Shown here piece after piece: positions 1 through 64,000 of a stretch of DNA of 64,000 nt. Below the pieces are notes generated by a model. The model did no database searches and was not told the DNA's origin. It was given only the letters and a program-made list of their open reading frames with translations. Numbering within the stretch: position 1 is the stretch's first letter; every line of letters starts with the position of its first letter. The stretch comes from Nageia nagi (lineage: Eukaryota > Plantae > Pinophyta), in contig JBITNC010000001.1 in the NCBI GenBank assembly GCA_050084985.1, positions 201,810,001 to 201,874,000 on the forward strand. Reading direction: 5' to 3'. The translations under genes were made by a program, and so were the position numbers.

Positions 1-1209
1 TCAAAGAAGGAAAGAGCTCAAAAGACTCTCAGAAGGATCCAGAACGAGAATTTGAAGTTCCAATTTTTGACAAATTAATGTAAAGTGCCTCGAAATGCAT
101 GCCAGAAGGCATCAATTTTTGTAAATATTTTATTTTTAGTATATTTTAGTGGGATGAGATTGTTCTCCCACTAAAACGATATTGTAATCTCAATTTAGCA
201 TTCAAATTAGCATTTTAAAGCTTTTTTAGGATCTAGGTCAACACCCTCAAATTTTGACCTAAAAAGTCTTAAAATAGACCATAGGGGTAACATTTTGAGG
301 CAGAATGTTGTAGTCCAAGAAATTTCCAATTTCTTTCAAAATTGAAAATTTTTGCAATTGAGGAGCAAATTGATGTACTTATGCAAAACTCTTTTGCAAA
401 CATAATGCAAATGGCTACAAGTTGATTCAAAGTGTGTTTTCATCTATGTGAGTGGTCGATTGATCTTTTTAGAGCAATTTCTGTAATTTGAACATTTTCG
501 TCCCTTCTCTTTGAAAACTCTCGAGTTTTAGGAGAATTTGTTGTAAACTTTTCAAAAATGTTTGAATTGTCTTGAATTGTTGCTAATTCATCACTTGTTA
601 AATGCTTAGTATTTTGAATCGACTTTCTCTTAAGACATCTTAGACCTCTTGTTCAAAACTATCCACCTTCACTCACGTTTAGTTCACTTGGTTGCATCGA
701 TCCTGTTCACAGAGTACCAACAATCAGTTCCACTTCTCGCTCATCTTTGGAATGATTGGACAATAGTCATTCATTTCAAGGAATTGATTGAATTGAAAGA
801 GATTTCTTAACCGATCAGAGAGAAAGAACATTTAAACAATGATGCATTGCGATTACCTCTTTGAAGTCTAGCCAGTATTCGACCTCATTCTTGCTTTTTC
901 TTTTCTTTATTTTACACTTTCTTTAAAACTTATGGTAACTTCCAAACTATTGTAAGATAACACACCTCAGTCCCTACAAAAACTGTGAGTTAACCGTTAT
1001 TACCTTTACTACACCACTCAGCTGAATCCCAAACAAGACCTACAAATTTAAAGCTCGTATTAACGACACGAGCTTTCTGATAGAAAACTTGGAGTATCAA
1101 TCCTTACAAGAGGAGTTCAGTAATGCATTCTCACCTACATGCTGGGTCGCTTTTCCATCTTGATCATATGAGCAATCGCCGAGTAATATGAAAGGTTTCC
1201 TTCCCAACA
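1..1209 (+). mobile_element. 3' part of an LTR ending ...CCCAACA, abutting the 3' internal end of a gypsy element
   Basis: Non-coding and ends in CAACA directly before the gypsy pol-end/PPT sequence GAGGGCAAGCAATC. Family not identified. Confidence 0.4.
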
Positions 1210-2190
1210 GAGGGCAAGCAATCTTGAGAGGGGAGGCTTTGTGACATCCCCCTTGCATCCATGTAATTAATTATGGAATCCAACAGATTCCCCTTTTGTA
1301 ATATATTTTATTATTACATTGTACTTTCAATTTTAGATTGGGATATAAGACTTAATGGGTAAATGGAGCCCACTGTGAGCCCCAAGTGGTAAGTTTCCCT
1401 CCCAAGCATATATTAGGTGTTTAATTGTACTTGGAAATCCTGAGCATGATTGTAGGAATCCCAAGGTCTGTTTAGCAGTCAGATGGATGATTGAGCACTT
1501 GTATACATGCACCAACCTTGGGGAGACTCCTAGACCCGCACGTTGGCCCGTGATGATGCCTAGCCTCCACACATGGCTCCTAGACCCACATTGGACAAGC
1601 ATGGCACTCCTATACCACCATGTTCGAATTTATGGCACTTGGGCACCTACGTTGGGCATACTTGAACCACAGGCACCCACATTGGGCATTTTGGGCCAAC
1701 AGGAGGCTAAAGTTGGAATTAAGGAGCAAGGTGATGACTCCTAGGTGAGATCAAGATCCAGTTGAGTGTATAAAGCGGCATTGGAGCCTCATAGCTAGGG
1801 ATGCTTGAATATTATTACATTCATATTGTCCAGAGGACAAGAAGACTTAGCGGAGCTAAGAAATCCCCTAGGTGCGACATTTTAGGAGGAATATCAGGCT
1901 AAGGGATCCTATTAGTCTACGACGCTTGTGTAGAACCCTTTTCCATCCAGTGGTGTTACGAGGTTTAGCTTCTACCCTTCAGTTGGTCACCAGGATTGGA
2001 GGAAGGCTTCTTCAGTGGAGAGGATTTAGGTTCTTAGGGAGCAAGGTTGTTCCATCCATTCGTCCAGTTTGTGGATACATGTTATGTTCGAGTTGGCTCC
2101 TTTGAGGCCAACGTCAGACCTCTAGGGCTTGGTATTTTATTATTGAACATTGTTTATTCTATATATGGCCTCAAGTTATGCAATCTCTTT
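1210..2190 (+). mobile_element. Chromovirus-like gypsy PPT plus truncated 3' LTR (LTR starts TGTGACATCCCC at 1240)
   Basis: PPT GAGAGGGGAGG followed by TG. The LTR is colinear with the LTR at 37441, and the same pol-end/PPT string occurs at ~23815-23846. Confidence 0.8.
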
Positions 2191-2199
2191 CCTCACATT

Positions 2200-2551
2200 G
2201 ACCTTAATAAATCTGAAGATGACCTGTCGAGACACTGTATCCCTAGTGATGTCTCCATAAGTCTTTTCCTTTCCTCACATTCCCTTGCATTTATCCCTAT
2301 GTTTGTCCCTACATTTGTGATCTTTCTTCGCTTTCGTTCACATTTGCAATCTTTCCTCATTTATGGAAAGGATTTCCGGCATGTATTTCCCTTGTATACA
2401 GTTAACAAAATGCATCTTTGATTGTTGAGCCATCAAGACCATATTCCATGTGAGCACTTGGGGTAACTAGCCCTTTCAGGCGGAAGCAAGTAACGTTGTT
2501 TCCTCCAAGTCTTGTGCATGTTTTGGGCGAGGAAAGAAAAACATACCAACA
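2200..2551 (+). mobile_element. 3' terminus of the giant-LTR family (...GGAAAGAAAAACATACCAACA)
   Basis: Colinear with ~54570-54901 and near-identical over the last ~50 nt. Confidence 0.85.
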
Positions 2552-2719
2552 CCTTGCGCAAATAAAGATGAAATTACATGAGAAGTGTCTTAAGTGGGCC
2601 AATCTAACGCACATAATATAATATGATATTAACATAATGAAATACTTAATGACATAAGATTAATATAATAAAACACCTAAGTGGGACCATATTAGGTGGA
2701 CAAAAATTAGGTGTCAACA
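2552..2719 (-). mobile_element. LTR 5' terminal fragment (TGTTGACACCTAATTTTTGTCC on minus)
   Basis: TG-initiated terminus of a kind typical of gypsy LTRs. Short fragment only. Confidence 0.45.
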
Positions 2720-3424
2720 ATCAAATCTCCCCTTTTAACTAGGTTGTATAGTTTGAGGGACATGCCTAGGTTGCATGGTTTGGGGAAGATGCTCGTGCTA
2801 TTACAGTGAAAACATGCAACCTCCTCAAAACTCAAAAATTTTGCAAGGATGATAACACTATGCTATTTTTAACCCTTTTGAACAACAATTGGCATCAAAT
2901 CTATTAGCTTGGATCCTGATGAGGGGAGTTTGATAAGGTTCAATACTTTTGAGGACTTGCTTCCAGCATAAGCCTAAAATCATGCAACCTAAGGCAAGAG
3001 GTTGAAAACATGCGACTTCCTCAAACTCAAAAATTTTGCAAGAGGGTGAAAACATTTGACCTTCTCAAAACTCAAAAAATTTACAAGGATGATAACACCA
3101 TGCTATTTTTAACCCTTTTAAACAACAATTGGCATCAAATCTACTAGCTTGGATCCTGATGAGGGGAGTTTGACAAGGTTGCTTACTTTTGAGGACTTGC
3201 TTCCAGCATAAGCCTGAAATCATGCAACCTAAGGCAAGAGGGTGAAAACATGCGACCTTGCAAGAAACTTAGAATTTTCGAGAAAATTTAGCTCTATATT
3301 GAAGATGGGACTTCATCCTTCTAGATCTTTATTTGTCATCTTTACTGAAGATGCAATTTCTCTTCTACGAAAGTAGGGTCCTCAAATTTTGTAAAAATTA
3401 GGGGCGTGTTGTGCAGGCACAACA
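2720..3424 (-). mobile_element. 5' terminal fragment of the giant-LTR family
   Basis: Minus strand starts TGTTGTGCCTGCACAACACGCCCC...TTTGAGGACCCT, homologous to 47856, 33445 and 56015. Confidence 0.8.
2806..3260. repeat. Tandem duplication with 240-bp period
   Basis: AACAACAATTGGCATCAAATCTA at 2881 and 3121; AGCCT(A/G)AAATCATGCAACCTAAGGCAAGAG at 2971 and 3211. Confidence 0.95.
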
Positions 3425-3689
3425 AAATGTAGTTTTTTTTGTCTCCAAATCTCTTTGTTTTTACAAAGATGGTTCACCAAATACAAGTAAAAAGCATTTC
3501 ATCTCAAGTCTAAAACAAATTTAAGGAGGAAGGTTTCAAATCTCTCATTTGTCTCAATGGAAAAGGATTGAGAAGATATAACATCCAGAGAAAACCATAG
3601 TTCTCTATCAGAATCCCAAAAGGTGAAAAGAAATATGGTGATCACGAACTCGTACTCGTAGGCCACCTAGGTAGGGGATGTCCACTACA
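3425..3689 (-). mobile_element. LTR 5' terminal fragment (TGTAGTGGACATCCCC on minus)
   Basis: Terminal motif only. Confidence 0.4.
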
Positions 3690-5689
3690 TTGTTATAAAG
3701 AACAACACATTTGTTATCTTTCCAAGAGACTATGACTTATGCATCCACTTTTTAAATCTTGTCTACTGCTAAATGAATGATCTTCATCCAAGGAAATTTA
3801 AGTGAGGAGATTAAACAACTTTTGGATCACAAGGTTTTCAATCATTCTTTTGACACACCTAAAATAATAATCAGGGTATCATCTTAAGCAACTTGTGCCT
3901 TCTCCAAGGTGATGTCCTTGAGATCCACAGTACTGTATAGAAATCACAACCTGTTTGTAGAAGATCAGATTTTAGATGACTTTGGTAAACCTTGAACCAA
4001 CTATTGAGTTCCTTACCCTGTAATGCATGCTTGTATTTGAATTTGGACTACACAGCTAGATTCACAATTGAGGTGGTGTCCTTTTCTCTCTCCCTACTAT
4101 AACTAATGATTTGTGCTCCTCAACTTGTTTGTAGAAGTGGAAGGAGGTGGTTGTTTCATTCCTTAGATTCTCACGTCAGATGAGAATCCCATTTTGTTTG
4201 TTTTGTATAGTTGTAAGTTGTAACTGCTTCTTGGAGGTGCTGAAAACATAGAGAGTGATTAGGCTGGTCTAATTTGCTAATCATCTCTTCTTGACCATGG
4301 CAATCAGCGAGTTCTTGCCCCCAGGTTAGGGAGCGCCCTCACGCTCTCCCTGAGAAAGACCCAATTATGACTTGTCTTGATTGCCCTCTGTTTTATTTCC
4401 TGCATCAAATAGGGTTTTGATCCCTCTTTGTTTAGTCTTTTTGCTTTATGTTATTTGTACTCTAGACTTACGGTGGGCCCTTTAGAGGCTTTGTTGGCTA
4501 CGAGACACTATTTTTTGTACTCTCTAGTCCCATTGATCGCAATTGGTCACCTATGGACATTAATACATTTTATCTTCATTTCTTTTCTTCCAGAACCTGA
4601 ATTCATCCTCCTCCTAGTTCGTTTTTGAGGTGATAAACTTGGACCTAGGAGCTCAGATCCTAACTGTTACAGTTTTGCTATTCACTCTACAAGCCTTCAG
4701 TATATATTTTGGGGTGTCAGCACATTACACAAGTACTGTGGGTTTTCATAGTTGCACCATCTGAAGTCTGTATCTTCTTGCATATGAAGCCAAAAAAAGG
4801 ATACAAAAACAATGCTCGGTGTGGCCATGCAGAAGCATAAAACAGAATCAAAGACACATGTACAAAACTTTTCAGAGGCACATGAGTTTTTTCTCAGTAC
4901 CCGAGTTTGCAGGTCCTCCAATCCTGTAGACACCTCCAGGCCCAATAAATTATAGGTTGAGTATGTTATAGATGGAGAAAGAGTTGCAAGCCATCAGAAA
5001 GTTTGAGCAGCAACCTGACAGGACAGACAGAATGTGCAAATGGAAGACATTATAAGTGAACCACATGAAAAGTTTCCTGAAAACATCTCCAAGATCCTTT
5101 GGACTCAACGTGCATTTTTTATGAATCATGTTATTATTAAGATCAAGTGGTGAGAGAAATGCTGGGTCCTATAGACCCAGTTTATCAAAGAAGAAATTTC
5201 TTGTTTTTAGTCAACGACAGTAAGGAAAGGATGGTAGATTAGTGCAACAGACTCTGGACCCTTTTTCCTGTTCACAACTACCTCAAGCCTATGTTAAAGC
5301 CTCTACTCTCATGATGACATTCTAATGGGAGAAGCTCATGGTCATCATTAAGATATACTCGGAATACAATATGTAATTCTCTGCTAAAGTTAAAGCATGA
5401 TAAAGGTTAAGTTATAATGGATTTCTGCATGTTCAATAGCACAACAGATATTTATATCTTAATTTATACTTCCTGTTGTATGTTGTGGGTAAATTATTAA
5501 ACCATACACAACACACAAAACAAATTAGCTCCAATTACAGCTGAATTGCCTACTAAGCTTCTCTTTGTACTGCAATGCTTGCAAATCCTGCACTTCATTT
5601 AAGAAAACTATTTCACGCTGCTTGACTTGTGCAATGGTTTTAACAGCCATGCAAAACACACATAGTGGGGCTGAGTATCAGTTTCTTAC

Positions 5690-6171
5690 CCAGCTGGAGC
5701 CACATTTGGACAATTGGTACACATTGGATCAATGCTGAAAAGAATTTGAGGGTTCTCAAGATGACCCATATGGAACCTTCTATCAGTATCTGTATCCCCA
5801 TTCCTGAAATTAACATAAGGATATCTCTTTATACAATGTCCTGCTGTCTGGTTTGAAACTGATTTTCCTTCCACCTTTTGTCTATTGTTGGTCTCTCCAA
5901 GAACATGAACAGCATTTTTTATCGATGGAGAACATCTAGCTGAATTTTCCTCATTAGGGTCCTCATTCAACAAAATGCCAACTTCTTCACACTGCTCAGA
6001 TAAAGCACTACTACACAATTTTGATTCTCCCAAATCACAAACAAAAGCTTGACTCCTCCTAGCAGCCTGATCAGCATTTGTTCCTTGTACAGACCTACTG
6101 GGAGGATTTGAAAGGGAATAAAGTGCATCATTGGCTATAGGATGACCCAAATGTTGTAGATGGACGCGGAT
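5690..6171 (-). CDS. RNA pseudouridine synthase internal exon D: IRVHLQHLGHPIANDALY...FSIDPMCTNCPNVAPAG
   Basis: 482 nt, ttcAG acceptor and GTaaga donor (phase 2). IRVH..GHPI.ND.LY motif plus C-terminal DPMCxNC. The expected final LWLHC exon was not found in the window. Confidence 0.92.
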
Positions 6172-6343
6172 CTGAATAATACCAAAAACAAAAACAAAAA
6201 ATTACCATTGAAATGTAAATTAATGATATATCTCCGGGTCAATTGAAAATTAGGAATTGATCTACATACTGAAAAAACCAAGACCTCAAACAAACATATG
6301 TATAAATATTAAAAAACAGCCATAGAATGAGGTTTTGTTTTAC

Positions 6344-6469
6344 CTGATGTGTACGACCATTTACTGGCAAGCATTTCACAATACTGAAAACTCCATCTGT
6401 ATGAAGTCTTAAAAATTTTGTGCATGCAGGTTTCCCCTTGCTAAGTTGCTCATTACTGCTTGTACCCAC
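6344..6469 (-). CDS. RNA pseudouridine synthase internal exon C: VGTSSNEQLSKGKPACTKF...PVNGRTHQ
   Basis: 126 nt, tttAG...GTaaaa. Contains GKPACTKF and the GRTHQ half of RluA motif III. Confidence 0.93.
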
Positions 6470-6850
6470 CTAAATAATTAACCAGTAACATCTTCATTTG
6501 TAATGTTGGAGAAATTAAATACACAATTATGAATGAACAATTAGAACTTTGACAAAGGTGTTATTGATCAGAATTTAAAACTTAATTTTCTAGACTGACT
6601 GTTTAATTATCAAATTCTTCCGTTTTCACTTCTCAACAATTTGCCTGTACTTTAGTTGTTTTCATCACTTTAATGCTTATTTGAATACGGATACTGATCC
6701 TGTGACAATCTTCCAAGGCGAGTCACTAAACTATAATTATTCCATTTCTCTTTCTTTTTAGTTTGAAACATTTATCTTGTAGTAGATCTTTCTAATCTCC
6801 TTTGATTTGTTTTGAATGAAAATATCCAGAATGTAAATATAACATTTTAC

Positions 6851-6907
6851 CTCTGTTGTGCTCTTCCCTTCTCGAGCATCATAGATTACATTTGCATCAA
6901 TTTCGAC
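6851..6907 (-). CDS. RNA pseudouridine synthase internal exon B: VEIDANVIYDAREGKSTTE
   Basis: 57 nt, ttgtAG...GTaaaa, phase 0/0. Matches the 'VDANINY..REGRSTAE' segment recalled from plant homologues. Confidence 0.88.
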
Positions 6908-9117
6908 CTACAACATTAAGTATTAGAATTACGATTAATAAAAGAATAAAAGAACAACAGGTAAGGCATCTAATTGACCACTTGCAATGTGTTTTACGTA
7001 ACTGCAAGTGAAGATGGCCAGATTGCAGTACAATTTTCAGAAATTTGGTGCCACAAATAAATATCACATTATGTTTTTTTGCCTAACTAAAATGGGACCA
7101 TATTAAGGAGCGGAAATAACATGTTTACATTTGATAAAAAATGCACTCAAAACCTACCCTTTGCATTTCCTGAAGCTTGATATGATTTATAATAGAGTTG
7201 ATTTCACAAAGCATGCCAATTCTTCTAAGCATGTACTATGTAAAAACTAGTACATTTGAGTCTTAGGTGTTCTGTATATGCTACAGTGAATAAGTAATAA
7301 TAATTACGTGAACATACTGTTAAGAACATATACATACGCAGCCAGGAACAAACTCATTCCTCAATTGCGTGTACAATAAAGCCCCATATAAGCCATTGGA
7401 TGGTAATAATATAATAGGATGTGTTTGGGAAAGCAGAGGATGAATCTTACTAGAAAAGACTCTTAGATTCACTACGAAGTGCCCTCTAGGTCATGTGACC
7501 ATAGAACTTATTTCTTCTGTGATAATAATAAGATAATAATGCATTTTTGGCTTTATGATACATGAGTATAAAAGTGTATTCACTATTCACTACCATAGGC
7601 TGGCATGGAAACTATGCTGACATTAAATATAAGGTATGGACATAGAAATTCATTTGTGGATGTGCATGCCTTCATCTGCATAGACAGTTGTCCAGGAAGA
7701 GTAATATGGTATGTTCCACAAAGTTTCAACAATAAGGTCAGCAAGGACGATGCATTAATATGCATACATTGAATCCTTCGGGATATAAGTGCAAAAACTA
7801 CAATTTTAAGGTCACTGATACATAACTACAAACAATTGATATGCGTAGCGAGCTGCCTGTTCAATGAAGTTTCAAGAACAAGGTAGTCATGGAGGACAAT
7901 GTGACGTCCCATTTGGACCATTGACAAAATGTGTCATGGTCACTTTGTAATCTAGTGTTTGTTTATGATCATGTTGTACATGTGTAACTCAAGCACGAGC
8001 TTATGGTCTGCAGACCCCAATGTGAGCCCAACAATGGGACATCTCCCCTTGAGTAGTGTTGTGTTAACATGTAATGTGTTATCTCAGATTGTGGGAATCC
8101 CTAGATAGGCATGAGTCTTGTATAGTCCAGAGGTGCATAGAGGAGCATACCAACGTTGCGAGGGCCCCACATATCCCACATTGGCTTATGAGGCCACTTA
8201 CACCGCCACGTTAGCTCAAGGAGGCTCATTAGACCCCACGTCAGCCTTGAGGGCCTTTATGGCCCCCATGTTGGCACACTGGGCCCATGGGACCCCCACG
8301 TTAGCATACTGGGCCAATATGACCCCCACGTTCGCATGGTTGACCTGTTGCCCCAACGTTGGAATAGACTTGGCTTGGGATGATAACGAGGCATGATGGA
8401 TAGACATGTGAGGCTATCTATTGAGCATGGAGCTCCATGATGAGATAAGCTATTGATTATACTTCTTCTATACAGAACTTAAACAGGTATACAAGTCTTG
8501 GCAGTGCCGAGCGTTATTCCTAGACGGCGTCTAGAGGGGTGACAGGGTTGGGAGCCTGGCACTCTACGACTTAGGTGGGTCACATAGTCCATTCGGTGGT
8601 ATTCCGAGGGTGAGCTTCTACCTATAGTGGTCGCCAGGGTTCGAGCAGGCTCCTTCGTAGGAGAAGATTCGGAGTCTGAGGGAGTGAGTCTTTCTTGTGG
8701 TGTTCAGCTTGCAGAGGGTTTGGAATCCTAGATCTGGATATTGAGATCCTCATTGTATTCCATCCACTATCATAATAAAATACATCTTGTGCCTCTCTCC
8801 ATTGTTTTGTTCATTATGTGTTCATGTGTTGTGTCTCTTATATACTGGTGTTGGAAGTTTCATTGCATTCGTAGGTATTTAGGCATTGTGTATGCATTTG
8901 TGAGACATTCGTTCAGGTGGCAAGTGTTGGTGTGTGCCCTAGAGGGCTAACGTTAGGGTATAGGGGTTGTGTGGAAGCCTTAGGAGGCTCATGTCAGCAT
9001 TGTAGTGTCTTTGGGTCCCCTAAGGGCCCAACGTAGGTGTAATTGCATCATTGGTTAAGGGTTTGAGCATCATAGTTGTAGTCGTTTTTATTAAGGGTGA
9101 TTTTTGGTCATCATAAG

Positions 9118-9129
9118 TGGTATTAGAGC
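9118..9129 (+). promoter_or_regulatory. Primer binding site, tRNA-iMet type
   Basis: TGGTATTAGAGC, 2 nt after the LTR end (consensus TGGTATCAGAGC). Confidence 0.85.
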
Positions 9130-9194
9130 CTGGATCTTGCCAGCCTATTGTATGAAACCCAAGATCCACCATTATTACACCAAATCCAGAGAGA

Positions 9195-10915
9195 TGTCGT
9201 CTGCCAAGAGAGGCGGGAGATCTAAAGATGGCTATCAAGAGGAAGAGGCCAGACACTGGATTGAAGAAGAGGCCGAAATCCCGAGGCCAAGGTATGAGGA
9301 AGCAGCACAAGAAGAACCTCCGGTTGAGAGGAGGAGGGATAGCGATGGTACACCTGAACAATAGTTTAGAGCTTTGATCTCAGCCTTTCGTAGCATGATC
9401 GAAACCATGCAATCATTGGGGCAAAGAATGGATCGGTATTGGGGCGAGGTAGAGGAAGGAGATCGGTAGAGAAGATAGGGAAGAGAAGAGCCAAGAGCAA
9501 GGTGCCATGTCCAAAGTGATCAGGAACCTTTTTGGCATGATTCAAAAGGAAGAGGGCATGGACGAAGGATCAAGGATGAGGAAGTTCATCCACAAGAGGT
9601 GGATAGTGAGGATCAGGATCCACGCCACACTCAGAGAGGCTACAGAGCCCAACGAGGTGATAGGGGAGGCCATGAAGGCCCACGTCAGCTTGGTGAAGGT
9701 CTAGAGGAGTTACGGCGGGAGAACGACAGTTTCAAAACCCCACATCTCACCAAGGAAGCAACTCCACCCCCACATCAGGATGAGAATGATCTCGTAGGAT
9801 CTTCAGAGGATGATCAGACGAATGGGGAGCATTCGTTGAGGAGATCCACGAGCATGAGGGACAAGGACTCCATCCAAGGGTCTAGGGAACAATTTATGCC
9901 ACAATTCCAAAGATCCCAATCACAGTGGATGCCACAGCAAGAGAGCCCCCTTCTCAAACACTACCTGGATACCAACGTTGGAGGAAGGGATGATTAGCCT
10001 ATCATTCCTAGGCCAAACAAGCTCATGTTCCCATCAAAAGGAGAAGACTCTAGAGCAAGGGTGCCTGGTCCGTTGGAACTGATCAAGCATCATAGAGACT
10101 ACAACATGTTGCATCTGAATGTGAGGCGAGACATCAATTTTAGCAATTATTTGAACCTGCTGGGGTTGAAGGGTGGCTCACATGGCCAACGTCAGTTAGG
10201 AGGGCAATGGGATGGAAAGACAGATCTGCAACACAAGATCAGCAAGATGCAAGTACCCATGTTTGATGGTAAGAGGATGACGACAAAGGCTTGGATGCAT
10301 CAATTGTAGACATACTTTGTTTTGAACCCTACATGATGGAGGAGGAAGCCATCAATTTTGCATCCTTACATCTAGAGGGAGATGCGTTGGAGTGCTGGCA
10401 TCATGGCATGGTGAGTCAAGCTTATGCCCACATTACCACATTTGAAGAGTTCACTAGGCGGTTAGTGAAGAGGTTCGATCGGAAGAAAAAAAATGATTAC
10501 TTCTGAGATCTGAATTCTTTGAGGCAGATAGAGACGGTGGATAAGTTCGTGGCGGAGTTTCAGAAGCTGGCAGTGATGATCCACCACATTCCTAAGGAAA
10601 GGCTGACATTCCTGTTCATTGAGGGGTTGGCCAAACCGTTGAGAGGGATTGTCAAGGTTTCATATCATAGGACCTTGGACAATGCCATTTGAGCTACGTA
10701 TGACTTGGAGCCTACTGTGAAATCCTTTAGGGGAGGATCGGCCAACAAGGTACCACCAAGTCGGAGGATGTGGGAAGAGCCTAGCAAGGCCAAAGCATCC
10801 CCCATGCCTGGATTGGATCAGTTGGATGCTGCTACTAGAAAGAAGCTGAGACAGGAGGGCAAGTGCTTATATTACAAGAAGTGGGATCTGGGACACTGTT
10901 GCGTAGGTAAAGGAT
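9195..10915 (+). pseudogene. gag: Retrotransposon gag, disrupted
   Basis: KMQVPMFDG...AWMHQL, ASLHLEGDALECW, FEEFTRRLVKRF, and a degenerate zinc knuckle (GKCLYYKKWDLGHCC). Stops and frameshifts. Confidence 0.88.
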
Positions 10916-11379
10916 CAGGCATTGTGTATGCATATGTGAGACATTCGTTGAGGTGCCAAGTGTTGGTGTGTGCCCTAGAGGGTTGACGTCATGTTGTAGG
11001 GGTTGCATGGAAGCCTTAGGAGGCTCACGTCCGCATTGTAGTGTCTTTGGGTGCCCTAGGGGCCCAACGTGGGTGTAACTGCATCATTGGTTGAGGATTT
11101 GAGCATCATAGTTGTAGTCGTTTTTATCGAGGGTGATTTTTGGTTATCACAGACAATGCATGAGTATACATACATTTAATTATTCAAGAAATACATGCAA
11201 AAGACTACAATTTAAGGTGACATTGCAACATAAATGCAAACAATTGAGTCAATGGAATCCCTTCAAGAGTAGGATAGCCAGTGTCAATATAAATGATTAC
11301 TTCAACAACTAATGCTACTAAATATGTTGCTTTCACCCAGCAATTGGTAGCTAGTGCCAATTGTTCAGGTTCTTCCCCT

Positions 11380-12380
11380 CAATCTCACCATCGTTCTAAC
11401 TTAGAACACACAACTGTTGATTGCAAAGCCTCTTTTACCTTGAGCATCCTCTCAAGAAAAATAAAATAGTTGTCATATTAAGTTTCTAATGGCTTGAGGA
11501 CTCCCTCGCTTCCTCAAAATAGTCCAAGAAAAGTATAAGTTTATAAGCCTAAAGTTTAGACTTCAAACAATGCATGTATATGGCTAGATAAGAAACTGCA
11601 AAAGTTTAATACTTGAAGAGACCCAATGAGTTGTGGCAATTGTGAATAAACATTTACATCATGTACTAAATACCAACAATTTCAAACCATTCAATCATCC
11701 CAATATGCTTTAGTGTGTATACACAAAAACAATTCAAAATGGTAAAATATACGTTTGTAGTTTTGTTGTACCATTATCCTTAGTTTGGACTTTGGACCAC
11801 ATTGGAGAGCCCAACATCCCTTAAATATTGGAAAGCCGCATCCGTGCACTTTTTGAAAAAAAAGATTGAAAATCAACTTCTCTAAAAATGAATGGTCCTG
11901 CTGAATATCGCACAATAAGGTGAATAAGTGAATAACATGATTCCACCCATCTATGATAATGGAGCAACCATACTGCTGCCAAGTATCGTTCATCTCCATC
12001 ATAAAATTCACCCTAAAATAGTTGGCATCGAGAAATTTTTGTCTTGACTTTGTACTCCTCTACAGGTACAGAAGGACTAGCAATACAAGATTTCTATAAT
12101 GTCTCATTTTTATAAGGAGAACGAGTATTGTCGAAGATATACCATTGGCAAAATAAAATTAATAAATAGAATCATCAGCAACCCCGCATGTTTACTGATT
12201 ATCCATTCATTCTATTGTCTCAATCTTCATTTAACTCTATAAGACCCCTCTCCTTTTGGAAAGTCAACCACCACAACAGTAGTAATAGTACAAGGAATAG
12301 GACGAAAAGGGTTAGTTTTGGCAATGCACATGGCGGTTTCCCATATCACTTGGCCATATTGTAGAGTGCCTTACAAGAAC
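11380..12380 (-). pseudogene. Degraded hAT transposase remnant (DUF659-type)
   Basis: WQQYGCSIIIDGWN motif in ORF 11691-12011. Boundaries approximate. Confidence 0.6.
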
Positions 12381-12420
12381 CTTAGCACTCTCTTTCCTGC
12401 CTTGCAATGACTCTGTTTAG

Positions 12421-12497
12421 GACAATTAGCTACTGAATACAAGATATCTGGCCTAACTGTAGTCATATAGATTAGACTACCAACTAGTTGCCTGAAC
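12421..12497 (-). pseudogene. Ty1/copia RT C-terminal fragment (continuation of 18295-18890)
   Basis: Minus strand reads FRQLVGSLIYMTTVRPDILYSVA. Confidence 0.8.
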
Positions 12498-13027
12498 AAA
12501 TGTTGAGAAACTCACTCACCTCGAACTTAGCGAGGTCCTTTGAGCCTCAAACTTGGGACTTGGAAAAAAAACTCGACTGAACTCGGCAAAAAGAAAAAAA
12601 GAATCACTGAAAATTAAAGTTTTTTCATTCATATTAGTGATATTACTGTTAGTAGTATCTTCTATAAGTATATATACTCTACATTCAACATTATACAAAT
12701 TACAAAATATATAACATAATGTTAAGCAATGATTATTTATAACAATTTTTGTTTATTTATTATTTAAAAAATAATACCTATAATTTTTTAAATTATATAT
12801 TTAAATTCATTTACAAATATTTTAATTAAAATTTATATTTATTTATTATTTAAAAAATTCATAAGACAAAAGGAATTTATAAAAATTAAACAAACAAATT
12901 AAATAAATGAATTTAAAAATTAAAAACACCAAGTTAAAAAAAAATTATAAAACATAAAATTTCATAAATCACATAAATTTAAAAAAAAAATAAACAAAAA
13001 AAAATTATACTAATAAACAAATGAATT

Positions 13028-14230
13028 TGTGATGGTCCAAAATGAACCTCAAACCAAATATCAGTAAACAATAATCAAATACACCAACTAGGGTTTCCAA
13101 CACCCTCAGAAATGCAAACCCTACACCAACGTTAGCCCTCTATGGCACACAACAACACTACAAGCTTGACGTCAACCTCCTAGGGCTTTCAATCACACTA
13201 AACACCCAATGATTGCTCACAATGATGAATTAATGAATTACATACATCCACAATGTCTATACTGGAAAACCAACAAACACCACAACAAGGCCACATGTAC
13301 AAATAAGGAACCAAGATGCTCAACGATGCCACAAGGATAGAATTGATAACACAAAGCTGAGATCCAATGCCCAACGGCTTGTATTATGATAGGAAATGAG
13401 TTGCAATACAAAACCTTGCTCCAAGAGCTAGACGTTGGCCTCACAAGAGCCAACAAGGGCAAAACCACTAACAAATCCTCACTTCAATCTGCCGAACCAT
13501 AGGATTAGATCCACCCCCTCAGACCTCCATTGCTCTCCACTGAAGGAGCCCTCCTCAAACCCTCGAGACCAACTGAATGGTAGAGATGTATCCTTGGAAT
13601 GCCATCGGAATGGGCTTGGTGACCCACCAAAGCCGTAGATAGTCAGGGATCCCAACGCCTGCCTACCCTCTAGACAACCCGACTAGGATGTGTTGCTTAG
13701 CACCGCTAAGTCTTCTGCTCGAAGGTTTGGTATCAAGAAATATAATCAACAATCTCTCTAGCAATGAGGCCCTAAAGTCTATTTATAATTTTCCTTATGT
13801 CAAGATGGTCAAACCAGCCAATGTGGGGGTAATAATGGTCCATTGTGCCAACGTGGGGGTCATAAAGGCCCTTTATACTGAAGTGGGGATCATAATGGCC
13901 CAAATAGCTGATGTGGAGGTCTTGCGGTGCTCAAGTTCCAGCGTGGGGGTGTGGGACCCTCCCCAACGCAGTGCAATCATGTTGAAGTCTGTCCAACCCA
14001 TAAACACATACATAGACATCAAGATTCCCACAATATGGGATCTTCGTACAACCCACAAGTCAAAACTACTACTCAGAAGGGAGACGTCCCACTTGGGGCT
14101 TACAGTGGGGTCCATAGGACCCATTATTATTCCTGTCCTAAGTTACAATGAAGTATATGAAAGCAAACTATATTAATATATTACAAGATGACCCAATGGG
14201 TCCCATTACATATTCAAGAGGGACGTCACA
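13028..14230 (-). mobile_element. Solo LTR (1,203 bp)
   Basis: TGTGATG...GTCACA with GAATT TSD on both sides. Confidence 0.92.
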
Positions 14231-14915
14231 GAATTTAAAAAAATAAAAAAACGACTTAAAAAATAAAGTTAATAAAATAAAACATATTAAATTTAAAAAC
14301 TAGAAAACATAATTATTTATGAAACTATTATGATGGCAACAGAAAATAGCATGAACAAATCCAATCATGTTAGGGGAGTTGGAGAGAAGGGGAATTTGAA
14401 AACTCTCAAGTGGAAAAAGAGAAGCCCCAAGTTCAAACTCTCCCACTTCACATAGTCGATGGTAGTTAGACCAAGCCAGCGCGAATGAGGTCGAGTGTGG
14501 CTCTTGGGTGATTTTGGCAAAAGAGAACCCCTCAAACACAAAATCTAATTCCATGGTTATTTCCCCACAAGGGATGGTTTCCAACATTAAAAAAAAAATC
14601 AAAAATTAAAAAAAAAACAATAAAATACATTTGTAAAATAAAATAATGAAAATAGTTCCTCCCAATGAACTACATATTACTAATACAATTAAACTCAAAA
14701 GATAAATACACAAATGCAAGACATTAATGAGTATAAATTAAATCACCTATTATCTTTTGCAAAGATGCCAATTTTAGAAATTTAACCACATCGTAAAAGG
14801 ATTACCCTAGTATAGTATTATATATTCCGTATGCCTATGAAAGACTAAAATAAATATTTGGAAATTTGCATATTTAAATGAAAAATTTTGTAGGCAACTC
14901 AATGTAGCAACACAA

Positions 14916-17807
14916 TGTAATATCCCCAAAATATTCCCACGTAGATATTAGCCAAATAAATACTTCAAAATGTCAAAATTAGCCCTCAAGCATGCCATGT
15001 TTGATCTAGTGCATCAATTAAGACAAATAGTGAGCCAGAAATACCAACAATGTGCCCTACAAGCAAGATATTACTTCTATAAGTCATCACAACCAGGAAT
15101 GCTCTAATTAAGCACAACGCATCAATAATAGTCCAGGAATGCCAACGATTGAATATACAAGCATGAATACATCCAAATTGCCCAACGTTGCATACAAGGA
15201 AGCATAAATATGTCAAATGCACAACAACATAAGACAATCAATGAGATCCAAAATGCCACAGTTGTATTATTGATAAATGCAGAGAATGATACAATACTAG
15301 GCCCAAAGGGCTCAACGTTGGCCCCCAAGGAGCCAAATACAGCACATGAAATGCTGAGATAGATCCTGCGACTGATGTCGAATGACCACCTTCTACCAGA
15401 TCTGTGGATGCCTCACTGAAGGGCTCCCTCATAGGCTAGCTCCCGGCAAAGAGAACAGATGTGATCCCAGAATGCCACCGGATGGATTCAAAGGTGTCGA
15501 CCACTTGTGGATGCCTCAGGGTAGGGTAGCCTCACTCATATGAACAACCACCTCAACCATAAGACAAAAGGTGTCCTATGCCTCCTGCACTCTCCTTATG
15601 CGCTGGGCTCAAGGGTGCTTGACACCGCCAAGTCTTTGAACTCCAAAGAGAAGGATTTATGTATCAAAATCAAGTCTATCTCTACAATGATGTGAATCTC
15701 CTTTATATAACATTCCCTGGATCTGGATCTCACCTAGAAGTCATCACTCCAACCTCCAAGTCCAACGTTGGCCTCTTAGAGGCCCTCAAATGCCTAAACG
15801 TGGGGTTAGATGTGTCCTAAGTATCATGCATATGCCAACGTTGCCTAGGGATGCCAATAATCATATTTAATTATCCACATTACAAGATCTAATAGCTAGA
15901 TATGCAACGTCTCATTATTGGAGACTAAGATTGCATTTACAATTATTAATTGCCTTGGAATCATGTATTACAACTCGTACAAGTGGCCCTCATAAAACAT
16001 ATTAAATCTACTCTTAATTACCAAGCTCACACCTAAATACAATCCATAACTAACTCATATCCCAAGGAGTGGGACGTCACATTTCAAGGGGTCAATATGG
16101 AGATGTTTCTGGATTCCTATGAGCGGTCGAGATATGGAAGACTGGTCTAACTAGCGAACTTCAAGAGGCCATAACTCTTTCGTTTCCTGATGAAACCATA
16201 TCGTGTAACTTGTCAAAACGTTTCCCATGAGATGCTTTATCCAATGTATAAGTCAAATCAACTCTCCAAGACCTGTGGCAAACTCTATCCCCAAGTACAT
16301 CAAATTAGAAGTAAATAAATCATCCTAAGCTTGGGAGGAAGATTGTGATGGTCCAAAATTAAAATTTCCCTTTTAACTAGGAATATAGGATCATCAAACC
16401 CCAACCTCAGGTCTAGGGCATCAACATACAACCATACAAACCCTCAAGTGCCAACATTAGTGTTAGATTATGCAATACACCTCACAAGAATGGAAATATG
16501 CCAATTCTAGCAATTACAAGTAAATAACAATGAACACAAGCTCACAATGCCAACGTCTGGCTCATACATGCATAATCTGATCAACAATACATCATAATGC
16601 CATCGCATGGTAAATATAAACATACACAACCATAAAGGACCAACGCATGCACAAGATGAAGCATTACAACATAAACATGAGATCCAAGTGCCCTTTGGCT
16701 ATACGAATGATATACAATGATAGCAAGTACAATACCAAGCCCAATGGGCAGTCGTTGGCCTCCAAGGAGCCAACTAGGGCACAACAATCGGATATCTCCA
16801 ATGTTGGACAACTATGGAACCACGGGATAGATTCACCCCCTCAGACCTCGAATTCTTTCCACCAAAAGAGCCCTCCTTGAACTCTGGTTGGCCGACTAAA
16901 CAATAGAAGTAAACCCTCGAAATGCCTTCTAATGCGCAAAGGTGCTCCACCAATGTCGTAGATAATCAAGATCCCAACAATTGACTACCCTTTAGATGCT
17001 CTGCCTAGGAATGGAATGCTTAGCACAGCTAAGACTTTATGTCCGAAGGACTGTAGTAGAAGTAATGATCAATAATGGTTGTCCAGTAATGAAGCTCTAA
17101 TGTCTATTTATACATTTCTTATATCCGGATCTCACCTAAGAGTCATCTCAGGCCCATCTAATCAAACGTTGGGTATTTGGGGGGGCCCAATCACTGAAAG
17201 TGCCAACATGGGGGTCATGATCACTCATAATGCCAATGTGGGGGTCATGATCACTCATAATGCCAACGTGGGTGTCATGAACACTTAATAAGCCAACATA
17301 GGGTCCCTAGCACTTAAAGTGCCAACGTGGGGGTCCTAGAGTCCTCATGAGCCAATGCAGGGGTATGGAGCCCTACCCAATGTGGCACTAGCATATTGAT
17401 GGCCGTCCATCACTCTAATGTATAAATGTACCTTGGGATTCCCACAATCCAAGATCTCCAATACAATACATACCTAATCTACTACTTAGGAGGAAGACGT
17501 CCCACTTGGGGCTCACAGTAGGGTCCACTTGACCCATTAAGTCTCCTATCCTAAGTCACAACAATGCACATGCAAATACATCAAATAAGTATAGTACAAC
17601 GTACAACGTGATCAAACCAGTCCCAATAAAAGTACAAGGGGGATGTCACAAAGATGTCCCTCTTTGGAGCTCACAATGTGGGTCCATAGAACCATTATAT
17701 TCCTATCCCAAGGAATTAACAACAAATACATGAGCAACTAAAACATTTACAAAAGGGAATCCCTAAGATTCCAAAATCATTTATTTTTTGAAAAAGGGGA
17801 TGTTACA
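14916..17807 (-). mobile_element. Composite/nested LTR block: LTR 14916-16081, a ~140-bp repeat, and an LTR end at 17807
   Basis: TGTAATATCCCC...GGGGATGTTACA with possible TSD cacaa/cgcaa (4/5). An internal LTR terminus GGGACGTCACA ends at 16081. Confidence 0.65.
16344..17650 (-). mobile_element. Solo LTR (1,307 bp) nested in a related LTR
   Basis: TG...CA with AAGAT TSD (16339-16343, 17651-17655). Confidence 0.92.
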
Positions 17808-18294
17808 CGCAAAGAATGAGCTAAGGCAACTCTAGTGCGATGGTTGTTATGCCCTACAAACCATACAAGCTCCAACACACGTTGCTAGGCCACTGTCACA
17901 CCATTTCCATCGTTGAGTTATCCAAAAAGGGCTTCTGGTAGAGAGTATCTCCACTGATAAAGACTAAAAAATTCTTTCAAACTTGAAGAAAACGAAGAAA
18001 ATTTGTGCTTTTTAGCTATAGAAAACCTTTTGTCCCCCTTGAAAACCTTCTTTCAACAACTATAATGTGAAAAAAGGTAAGAAAATGATTTTTTTAATGT
18101 TATATGTTTTTGTTGGGCCAACCAAGTCACGGCATCAGGGCTCACGTGTCTGACCTATACTCCGACTCAATCGAGTACCCGACAAGGCTCGCTCGAGTTT
18201 AAAAAAAATGTCTAAGCTGACTTGCCACAACAAACCTGATTCAAGACATAGACTCGCAAAGTACTCGGTACTTGGGGTGAGTTTTGCTACAAAG

Positions 18295-18890
18295 GTCTAA
18301 ACAAAGTGCTATCTTTTGGTTCTCCTTCCTCATCAGCAACCAATTTTGAAATAATTTCCATTGGAGTTGGAGCTGATTTGCAATCTTGCATTCTGAACTT
18401 TTCCAAGATTTCCTTGGCATATTTTGCTTGAGAAATGAAAATTTCTTCAAGAGTTTGCCAAACTTCTACTCCAAGACTATAATGGAGTAGGCATAAATCT
18501 ATCATCTCAAAGTTACTCTTCAAATCGTATGAGATTATCAATCACCTCTTCATAATCACCTATTATCAAATCATCCACGTAAACAATTACAAGAGAGGCG
18601 ATGATACCACTTCGAATCTTCAAGTAGACATTTGAGTTAGCAGAAGACTTGGTATCCAATTTAGAGTAGGTATTGCCAATCTTGGCACACCAAGCTCTAG
18701 GAACTTGTTTCAAACCATAAAATGCCTTCTTAAGGCGACATAAAACCTACTCTTTGTCTTCTTCTACATAACCAAGTGCTTGATCCATGTACACTTCTTC
18801 AATTAAATCTCCATTGAGGAAAGCATTATTTACATCAAATTGATATAGTTGCCACTTGTATTGAGTTGTTAAGGGAAGAGTTACTTGTTG
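18295..18890 (-). pseudogene. Ty1/copia reverse transcriptase remnant
   Basis: KQVPRAW, IVYVDDLII, FEMIDL..LHYSLGVEV, FISQAKYAKEILEKFRMQDCK motifs. Confidence 0.9.
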
Positions 18891-18939
18891 AAATTTGTAG
18901 GGTTACCTATTTGCAAAGCTGGTGAACAAGCAAGATTAG

Positions 18940-19212
18940 GCTTTGATACCAATTGAAGAATTTGAAGTCATCATACTCCAACGATAGCGAACAAAGGCAA
19001 ACGCTCTAATACCATGTTAGATTTTTAAGGGCAACTAGATTACAAAGTTGGCGAACTATAGGATCATGCTTTGATACCAATTGAAGAATTTGAAGGCAGA
19101 TTGAAACGATGGTAAACAAAAGCACAAGATCTTATACTATGTTAGAGTTTAAAGGTTTGCCAACCTTCAACTATTGACAAACAGCCTCAAAAGTTGTCAA
19201 ACTCTGATACAA
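18940..19212 (-). repeat. Array of five tRNA-iMet PBS-like motifs in a 128-bp dimeric repeat
   Basis: Variants of the reverse complement of TGGTATCAGAGC at 18940, 19003, 19068, 19128 and 19201. Confidence 0.75.
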
Positions 19213-19389
19213 ACCTTTGATTCTCTTCTTGAAGGATTTGAAGAGTTGAATGAGCTATGTTGATGTGAAGAATCTACACACTTAAGCTACGTTGAAGTCT
19301 AATAATGCTCCAATGCTTGACGAACTCCTTTGTCGATTAATGGTGTGAGAACATAATGTTGTGAGGATTGGCCTGGTTGCCAAAATTAA

Positions 19390-20603
19390 TGTGATGACCT
19401 AAAATCACCCTCAGCAAAAACAACTTCAACTATGATACTCAAACCCTCAATGAATGATGCAAACACACCCATGTTAGGCCCCTAGGGCACCCCCCCCTAC
19501 AATGCAGACGTGAGCCTCCTAAGGCTTCCATGCAACCCCTATACCCTGACGTCAACCCTCTAAGGCACACACCAACACTTGGCACCTCAACAAATGCCTC
19601 ACAAGTGAATATGCAATGCTTGAACACCCAAGAATGCAATGAAGCTTCCAACACTAGTATACAAGAGACACAACACAATGGAGAGAGACACAAGATGTAT
19701 TTTATTATGATATGGAATGGAATACAATGAGGATCTCAACAAATCAGATCTAGGGTTCCAAACTGCAAGTCGAACACCATAGGAAAGACTCACTCCCTCA
19801 GACTTTGAATCTTCTCCTACAAAGGAGCCTCTTCGAACCCTGGTGACCATTGAAGGTAGAAGCTTGCCCTCGAAATACCACCGGATGGACTAGGTGACCC
19901 ACCTAAGTCATAGAATGCTAGGCTCCCAACCTTGTCACCCCTTTAGATGTCTAGGAATAATGCTTAGCGCCGCCAAGACTTGAATGCCCAATCGAGTTCA
20001 ATATAGAAGTATAATCAATAGCTAACCTCATCATGGAGCTCCATCCTCAATATATAGCCTCACGTGTCTATCCATCATGCCTCGTTATCATCCCAAGCCA
20101 AGTTTATTCCAACGTTGGGGTCAACAGGTCAACCATGCCAATGTGGGGGTCATATTGGCCCAGTATGCTAACGTGGGGGTCCCATGGACCCAATGTGCCA
20201 ATGTGGAGGCCATAAAGGCCTTCAAGGCTGACATGGGGACCATAAAGGCCCTCAAGGCTAACGTGGGGTCTAATGAGCCTCCTTGAGCTAACGTGGGGGT
20301 GTAAGTGGCCTCATAAGCCAATGTAGGGTATGTGGGTCCCTCCCAACGCTAGTATGCTCATCTATGCATCTCTGGACTATACAAGACTCATGCCTATCTA
20401 GGGATTCCCAAAATTCGGGATAACCCCATTATATGTTAACAAAACACTACTCAAGGGGAGACGTCCCATTGCTGGGCTCACAGTGGGGTCCGTAGACCAT
20501 AAGCTCCTACTTGAGTTACACATGTAAAACATGACCATAAACACACACTAGACTACAAAGCTACCATGAAACATTTTCTCAATGGTCAAAATAGGACATC
20601 ACA
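19390..20603 (-). mobile_element. Solo LTR (1,214 bp), same subfamily as 7900-9115, inverted
   Basis: TG...CA with ATTAA TSD (19385-19389, 20604-20608). The reverse complement is colinear with 7900-9115. Confidence 0.93.
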
Positions 20604-20608
20604 ATTAA

Positions 20609-23600
20609 CTAGAAGAGAGTTGAACCAGTAGATCGAGAGTTCCTGCATTTACAAGGGCAGCCTATGAGGTTAAGATCCAGCTAGAAGAGAGTTGAACCAG
20701 TAGATTGGGAGGTCCTGCATTTAAAAGGCCGATTTCAGGGTCAAAATGGTAGTTTTTTGGGAAAATTTGAGTTCCTAGACTAGGTCGTCTAGGGTTTGGA
20801 AGCATATCTATAGATCTAGGTTGTTTCTAGCGATAGAAGGACCCGATCTATCATACTAGCTAATCCAAAAAATTTAATATGAGGGTTTTGGATTTTTGAG
20901 CTAGGGTTTGAAGATTATGGCATCCGCTTGGAGGAGCGGCAGGTTTGAGGAAAGGCTGAGATCCAAAGAGAGATGGAATGCCATGCCAGTTTGGGGCTCC
21001 ATCCCGGAACAAAGGTTCAAGGAAATGATCTCCACCAGCAATAATATGACCGGAGCCGTATTTGCTATGCAGAGGCAGATGGAGCAGCATTGGAGTGGCT
21101 CTGAGGTGGAAAGAGAGACACAATGCCATATTAGGCAAGATCCAGGAGGTGCATGGTGGGATCGATGTGAAAGGGAAAATCCACAGTAGGCCAGGAGGGA
21201 TGAGGAGCATCCATGCTGGGGCCAAGATGAGGACAGCTTTTGGCAGGCCAGGATTGGCCAACATCCACCACGTCTGGCTAGATGAGGTAGGGAGATCCCA
21301 CGTCAGGATCAGGAGGGCCGTGAGGACGCATGTGATGAAGATTGGGCAGATCTGGATGAGAGGGAGTACTCACATCCGGCTAGGGGAAGCCAAGAGCAGC
21401 CATGTTGGGCTAGAGGAGAGGAGGAATCACCATGTCCAGCTCATGAGGGAAGGAGAGGCCCACATGTGACCAGAGAAGATGCTGATTGCTGGAGTGCAGA
21501 GGATTGGTCTGATCAGGAGCATAGTCTGAGGAGATCCAGGAGTTTGAGAGATAGAGAATTCACTCACCATGGATCATTTGGGCAGGAAAAAGTGGCAAGA
21601 GAAGAACCTCGGATCAGCCATATTGACACTCCAAAAAGGTATGATAGCAATTCAGATTTTCATAGCAGTAATCCAAAGATTTTGCATGATGCTTTTGAAA
21701 GTGACAATATTGGGAAAAAAGGGGAAAGATCTACTCTTGTTTCAGATTTAATTTTGGGAGATAATGACGAGAAAGGAGAGGATCATGAGCCTAGCGTGAA
21801 AGAAGATGAGGATTGCAAAGAAGGGAATTTGATTTCAGATATTGAAAAATCAGATCCCCACATGAGGTTTGTCAAGTAGAGCTACAAGATGTTTCCTTAC
21901 AAATGCAACCACCTCTATTTGTTGATAATGTAGTAAAACACAAGAAGTTTGATGTAAATGTTGAAACTTCTCAATCAGCCGGTGAGCATGCATATACTAG
22001 TCTCATACCTTTGGTTTCAAGGTGTATTGTGAGGGAGGAATCAATTCTTCATGTGAAGGGCAATAGACTTCTAGTTCCATGCGATCCGGGTGTGCTAGCA
22101 CACAATGGGAGATTTAGAAGGTTGGTGGAATTCATGGGGAGTGAAGAAGATAACATGAAGCTCTGGAAACCAGCCTTAGAGAGGAGAGGGATAACAGTCC
22201 CAGCTTATGATGGAGGAGTTGATAATCCTTGGAACCACTTGGATCCTTGGAGCCAATACATCAAGAAGAGGGGAGATACATTAGCTGATTTCTGTATACA
22301 TTGTGTTCCTGAATATTCATTGGGGTAAGGAACCATGTCTTTTCAGAGGTTACTTTGCTGATCCAAAAGGGTACAATATGTGAAGATGACTCATGCATTA
22401 ATAGGAGGTTCCACTCTTCAACTTTGTGCTTAGTGTGGGCTGATTTAGAAGGAAGATATTCAGATCTGATTTCAGCTATCTTTGAGCTGAGTTGGTACCG
22501 TACCCTTGAAGGGCAGCATTTGATAGAGGAAGATGGAAGACAGTAAGGACTAAAAAATTGCCATTGTTGTCAACATCTTGGGCTATATCCTTCATGACTA
22601 ATAGGCTGCATTCTTGGCTGTTTGGACAACACCTTTGAAGACAGTTGGGACTGAAGTGCTGCCAGTTGTTAACATCTTGGGTTGCATCCTTTGTGACGAA
22701 CAGGGTTGCATACGTGGTTGTTGAGACAGCACTTTTGAGGACAGCAGGGACTGAAATTTATGACGCATGGGTTACTGTTAATGGATGTATTGTTGCATGC
22801 CTTGATGATGGGTTAAGGATTGATAATTCTGATTTAATAGCTGCATTCAATAATGAATGGACTGCTGAGCATTGCATGGGATTATGGGACTGTACTTGGT
22901 TTGTTGTTGGCATTTCAGGAATTGTTGTGTTACCTGTTGTTTGTACACAGTTGAAGAGTCCATGGATGGCTTTCCTTGCACCATTCGGAGGTATTTTGGA
23001 AGTCCCCAAGTTGACAACTCCCTTGTCCATGGTAGAGGTAGTTGTCATGCGCTTGTATGATGCATGGGGAACATTGAGGACTGATTTGGAAACACTGTAT
23101 ACTGATTTTCATTCCAGATTTGAGCATCACATGCTTGCTGGTTTTCCAGATCTGTTTGATGACTTTGACCACATGGGGAAGATTGCATACTCTTGCAGAT
23201 TGATAGTAGTTTGCATTTCAGATGATAACATGCATGTTGGGATGTTGGTTTCATCTCACTTTAAATATAATAGTCCATTTTTGAGGATTGCTGTGTACAC
23301 TCTTAAGGAGGTTGGATTTGCTGCATTGAGGTGCCATGAAGATAACTGCCTAACGTTGAGCATAAGGAAGGCTGCTTTCAAGAGTTGGACGATGCCATGT
23401 TGGACCTGGGAAGGACTAATTCCACCATGAGGTTTCAGCTGAGATGTGGATACCCCACGTTAAATGATGGGGAAGTTTTTGGCTTCACAGTGCTTATTGG
23501 AGGAGTCTTGGACTCCACGTTAGGATTGGAAGTAGCTTGGCCACAGATTAGGAGCTAAGGCTCCACTTGTTTAGGTACATCCTCTCGGAGATTTCCATAT

Positions 23601-24879
23601 GCATGTATCTCTGTGTTTCTTCATAATTGAGCCATTGCATGTTGATTATCATTTTAGACCTGAGTATCACATACTTGCTGATTTGTGGAAGATCATTGAG
23701 CACAATCTTGAGGTTGAGTTCGTTGGATGCATAATTGATATGGTTCCTTCACTTGAGCAGGATGGACTCTATCCCGTGAGATGGGTTTGGGACCCTGGAT
23801 CATATTGTGGTTGCTTGAGGGCAAGCAATCTCGGGAGGGGAGGCTTTGTGATATCCCTTTTGTACTATAGTGCCAATTTGTAGTCATCAAGTAGATATCT
23901 TAGAGATATCCCTTGTATTTGATCATATTCATGTTTGTAGCTTAAGACAAGAGACATACTGGATCATGTGGACCCCATTGTGAGCCCCTAGCAGGATTTC
24001 TCTCTTAAGTAGTCACGGTGGCTTACTAGGATTCCAAGAACCCCACGTTGGACTTCAAGGTTGACTGGGACCCCATGTTGGCACTTCTAGCTTATATTAC
24101 TACGTTGGCACTTCAAAACGGTGCTTAAGTTACCAGGCCCCTCTAGATGCCTGACATTGGAATAGAAGGACATATGGTGATTTTGAGGTGGACTATTTGA
24201 CTAAAGCTTATAAATACTCGATGGGAGCTCATTTGCAGGTAGCCGAATTATTGATATTGCATATTGCTACTTTTGGTCCGTGTGACTACCCGAGCTTGGA
24301 GTTGCTGAGTGAATCTTCCTAGACTAAGCGTCTAAAGGGTGTTAGGGTTGAGGGATCTCGAAAATCTACGGTTAGGTGGAGCATCTCACCCATCCGATGG
24401 CATCCAAGGGCCAATCCCTAGCTTCAGTGGTTTACCAAGATTTGAGGAGACTCCTTTGCAGGAGTGGATTTGAGTTCTGAGGGGATTAGTCTGTCCCATG
24501 GTTCCAATTGTGTGACATTATATTCAGCTATCATTGTATTGGCCTTAGGGCACATTTGGGTGATGATCAATAAAGTCTATTGTCTCATTGTGTTGTGCGA
24601 TTGGTGTACTTGTGCATGTGATTGGGGTTAGCCCCTGTTTATGTTGGGTTTCCAGTGTATATGGTCCATTGATGTTGTAGGGTTGCATATGTGTCATTGT
24701 GAGCATTCGTTGGATCTTGGGTGTCATTGAAACCCTAGGAGGGTTGATGTCAGCCTTGGATGTGTGATTGTGCTCATGAGGGCCAACGTTGTGTTATGGG
24801 TCTGGAGTTGAGGGTTTGAGAAACCCTAGCTGAGTCTTATTAACTGCATTTGGCACAAATGTTCATTTGGAACATCACA
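20609..24879 (+). mobile_element. 5'-truncated non-autonomous gypsy element: gag-like N-terminus, unknown decayed ORF, PPT, 3' LTR 23847-24879
   Basis: EHSLRRSRSLRD motif shared with the gags at ~9830 and ~38790. No RT/IN motifs seen. Pol-end string CTTGAGGGCAAGCAATC plus PPT, then TGTGATATCCC...CATCACA. Confidence 0.78.
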
Positions 24880-25565
24880 TGGGCATCTCACTATGGGGTC
24901 TCCAACCCACATATTTGAATGTAAAAATGTTGTGAAGCTCAAATGTGAACCCTGGATGGATCCACAGATGGGGGACTCGGGTTTTTGTCCTTAAGCCCTT
25001 AGATTTAAGAGGGTTTTCATCCTCTAAATCTTACTCCTACAAGTTTTCGTCCGCAAAAGGATGGGAAACTGACTTATCCAACCACTCTCTCCAAACGATG
25101 ACAAATAATGATATCTAAGAATACCTTCAAATAAGATGCACCTCTCCTATATAGCTAGGTGTCCCCCCTTGGGTGTCATAATTCATCCTTGGGATTACAA
25201 AATTCATGCCTAGGAATCTCAAATTACTTTTTTACAACCAAGTTCATTTAATGATGCCTCATTATTATTTTAAAACACACCTAAATACATCAAAACACTC
25301 CTATCTACTCCTGGAAGGGGGGCGTCCCACTCCATGTTGACCATTTCAAACATTAGAGAGCATTGCATGAAAGGAAAACCAAAATAAATGGGGACTTTAC
25401 AAGTTCGCCTCTCTCAAATTGCTTGCCCTCAAGCAATTAAAGGTTGGATGTGCAAGGATTCCATATCCTTCCCAAGTGGCATCTTCTAATGGCAAACCCT
25501 TCAACCTCACTAAGTATTTAGTGATGACTCTGATTCTCAAACTTTTTTGCTCAGCATAAGATTCA
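24880..25565 (-). mobile_element. Chromovirus 3' end: integrase chromodomain, PPT and start of 3' LTR (TG at 25401)
   Basis: Minus strand reads KYLVRLKGLPLEDATWEG (chromodomain), then GAGAGAGGCGAACT and TGTAAAGTCCCC. Confidence 0.82.
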
Positions 25566-26499
25566 AACTATTTGCTAAGGGCATGAAAGCACAAAGCCTC
25601 AAACTTGATGTTTCTCAACTTATTTTGAAATTTTATACTATTGATGGCAAGAGATAACAAGGGCGCAAAGAACAAAGAGAAAATCAACAAAACTATAACC
25701 ATAACACACATCATGTCATGGTGAAATCCAAAACCTTGTTGCCAATAAATAGTACCAAGAAGCAATGCTGCAGTAAAGAAGAATGAAAACTGTTTCCAAA
25801 GGCTAGTTGTAATTACTGAATTTTGTGCATACGAATATAGTTTCTCTCTCACAAAGCTCGTCTAATACCAAGGATTAACAGGAATGCATTCCCCCTTTCT
25901 AGAGGGGTGTTTCGAACATTTCCTGCGTTCCAAAGTGGGGAAGCAGACGTAGGAGCGTCTCCGAGCTATTCCCGATTTGGGGAATGTCTAGGAGATGTTC
26001 CCTGAACGTTTCCTTAAGGATGGGGACATTCCCAATTAGAAAACAACTCGAGGAACGTTTAGGAGGGTCCAAACGCTTCCAAGAACGGCCATGGAGGGCC
26101 CAACTACTCCTCGATCACTCCTAAGAGTGTCTGGGCGCTCCCCACAATTTTGGGCCACCAAACACATCAAACAAAATATTCCAACTTCAACTTTAAAAAA
26201 ATAAGGCATGAGGTGGGTCCCACTCATGTCCCCAACCCCCCTAACCCTAAAACATAAACATAATGCATCCTAATTGCAAAACATATTCATTTTACTTGTG
26301 TGCAACCTTGAGAAGCCAAGAACAGCAATGAGGAAGTAAGAAACACAACAGTAAGGAGAAGAAGACATTAGTGAGGAGCAACCAAGGTACTATTTCTCTC
26401 CATTATTATCTCCTTTGTACTACTAATTCTTATTTAGTTATTTTTTACTAGATAGTAGATTCTAAATAGTAAAAAAAAAATCATTTTCCAGTTGCTAGA

Positions 26500-28640
26500 A
26501 TGAATGAAAGTGAGGGTAATGAATCAGAAAATGAAATAGAACAAAACATGGAACAAGAATAAACATAACCTTCTGGAGAGGGGCAACAATACATCCATTT
26601 ATGAGTGCCCATCTTTGTTGTTAAAACAATATGCCAGAGGACCGTTTGACCCAAAAAAATCTTAACTTCAGTTTGTTACAAACTATGACAAGGGGAAAAA
26701 ACTTCAAGGGGGAGGGAGAAATTGGACTTGCCACTTTTGTTCCACTAATTTTTTTGGAAGTTATACCAAGGTTGTGTCACACCTTACAAATAGACAAGGG
26801 TCAAGGGTGAGAATATGCAAAAGCATAAATAGCTTCCAGTTTGTCGAAGCCTCTAGGCTTGACCAAGGGGAAAACCTTCAAGCACAAGGAAATTTAGTAT
26901 TGAGTCGACCTAGCCGAGCATCTCCTAATCCTCCTACCCATGTATCATCATCTTGCCCACAACCTTGTTCTTCTAGTTTACCGAGTTCTACATTGCCCCC
27001 TTCTAGAAAAAGAGGGAATGTGGTTGATGCATTGAATTTACAAGCAAAAGCAATGGTTGATGACTCTGTATGTAATTCTTTTTTCACATGGGTTGTCCTT
27101 CCATATTGCACACTCATTTTACTACAAGGATGTATTTGAAAAAGTGAGGGAAGCAAGGTTGTCATATGTACTTCCAACAGAGACTAGACTTCATACTACT
27201 CTTTTGGATAGGCAATATGCCAAGTGTACTTTAAGAGATGGAGGGGATGAAAGTAGCATACATGACCAATGGTTATTCTATAATGATGGATGGGTGGAAT
27301 GACATTCATCAACACCCACTCATCAATATCATTGTTACATGTTCAAAGGGTCATTTTTTTCTTCGGGCTATTGATTGCTTAGGGAAAAAGAAGGATGTAG
27401 AGTTCTAGTTTGTTCTTTTGAAGAACGCTATTGAGGAGGTTAGACCCTCCAATGTTGTGCACATAAACACTTTTAAAGTTTTAATTTTTAATTTTTAATT
27501 AAAATTTTATTTGTTTTAAATTTTAGATATTTTAGTTTTTAAAAATTTAACCTCCTATTATTTTGTTGTCTTGTAGGTCATTACAAATGCAGGCCCTATT
27601 TGTCGGCATGCAAGGAAGTTGACAGGGAGTCATTACAAACATATTTATTGGACCCCATGTTGTGTACATGCATTGAATAATGCATTGAAACATATTGGAA
27701 AGATAGCATGGGTGAATAACATGGTTGCAGAGGCTAGAGACTTGCAAATGTTTATTTGCAACCGTCACACTTCATCAGCCCACTTTCGCTGCTTCTCAAA
27801 TAAGGAGTTTATCAAACCTGTTGAGACAAGATATGCCACATATTTCCTCCTATTGAAGAGGATGTTTGAGATGGAGCGTGCATTATAAAGTATGGGAGTG
27901 ACACAAGAATGGAGGAGGTGGCCAAAATCTCAAACAAATGAAGGAAAATGACTTAGAGACAAAGTGTTAGATAATCATTGTTGGGATGACGTTAGGTAAA
28001 TGAAGTTTCGCTTTGTAGTTTTAATTTTTTATTATTGATTGTTTCAATGTTTATGTAGTATGTAGTTTTTTAACTTGCTTTCTTCAATCTTTGCAATTAC
28101 CTCGTATCTTTCATTAATCCAATCCATGTTGTCATAAAGTATGTTGATACATAATCTCCCAACTTAGAAGACATATGTGAAACTTTTGATAGCATGCTTG
28201 AGGAAATGAAAAAGATTATTTGTGCTAAAAATCTTTCATTTTATGAAGAGCACATCACACCCATTATAGTGAAGAGGTAATCATACCTATGTAACAAATG
28301 TTGATTGTTGATTGGAATTTTAATTTGGATTGTTTATTGTTCAATGCTTCACATAGTTTATGTTTTTAACTTTTTTTAATTAACTTTTTTATTTCTTGTA
28401 GGTAGGATAAGATGAACACCCCTGTTCATATGGCTTCCCATGCATTGAATCTGAAATGGTATGTACCCAGGGATGGAAAAAAGACACAATAATGATCAAG
28501 AAGTGAAAAATGGGTTCAAGAAGTTTATTAATAAGGTGTATACATCGGAAAAAAGTGTAATCATTAGATCAGAATTCATGCAATTTGTGAAACTCAAAGG
28601 GTCCTCAATTTAGCACACCAGAGTCTAGAGAGAATAGGAC
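26500..28640 (+). pseudogene. hAT transposase (BED finger, DUF659, RNase H-like core) with introns; the dimerisation tail resumes at 33446-33690
   Basis: WTCHFC...SHL, GCSIMMDGW, HIYWTPCCVHALN, ETRYAT; LVAVHSYLHL after 33446. Confidence 0.88.
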
Positions 28641-28659
28641 TTCATGCAATTTGTGAAAC

Positions 28660-30110
28660 CTCTCTTCTTTTTCTTCTTGGTCATGGTCTGCTTGAGCTTC
28701 TCTTTTGCTGCCAAGTCCCTGTTTATCTTGTTGATTTGCTTGATATCATCTATATTTCTGTATCTTTTGAACTTTCCTAGGGACTTGTGAGGGTAATCAG
28801 TTTGCCAGGTTTTCTTGTAAAATGCACCGATTACACCTTTAGGATCATAGTACTCTACCGCATATTCTATTGTGATGTCGTAATATGCCAACTCCATCTT
28901 CATCGTTTTGACTTGATGCCATGATGTGCATTCATACTCTCATATGCGGATAGGTAATTTGCATGTGGTGGCACCTTTCTTACACCAAACTTTCTCGTGT
29001 AGGTACAACAAGTGTCTACAAAGTTCCATCAAGATGAACTAATCACTTGCGTAACAAGGAAGTCTGTAAGGTAGCTCATTTGACCCGTAAACCCTGATAT
29101 ATGTGGCATCTGTTTCTTCAAGATAAAAATTTGCATGTCCTCGAAGAACTTGGATTGCCACTTGGGATATCCTGGTCATATTGACGGTCCCCTTTATCTC
29201 TACATATATACAACACTTGAATCCTTCATTCATCATTTTGAATTCATCCCACCAGTTTTCCAACATGAATCTAGGGTAACTCCGCCATACTAGTATTTAT
29301 GGGTCAAACAGGTACTTGGTATCTACTATGGCGGATCTTCTATTCTTGCCATGTAGAAGCAAGAATACCAAGTTAGAGCTCATGTAGAATCTCTTTGTTT
29401 CTACGAGTCTGGACAACTGTTGGGCTATGCAGTCACTGATCACCTTACTCCATCTGATCCCTTTGCCTCTACTAATATGATGTATAAAACCCACGAATTC
29501 CTTTCTAAATCTTTGATCATTCTCTTATCCCGTGATTCTGCACAGCATACTGATGATGGTCGAGATTGTAGGATAGATGTCTATCCTTCTTGATTGACTT
29601 AAGGCCTTTGCCTTGTAATCTTTGCACTCGTCAGCTAACCAATCTCCTATCAAGTTCCTCGGCTTGGTCAGGCTATTATAAAATCTAACAGACTCTTTCA
29701 TGGAGAATATGATGCCTTCGTTACTCCATGCAAATGCGCTCTCTATTCTGTCCATAGTGAAATCTAGTATTTTTGTGCCTTCATTGTCGAGGACTCTCTC
29801 CTTTGTGTCGCAATATCTTGCTACCTCGAGGCATAGTTCTGGGAATGGAGCGGTGAAAGGGATCAAAGAAGCTTCAATGATCCTGGATTGAGCAAGTGTA
29901 TCATTGAGCAGTTGTTCGTGTGGGATCTTGGCCATCTTCTCTAATGACTTGACGAGGTCAGTGTTTGCCCAATTTATGTCCTTGATTTGTCCAAGGCCAT
30001 CTACTAGCACAGCTATAGGGAAGAGAGCCTTCCCTCTTTTTTCCAAGGTGATCAGGCTAATCTTCATGAGCTTCTCCATCTGGAGCTCTGTTTTTCTTAT
30101 CAATGCTCAT
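28660..30110 (-). pseudogene. Decayed accessory ORF of unknown function (homologue of 50029-53490)
   Basis: IRWSKVISD, FYMSS.LV, TYIRVYGS.E.P..LP.YASD and YDPKGVIGAFY are shared with the plus-strand copy. Several stops. Confidence 0.85.
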
Positions 30111-30899
30111 GATCCAAACCTATGGAGTAAGACAAGGTGTTAGGAGTGATAATGGGTATCTCTTGGGTGATTTTGGAGCAAAAAAAGGGAGTCAAATTTT
30201 GGCCTTTTTAGAAGCTAAGTGTGGATTTTTGAGAATTCTGAAGTTCATCAAAAGTGGGAAACAAGTACATGGGATGTTGGCAAATAAATCTAGGTGGCTT
30301 GTGGCCAAGTCTCGGAGAAAATTTTCTAGTTTTTGGGGTCCAAATTAACTCGCTGTTTTTATAGCCCATGTATTCATTTTTTTGACAGGTTTTTGCTGCT
30401 TCGAAGCTTGGAAAGATAGGGATGTAAAATGGCTTTTCAAGTTTCATTCAGGGGAAGTGAATGATGAAGGCTACTCTCCTATGTGGGATCTATCACTTTG
30501 GTATTCACTTCGAAGTTTGGATCACTCGAAATTTTGGAGTTTTTTAGCCTTGAAAAAGTGTATTTTTGTGTTTTTTCACTTTTTTTCCAAAAAGCTTGAA
30601 AATGGTGAAAATGGCCAAAAGATAGGGGGGTCCGAAATTTTGAAATTTTTTAAAAAGTGGATTTGACCTAATGGGTGGATAGAGGATGGAATTTTAAGAT
30701 CCTTGAAAAATTTTAACAAGGTTTTGCCTTATTTTGGACCTTGTGAGCAAATTTGAAGTTTTTGAGCAACATTGTGAGGTTTTGTGAGGATTTTGCTCAA
30801 AATGGGTGCATGGAGACTCAAGGAGAGTGTTTGTGGAGCAAATGAGAGGCTTAGGAGGGTATTTATAGGTTTTTTTGTGCCTTTTGCATGCTCCTTAGT

Positions 30900-32560
30900 G
30901 GGTTTTTGACCTAAAAAGTGCTCTAGGGGTGCATTTTGCATAGTTTACAAGTTTTTGGAGCCTTTAAACACTCCATAGGATTGCAAACCTGCGCCTGATT
31001 TTTTGAGGCACTTCTTTGGGTCAAAATGGAAAGTTTTAAAGTTTAAATGTGATTCAAATCACTTCCTTCACCCATTTATGTGCCTAAAATCGAATTTTGA
31101 TGACTTTTGGGGCTTTCTCCTTGCATCCAGGAGCCATTTTTCACTTTTTTGGGTTCTCCAATGGTTTGCAAACCTACACCAGACTTTTTGGGGCATTTCT
31201 ACTGCTCAAAATCGAAAATTTGCTGACCTAAACATGCTTAGAATGCCCTTTTCTATGCAACCATGTGAAGAATTTTGATTTTTTTGCAAAATTTTCACTC
31301 CTCTTCATGCGAGGTGCTGATTTTCACTTCATTGGTTTTAGAAAATTTGGCAAACCTGCACCTAGCATATTGGGCCTCTTCTCTTGCTCAAATTTGAAAA
31401 TTTGCAAGTTTAAATGTGTTTATTTTCATGTTTTCCATGCATTTGACACCTTAGGTTCGAATTTCGAGATAAAAATTTGAACTTTCTTCACCTTAGACAC
31501 TAGATTTCATCTCATCGGAATTCCAATGGCATGAAAACCAGCGCCTGCCTTTTAGGAGCCTTTTCATCGCATGAAAACCAGCGCCTTCCTTTTAGGAGCC
31601 TTTTCATCACCCAAAATCAAAATTTTGCAAGTTTAAATGTGCTAGAAATGGGGTTTTCCATGCAATTGACACCTTGGGATCAAATTTTGATGCATTTTTC
31701 ACTTATCCCTCCTATTTAGGTGCCATTTTTCATCCCTATGGAATTAGAAACATTTGCAAACCTGCATCTAGGCTTTGGAGGGTCAACACTTGCTCAAAAT
31801 CAAATTTTTCATGACCTAAATGTGCTAGAAATCACATTTCATATCCAATGAGCCCTTCAAACTTGAGTTTTGACCAACTTTTATCAACTTTTTTTTATTT
31901 TAGGTGCCATTTTTAATCCCATTGGATTTCCATACCTCTCAAAAATTGTGCCTGGCCTCTAGGGTGTCCCAATGTGTTCAAAATTGAAAAATTAGAGACC
32001 TAAATGTGCTTACCATCATGTTTTTTTGTGGTCCCAAGCACTTAAAACTTGATTTTTGGTCAAAAAACATTCTATCTTGTCAATCTAGGTGCCATTTTTC
32101 ACTCCAAAGGATTTGGAAACATCTATAAACTTGCGCCAAGCATTCTGGGGGTCTTTACTTGCTCAAAATCAAAAATTTCGAGACCTAATGTGGCTTAGAA
32201 CCATTTTTTCCACTCATTCATGCATTTGGATTTCATTTTTGATGCATTTTCACTTTTTCTTTACTATCTAGGCACCAAAATGCATCTCTATGGATTTCCC
32301 ATAGGCTTGAAAAATTGCTCCTAGCCTTATAGTGCCTCAAACTTGGTCAAAATCGAAAATTTCGAGTCTTAACTGTGATAGAATTCACCTTATCTCTTTG
32401 AATACACTCTTAGACTCGAATTCCAATACCATTTGCATTTATCTATAAGAAACTTGCACCATTTTTCACTCCAATGGATTTTCAATACCTTGGGAAAACG
32501 TGCCTGGGGCTAAGGCTACTCAAACTTGCATTTTCAAACCATTCCGAAATCAATATGTAC
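30900..32560. repeat. About 9 degenerate tandem units of ~185 bp inside the giant LTR
   Basis: GCAAACCTGCGCC / TGCTCAAAATCGAAAATTT / GACCTAAATGTGCT / TAGGTGCCATTTT recur at ~30981, 31166, 31349, 31533, 31754, 31940, 32124, 32308 and 32493. There is an extra 40-bp duplication at 31529-31608. Confidence 0.85.
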
Positions 32561-34159
32561 ATTTCCAACCACTCCCGGCATTTTCGAGTTCAAACTCGAT
32601 CAAAACACCCTTTTTGACATCTTCGAACTCAAACTCTGCATTTTCGATGATTTTCGAGCTCAAACGGTGCAAAAATGACCATTTTCGCATTTCTGGGCTC
32701 AAAGCATTCAATTCCACCCATTTCTAGCATTTCCAGTCCCTTAGTGTAAAAAATGACCTTTTCCGACATTTTTGAGCATTTCTAACCATTTTGGGCTCAA
32801 CTAACCACCTTCGGTCAGTTCCAAGCTTTCCGGACTCAAATCGTGCAAAATGCACCTTTTTTACCATACTAACCATTTTTGGGCCCAAAAGTGACCAAAA
32901 TGCGCTTCTACCTTACTTGCCCTTTTCCAACTTTTCGAGTTCAACTATGACAAAAACGTCCATTTTTGTCATCCTTGTCATTTTCAAGGCACCTGGACTC
33001 TAAGTTGACAAAAAATGCTAATTTCTATCATCCCGATACCTTAGCACCTAAATTCTACAAAACACGCCTTTTTTGTTGCGCTAGGCACCTGTGAGCTCAA
33101 TCTCTGCAAAAACGCGTCCTTCTATCAAATCTGCCAATCTTACACTTATATGCTAAGAAAACGCGTCTTTTTCCCGCTCTGTTGGCTACTTGGTGAAAAA
33201 CTCCTTTCCTGGATGCTATCGTGATCCAAAACTACGTCTTGCTTGATGTTGCTTGAAACCGAACCGTGCACTAAACTGATTTGGTGCCTCTGTGGCTACC
33301 TGTGTGCACTGCTTCGCCACCCAACCACTCTGATTCTTGTCTCTGGCAGTTGTCTAGTCATCTCAAGGCAATGTTGTCCATTGCCTTCAAAAAACGTAGG
33401 GTCCCCAAAATGCTGCATCTTGGGGTGTGTTGTGCAGGCACAATAGCTTATCCCTAAGAGAATAGAGAGCTAGTAGCAGTGCATAGCTATCTTCACCTTA
33501 GAGAGAGTTAAGCTTGACTACAAGGCTAGTCCAATTGCATGATGGGATATTGATCCTATGGAGGCAACTAATCTTGAGGTTGATGATGATGTGCAAGGGT
33601 TGGTAGGATTGTCGTTGGAAGGTGTCCACTTGGATGATGAGGGCAGCTCATCAGATAGTCTTCCTGATGAAGAGGATGACATTGATTACAACCAGGATAT
33701 ATTAGGAGTAAATGAGCCCTTATAGCCATAGTTTGATATTTGTGATTTTGGCATTTTGCAACCTATTACTATGATTTCAATACTACTATATTTATCATTT
33801 AACTTTTGAGTATTTTTTATTTGAGATTTCAGATCTATCCTAATGGACAAGACTGATTCAGATTTAATAATATTATGGTGTTATGATCATTAATTATGGG
33901 TCATTTTGATACTATGTTTCATACTTGATTTCTAATTTAGGTTCCAAGTGTTTTATATATGATTGAATTGATAATAATAATGAATTAGATATAATAATAT
34001 TTAAAAAATCTGAAAATTCCGATATTTTTTACTAGTATTATACTAGCCGCTCCCCCTATCATTTTCGAGGCGCTCCCTAAAAACGACCTCAGCCATTCCC
34101 TTTCATGGGAACGTGCTCCCACCTCTCCCGACACACAATGGAACCTTGCCTAATACTAA

Positions 34160-35658
34160 TGTTGATAAAACTTAATTGATGTTCAACCAAAAATTATCAT
34201 GTGAAGGATCAGATTGCTTGACAATTTCATCCAAAACACTTCAATCAATATTTTGGCCAATTAGAAGAAATTCTTCTAACTCTTCACATTTTTGTAAAAT
34301 CCTAAATAATTCTCCACTCAAATTGATGAGTCTCAGAAATCACCTGTTTTTGGCACAGTTCTATAGTTCATTTTGTATATTTGGACACTATGGACTGACT
34401 AATTATAACTGCTAAACTACGTATTTGTGCATACTTTTCTTATGTTGGTACTTTGTGCATATTGATGATGTTTGTGTGTTTATTTTGAGTTAAAATGCTT
34501 CATTTTGCTCCTTGAAACGATGGTTGATAACGTGGATGGTTCACAAGCATTGTCAGAAAGACTTCCAAATGAATTCTGCATTGACTGGAGCTTCGCTCCA
34601 GACACATTTGGCACTCCGCTTGGTGTCTTTGTACTCATTTGGAGCTTCGCACTAGACACGTTCGAAGCTTTTGTTCCAAACTCATCTGGAGCTTCCGCTC
34701 CAAACTCAAGTTTGGAAAGTTGACCATCACAATTGACTTTATTGACAGCTCTACTCCAGCTTTGTATAATTCTAGCATTTGTGTAATTAGAGGTGCTCCA
34801 AATTTAGTCTGTAGAAGCATAGCTCCAAACATACTAATATTATCAGAGTCAATTCTTAATTTGTGGAGTATGTTTGACTCCAAATCAGATACATTGAACC
34901 ATTTATGTCTTAGTTAGTGTAGTGCCAGCTCATTAGGATGAGCCACCCTTTTCTTAAGGGATTGTAGCTCTCCTTAAATAAGAGTGTGCACGATTTAGTA
35001 TGTTGATTTGAGTATTAGTTAGCTTTGATGATAGGAATAAGGAATTCTGTTTCTATAATAGAAGGTAGTTCAGAAAACTATTATTTTTAGCCGACCTGTT
35101 GTTAAACAATGAAGGATATCTATACCTCAATTGTTGATGGTAGAGGGGGTTAGGAAACTATTGTGTGAATAGACTGTTATTCTATGAGAATAAGCTTTGT
35201 ATTGGATCCAACAAGCACTTCCTGTGTCAGATGATTTGCATGAAGTAATAAAGTAATCTTTTGAAGAGTTTCAAGTACTGAGTTCTTTCAGTCTTCCACC
35301 AAGAGGCGCAAGGGCCCACTCCAAATGGTAGAAGACTCGCTTATTTTACTGTACTTTTCAATTCAAGTGTGAGTTTACTTTCAGTGTGGTGATTTCAAGT
35401 TTCTGTCTCTTCAGCATTTAAGATTCCTGCAATTTCAATTCTGCAACTTTCAATTCTATTTGTTTGCTTTTTGCAATTTTGCTTGAAGTATATACAACTG
35501 AGAGAATAGACTTCAATAGCATACAGCCTTAGAACACCGCCCGGATTTGATTAATTAAATGAAGGAGTCAGATATTGTCTTTCAAAACTAGTGAAGGGAA
35601 ACTAAATCTGTCCTGGAGTACAAGCTCTTCGAGCTAACTGGTCCCTTTCACAATAACA
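34160..35658 (+). mobile_element. LTR-like sequence with TTGGAGCTTCGCTCCA sub-repeats, ending ...AATAACA
   Basis: TG/CA ends are plausible but no matching TSD was found. Confidence 0.4.
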
Positions 35659-35699
35659 GGTGAGAGGTTCACTAGGAGGAAGGCTAGTGACAACCCTGG

Positions 35700-36946
35700 G
35701 GGAATTTGGAATACAATAAATTACTCATCACAAATATCAGCCAATTAATGAGCAATAAGCATCAAATTATGCTTCTAGGCATGCCATGAACTGATCTAGG
35801 ACATCAAACATGTAATAAAATATGGCAAAATTCCCAACATTGCACCTAGAGCCAGAAAACACCTCAAAAGCTCAACATGGCACGAGGGCATCCACAAATC
35901 GTGCAAAATACATCACACCAAGAGATGCAAGATATCATCAAACGCACATCACAATGAGACAAGAAATGGAGATCAAGTGCGCCACGGCTCAATTAATGAA
36001 GAAATGATGGGAACAATACAATATCAAGCCCTCAAGGGCTCAACGTTGGCCTCCAAGGAGCCAACTAGGGCACATCAATGTGCAAATATGATCAACGATG
36101 CATATATGTTGTAGAACAACCACACTATAGCAGATTTGTGGATGTCTTTCCTCACAGGCTAACTCCCAGCGAAAAGAACAAGTGTGATTCTAGAATGCCA
36201 CCAGATGGGTTCAAAGGTGAAGAATGCTATGGACACCTCAAGGTAAGGCAACCTCACAGCACAAGCATTCACCTCAAGCGCTAGTCAAAAGGTGTTCCAA
36301 GCCTCCTGGACTCTCCCTAGTCTACAGGCCCAAGGGTGCTTAACGCCGCCAAGTTTTTGATAACTCCAAAGAGAAGAAAGGGTTTCAATATAATAATCAA
36401 CCTATCTTTGCAATGATGTTCCAACGTCTTTTATAACATTCCCTGGATCTAGATCTCACCTAGAAATCATCACCCAGTCTCTCCAATCCAACGTTAGCCT
36501 CCTAGAGGCTCCAAAATGCCCAACGTGGGTGTCTAGGAGTCATGTATGCCAACGTGGGGCCTTGGTGTCATGCATGAGTGTCTTGGTGTCATCATGGGTG
36601 AACATGGGGGTCTAGGAGTCTCCCCAAGGCTAGCCCAAGTGTATAATTTCTCCCAAGTCCAACATTGGGGCTATAAGTGATTATCCATGCTTATGTGCTA
36701 TCCTAGGTGCTATACAAGACTTGGGATTCGACAATAAATATTTAGGATCTCCAAGTGTACAAACAACAATAAAATAACTCATCCTAAGCTTGGAAGGAAA
36801 ATATCCCTCTTTAGGGCTCACAATAAGGGTCCAATGAATTGTTATTTTTCTATCCCAAGTAACTAATAATGCAAAAACAAAATATTTACAAAGAGAACAC
36901 CTAGGATCCCAAATTTACTTAATTTTGTTCAAAAGGGGATGTTACA
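35700..36946 (-). mobile_element. LTR of the ~1.2-kb chromovirus-like family
   Basis: Colinear with 14916-15850 and 17656-17807. Ends GGGGATGTTACA; left boundary uncertain. Confidence 0.78.
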
Positions 36947-37194
36947 TTTGTTTATAGGTTCCAATGACCACTTCTTAATTTGAATGATGTAAGGCTTTCA
37001 AAAACTACCACCGGTAAATGGAAAACAAAGCCTATGACTATTTTCTCTTACTTGTTTTGTAAGACTATCCGGAAACATGCAACTATTAGGAAGATTGGAC
37101 TGCATTAGGTCTGATTTTTTATCAACTACTGCATTTTGAGTGTTTACATGAATATTATGAGCATATATCTTCCTAAATTGGGTCAGGAGCAACT

Positions 37195-37440
37195 TGTAAT
37201 ATTCCCAAATATTCTCAATGTACAAATTAGCCAAGCAAATGCCATATCAATATTATATAATGCTCCTAGGCATGCCACGAACTACACTAGGGCATCAAAC
37301 ATGCAAAATAACAAGCCACAAAGCCAAACGATGCACCTCTCTAGCTAGATTCAACCCTTATACCCAAACATCACACTTGGAGGCTCATACACCATGCAAA
37401 ACAAATCCAACAATGCCAACGATCCACCATACAAGCATAT
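37195..37440 (-). mobile_element. LTR 3'-end fragment
   Basis: TGTAATATTCCCAAATATTC matches the terminus at 14916. Confidence 0.7.
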
Positions 37441-40185
37441 TGTGATGTCCCCCTTGCATTATTATCAGTAATTGTGAAATCCAACGGATTCCCCTTTGTA
37501 ATATATTTTATTATTGCATCGTACTTTCAAGTTGTAGCTTGGGATAGAAGACTTAATGGGCCCATGGACCCCACTGTGAGCCCCAAGTGGGTCGTCTCCC
37601 TCCCAAGCATAGATTAGGTGTTTTATTATAATTGGAGATCCCGATCTTGATTGTGGGAATCCCAAGGTTTGTTTTGCACTTAAGTGGATGGATAAGCACC
37701 TGTATACATGTGCCAACCTTGGGAAGACTCTTAGACCCCCCCGTTGGCCCATTATGACACCTAGATCCCATGCATGGCTCCTAGACCCACATTGGGCATA
37801 CGTGGCACTCCTAGACCCCCACGTTAGCATTAATGGCACTTCAAGCCCCCACATTGGCATGCATGACCCCTAGGCACCCACGTTGGGCATACTGCGCACC
37901 TAAGAGGCTAACGTTGGGATTAAGAAGTCGGGTGATGACTCCTAGGTGAGATCCAGAAAAAGTTGAGTGTATAAAGAGATATTAGAGCCTCATTGTTGGA
38001 TATACATGATTATACTATTATCTCTTGATATCGTCATGTGGACAAAAGTCTTAGCAACGTTAAGCAATCCCCTAGGTGCATCATCTAAGAGGGCTATCAG
38101 GCTGAGCGATCCTGATTGTCTACGGCATTGGTGTAGCACCCTTGCCCATCCGATGGTATTCCGAGGTTGAGCTTCTACCATTCAGTTGGTCGCCAAGATC
38201 AGAGGAGGGCACCTTTGCTAGAGAGGATTTAGGTTCTAAGGGAGTGAGGTTGTCCCATGGTTCTACTTGTCCATCTAGCATTGATGATACACGATTCGCC
38301 CTAGTTGGCTCCTTGGAGGCCAACATCCAACTCTGGGAGCTATGTATTTTATTGTTGTGACATTCATATCTTCTATACAGTCATTGGGCACTTGGATCTT
38401 ACTTTTTTGTTGTGTATACTTGTCTATTGGCATCGTTTGATTACTTTGGCATGTATGTGTTTGAATGAGCCAGACATTGGCATTGTGGGATTGTGTTGTT
38501 TGATATATGCTAGCTGTAGCCAGATGTTGGCATATTTGCATTATTGGGGTTTGATTTCGATGCCCTAGACTAGACATTAGGGTTTATTGGATTGAATTTG
38601 CTTAATTGCACTTGACTTTGTGTTTGGATCCTTACAACCATGAGGAGTATGACGGAGGTAGTACAAAATCAATTGGCCAAAATAGATGCTTGGTTTGGGA
38701 GGAAGGAAGTCCCAAGAAGACACGTGAGCCCTCCACATTCTATTCTGGAAGAGAAGGAAGAACCAAGGGAGAAGGAAAAAATGGAAAAAGAGCCTAGTTT
38801 AAGGAGATCGCATAGCTTGAGGGATAGAGGATCCACTCATCACTAGTCCATGAGTCACCAAGAGCATATGTTTGTGAGGTCCCATTCTCTTAGGGCACCG
38901 CAGGGGACTAACCCTCTCCTAGGAAGGTTCCTGGAAGAAGACGTTGTGAAGATAGGAGAGCATCCCATCATTCTCAAACCGTCCAAGCCCATGTTCGCCA
39001 TGAAATCTGCAAATGAGGTAAAAAATTGGGTCCCGAATCCTCTTGAGTTGAATTGGATTTTTAGAGAATATTCTATGCTAGATTCAAGATTGAGGAAGGA
39101 TATGAATTTCAATAGCTATTTGGATATCTTAGGATTGAAGGGAAGTAGTTCTCATGGCATCCACTCTCAAGGCAATTCATGGGGTGAAAAGAGGGAACTA
39201 CAACAAAAAATTAACAAAATATAGGTTCTGATGTATGATGGAAAGATGACAAGTAGGGCTTGGCTCCATCAACTTCAGACATACTTCACCCTGAGTCCAA
39301 ACATGGTGGAAGAAGATGTAATCCATTTTGCATCATTGCATTTTGAGGGAGATGCTCTCAAATGGTGGCAGCATAGGGCAATTAGCCAAGATTATTCTCA
39401 TATCTCCTCTTTTGATGAATTTGCTCGGAGGTTAGTAAAATAGTTTGCCAGGAAGAAGGAGAATGATTATTTCAAAGAGCTTACATACTTGAGGCAGCAA
39501 GGTATGGTAAATGATTTCATTTCAGACTTTCAGAAAATTGCAATCATGATCCACAACATTTCAGAGGAGAGATTGACCTTCATCTTTCTAGAGGGGTTGA
39601 TGGAACCCTTGTAAGGAATGGTGAAGGTATCAAGGCCAAAAACCCTTAATGATTAACAAGCTTAGGGATCATGTTAGTCTACGGCATTGGTGTAGCACCC
39701 TTGCCCATCTGATGGTATTCCGAGGTTGCACTTCTACCTTCAATGGTTAGCTAGGATTTGAGGAGGGCTCCTTCAGTGGAGAGGATTCAGTTTCTGAGGG
39801 AGCAAGACCTTCCCATCTGTCCGTCCAACTTGAGGATATTTGTTGTGCCCTAGTTGGCTCCTTTGAGGCCAACATCAACCCTATTGGGTTTGGTATTGTA
39901 TTGTTGCTATATTTATATCATTCATACAACCATTAGGCGATTCAATCTCCATTTTACCTTGTATACTTGTCCATGTTTGCATCGTTGAATTATTATTGTC
40001 CATGTATGCTTGTGTAAGCCATATGTTGGCATTGTGAGGGTTTCAATATTGACATATGCTAGTTGAGGCCAGACCTTGGCATTGTTGTGTTGTGCATGCT
40101 TAATTTGAATGCCCTAGAACAAATGTTGGAGTTTAATTGCATTGTTTGAGTTGTTTGCACTTGATATTGTAATTGGAGCTTTACA
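37441..40185 (+). mobile_element. Deleted or chimeric gypsy element: LTR 37441-38636, gag 38640-39655, partial LTR ~39660-40185
   Basis: gag motifs MYDGKMTSRAWLHQLQTYF and ASLHFEGDALKWW. PBS and pol are missing, the two LTRs are clearly diverged, and there is no TSD. Confidence 0.8.
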
Positions 40186-43100
40186 AAACTTGACAATGTC
40201 TTGGAATCTTTTGTAGGAAAACTACTTCACTATTCATTCCAAAGGATGCCATGGAAGAACCCTAGTTCTAACGAATTCTCAAGATAGTTTCTTTAACCTC
40301 ATGGTCGAATAATAGTTAGAATCCCTTTTGTGAGGAAGTTCAATTTCTTCTTGCTTTTGTCAAAGAGAAATTTCAAATGCTGCCCTCAAAGATTCCCCTC
40401 TTTGCTGCATTTGTTTTCGTAGAACCGTAGATTTTTGTAATGCCACTTGAGTTAGTTCATATTTCCTTTTCCATTCTAAGCTTTCTTCTTTTGTCTCTAT
40501 CAACAATTCACAAACATCATCATGGTTTTCTTCTAATGCTTCATACTTCCTTTGTATACTGGCAAACTTATCCAAATTCTTTCTTGCATCCTCATTACGT
40601 TTTTTACTTTTTCTGTTATTTGCAATTTGTCTTAAAGTGAGTGGCTTTATGTTCTCAATTCATTTTTGATGGTTTTCAGTTTAGTGTCCAGTTCAGATAC
40701 TCTAGAGAGTGCAACTTGATCCCTCCTCTATGCCTCCACGAAGTTTGACTTGATGTTTGCAAGCTCAATACGAAGGGTGTTTACTTGTTCTTGTTCCTAT
40801 AGTGATGGTTGTTGTGTGTCTTTCCCTCGGTCCAGTGGAATAGTTCTTTCTGCATCTCAAACCATCTTCAATAGATCCTTCCTTCCTTTAAAATCCAAAT
40901 ATGTCTTAAAGTCTACCATCTTTTTGTATTTTTCTGATATCTTATTGTACTCTATATTCTTTCTTTCTTCCAGCCTATTTTTGATCCCGTAAATAGGAAA
41001 CATCCTTCAGACGGTACTATTTAGCATACCCACAAGCTCAGATCGACACAACGTCATCTTGCCTCTCGGACAGCTACTAGATAGTCACAGCTTGTACGAT
41101 AGTTGTACATCACTAGCTTCTTTCCCTCTAGAGGTGATCCCTCGGTCTTAGATGCTAGGAAAGACTCGCGAGCCTTGCTTAGCCCTTCTAGTCTAGGACA
41201 CTATGCCTAGAGTGAACAAATCTACATTTAATGATTGAGGATGTTGGTATTGTTTCACTCGATGTAGTGTAGCGTAGCTTTATCGCTTTTTGTGTTTACT
41301 TTGTAAGTTTCTGGGGTTTCTCGTCCTAGCATTTCTACGTTTAGTTGGATTGTACTTTTCAAGTCCCATTGACCTATTTTGATCACCCGAGGACATTAAT
41401 AATATTTCTATATGTAGCTTGTCTAATTCTGCTCCTTTGGATCAACAACTTCTTTCACCATAGCTATTAGAGTATCTATCTTATGTTCATTCATCTGGCT
41501 AATTTTAAAATTCTCTTTCTACATTTTGCCAATTTTATATTTGAATTTTCCAGATCCTTATTCCTCCATCTCAAAAATAATTTTCACTCTTGCCAACATG
41601 AATTGCCACCAAAAATAAATTTCAAAGTTGAAATAAAACTACTAAAACCTGGAATAATGCATAATTAACTCCAAACCTTAGCAAGTATGCCAAGATTCCA
41701 TACGTCCAAGCTCAATTGAGAGAATTTTTGCAGTTTCAAGGCGAATTAAGCTTCTTCAATACCCGTCTCACTTCCAGCTATCAAATCTTAGCAATGCTTG
41801 CAAAAATGTCCCAACATCTCCATTTTAGCCTTCATGGTGCAGATACCACTATGAAAATGTGTCAAATTTAGCAGTTTGAATCCTCTTGTGGCTCAAGGAC
41901 CTCCTTCCAGTGACTAACTGCAAAAATTCTAAGCAATTTGAATCATAATGACTCAATGACCTTACAGAAACTCTCAAAATCAAGATTCCATGGTGAAAAT
42001 CTAACAATACCTGTAGTTGGATCTCACTATAATGCAAACACTCATCAAAATTGGTCTTAGAATGCCAACAACCTCCTCAATGCAGCTCCAGAATGCATAA
42101 TAGTCTCCAAAAATGCCAATGTCTACCCCATAATGGATTCAAAATGCATATCGATCATTCAAAACACCCTTAGAATGCCACTATCCTCCTTACTAAGCCT
42201 CCAAAACGCTGAACAGATCTCAATTCTTGTCTCAATATACCAACAATAGTCTCAAAGTGACAGAATGACCTCAGATCTAGGCCTCAAGTCATACGTTCCT
42301 CCTTGAAGCCTCAAAACTCAAAATTGTGGTCACTATAGGTCCAACGAATTGCCAGAAGGGTGAGCTCTATCCTCTAGACCTCTAACGTAGCACTCCTAGT
42401 ATTGAGATCCAATAGACTTGATGCCAGAATATCAATGTTCGTCTTCCAGGTATAGAATACTCATATCTCTACAATTTTTCAAAACTATCACCATGAACTC
42501 AGGTCAATATCGTTGTAAAACTTGTTCCAAATCTTCTAGCAGGACAACAAGATCATTTTAGCAAATACTCCTTACCCGAAAGAAAAGGGTAAGATCTCCT
42601 CAACAAGTGTTACCAATGTGATCTGTGATATCTCCTTAAACCTTCTTACAACCAGAATGGCAAGAACTCCTCTTCAGCTCAACTTGAAAAATACTTTGTG
42701 TGCAAAACCTTTGATTCCCGCAGAATGGTAAAATCAAGGCTCTGATACCATTGTGATGATCCCAAACCGGTGGATCATGCTCAAACGTGCACTAGGAGAG
42801 GGACGTTCGGTTTGGAGCTTCGAATCTAGCCAATGCAACTCAAAAATACCCAAACACTCCAACATCTAGCTAATTTATGATAGAAATGCAAATCAAACCA
42901 CAAAATATCTCCAAATACCCAACATAGCACTTCAGGAAGTAAACAAATATTTAACTACGAAATTACTCTTCTAGATCCAATGTCCAAGCACAAAGAGACA
43001 AAATACCAAAATGTAGACAGAAAATGTAATTGTATTGATAGAACAAGAGAGTAACGCAATTACAATGTTTTTGTGCCTAAGGAGCTTACACCAAAGTTGC

Positions 43101-44114
43101 CTCCAATAGGGTTATTGTGGATAGCTCAAAAGCCTCACCAATCACAGTAATAACAAGGCCAAGCCTAGAGCTTCCCTACTCCTCTGTGATGGAAACAACA
43201 ATGTTCCTCTCCCGAATGGTCGGAGTAAGCTCAAGGCTAGCCTTCAATCACCTCAAGACCTCAAATGCAAATTGCTCCACAAGTGGCAAAGAAAACGTTC
43301 TCACACTCAATCCGATAAAAGGGGGTTTTAATCATCAATTCAACACATCTTGAGTAATCTAGTAATCCTCCTTATATAGGAGAGGTAGTCCATCTTCTAA
43401 TCTTGCATTGAATTGATCTAACAGTGGAGAGAGGTGATACGTATGCTCTTAGAGTCAACGTCCAAGATTGAGAGCCCTAGGATAAATGAGATCACATCCA
43501 AGGGCCTAGAAATGCAACGTTAAAATAACAGGGCCTTTAATGCTTCTTGGAATCAGTTCCATTGACAAGGATGCCTCTTGGGGTGTGACGTGGGATCCTG
43601 CAGTGACTAAATGCCCAACATGAGGTCTTGAGGTCCACATAAGCCCAACATCTAAGGAGGAGTGCTCATAAATGCCTCATGATGCCAAATTTCTCTCTAG
43701 ATGTGCCATGTCCAAGCTTGAGTGTCTTTGTGATGCCTCGAAGTTGGTGTAATCACCTAGGTGGATGCTCTACCTCGAAGAGGGAAGCATTAATGACAAG
43801 AGGACCATTTAATGCCAACATTACATTCATCAAGGCTAGAAATATGCAAGGCCTCATTGCTAGAGACTACTATTGCATTTACAAATATAATTGCCTTGGT
43901 ATCATTAATACACATTATTGGCATAATTAGGCACTTAACTATACATAATGAACTAATAAAAAGGCCCATCGTTCCATAATTAGAGCATTTAACTAAGTTT
44001 CTAAGTGGAACTTATAATAATTGGCCAAAAACTACTAAAATATACAAAATCACACCTAAGGCAATGTTCCCAAAGGTGAAATGGGGAAAACACCATAAAA
44101 ATGGGGACATTATA
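40186..44114 (-). mobile_element. LTR retrotransposon 5' part: LTR 42752-44114, PBS 42739-42750, long leader, decayed coiled-coil-like ORF (~40360-41000)
   Basis: Perfect reverse-complement PBS GCTCTGATACCA next to TGTGATGATCCC. The LTR's other end is GGGGACATTATA. Confidence 0.72.
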
Positions 44115-44469
44115 GTTTGGCATTGTTTATTTGTGTTTGGCTTCCTAATCACCTACATTGGGTGATTAAGCATAATTGTGGATTGTTTACTACGTTTGAT
44201 GTATTGTATCATTTTGTGCTTGATTGGTAAGATTCGAAGGTCAAAGGAAAATGCCACTTTCTTAGGGCACGTTTGAGCATGAGCCAACAATTTGGGCTCG
44301 TCACACACACCTAATGCCACTTTAACTTTATTTTTTACATTTCTTTTTTTAATACAAAAATCACTACTAAGACTCCTAAAAAGTGTGCCCCACTTTGACA
44401 TGACTAGTTTGACATTTTAATGAATTAAAACAAGTGGGGTCCATAAGGTCTTCAAAAGGGGACATTACA

Positions 44470-44760
44470 AACATCTATGCTTCAGTTGCAGTTTTGAGAC
44501 ACCATTTAGGAAATTTCTTTGAAGTTGAAGAGGAATCATGAGAGACTTCTTACACTTCCCTATCACTTGTCAAGGTACTTTCTGAATCACTTGGAGTGGG
44601 TGAACTAGATTCTAGTTGTTCTCTAGCAGTACTATGTTGAAGAAGTTTCAACTCCTTAACACAAGCATCTTTGATTCCTTCATCAAAGATTACATCCCTA
44701 GATACATAAGGATTACATCTAAGATTACATCTCTAGATACTTGGATCTCAAAAAGCCATT
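44470..44760 (-). pseudogene. Ty1/copia integrase C-terminal remnant
   Basis: VSRDVIFDE motif, locally triplicated (GATTACATC x3, 44686-44740). Confidence 0.6.
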
Positions 44761-45129
44761 AGCATAATGCTTGATACCCAACATCCACTTGGAATAAATA
44801 ATTGTAAGAACAATAAGCAAGCAATAGAATGGAATAATTATAGCCTAGAAGTAGAAGGATGGAGAAGTATGCGCATTTTCTAACATGCTTCCCAACTACC
44901 ATTGTGATGGTGGTGCAAACCATAGGCATAGCCATGAATTTCAAAGTTCGGAAGGTTAGCCGCATGTTTTCTATATGGGAAAAGATTTATGTTGTTCTAA
45001 TGATCCTTCAAATCCATGAGTTGTAAACTCTTGTGATCCTTTGTTTTCTCTTCGAATTTCAAATAAAGATTCAAACATAAATGTGCGTAGACACTTGACC
45101 CACTCAATCATTTGTAAAATTAAAGGTAA

Positions 45130-45700
45130 ACACCCTTGTCTGGAGGAGCATGAAGATCTTGCTTACAAATGATGGGCATGCGATCTTTATATTATTATGC
45201 TTCCTTGTAACTTCTTTGTTGTTTTTTTCGATGATCGAGCAAATAAAAAAAGGTTTTTGGAAAACAAGCATGGTTGGTTTTTTGGTCAAAGAAGCATATT
45301 TATACGTCCTTGGACCCCCGATTTTAACCCCATTACATAAACAATTGATGGTTTTTCGGTTTGGGTAAACCTCTATGTGCTTCATGTACAGTTCTAAAGA
45401 GAAAAGAGCTTCACCAAGATTGGAAATGCCATTGGTATTTTTTTGTACATGGACAACAAAACAAAGGTAAATACATCCAATCGATATAATTTGAGTAAAG
45501 CAAGATTAGCTGTTTGGATGGATGACTTTGTTCCTTCACCATTGTCTATCAAGCTTTCCTCAAGTTCGAGGAATTGGACCCAAATTTTGAATATGAAAAT
45601 TTCTTGCTAAGATGTTATAGCAGCCAACAATATGGGCACATGACAAAAGAATGACCAATCATCCAGTCGTGCCCTAATTACTCAACATAGAAAGAGAAGG
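45130..45700 (+). pseudogene. L1-clade LINE ORF1 remnant (DUF4283 plus CX2CX4HX4C-type knuckle)
   Basis: Frames read GWFFGQRSIFIRPWTPDFNP, VWVNL, KIGNAIG, ARLAVWMD, YENFLLRCYSSQQYGHM. Confidence 0.8.
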
Positions 45701-46838
45701 TTCCACATGCAATTGATCCTGTAGCTTCTCCCATCTCTGTTCAGAAAAATGAGACCCATCTTCCTGACAGAGAACATAATCAAATAAGCAACAGTAGACT
45801 CCATAACACAAAAAGGATTTGAATCAATCTAATGGCAAAAAACAATTGGCTACCAATGCTCATACAACCAGACCCTTTGAAAAGAAGAGCAACTCTGTTG
45901 TTTCTCTTGAAGCTAATTGTGAATCAACCAGGGATAATCAGCTTTCTGCAAATGCAATTGCAGAACAAAATGAGATTTTGGACCAGTCAAATGAAATATG
46001 TGAATTGGCTACCAAAGATGACCCACCCAGATGCACCAAAAATATTGGCTCTCCAAAATAAAAAAAATTGAAGCTAATTATGAAACTATCAAAGATCATC
46101 AACTGAAAATACAGATTCTATTAAAGATGCCACCATCAGATATTACGTCAGAAGTGTGAAGTGTAAAATGCATTCTCAGACTTAGCCATGCTGAAAGTGG
46201 AGGAACCTCTGTTTGCAAGAAATAACAATCGAAAGACCAACAGGCAACATAATCAGTAGTAATCACAGGGACTATGAAAGTTGTAGCACATCCATCTGCT
46301 ACTAAATACTACCGTTGGATACATTCCCAATGGCTACGGTTCAATCTCAGTGGTTACAAGTACTGTACAAGACCCATTTAAACACAGCGTTTGAGTTTTT
46401 GAACTATGAAAGGATCATGTAAAATGTCTGATCATATTGTAAACTGTTTCTGTAAGGTTATGGCGTGGGGCTATCAAGTTGGCAGCCTCCCCTTTTGTAC
46501 CAAATTTTGTAAATACACGTTTTGGGTCGTTGTATGAAAAACCATTTATATCATTTGCTTCACCAAAAAAAATGAATGAAATAATTATGATAACATTGAT
46601 GTGGGCACTTGGGACTAAATTTTAAGTATAAAGAATAATAGCCCATCAAACAATCCCAATATCATCGAACACGAGAAAAATCATCAAAACTACATCACAA
46701 ACCATACACATGGAAAGAAAATACAATCTGAACTTCTATGCACATAGAAAGCAAATACAAATCTGAACATGTATATTCAAAAGCGAAACAAATAAAAGGA
46801 AAGAATGACTTCGCTAGATCACAATAATCATAGCATAC

Positions 46839-46904
46839 CTCTTCAATAGGAAATACTCCTCTAACCTTTGCAACATACTCTTTTTGCACTTTCCCAGCTT
46901 CAAT
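46839..46904 (-). CDS. RNA pseudouridine synthase (RluA family, plant PUS7/RPUSD2-like), internal exon A: IEAGKVQKEYVAKVRGVFPIEE
   Basis: 66 nt, phase 0/0. ctgcAG acceptor and GTatgc donor on the minus strand. Contains the RluA KxYxAxVxG motif and joins in frame to exon 6851-6907. Confidence 0.9.
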
Positions 46905-49847
46905 CTGCAGCAATATTTATTGGCATGCATTCAATAAAGGAATAAAATCCTAATATTATTGCATCACATTTAATTGCAAGCATGTGATACTTCTTTCTCA
47001 AGGTGATATCAAATGAAAATTAAAGATAAATTTAGGTATCTGTGTACTCAGACAAACAGGTCTGAAGAAATATCCATAGCAACAAAGAAGAGATTTTAAA
47101 GTGTGGATAATAGGTCAATGTAACAACAAAGAACATCAAGTTTACAATAGGCAGGGAAAAATGGTGGAGGCCAAAGACTAGCTCATAACAAACATATAAA
47201 CTAGAAAGGGAGATGGAATAAACATCATGAGAAACCATAGACATATGATCCATGTCCACATACAAATATATAGAAGCTGGTAGAGGCTAACATAAAAAAC
47301 GGAAGACAGCCTGAGTACCCCTATCATGCATTTCAAGTTATAGGTAGTACTGGTGACCCAACAGCATATCATCCTCAATACTAAGAAGCCATTGACAGGT
47401 GTGATAACAGCCCTTAAGATGGGATGCTAAAGGGCCCAAATGGGTGACCCATAAGGGAAGGGATGTACTCCCCCGAAAAATCTAACATAACATCCAACGT
47501 TGATGAGTCCATGTAGGAAGACACTAACATGTGTCTACCCTTAAGATGTGGTGTATAGGATGGAGGACCTAGAAGATTTCTGAAATTAAGTGCAGCAAAA
47601 CCAAGGAAATAGATAGATGTATATACCTTAATTATCAAAACCTATACGCAGATGGCAATAAAAACTTTGTGATGCTCCAAAATATTCCTTATTCCAAATA
47701 ATAGCAAAATGCGCAACAAACCATGCAATGGTCAAGAAACAATGCCAAAACACAGAAATATTGCCAAAATATCCAACACACAAGCAAATATGAGAGCAAT
47801 GGTGCAACACTTCAATATGTAACAATGAATGATCAAGATACAAGGCAATAGGGCCTGTTGTGCGTGCACATCACCCCCAAAAAATTTTGCATTTTTGAGG
47901 ACCCTCATTACACGAAACATCAAGGTATAAAAGATTTTTCTAAGTCAAATGCATGCCTTCTAGGCCAAACAAGGATAAATGTGGTAAATCTGCATCTTCA
48001 AGTTCAAACAAGTCAGAAATTTGCCATTTTGTCTAGGGCACATGTTTTAGGGGACATGCTTTTGCATGTACCGTAATCGGTGCACCCCCTTCATATTGCA
48101 TAGTTCTTGCATTTCCGGGTTCAAATTACATCTTTCATGTGCATTTCTTACTTGGTCATTATGTAAAATTGCATCCCCCTCCATTGTATTCCATTTTCGA
48201 GGGTCATTTTGAAGGAAATCAGCATATTTTTGGCCTGAGCGCATGGTTTCAAGGACATGCTTTTGCATGTACCAAAATCGATGTGCTCTAGCGGATGAGG
48301 TAGTTTTGACACAACGTATTTTTGAAGGAAAATTGCAAAATGGGCAGAGCGCATGGTTTCAGGGACATGCTTTTGCATGTACCAAAATCGGTGTGCCCTC
48401 TTTCAAGCATGAAAATTTGACTAAGTGTCCAAGTTTTGGACGTCTACCATAAGGGAGACGGATGTGTTCACATGCGTTGGGCCTCCACTCACACCAATCA
48501 CTACATGACACCTGTCCATTTGAGAAAAGTCTATAAAAGGAAGCTCAACTTCAAGATTTAGTTTATCTAGCTAATTTTGGAGCATTGTGCTAAGTCTGGT
48601 TCAGAGAAGCACGTCCCCCAAAGGATGCACCCTATTCTGCATGGTAATTTTGGAGGTAATTTTCACTAAATTATAATTTGTTGCATTGAGGTGTGTGTCA
48701 TGAACCAATGCGAATGATTTTGGAGAAACGTGAAAGCACTCTACCAAATTAGTGCGCCGGCTTCTAGACATCTTGACCCAAAGGCATATTTTTTACTAGT
48801 ATAGAATTTTTCATAAAGCGCCCAAGCGCATGTTTTCTATTACATGCTTTTTCACTCCTCCGAAAGGGAGCCCCCAAAATTCTGGCACATTTTTCAGTTT
48901 AAGTCTTTTTGAGGTGCCTACTTCCTAGGCGCAAGGATTTTGGGACATGCTTTTGCACCCTTCCAAAAGGGTGCAACCAAACAACAAGGGTTTTGAGGAT
49001 GATGAAATTGACTAAGTCCTTTTTTTCATGTACTGAATTTGGTTGGTGCATGTATTCCGGGACATGCTTTTGCGCGTACTCTAGAATGTGCGCCCACCAT
49101 CCAAGCTCCGTTATTTGACCTCATAGTCAACCAATAAGGTGGTGACATGTGGCAAAGTTGAAGGTTATATATAGGAAGTTACCCCTTGTACTATTTACCA
49201 CTTCATTCCATTTTACATCGAGGCTACCAGTCGCACCATTTTCAAGACATGCTCAAGGAATTATCCAAATTTGTGCGCCCGGGAGAGATAAGGGTTTGAG
49301 AAGCCGCCCGAACTACCAAGAGCCATTTTTTTTAAGGGGTGAGTTGGATCTCAGAGTCCGTTTTCTAAAATTCACTTCACATTTTTCTGCACAAGTTTAC
49401 CCTAAATTGACCTATGTGCATGTTTTTCCATTACTGCTTAAGGACTCATCCAAAACAGTGCACTCAGGTCCAGATCAAGAAAACTGGCTAAGTATCCATG
49501 ACTATCAGGTGCATTTCATTCTCCTTTCATTTGTGCATGAAAATTTGAGACGCATACTTTGCGAGACATGAAAACGCACGTGCCCAAATCCATGCACCCA
49601 TCAAGAAGTGGTGATCCGACCTTTCAATATGGAACATTGTTGCCCTGGATTTGACTAAGTGATGTGTTCTCATCTTAGGTGTCTAGTCGCATGTTTTTCA
49701 GGCAGTGAAAAAGCACCCTTCTGAAAAGGTGTGCCCTAGGGATTGTGAGCTAAAATTGACTATGTATTGAGGAAATTAGAAGTCAAACGGCTAAGAAGAC
49801 AAGTGGCATACATGCAATGTGCCATTCATAAAACCTCCATACGACCT

Positions 49848-50020
49848 CTATAAAGAACAATCCCAGTTCATTTTTGCAGGACGTTTCACAGCCTAGACCT
49901 GCACGTCTGGTCATTTTCCTACATTTTCCAAAACACATTCAATTTGGTGCTTGACCCTTTTTAGGGACATTCCCAACCAGAATTCAGGCTTTTCTCTATT
50001 ATTTTCTGCATACTTTTCAG
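49848..50020 (+). promoter_or_regulatory. Candidate TATA box (CTATAAAG) and 5'-UTR 3' splice site for the accessory ORF
   Basis: The minus copy has the same arrangement: TATAAAAA 30356-30363 and an acceptor 9 nt before ATG 30110. Confidence 0.55.
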
Positions 50021-50028
50021 ATTTTAAG

Positions 50029-53000
50029 ATGACTTCTAGGGTAAGGCCTACCCCATCCAAGACCAAAAAAGCTTTAGAAACAACTTTTTGAAAGGCATGT
50101 CCCAGACGACCAGATGGAAAGGGTTATGAGGGAAAGTCAGATAGAATTCCAAGAAAGAGAGAAACCAAAGCTCCTTGAAGCCAAATTTAAGAGGAGATTC
50201 ATTTTTGTTGGAGATACAGAGTGGGGAAATGTTGATCCCATCCAAACTATAGGCTCCACTGCCTCCATCAGTAAGGAGAACGTATTGGATGAAGTCGTCC
50301 ATTCTTGTGGACTGTTCAATGCCACCATGATGCCTTTTGTTATTTCATTTTCTGACTTATGTTACGAAGTTTCTAAACGATGCAATTATGGCAAGAGACT
50401 TCTCTTGGACACCGAAGGGAATGTGAACGTGGATTTCTCTCCGAAGGGGATTGAAGCCACCTTTGGCGAGAGAAGATATGGAGATGATTATACCTTGGCT
50501 CAATCAGAAGAATTCCATGACACCATTGTCCGACCTGGAGATTATATTAGAAGATGCTTATGTGATGATTACCAGGGCATCCAGGGCCAAAGATTAATTA
50601 GTGCCCATAGGGAGGAGTTCCTTTCCACAATCGCTAAGTTGATCACTTTGTTTTCCAAAGTCCACAAGTCAAGAAAATGACTCCAAATACAGGAAACAGT
50701 TCATTGGATTTATTGCCATGATCAGTTCAAGAAGAGCTATCCGATGGAGCAAGGTAATCAGTGATGCCTTGTGCCACCAGTTGGCCTACTTTGGTTCTTC
50801 CAGAAGTTTCTACATGAACTCTTACTTAGTGTACATGTTGTTGCATAGCAAGTTCAAGTCGAAGGAGCATGCAGATGAAAGATATCTAGGCAAGAAGGGC
50901 ACCCCGATGTGGCAGATTTATCCAAAATGGTGGTATCATAATAAATTTCGGCACTACTATGAGAGGAACGACCAATGGGAGTATGTCATTAACAAAGAGA
51001 TCAAAAGAGAATCAATAGTCAAGAGGATCTTTGATGCAACTATTCAAGCCATCAGCATACATGCAGACTTCTACCTGCAGTATACTGATCACACATACAT
51101 CAGGGTCTATGGCTCTAAAGAACAGCCCTTACTCCTTCCCAGATATGCCAGTGATAGGATGATTCTCATGGAGTTTGCCAGACACTTATTATTTTTGAAG
51201 GAGTGACTATGGAGAAAGAAGGACACAACCATTAACTTGCCCATTTCCATTGCAAGTTATGTTTGTCAGACTTGGGTTGAGGCCTATAACATGAAGAAGG
51301 AGCTGCAGCAATACGTCTTCTTCAAGGAGGCAACAGCTAGGAATTATGATCAAAGAGGCGTTATCGCCCGGTTCTACAGCATTTCATTCTAGAAACCTGT
51401 TATTTACAAGCATAAATCCTTGGGGAATGTGGAGAAGTGTAGGAATGTGCGAGACAAAGGGTAAATAGACAGATACTCTTTTGAGTAGAAACAAGGCCCC
51501 TCTTAGGTAGAAAAGACGACCTAGAGACCTAGAACTGTGAAAGAAAAATCCAAAGAGGTCCCATTAAGGATCAAAACCCCTCCTTCTACAAATGTTGCAC
51601 CTCCACAAGTCAAAACATCCTTGCTTCCCATTGGGAAAGGACAAGGAACGTCAAGAGAATGTGTCTCAACAGATCCTAGTAAACACAACGTGGTGACTTA
51701 CGCGGAAAAGAAAAGCCAATAGGAGGTGGTTGATCTTAGAGACATTGGTTACCATGATTTTTCTTTGAGCATGCTGGAGAAAGCTTGTGCCAATGATTCC
51801 CCTGTCAAAGAAGCTCCATCAAGACCCACTCATCCTCCTAGATGTAGAGAGAAAGTTCCCCCATTGCAACCAAGTTCCAGTTCTTCCAAACACTCTACTT
51901 CCTCCTTTAATGAAGAAAGTGATGAAGAACCCGATCGTACTGAAGAAGGCTAAGAAGAAGATATAGAGAGCTGGGAAAATGATGAAGAAAGTTGCGGTGA
52001 AGAGGAGGAAGAAGAAGAAGATGATGATGTTGACGATATTGATGTTGATGAAGAATATCTCGGTTAAGAGAATGTAGCTATAGGTGCTTTTGCACCTAAT
52101 GAAACGGAGATTAAAACTCTCTCAAATAATGATGATGACTTGTTCATAGACATTGAAACTTATGATGAAGAAGTCCATATTGTTGGAGTAAGATGTGCCA
52201 AGGAAGTTGGTTCTTCCAAACCCTCTCCTATTGAACATAAAAGGAGGCTCTCATCTTCCCAAAAGCCCTCTGCGAAGAGGACTAGCCATGAGAGATCCCC
52301 TCAACCACGCAGGAATGTTCTATCATTAGGTGGTGGTGGTGGTGGAGACGAAGAAGATTAAGGAGATACCGAGGAACAGAAGAAGAAGAGGAAGCAGGAT
52401 GAGCACCAAGGTAAGGAAGTTGTCCTTGTTCAAACTACTCCAATGAAGGAAGTCAAGAAGATCAATATAGGCCGAGCGTTGGTACAGAGGCTTGCTCCAA
52501 AGCCAGCAACCGAACATCAAGACCTAAGGTCTAAGGATGAGGAAGAGGAGCTCTCCGATGGTGAGAAGGTCAGAAGGGTAAATACTTTTGTCTCTACATC
52601 AAGAAAGGAGATTTCCGTCAGCCACTATTACTTCAAGGAAAAATGTCCACAAAGACACAAGGACTACATGATAGACACATTCAAGATGCCCGTAAAGCTA
52701 GGTCTGATAGCCAAAAAGCACATAGTCACTCAAAATGTTGTTGTCATGGAACAAGAAGGCTATGAGGCTAAGAAAGAGGTGAGAAGACTCAAGAAGGAGC
52801 TCACGGTCAACAAGAAAATCATTAAGGAGTTTCAGATTGAGTACCACCCCTATAGAACTGAAGAAACAAGCCTCGATCCATGTAGCATGGGAGTTGATGA
52901 AGGACCTTTTGAATAAAGAGATGATGGAGACCATTGAGAAGTTATCTTCTCAAGTCTATAGCCTCCTTAAGAAAGGTGTTGAAATCAGAGAACTAAAATC

Positions 53001-53490
53001 CCAAATGACTGCCCTCCTCGAGAAGCTGGATGGTCATCTTGCCACTGTCACCCATCTGCAACAGATTTTTGCTAACAAACCTGAAAAGTTAGTCTACTGC
53101 CACAAGTTCATGTATCAGCAAGACTGGCTTAAGCATGCACTAGGGAAGTGTAACATTGTTTTAAAAGTCAGAATCCCTTTGAGAAAGAAAGTAGAGGAAC
53201 AAATGAGCTAGTATGTATACTAGCTAAAGTTCCAAGGGGAAGATAACAGTGTGCGAAGGAAAGAAGCAATCTTGGCAAAGGCACAAAATTTGATCCAAGC
53301 GCATTTTAAGGTCAAGGATCTCAATCTACTAAAGGCAGGGCAGCCCATTCATCATGAGAGGCAGATGGTCATCTGGAAATTTCATATGCAAGCTACGTCC
53401 AAGCAGATTGGAAACTACTTCAAACAGAATGGCAGCATCGTGGGCATGATTTCCAAAGGAGTAAGAAAGACCGTGTTGTTCTTGGAATAG
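50029..53490 (+). pseudogene. Decayed ~1,150-codon accessory ORF: conserved N-terminal domain, acidic tract, basic patch, C-terminal coiled-coil-like region
   Basis: Consecutive ORF fragments 50114-53490. ATG at 50029 follows a polypyrimidine/CAG acceptor. Homologous to 28660-30110. Confidence 0.85.
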
Positions 53491-55889
53491 ACCACTAAGT
53501 CGTACAATCTCACCAACAAGGAATCAAACTCCGCCAGTACCGGATTAGATCTGGCCTAGATTTGATCCACTCGTAGATTCTCTTTGCGATCATCTTTTCA
53601 ATGTTACATGCATATTGTTGGAGGTTGTTGTATTTAGACTTCATTTACTTGATTTGACTCACCAGATCAAATCTATCAGACTCATTTACGGCTCTAACTA
53701 GTGCAAGGATGAGGTTTTGCTCCCACCAATTAGATGTCAAACATTTATTGCATATCTGATTTTCTTTTTGCATGGGTTAGAGGTAGATTAGACATTTTGT
53801 GGCTATGGCATTTATATTTTGTCAATTTTTAAATGCCACTTGCATAGTTTTTTATCAGATATCAGATTTTGCATTGGTATGTGTGTTGCATGTGAGCACA
53901 CCATATCAAATCTAATGCCTTTAGGGCAACAATTCTAGTGACGTATTTATACCCCACTTGGGCCATTTAGAAGAGGATTTTTCCATATAGGTGTTTTTTG
54001 CATGTGAAAGATTTCAGCATTCCATTGCATAAAAATTTGATGCATAAGGGATTCTTTGCACATCATGGTTGCATATTGTTACATCTCTGGTGCATTTTGA
54101 ATATCATATTGAGGGTACTGCAATCAAGAAAGGAATGTTTCTGTTTATATTATTGAATCTCATTGACAGTTGATTTCTTTCTGGAATAGTTTTGTAAACT
54201 AAATGTCGTGAAGATTATCATTTATGGGATCATGCATCTTGTCCTGTAAGCCTCTCTTGCTGGTTTGGGTACTTTTTACTGGTTAAGTGTATTCTCTTTG
54301 AAAACTGCGATTTTTAAGGAAAGATGATTGAATATCTTTGGACATAGTTTAAATTGTTCATTGCATGATTTGCATGTAATTGGATGTATTTTGTGATGTA
54401 TAGCTTATCTCTATGTCATTCAGTTAGAATTTATGTATTCACATGTTTGTCTTTTCCCTTCATTCAATTTCCATTGAGTCTCCCACCATAGACACTACAA
54501 CTTCCCGCTCTCGTCTGGCAGTAACTTGAGCTTTTGCTATTTGTTGCTCGGCTTGATCAGTGAATACATTTTCTTAAAGAACTCGGAGATGACCTGCCAA
54601 GACACTGCATCGTTGGTGATACCTTCATAAGTCCATTATTCATATTCCTATGCATTTACCCTGCAATTGTGATCTTTCTTCGCGTTCGTTCACATTTGCA
54701 ATCTTTCCTCTTTGAGGAAAAGAATTCTGACAATGAATTTCCCTTGTTTACGATTAACAACATGCATCTTTTTCCATTGTGCCCTAGTCCATATTCCATG
54801 TGAGCGCTTGCGGTAACCAATCCTTTCAAGCGGAAACAAGTAACGATGTTTTCTCCAAGTCTTGTGCATGTTTTGGGTGAGGAAAGAAAAACATACCAAC
54901 AGGGCCCAAAGGGCTGATGTCTGGCTCAAAGGACCAATTTTGAAGCTCAACGAACTCAATGTGCACCAAAAAGGTTGACATCATAGTGCAAGGGCCTCTA
55001 ACTCCTGGATCTGACTGACGTCTGGCTCAAAGGACCAAATCTGAAGCTCAACGAACTCAATGTGCACCAAAAAGGTTGATGTCATAATGCAAGGGCCTCT
55101 AACTCCTAGATCTGAGATGAAGAACAAAAACAATACTCCCTTAAACAATGGATGCTCCACCAAAGGGCTATCCCCATGCCTGGATCCCGAAGGAGAAGTG
55201 ATGCCACTAGATAAGACTAAGGGTTTCCATCTTTAGCCAAGATCTAGTGAGGTTTGCATTCCACTAAACCCTTCCTTTGCTAGGTTTTTGTCCAACAAGA
55301 GGCCCAAGAGATGATTGTGTGCCACACTCCAAAGATAGAAGATGTCAAATATGCCAAAGATGCCTTCACAATGATGTGCTCCTCCTTTATATAGCTTGAT
55401 GCCTCATCCTAGATCTAGATCTCACATTGTTGTTTCAGATATGATGAACCTTAAGAGAGACATTATGACAAACCTTAAACGTAAACTAGAAACTTTGCCA
55501 CATGAGACTAAATTGGTATGTAAGTTTTGTGACAAAGAAGACATGCTAGATTTAGGAGATGATGACAGGTATGAATCAGATTTTTATCCATTTATAACAT
55601 TGATAAAGAGGGCTCATTTGAGACTTTTTGGGAACCCTCTTGGAACCATTTAGAGTCATAGATCAGCCATGATATGACTACTATGAGGTATGATATCGAT
55701 TCTGATTTTTATGACAGCTCTTTGAGATATTATGGAAAATATATATTGATTGCATTGATAAATGGTAAGGATGAAATTGAGTATTGGTTGAATTTAGCCA
55801 ATTGGTTTGGTACGCATTGGGATACATTATGTAAAGGGACAGATACAATAGATTGAAAACTTGATGGGGTTGCATCAGAAAGTATTTTT

Positions 55890-56015
55890 GTAATTCCAAT
55901 AGTCACCTTTCAAGGCTGTCGCCACAAGTCAATCTCAAGGCAATGCACCTCATTGTCTTTGCAAAAACAGGATCCACAAAATCTTGTATTTTGGGTGTGT
56001 TGTGCAGACACAACA
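55890..56015 (-). mobile_element. Short 5' terminal fragment of the giant-LTR family
   Basis: TGTTGTGTCTGCACAACACACCCAAAATACAAG on minus. Confidence 0.7.
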
Positions 56016-57543
56016 CGTTGTGGTCCTGCAAGGTAGGAAAGAAATCAACACCAACACAACCCCTTTGGATCGATGCTAAAAATTTTCCTATTCTCCTAGG
56101 TCACATCCCTGGTAGGAGTGGCCTCCTCTTAGCAATCCCTCTCATTCCTCCGACACAATGCAACCTCCTCTTCACATTTTCTCTCCTCCCTTGGATCCCT
56201 CTCCCGTAGGGAAGGGGATCTTCTAGGTTGGGGCATCATAGGGCTTTCCCCATGCCCTACACCTCTCTTCAATGCATCTTTTTTGGTCGCCCTTTCATTT
56301 TGGATATGCATTTGATCTGCTAGGATTTTCATCATGGCCATTAAAGCATCAAATTTCTGGTCGATCAAATCCTGAGGTGGAATTTCCCTTTCCTCCTCTT
56401 GAAATTCTTCCTCCACCTCAAACGTATGCTCAGGGGGGTTCATCCAACTTTTTCGGGCAGAATCTCCAGTAGACTTCACTATGTCCTCCTTGGATCTGGT
56501 ATGGAGGGCCTTGGGAGTCTTCTTCCTCTTGCATTTGTAAACTTTCTCAGCCAATTGCATCCACAAATCCTACACACAAGATGGCGGGAATTTGGCTTTG
56601 ATACCACTGTGATGTGCCTAAATTATTACTATGCCAAATTATTATTCCAGGAAACCCAATGTTACACATCAAGACAAGAAATGATGCCAATCACATAAAT
56701 TAAGTTCAAAAATGCCAACGTCACATAAGAATGCTCAATTATGACACAAAATATGGGAACCAAGGCCCCACACCCCAATATATCATCAAAATGGAGCTAA
56801 TACAATGCAATAAGCCAGATAGGCTTGACATCTGACTCTATGGACCAGATCTAGCACTCAATAAGGAATGTTGATGTTTGGATCTGGGTGTGAGCAACTA
56901 AAGAACTGAAGTAACCAAAGGTCAAGGGATATGTCAACCAAATCTAATGGGGTTTTCTTCCCACTAGTTCAAGGTTTTGTCCACAGAAGGCCTAAGAGAT
57001 GACTCCACGCCACACTCCGAATGAAGGATAACAAGTATGACCAAAAGCTACCCCCAAATGATGTGCCAAGCCCCTAAATAGCTAGACGTCTCATTAGGTG
57101 GCCTATATCTTGCTTAGGAATCCATGCCAGGGAAACACCACAAGAATACATCCGTGGGGGGTCTTGAAATGAGGTGCATTTACAAAGAGTTATCTTAAGC
57201 TTGGCGCTAGGATTCCACCTTGAGATGAGCACAAACAAGCCGTTGGGCCATTATTATTAAATAAAAAAGCATTAAATGACTCTATCTATCCAAGGAGGGT
57301 GATGTCCCATTTTGGGGCTCACAATTTGACTTTAATACCCAATGCTTAGTTACAATTAATGCCTAAGTACAAATGCAATGGCTAAATTAGCACTTCTAAC
57401 TACAAAATCACCCTTAGCAAAACATTACTAAATTACTTAATTTTGTACCCAAACATCCCCTAAGGGTGGATGTCAAGCTCCCAATGGACCCCATGGGTCT
57501 TATCATGTACAAAAAGGCATAGGTATAAAAAAGGAACATGACA
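56016..57543 (-). mobile_element. Gypsy 5' end: LTR 56608-57543, PBS 56595-56606, gag N-terminus
   Basis: Reverse-complement PBS GCTTTGATACCA next to TGTGATG; ORF 56129-56566 with RRSPSLRE. Confidence 0.78.
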
Positions 57544-58056
57544 CAAAAATGGCACAAATACAATCCCAAACTTTGTGAAAAGCACAGTCCTCAAAGCTTC
57601 CATTAATGAGTAACTAGTAGCCACTTAAACAACCTTCAAATTGGCAGCAACTGTCCTAACAGCAGTCCATGAAGGGTGAGCAGCATACCCTAAATCAGCC
57701 TCTAACAATTTATCAATGGCAGCAATTATTATGACACTATTTGCAGTCTCCCAAACATGAACTTTAGTTCCAGCCAATAAAGGAAGTGCAGCTCTTGTTC
57801 TCCCATTTAATTTCATCAAAAGGGCTGCCCTCATCGTCCATGATATGGCATCTTCAATGTATCATAGATGCAACCCAAAACAGTGTTGTGGCAACCTCCT
57901 TGGAGTGTAAAACAATGCTCATTCTTTTATTGACATCCAACCATCTTAGGATTAAAGGGACCCACTCTAACCTTGTCTTCCTAAGGCCATTCTCCATCAT
58001 CCTACTATTGTTGTGATTCAAAACCAAATTAAAGACTGTTGCATACCTTTTCCAAG

Positions 58057-61000
58057 CAAGGTTGTAAAACTCAGACTCGAGAATTACCCGGCCAAGAAAA
58101 ATCTGGAGAGTACTCGGCAAAAACGCGGTACCAAAACTCGTCAAAAAAAAACACGAACATTTTATGAAACAAAACACAAAAACATATTCAAATATGGAAT
58201 TAGAGAGCTGCAATGATCATTGATTGTTTGTGGCCATTAATGATCATCAAAAATAGTGAATACAACAATGTATATAGTCATAACTCAAAAGTAAAGTAGT
58301 TCTAAACTTCTAAATAGTAAAGTCTAAAGATTGCTAGTGCTGGAATAAAAACTAAGTCTAGACTCTAAGAGTCTAACTCTAAAGTTCTAAACTACTAGTG
58401 TTGCAATCAGTGCAATGGGCTCTTTCCCCTTGTCCTGGTCCTCTTATATGTCCTCAGCTCACTCCTCACAGCACGTGGTGGTGAAGGATGTGGCACTGGC
58501 ACATCCTCATCCCCAATAGAATGCTCAACCTCATGTATGTATTCATCCTCATACTCATCCTCAGGCTCCACATAAATTGCAGTTGCTGTAGTAGATGTAC
58601 CTTCACCTACTCTAGATGCATCTTCATCTGTTGCTTCCCTTTCAAGTCGCTCGATGTCCTCCTCAATGAAGATGGCTTCCACATCTTCAACAACCCAATC
58701 TACTATGGGATCCATAGAATCTAGGTCAATGGCATCATAGCAATCTATGCCCTCCACTTGTCTAACATGAAGACGAAGATTGTATTGAACGAACACAAGG
58801 TCAATCAGGCGCTGCTGCCTCAACCTGTTGTGTCTCTTTGTGTGAACGCTCTCAAAATGGACCAATTGCGCTCACACCCAAAAGCACTACAAGGCTGACT
58901 CAATATCCTCACTGCCATCCTTTGAAGATTTGGACACCGACCACCATTATCTTCCCACCAACAATCTATGAAAAAGGAATTACAATTTCAAAAACTCAAT
59001 CTAGCTTTTATAAAATACTAAATTACTAATAGTAAAAAGACCACATTTATAATTTTATTGATTTTAGATTATTACCTAGTCGCAAAGTGTTCCTCGACAT
59101 TTTACAAATAACTAAAGAAAGAACCCTCCCTTCGACCTTCTTGTAGGCCTACATCTCTTCTAGAACAAGAGCCCTAAGATTATCATCAAGGATCATCCTC
59201 TCAATGCAACTATAGAAGCCATTCATAACCTCATTATCAGCCTCAAAATTATCAACATAAAAAAACTTGGAGTTCAAGTAGTACCCCGCTGCATGTAGAG
59301 GTCGATGGAGATGATGGGTCCATCTCCTATCAATGATACTCTCAAGGGCATCCAATTTATTTTTTTTTCTTTCATACATATGTTGAACAGCCCCATTTGC
59401 CCTATCCATGGCCTCATATAGATAGCCCATCGGCATCAAATCACCATCTACAAGACGAAGAACCTTGACACAAGGTTGTGTGATCTAAAAATCATTAAAA
59501 AAAACAAATTTAGATTTAGATAAAGAAAAATACAAACTACAAAGTTACAAAGCTACAAACTAAAACTTGAAAAATAAAAAAACATAAAAGAAAGAATTTA
59601 AATTACCTTCAAGCCTCATCAACGTCCTTCCAAAACAAGTCATCAAACACTATCTTTTGGACCTTCTCCCTATCATCACTATGACAAAAAAAAGACTCCC
59701 TCCATTTATCACTAATAAGCATCCTCTTAAGAGGAGCTTCTACTTCAAAGAGGCTTTGTAATGCAAGAAAATTGGAGGCAAATCTAGTGATACCTGGACA
59801 AATGATCTCCTTGCCACCCGTGTGCTCTCATCAAACTAAGCACCCAAGTGTGGTTGTAGATGAATTTGGTAATTATTTTTGCTTCATCAACCACATTTTT
59901 AATCCATATGAGCTTGCCCATGTCCTCTAGCATAAGGTTAATCACATGGGAAACGCATGGGCTCCAAAATAAGGTTTTATACTTCCTTTCAAGCATTTTA
60001 CATGCAGAAACATATGCTAAAGCATTGTCTATCACAACTTGGACAACATTCTCCACACCCACTTCCAACACCACTTCCTCAAGCAATTTGAAAATCAGCA
60101 ATGCATCTTTTATTTTATGAGATGCATCAATCGACTTCAAGAAGACTATTGATCCACTTGATGCCACCATGAAGTAGAGTAGTGTACAGTTCTTCGTATC
60201 TGTCCATCCATCTGACTTAATAGTGCATCCATGTTTGCACCAATTCTTTTTTTTGCTCATCTACTATGGCATGTGTAGTAAGTACTGCATCCTATAGCAA
60301 AGGACCACTAAAATCCTTTGCGATAGGGGCCTTCATCCCTCTTCCAACATTGATGAATGCATTCACCATGGCTGGCCAATAAGAACTACTTGCAACATTA
60401 AAAGAAATGTTGCAATAGTACCAAAAATTTGCAGCTGCTCTTCGGCCTGCTTGGATTTTATCTTTTCCCCATGATGTAGTGTCAAGGCAAGGTTGTGCCT
60501 CTGTAGGAGGAACAAAGAAACCTTCCATGGTTTATGCCTCACTGAACCTGGAAGTGTTGAATTTTCTTTTGGCTCTAAACATGGATCTTGGGCAAAGAAA
60601 GAATTTGACACTGAATCTTCAAAGCTCACGTTCCCCCCAATCCTTGCACCAACTGCCATCTTGGTCTTTTGCTTTTCTACCTTCTTTTGTGAGGATGTAG
60701 CAAGTAAATCTTGCATCTCACATATAACCTCGGTAGGTACAGCAAGACAAAGTGCTACATCTTTACCAGGTATCCTTGCAAGATGATATTTTAATCTATT
60801 GATAGCACCCCTATAAGGTCTTTTGCAAAAATTGCAAATCACTTGACCTACAAGATCACCCTTTGTGCCATACTTCCAAGCAATATGTCCCTGGTGGTTG
60901 AGGAGGAGGTGCATTCGAATGGACATCATCTTCAATTTCCATCTGGAAAGTGAAAAAAGTAAAATTCCTATTAAAAAACCTATAAAACCTTAACCCTAAT

Positions 61001-61508
61001 TTACAAAGAAAAATCACAAAATATTCCAAAAATAACAATACCCTTTTGAAGTATAGGCATTAACATTTAGATACAAAGGAAAAAAAATTTCCATGGTGAA
61101 ATTAAAAAAAAAAAGCCAAAAACCCTACCTCTTCAAATGCATGGTGAAAATTAAAAAACACACAACCGGATCACAAGATCTTGAGAAATCTATGGTGAAA
61201 TGCTAAAAATCCACGATGAAGCTCTTCATATTGATGTTGAAACTTTGGATCTTCAAAAACCAACCTGGAGAGCAAAAACAATGAGCAAAATGGAGAAAAA
61301 GTCCAAACTCGGAATGAAATGGGCAAATTAGAGGGGTTGACTATCTTAAAAAACGCAAAATTTGGCTTTGATTTACCGATAGCCGAGTACTCACCGATTT
61401 CTTGTGAGTTTCCTAGTCAGTTACTCGCCATTACTCGACAATCTCGAGTTTCACCCCCCCTACCGACTCGTAGTTTCCCGTCGATTTCTCGCGAGTTTTC
61501 CTTCATTG
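58057..61508 (-). mobile_element. hAT transposon (3,452 bp)
   Basis: TIRs CAAGGTTGTAAAACTC / GAGTTTTCCTTCATTG, 8-bp TSD tttccaag/tttgcaag, ACTCG subterminal repeats. Confidence 0.92.
58407..60945 (-). pseudogene. hAT transposase (BED finger, DUF659, hATC dimerisation domain), intron-containing and frameshifted
   Basis: CNFC...RLKYHL, GCTIKSDGWTD, LFWSPCVSH, PMGYLYEAMD, PLHAAGYYLN, HTKRHNRL...DLVFVQYNLRL. Confidence 0.93.
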
Positions 61509-64000
61509 TTTGCAAGTACTCCCATGGTTGTTCCAAAGTCTTCCAAGGATCCCAATGATGCTCTAGAGAGTGGACATCTAGGATTGGATCTTTGTGAATC
61601 AAAGGTTCTATACCTCCAAACAATGACAGATGGCTGTTATAAAAATCAGATTTAATGCCATACCTATTTGCAGCATCTACATAATGGTTCAAACTTTCAA
61701 GAAGGCACAAATGATGCTCCCAAGGCTGTATGTTCCTTGCCAGGGCTGAGTTTGCATGAATTGGATGTGTAATGCTCCTTTCTAGATCCTCCAAATCCAA
61801 ACGCTCCTCTTTGTAAGCTGAAACTGCAAGAGAGATGCCTCCAATGGCCTCGATGCCTTCATCCTTCATGTCCTCATCTAGATATGAAATAGGATCATCA
61901 ATTACCTCTTCAAAGGAAGCACCACAATTTGATTTCGCACCATATTCATCCACATCATGTGAATGATTTTCGATCCCATTAACCGCTGTTGTTCCTTCTT
62001 TCACATCGTTCTCCTCTTCATTTCTTAGATCAAAGCAATCTAAGATTCATTGGTTGAATTCATCAAAAGTGCAAATGAAGCTATGATCCTGGTTATCCTC
62101 ACCATGATGCCACCATTCTTGTGCTAATCCATCCAAGTGCAAGATGGTAATCTGCAATGAATCTCCCTCAGATATGAGATTGAGTGTGATGAAGGTCTTC
62201 AACTTGTGCAACCATGCCCTAATTAAGATTTCCCCTTCTCCATCAAAAAGTGAGATCCTATCCAACCCCATAGTCTCCTCATGCTTCTTTGATGACTCAT
62301 ATGTTCCTTGGCCCATGATCTCTAGATAATTTTGATAGCTGACCTCTTCCTTGAACTCCTCGGAATTCTCTTGGTAGATCTAGAACAAGATTCCACCCTG
62401 GGAGGAGATCTTCGCTCCAAGTGTGGCCATGGTAGTGGAGATGGACGCAAAGGTAGTGGGTGCTCTGGTGTACTCATGTGACCATTCTCCCTTCCAATCT
62501 TTTTTTCATGTTGCTTCATGAGATACAAGAATAGATCATCCTTTTCTTCATGATGAACGCCTATTAGGGTTACCTTCTTGAGCAACTTTTGTACTAGATA
62601 TAGGGTTGCATCCCATTTCAACGTTCTTGATATAGATCTAAATGGTTCTTCTCTATCCATCTCCATAGGAGGCAAGATCTTAGCTCTGATACCACAATGA
62701 TGTTCTTTGTTCCAAATTAATTACAAAATGTGCAAATGGATTAGAATGAGAATACAATGCAACATACAAAAATACTAAATGCATAAGAAAATATAGATCA
62801 AGTGCCAACGCCTCAATATGTATTAATGATAAAGCAAGTAAAGAAAATATGCCCAATAGGCTAACGTCTGGCTCAAGGAACCATATCTAGGGCATGACAC
62901 TCAAATAACCACCTGGAAATTTGACATCACACTACTAAGGCCTTTAACCCTAGGATCTAACATGAAGAACTAAATGGATTAAGAGTTTCCATCCTTAGCC
63001 AAGATCTAATGAGGGTTTCGTCCCACTAACCCTTCCCTTGCTAGGTTGTTGTCCAATAAGAGGCCCAAGAGATGACTCTATGTCACGCTCTGAACGCAAA
63101 CAGTATAATGTGTATGAATAAGCCAAAGATATCTTTACAATGATGTGCTCCTCCTTTATATAGCTTCATCTAGATTTAGATCTCACCTTGGAATCATGCT
63201 AGGCTAGGTTCCTTGTAGTCACCACAATCAGTCCTCGTAGTCACCACAATTATCTAAAATGCTAATAAACACTCCTAACTATAAAAGGGTACATAAAGAC
63301 TCCTAATTATATAGCTCACTCCTAGATACAATCAACTACTAACTCATATCCTTAGGAGAGGGATGTCACATAGATAAATCCTATTAAATGGGGGAAAACA
63401 GTAATTTCTCGTGCCAACAACTGTAGAGGACTGGTTTGGTAGGCGAACTTCAAAATACAATATTCCACTCGTTTCTTTATGAAACCATGTCGTATAACCT
63501 ATCAAAACGTTTGGCACAATATGCTCTATCCAATCCAAGAGACGAATCAACAATCTGTGACTTGTGGCGAAGGATAATAATAAGAAAAAAGAATGGAAAT
63601 AAGTTTGGAACATTACAGTAGTTGAATATTTTTGCATAATTATGAGTTGAAGCAAGAGAAGTTATAACAAAGTTTTAGCTTAAGTTTGTAAGATATTCAA
63701 TGTTGATATCTCATGATGTTATATTGTAACAACCATATTTTGAAGCATACGAAAGAGAGCCATCGATTCAAGTTTGAAACCTTGAATCGATTCTAGAATA
63801 AAATTTAAATTTTGTTTACTAAGTTGCAGGAAACCTGTAAAACAGATGTGTTCCCGTTTCAAAAACCTCCGGAAACTTGTAAAACCTCATCTATAAAGGT
63901 CTATTTTGGATTTTACCTTGTGTAATCATCTATGGGTGTTAATATAGATATGGTTTTCCTTCTAAAATGTTATTTATGTATATCATTCTTATTTTTTTGC

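Follow-up and report, generated by a model that had tools for sequence, protein, structure and literature searches.

The 64,000-nt stretch of DNA analysed here (the window) is repeat-rich eukaryotic DNA with ∼39% GC, and two copies of one repeat in it, copy A and copy B, carry an open reading frame (ORF) downstream of a common terminus. The question raised by this locus is whether the ORF is a gene of the repeat itself and what kind of element the repeat is. From the letters alone, the sequence-only reading had called the gene an old, selected and spliced part of an LTR in an abundant family. Age, selection, abundance and the place in an LTR were supported by our analysis, whereas splicing is suggested by a conserved acceptor. 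We regard A and B as decayed copies from two old subfamilies of what is likely a Ty3/gypsy element (OTA, possibly TatII, a lineage defined by RT phylogeny and an aRH between protease and RT).

Copy A (47856-54901, plus strand) is a complete unit of 7,046 bp with the ends TGTTG...CAACA, likely a solo LTR. It is bounded by the 5-bp target-site duplication (TSD) GGGCC (47851-47855 and 54902-54906, plus strand). The repeat that copy A entered has an uninterrupted paralogue at 62745-62961, to which the flanks 47741-47855 and 54904-55015 align one directly after the other. Next to the right TSD this host repeat shows a 101-bp tandem duplication (54914-55115). The 5' terminus of copy B (33416-33445, minus strand) is common to five other termini. 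It had been described as identical to the one at 47856 (plus strand), and this is correct except for a decayed start: the first two bases are TA, not TG. In three of four sequencing runs contigs leave copy B sharply at 33443 (16, 4 and 6 contigs) and enter mixed flanks. The contigs of these runs lie over the repeats as well as the ORF and resemble genomic DNA, and no run is recorded as RNA. In run X1, 2,349 contigs lay on copy B and 1,384 on copy A. Copy B stops near 28660, with its 3' part lost, and is inserted in a decayed hAT transposase gene; the two parts of the broken gene lie at 26666-28100 and 33446-33760 (plus strand), with a DUF659 match at 27577-27885. Further termini had been reported at 3424 (minus strand, 5'), 56015 (minus strand, 5') and 2551 (3'), and all of them were found. 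The first belongs to a third subfamily with 240-bp tandem units (2740-3424, minus strand) and the second to a B-like fragment of ∼90 bp (55927-56015, minus strand). The third ends a fragment (2195-2551, plus strand) that is 78% identical to 54566-54901 and agrees with the end of copy A in 29 of 30 nt.

The ORF of copy A (50029-53500, plus strand) has ∼1,150 codons with three frameshifts and over a dozen stops, and consists of a predicted VANC/PMD-like domain, an acidic disordered middle and a heptad-rich C-terminal part. Copy B retains codons 1-487 of ∼1,150 (28655-30110, minus strand) with one frameshift near the start and four in-frame stops, and its ORF is 83% identical to the relative P0004. 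The protein blocks that the copies had been said to share are real: identity is 43% over 277 core residues and 26% over 184 N-terminal residues. The DNA of A and B, by contrast, aligns with no more than 59% identity over 761 nt, and a further weak alignment of 61 nt lies where the ORF begins. A metagenome contig, L001, contains a relative that is 83% identical to B; starting at the same ATG, its frame stays open for 758 codons. In a cluster member the frame continues beyond the L001 stop, up to 838, and the C-terminal frames of L001 and of another contig, L002, match copy A at 52855-53205 with 21-28% identity. Taken together, these observations put the full ORF at ∼1,150 codons for either subfamily. 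Open frames are also seen in distant relatives, which have 1,010 and 1,018 residues. L002 (227-1160 and 1861-2540) and a third contig, L003 (12-900 and 910-1660), are rearranged B-subfamily copies in which the C-terminal part of the ORF is placed before or opposite the promoter region.

With HMMER we found 134 related clusters at 50% identity. Among ten relatives looked up only one had a species name, the Taxus chinensis hypothetical protein KAH9296670.1, which points to a conifer as the likely host. A search covering 1,769-5,000 residues gave no longer homologues, and viral contigs contained neither related loci nor a match to the terminus. In a tree of 34 of the 155 proteins, those covering the core, A and B fall in separate supported subclades (100/99 and 97/96) together with relatives from other data sets. 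Between B and L001 we obtained a dN/dS of 0.15 over 476 codons (pS 0.371, pN 0.072), rather than a value near 1, which the sequence-only reading had set against its own claim of selection. This comparison is between natural copies and includes change after insertion, so selection is understated. For A and L001 (448 codons) synonymous sites are near saturation and the identity at the three codon positions is 0.59/0.64/0.38. The dN/dS values for the C-terminal part (0.33-0.94, mixed across frames) were set aside because broken frames had been aligned. The broken state of both window copies would fit a captured fragment, or a nested insertion, that serves no function for the element. However, this reading is contradicted by the dN/dS of 0.15, by an ORF position and start that are the same in two subfamilies with saturated synonymous sites and by the number of related clusters, and we consider it highly improbable.

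The signals upstream of the ATG were compared between the copies. The sequence-only reading had noticed a pyrimidine tract with a YAG acceptor just before the ATG in both of them, and we confirmed this at a distance of 8 nt in A (AG 50019-50020, ATG 50029) and 9 nt in B (AG 30121-30120, ATG 30110). In B the putative acceptor region (30120-30143, minus strand) also contains a branch-like CTAAC, and CTAAC and acceptor are common to B, L001 and L002. Such an acceptor layout is seen at 36 of the 3,179 ATGs in the window, only four of which also have a CTRAY branch word. A TATA box had been placed ∼180-250 nt upstream of both ATGs as well. In A a candidate TATA-like box is indeed found 180 nt upstream (49849; box, pyrimidine tract and acceptor span 49849-50028, plus strand). 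In B the TATA at 30363 was rejected as a private mutation: it is absent in L001, L002 and nearly all contig depth, and a 30361 A>T difference removes it in 519 of 521 of the X1 contig depth. The conserved candidate box of the B subfamily (TATAAATA, 30860-30867, minus strand) is present in B, L001 and L003; in copy B it lies 757 nt before the ATG, at 30867. The 5' leader of copy B (30111-30859, minus strand) is 87% identical to that of L001, more than the 63% identity at synonymous sites. Between TATA and ATG lie 6-7 upstream ATGs, some of which would be taken out by an intron, and the leader of copy B likely holds one. Among the contig joints listed (15 of 35 for B, 15 of 69 for A) none falls at an acceptor, which carries no weight for or against splicing because the runs look genomic. 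Neither a sense TATA, as a promoter of the genomic RNA might show, nor a sense AATAAA was found at 53500-54901 of copy A; this 3' non-coding part contains TATAAATA in antisense (53943-53956, minus strand) and an antisense AATAAA at 53749.

Several features bear on the question whether the 7-kb unit is an LTR. Copy A has both TG...CA ends and a TSD within the 4-6 bp of LTR elements. One X7 contig continues after 54901 as TAAGACCATTC-TGGCACTAGAAGGAGGG, with a PBS-like motif 11 nt past the end, and one X1 contig has the same first 16 nt but one. Four X5 contigs continue with a mixed line starting TAAGAC, and two X4 contigs and another X7 contig with unrelated sequence. The PBS-like evidence is two single contigs with an 11-nt gap, and the 3' end is shared more widely than the rest. 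The TGG word of the motif presumably matches the 3' end of plant tRNA-Asn. According to Additional file 5 of PMC6317226, tRNA-Asn primers account for 12% in Athila, 15% in TatII and 4% in Retand; our literature search found no paper mentioning the PBS word. The absence of a PBS-like motif between terminus and ORF, claimed earlier, was borne out, and the one match with three mismatches elsewhere is at chance level. As the PBS-like site lies after the ORF, the ORF would be inside the LTR, and we hold the 7-kb unit to be probably an LTR.

Alternatively the unit could be a whole non-autonomous element that moves as one, such as a TIR-less VANDAL-like DNA element or a retroelement derivative. VANC is known from TIR-less Mutator-like elements, and the only complete copy seen, A, is bounded by its own TSD. 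None of the six 5' termini is preceded by a purine tract and no gag-pol was seen, the loci of relatives covered being 3.6-5.7 kb long, which would agree with such an element; the missing purine tract is also expected if the termini belong to solo or 5' LTRs. However, the TSD has 5 bp compared to ∼9 bp for Mutator, no transposase frame is present within the unit, and contigs of separate studies run from its 3' end into one PBS-like sequence. TG...CA ends with a 5-bp TSD are moreover typical of plant LTR elements, 93.4% of which have 5-bp TSDs in the available text of PMC6317226. We consider the non-LTR explanation unlikely.

Both copies contain inverted motif pairs upstream of the candidate TATA boxes. 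The array of copy B (30950-32510, minus strand) is built of degenerate ∼184-bp units with inverted half-sites of the type TAGGCGC-N40-GCGCCTA, decayed at CpG. Its left cores lie at 32503, 32136, 31951 and 31361, with further decayed units at 32323 and 31770. In L001 all eight successive units (182-192 bp) keep TAGGCGC (one has TAGGTGC), 40 nt and GCGCCTA. The motif units of copy A (48030-49750, plus strand) have inverted GCGC/GTGC/GCAC cores 40 nt apart (48038, 48239, 48349, 48885, 49046 and 49416); they form no alignable array, their spacer sequence differs from B and unit length ranges from 110 to 201 bp. The commonest spacer is 40 in A (6), B (4) and L001 (8). Shuffles reached these counts in 0, 10 and 0 of 300 cases, respectively, and the same count found no spacer-40 pairs in the ORF regions. 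Spacer identity is 62-68% within subfamilies compared to 33-38% between them and 27% for shuffled sequence. Since the units are duplicates, what counts as independent is a single spacing retained by two subfamilies whose synonymous sites are saturated. The inverted pairs at a fixed 40-nt spacing, which the sequence-only reading had overlooked, are the most informative feature of the repeats. In the third subfamily (2740-3424, minus strand) GTCGC/GTTGC-ATG words resemble the left half-sites of copy A, and some have a GCAAC partner ∼40 nt on.

To characterize the protein we searched by sequence and by structure. PMD, Transposase_28 and Transposase_32 had been proposed as Pfam candidates, but none of them matched by sequence. 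PF10536 (plant mobile domain) had no Pfam match to window frames or read-through proteins and was not among the families listed (25 of 30) for 104 relatives at E≤0.1. DUF1985 (PF09331) had no Pfam match either, only an Atlas lead of 0.85. Atlas gave no usable match of P0004 to named clusters, and a sequence search of PDB one match with an E of 1.2. Foldseek searches of PDB and of viral structures yielded nothing at E≤0.001. In structure the sole resemblance is a modest one, that of the predicted fold to VANC21 (PDB 9LNK) over 240 residues. By sequence, then, the protein is not a member of VANC or PF10536, and the modest link to the PMD/VANC fold comes from predicted structure. On this model the N-terminal domain is probably a PMD/VANC homologue.

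VANC recognizes short motifs that have been multiplied by tandem repetition within the element encoding it, and it removes methylation (PMC5735166, available text); the mechanism we propose is drawn by analogy with it. Transcription of the LTR gene would be driven by the TATA box downstream of the motif array and the transcript spliced onto the acceptor just before the ATG, a course of events that we take to be fairly likely. An oligomer of the product could then bind the half-site pairs in the same LTR, keep the LTR active and counter silencing of the element; we regard this step as a real possibility, though somewhat less likely than not. For the account as a whole, a ∼7-kb LTR with its own PMD/VANC-like gene whose product binds the upstream motif pairs and counters silencing, we see a chance just short of even. 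Still more tentative is the generalization that conifer Ty3/gypsy elements have a VANC-like anti-silencing system wholly in the LTR, gene and cognate CpG half-site array together.

An accessory ORF borne by the LTR might also have another role, such as integration targeting, nuclear import or RNA packaging, with the motif pairs serving a host factor, nucleosome positioning or RNA structure. In the B subfamily the units recur every ∼183 bp, near the nucleosome repeat length, the structural match to VANC21 is modest, and PMD-type extra ORFs are described as having no known function in the available text of PMC4408406 and PMC7264820. However, the units of A vary in length (110-201 bp) but keep the 40-nt spacer, and a distance imposed by a protein fits this better than the spacing of nucleosomes. 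The one structural match is moreover a transposon protein that binds motifs in the tandem repeats of its own element. We judge another role to be a real but somewhat unlikely possibility. For the anti-silencing reading, the candidate protein and its precise candidate target lie side by side in one LTR, so it can be tested directly.

We compared the unit with known systems. Genes overlapping the retroviral U3, namely MMTV sag, HIV nef and foamy virus bel, are likewise carried in an LTR and so copied to both ends, though their proteins are unrelated and their LTRs much shorter. Among the largest plant retrotransposons extra ORFs are widespread, and what they do is an open question (PMC7264820, PMC4408406). 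Those of Tat/Ogre elements (PF10536 and coiled coil) are similar to ours as accessory, selected ORFs of OTA-type elements with a predicted related fold, a heptad-rich C-terminal part and a long LTR with tandem repeats (PMC4408406; PMC6317226). In the available text of PMC7264820, PMC4408406 and PMC6317226 they are located internally: gymnosperm TatIII and the majority of Ogre elements have them ahead of the 3' LTR in antisense orientation, and some Ogre elements behind the 5' LTR in sense orientation (PMC4408406; PMC6317226). In contrast, our ORF lies between the ends of a TSD-bounded unit, upstream of the PBS-like site, and has no PF10536 match, and the unit has 7 kb compared to described LTRs of up to about 5 kb (PMC6317226). 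TatII (REXdb) is found in gymnosperms, the likely host group here, and has 5/4-bp TSDs and a tRNA-Asp/Asn PBS; of 27 elements, 23% carry a sense eORF at the 5' side and 26% one at the 3' side (PMC6317226, Additional file 5). Near-equal rates are what an ORF inside both LTRs would give, and such ORFs may already be counted in TatII with their LTR position unnoted; the available part of PMC6317226 names neither an LTR position nor a domain for them. An ORF that moves with the LTR boundary would, as a speculation, offer a route between 3' and 5' internal positions.

The VANC system (VANC21; PMC5735166, available text) is alike in that the protein is encoded by the element, has a similar predicted fold over 240 residues and goes with a candidate motif amplified in tandem in the non-coding parts of its own element, a likeness of pattern only. 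VANC is found in DNA transposons and reported as dicot-specific (PMC13547354), whereas the present gene lies in a likely retroelement of a probable gymnosperm. VANC is encoded by a Mutator-like VANDAL element and its motif is a 9-base word; our unit has inverted CpG-containing half-sites at fixed spacing, no transposase, TG...CA ends and a 5-bp TSD. A VANC-like way of working is thus put forward by analogy as a hypothesis for a retrotransposon extra ORF. In the literature searched, which excludes most subscription papers and Repbase, neither a gene within a gymnosperm LTR nor the present motif layout is described, although the element table of PMC6317226 may hold such cases; the available text of PMC13468544, PMC13477047, PMC10508981, PMC11728184 and PMC1560396 has nothing on the former.

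A gene inside the LTR is unusual for plant elements and would be present in two copies per full element and one per solo LTR. Solo-LTR formation, the usual way in which hosts disarm elements, would leave it in place. If the proposed system exists, each solo LTR is a self-contained regulator module that survives the loss of gag-pol, PMD-type extra ORFs of plant retrotransposons gain a function, and VANC-like systems are no longer confined to the DNA transposons of dicots but occur in retroelements of gymnosperms too. Should the protein open CpG-rich arrays that are methylated, this would also bear on the success of retrotransposons in the huge, heavily methylated genomes of conifers.

Some other features of the window were seen as well. 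A part of it may be introns of a host gene. The frame at 5686-6201 (minus strand) has no Pfam match and contains QIRVHLQHLGHPIANDALY, which we take to resemble the C-terminal motif of RluA-type pseudouridine synthases. A second decayed hAT element lies at 58400-61000 (minus strand; DUF659 with an E of 3.6e-45, weak BED finger). Another abundant family is represented by several ∼1-kb LTRs with 30-bp tandem units of the CCAACGTGGGG type (7900-9113, 13300-14200, 15200-17600, 19390-20600 and 35900-40200).

What the first reader, a model, noticed from the sequence alone, without database searches (positions are those of the whole stretch)
47856..54901. A 7-kb solo LTR carrying its own protein-coding gene
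Seen: TGTTG...CAACA ends, a perfect 5-bp TSD (GGGCC) splitting an unrelated LTR, and no terminal direct repeats, PBS, gag or pol. Inside lie motif repeats, a TATA box, a splice acceptor, a ~3.4-kb decayed ORF, a second TATA-like site (TATTTATACCCC ~53945) and ~950 bp to the end. Known: TG/CA ends plus a 5-bp TSD without internal domains define a solo LTR. Extra ORFs of plant Ogre/Tat/Athila/SIRE elements normally lie between the LTRs, while LTR-encoded proteins are known mainly from retroviruses (MMTV sag, HIV nef overlapping U3). Inference: this family has an accessory gene in U3, so full elements carry two copies and solo LTRs keep a trans-acting gene after losing gag-pol.
Basis: partly seen in the sequence, partly recalled or inferred. 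Interest (0 to 1): 0.9.

Follow-up and report, generated by a model that had tools for sequence, protein, structure and literature searches.

The report
Giant LTR carrying an anti-silencing-like gene
A 7-kb mobile-DNA insertion in a conifer-like plant genome carries a decayed but formerly conserved gene beside an array of repeated DNA words; it is likely the leftover terminal repeat of a retrotransposon, and relatives of its protein are predicted to fold like a known transposon anti-silencing factor, so the element would keep a self-protection gene even after the host deletes the rest of it.

The parts
47851..47855 (+). left target-site duplication GGGCC
   Evidence: empty-site alignment
47856..54901 (+). 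whole 7,046-bp insertion, likely a solo LTR (U3-R-U5)
47856..47873 (+). family 5' terminus: 18-nt palindrome TGTTGTGYNNGCACAACA followed by a C-run/A-run
   Evidence: 4 sites in the window, 0 in 100 shuffles; fifth in L003
48041..49599 (+). array of 6-7 copies of a ~47-nt subfamily-specific motif (core GACATGCTTTTGCA); candidate binding sites
   Evidence: (D5), 113: 5 copies with up to 1 mismatch here, 0 in the other 11 regions tested, including the rest of the window
49166..49175 (+). TATA-like box 863 nt before the ATG, best positional match to the TATA 757-758 nt upstream in two relatives (others at 48531 and 49849)
49990..50020 (+). pyrimidine tract plus AG, predicted splice acceptor of a 5'UTR intron
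   Evidence: same layout 8-11 nt before the ATG in 4 of 4 members with this region; no RNA data
50029..53559 (+). decayed ORF of ~1,170 codons: N-terminal ~480-aa globular domain (PMD/VANC-like fold predicted from a relative), acidic linker, C-terminal helical part with heptad-like stretches
53560..54901 (+). 3' non-coding block shared across subfamilies, including the ORF-less one; likely rest of U3 plus R-U5
53944..53955 (+). second TATA-like box, likely the LTR promoter, 958 nt from the end (984 in L005, 1,030 in L003)
54587..54901 (+). conserved 3' terminal block, shared with far more copies than the ORF
   Evidence: 79% to window 2217-2551; summed depth about tenfold the interior
54902..54906 (+). 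right target-site duplication GGGCC
28628..33445 (-). second, truncated family member: same 5' terminus, 3.3 kb with a different ~183-bp repeat array, TATA, acceptor, homologous ORF
   Evidence: (26% and 43% aa identity)
60..1209 (+). 3' block and 3' terminus of another member (L003-like), no PBS behind it
2217..2551 (+). 3' terminus of another member, no PBS behind it
2750..3424 (-). truncated 5' part of another member, no PPT before it
55634..56015 (-). truncated 5' part of a very high-copy member, no PPT before it

Best explanation
The unit is a real 7-kb insertion with a 5-bp target duplication and is likely the solo LTR of a gymnosperm Ty3/gypsy-type retrotransposon whose U3 holds a complete accessory gene, the protein of which is predicted to fold like the VANC/plant-mobile-domain DNA-binding proteins and would bind the element's own motif array to keep cognate copies unsilenced. 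Steps. (1) Shown: insertion with TG..CA ends and 5-bp TSD; fixed order 5' terminus, motif array, TATA, acceptor, ORF, 3' block, second TATA, terminus across diverged subfamilies; purifying selection on the ORF; subfamily-specific motifs. (2) Inferred: a full element carried this unit twice around PBS-gag-pol-PPT, was copied by reverse transcription from the second TATA, and lost its interior by LTR-LTR recombination, which long LTRs favour. (3) Predicted: a spliced mRNA from the upstream promoter gave a ~1,170-aa protein with a VANC/PMD-like DNA-binding domain, acidic linker and coiled-coil-like tail. (4) Untested: anti-silencing in trans. This copy's ORF is dead. My odds: ORF lies within a true LTR about 0.7; motif-binding anti-silencing role, given that, about 0.5. 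The confidence given is for the LTR location together with the fold assignment.
Confidence: 0.55

Rival explanations
1. Ordinary Tat-type architecture: the ORF is an internal sense eORF before the PPT, the true LTR is the 1.2-1.8-kb block, and 7-kb units are recombination or deletion derivatives.
For: L003 has a purine tract and TGTTGG right after the stop and ends in CCAACA 1.19 kb later. 26% of TatII elements have a 3' sense eORF and 23% a 5' sense eORF (PMC6317226 supplement 5). The termini are about tenfold deeper than the ORF. Known plant LTRs reach about 5 kb (PMC6317226, passage).
Against: It needs two precise deletions, repeated in subfamilies 26-43% identical in protein. The purine tract is absent in the finding, in L005 and in L003's closest 3' relative at window 60-1209. 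No 3' block lies between the 5' terminus and the ORF in the finding or the 33445 copy. The 5' and 3' non-coding bins have depths of similar size (weak, depth is not copy number).
Confidence: 0.2
2. The unit is not a remnant: it is a repeat-less element with TG..CA ends moved as DNA by an integrase-like enzyme supplied in trans, the ORF-less 1.75-kb form being its short derivative.
For: 0 of 10 termini abut a PBS or PPT; flanks behind the 3' end are diverse; the two termini have similar depth; a conserved palindrome at the 5' end; VANC-like genes with motif arrays are so far known from DNA transposons.
Against: No transposase and only 5 bp of terminal inversion; Ginger-type elements have long inverted ends and 4- or 6-bp TSDs (PMC6839031, passages). 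A conserved outward-facing TATA about 1 kb from the end makes sense only if something downstream is transcribed. Ten termini are few, and solo-rich families would give the same picture.
Confidence: 0.12
3. The LTR location is right, but the protein is not an anti-silencing factor; it serves another nuclear or particle role, and the motif repeats are ordinary U3 enhancer repeats for host factors.
Against: No transmembrane segment (highest 19-residue hydropathy 0.8-1.4), so an env-like role is unlikely. Motifs differ between subfamilies along with the protein, as in VANDAL.
Confidence: 0.13

Closest known systems
Gymnosperm TatII/TatIII and angiosperm Ogre Ty3/gypsy elements with eORFs (PMC6317226: passages, section 9, supplements 4 and 5; PMC4408406: passages)
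   Same: 5-bp TSD, TG..CA ends, long LTRs, repeat arrays, an extra ORF with a PMD-type domain followed by a coiled coil (described for Tat lineages IV and V)
   Different: Their eORFs are described in the internal region (TatIII: antisense, 3'); here the ORF is sense and lies between the two termini of one unit. 7 kb exceeds the ~5-kb LTR maximum given. No Pfam PMD hit. Lineage could not be tested: no RT.
VANC21 / VANDAL21 of Arabidopsis (PMC5735166: passages; PDB 9lnk)
   Same: Predicted fold match over 241 residues; family-specific short motifs repeated in non-coding DNA of the same element; conserved domain plus variable regions
   Different: VANDAL is a Mutator-like DNA transposon with its own transposase, and VANC is described as dicot-specific (PMC13547354, passage). 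Here 5-bp TSD, TG..CA ends, no transposase, gymnosperm-like host; binding and demethylation untested.
MAIN/MAIL1 and Gypsy-encoded PMD-A proteins (PMC5418596: passages; bioRxiv 10.1101/2024.09.27.615353: passages)
   Same: Same fold superfamily by way of VANC; Gypsy-encoded members exist; TE-encoded PMDs are proposed as anti-silencing factors
   Different: No sequence match to PF10536 in 85 members; position inside an LTR not described in what I read
Retroviral U3-encoded genes (MMTV sag, HIV nef; recalled; the MMTV review PMC9412291 was seen only as a search listing)
   Same: A protein gene carried in the LTR, so duplicated in the provirus and kept in solo LTRs
   Different: Those ORFs are about 0.6-1 kb (recalled) and act on immunity; this one is 3.5 kb with its own predicted promoter and intron

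Membership tests
solo LTR of an LTR retrotransposon | TG..CA termini | tested here: met
   both termini conserved in 5 copies each
solo LTR of an LTR retrotransposon | 4-6-bp TSD with a demonstrable empty site | tested here: met
solo LTR of an LTR retrotransposon | no gag, pol or terminal direct repeat inside | tested here: met
solo LTR of an LTR retrotransposon | same unit directly repeated around PBS-internal region-PPT in full elements | tested here: inconclusive
   0 of 10 termini next to PBS/PPT; no genome; longest family contig 8.8 kb
solo LTR of an LTR retrotransposon | U3-R-U5 layout with promoter and polyadenylation site | tested here: inconclusive
   TATA at a constant distance from the 3' end; no RNA holder listed
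Tat (TatII/TatIII/Ogre) Ty3/gypsy | RT/RH/INT phylogeny and archaeal RNase H | not testable with these tools
   no pol linked to any member found
Tat (TatII/TatIII/Ogre) Ty3/gypsy | PBS type (Asp/Asn, Arg/His) | not testable with these tools
   no PBS seen
Tat (TatII/TatIII/Ogre) Ty3/gypsy | eORF with PMD, with or without coiled coil | tested here: inconclusive
   fold-level link only; crude heptad stretches
PMD (PF10536) / DUF1985 VANC proteins | Pfam match above the curated cut-off | tested here: not met
PMD (PF10536) / DUF1985 VANC proteins | shared fold with VANC21 | tested here: inconclusive
PMD (PF10536) / DUF1985 VANC proteins | sequence-specific DNA binding and loss of methylation at cognate elements | not testable with these tools
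   needs bench work
VANDAL (Mutator-like) | MuDR transposase in the element | tested here: not met
VANDAL (Mutator-like) | ~9-bp TSD (recalled) | tested here: not met
   TSD is exactly 5 bp
VANDAL (Mutator-like) | family-specific motif arrays in non-coding DNA | tested here: met
   finding, L002, L003(-) and the 3424 copy exceed shuffles with different words; 33445 copy only ties the shuffle maximum; L004 shows none
Ginger / GingerRoot DNA transposons | terminal inverted repeats of 100-150 bp and 6-bp (or 4-bp) TSD | tested here: not met
   5-bp inversion only, 5-bp TSD; definition from PMC6839031 passages
Ginger / GingerRoot DNA transposons | integrase-like DDE transposase | tested here: not met

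The most novel reading that the evidence does not exclude
A gymnosperm retrotransposon lineage has moved a VANC-like, sequence-specific anti-silencing gene together with its own target-motif array into U3. Every solo LTR that the host makes when it deletes an element then stays a self-contained unit that unsilences its family in trans, and protein and motif diverge together between subfamilies: a retroelement counterpart of VANDAL/VANC, in genomes whose size is set by retrotransposons. A still bolder reading, a repeat-less element class that is not an LTR at all, is held at about 0.12 among the rivals.
Probability: 0.3. Interest if true: 0.88.

Novelty: new variant of a known kind. Interest (0 to 1): 0.68.

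Why it matters
The function of plant retrotransposon extra ORFs is an open question (PMC7264820, first third read; PMC4408406, passages). Here a Pfam-orphan gymnosperm family is tied by predicted fold to a protein with a solved DNA-bound structure, and candidate target motifs sit beside the gene, so a direct binding test is now possible. If the gene is in U3, it would be a plant case of an LTR-encoded protein in an LTR longer than the ~5 kb reported, and solo-LTR formation would not remove the element's trans-acting gene. Practically, such units likely escape LTR finders with low LTR-length limits (inference) and may be behind many 'hypothetical proteins' in gymnosperm annotations (7 near-identical Taxus entries in one cluster).

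Tried and rejected
No whole genome held; metagenome loci not searchable as genomes. Viral contigs: 8 of 8 scans gave no locus (one search reported 2 confirmed stretches but returned 0 loci). Genome contigs: no relative; 4 matches to the 3' pattern were 24-nt chance hits in bacterial genomes and were dropped. No RNA holder listed. Pfam: nothing credible; PDB by sequence: nothing; ESM Atlas: no usable hit; Rfam: one sub-threshold snoRNA hit on a GAA/GAT repeat, rejected. Foldseek against PDB and BFVD: no match at E 0.001; VIA on Foldseek's 100 chains: none. P0035 (SRCR) and P0067 (lipocalin) among the 74 phmmer hits are treated as false and were left out of alignment A8. 5 of 8 pairwise dN/dS comparisons were saturated and give no ratio. 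Env-like role rejected for lack of a transmembrane segment. A relic PPT after the stop codon was considered; seen in 1 of 4 members. L005 has TGG in the first 8 nt after its end, but by eye it runs on into another element's coding sequence and is not counted as a PBS. Literature: 9 full-text searches showed no plant element with an ORF inside its LTR and no VANC-like gene in a gymnosperm retrotransposon; the library lacks most subscription journals, the VANC21 structure paper was not held, and the element table and sequences of PMC6317226 (supplements 1 and 3) could not be read and may bear on novelty. Earlier findings of this scan: nothing by place or sequence.
Full report
Setting. The window is repeat-filled plant DNA with nested LTR fragments and hAT (DUF659) remnants. 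No genome is held. Named homologs of the ORF are Taxus chinensis hypothetical proteins, so the host is gymnosperm-like; this is inference.

The insertion is real. Ends and TSD are as described. By itself that pattern is near chance (6 pairs seen, 3.5 expected), so I tested the empty site: the rejoined flanks align through the junction with an uninterrupted copy of the host LTR at 62769-62961 (69%, 201 nt, E 6e-10), with a single 5-mer at the site. Contigs of two public runs cover every bin of the unit, 3,813 and 7,389 being laid on the 9.4-kb stretch, mostly at 80-95% identity, and depth drops sharply at 54901. The tool warns that depth is not copy number, so I use it only for boundaries and rough proportions. 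No Pfam family occurs in any of the six frames.

Anatomy. An 18-nt terminal palindrome (4 sites in the window, 0 in 100 shuffles) is followed by 2.1 kb of non-coding DNA with 6-7 copies of a ~47-nt motif, TATA-like boxes, and a pyrimidine tract with AG 8 nt before the ATG at 50029. The ORF runs to 53559 with at least 13 stops and 3 frameshifts. It has a globular N-terminal part, an acidic linker (43% D+E over 100 residues) and heptad-like stretches near the end, and no transmembrane segment. A 1.34-kb 3' block follows, with a TATA 958 nt from the end.

The layout is a family trait. A second member at 33445(-) has the same terminus, a different repeat array, a TATA, an acceptor and a homologous ORF (26% and 43% identity), with no 3' block in between. 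Five metagenome contigs were found from 243 pattern matches. L003 and L005 run from the stop codon straight into a homologous 3' block (z 9.5 and 9.2 against the finding) and end in a related terminus. The acceptor is present in 4 of 4 members that cover the start. Inserted into L003's ORF on the other strand is an ORF-less member that joins the family 5' terminus to the same 3' block (z 6.8 to the finding, 6.2 to L005, 2.3 to L003); the contig ends about 70 nt short of its terminus, giving about 1.75 kb with a central TATA. The two termini are about tenfold deeper than the ORF and similar to each other, so most members probably lack this ORF or carry diverged ones. A private deletion chimera is therefore unlikely.

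The ORF was functional. dN/dS is 0.25 (563 codons), 0.13 (476) and 0.29 (733) in the three unsaturated pairs of eight (Nei-Gojobori on tblastx segments, a choice that favours conserved stretches; one segment was out of frame, which raises the ratio). Intact natural homologs of 758 and 838 aa exist. phmmer found 74 relatives among 1.84 billion representatives, of which two are false.

Motifs. VANC binds short family-specific motifs gathered in non-coding repeats (PMC5735166, passages). The finding's 14-mer occurs 5 times with up to one mismatch in its 5' region and 0 times in the other 11 regions, including the rest of the window; L002 has a different 9-mer (7 exact copies, shuffle maximum 6), L003(-) a palindromic word, and L004 none. 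Tandem duplication alone would also make such arrays, so this fits but does not prove a protein-motif pair.

What is missing. No copy was seen beside gag-pol. Of 5 5' termini (47856, 56015, 33445, 3424, L003) none follows a PPT, and of 5 3' termini (54901, 2551, 1209, L003, L005) none precedes a PBS. Without the finding's own ends, this has P 0.006-0.009 at Picea/Pinus solo ratios (PMC5751070, passages) and 0.23 at four solos per full element. Long LTRs are reported to form solos more often in angiosperms (PMC7251063, passages) but not detectably in P. abies (PMC5751070). The 23 contigs that run past 54901 have diverse flanks; a few deep PBS contigs could hide in that majority count. L003 alone has a PPT-like tract and TGTTGG right after the stop, which may be the ancestral internal-eORF state, from which an upstream shift of the LTR start would annex the gene into U3; this is speculation.

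Verdict. Best reading: solo of a 7-kb LTR with a PMD/VANC-fold gene in U3, likely a motif-binding anti-silencing factor (0.55 for location plus fold). Rivals: internal eORF with a short LTR (0.2), a different function (0.13), a non-LTR unit (0.12). Reviews place extra ORFs in the internal region (PMC7264820, first third; PMC6317226, passages) and give about 5 kb as the longest LTRs; nine searches showed no plant LTR-encoded ORF, within the limits listed under Tried and rejected. Papers were seen as passages unless stated; PMC13477047 and PMC6839031 also as passages; the VANC21 structure paper only as a reference entry. Facts on MMTV sag, HIV nef and Mutator TSD length are recalled. Novelty: new variant of a known kind. 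Interest 0.68.

Noticed in passing
window 54914-55115: Near-perfect 101-bp tandem duplication (93%) in the host LTR, 8 nt from the right TSD; the uninterrupted host copy at 62769-63190 has one unit.
   Followed up: partly
window 55910-56015 (-): The ~100-nt 5' terminus of this copy has the highest summed depth laid (3,587 and 9,972), then falls to about 20: a terminal block shared by many subfamilies.
   Followed up: partly
window 54815-54835; L005 4100-4125: A conserved block about 70 nt from the 3' end contains a splice-donor-like word (GTAAGT in L005); it could splice to an acceptor in a downstream internal region.
   Followed up: no
L003 1-1687 (-) and L003 1688: An ORF-less family member is inserted into the ORF of another member; it carries its own palindromic motif three times.
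   Followed up: partly
window 26666-27888 (+), 58407-60989 (-): Decayed hAT-type elements (DUF659, zf-BED); the 33445 member begins inside hAT-like sequence and is cut off near 28620.
   Followed up: no
window 1239-2163, 7900-9113, 13300-14190, 16480-17600, 19390-20603, 35940-40186: Many related LTRs of a chromovirus-like family with 30-bp tandem units (GCCAACGTGGGG core) and Met-tRNA-type PBS sites at 42755, 56611 and 62699 (-).
   Followed up: no
window 5686-6201 (-): ORF fragment with HLQHLGHPIAND, resembling an exon of an RNA pseudouridine synthase (recalled motif; no Pfam hit); the window's repeats may lie in a very long intron of a host gene.
   Followed up: no
P0075 cluster: Seven near-identical Taxus chinensis 'hypothetical proteins' on different scaffolds are members of this transposon protein family annotated as host genes.
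   Followed up: partly
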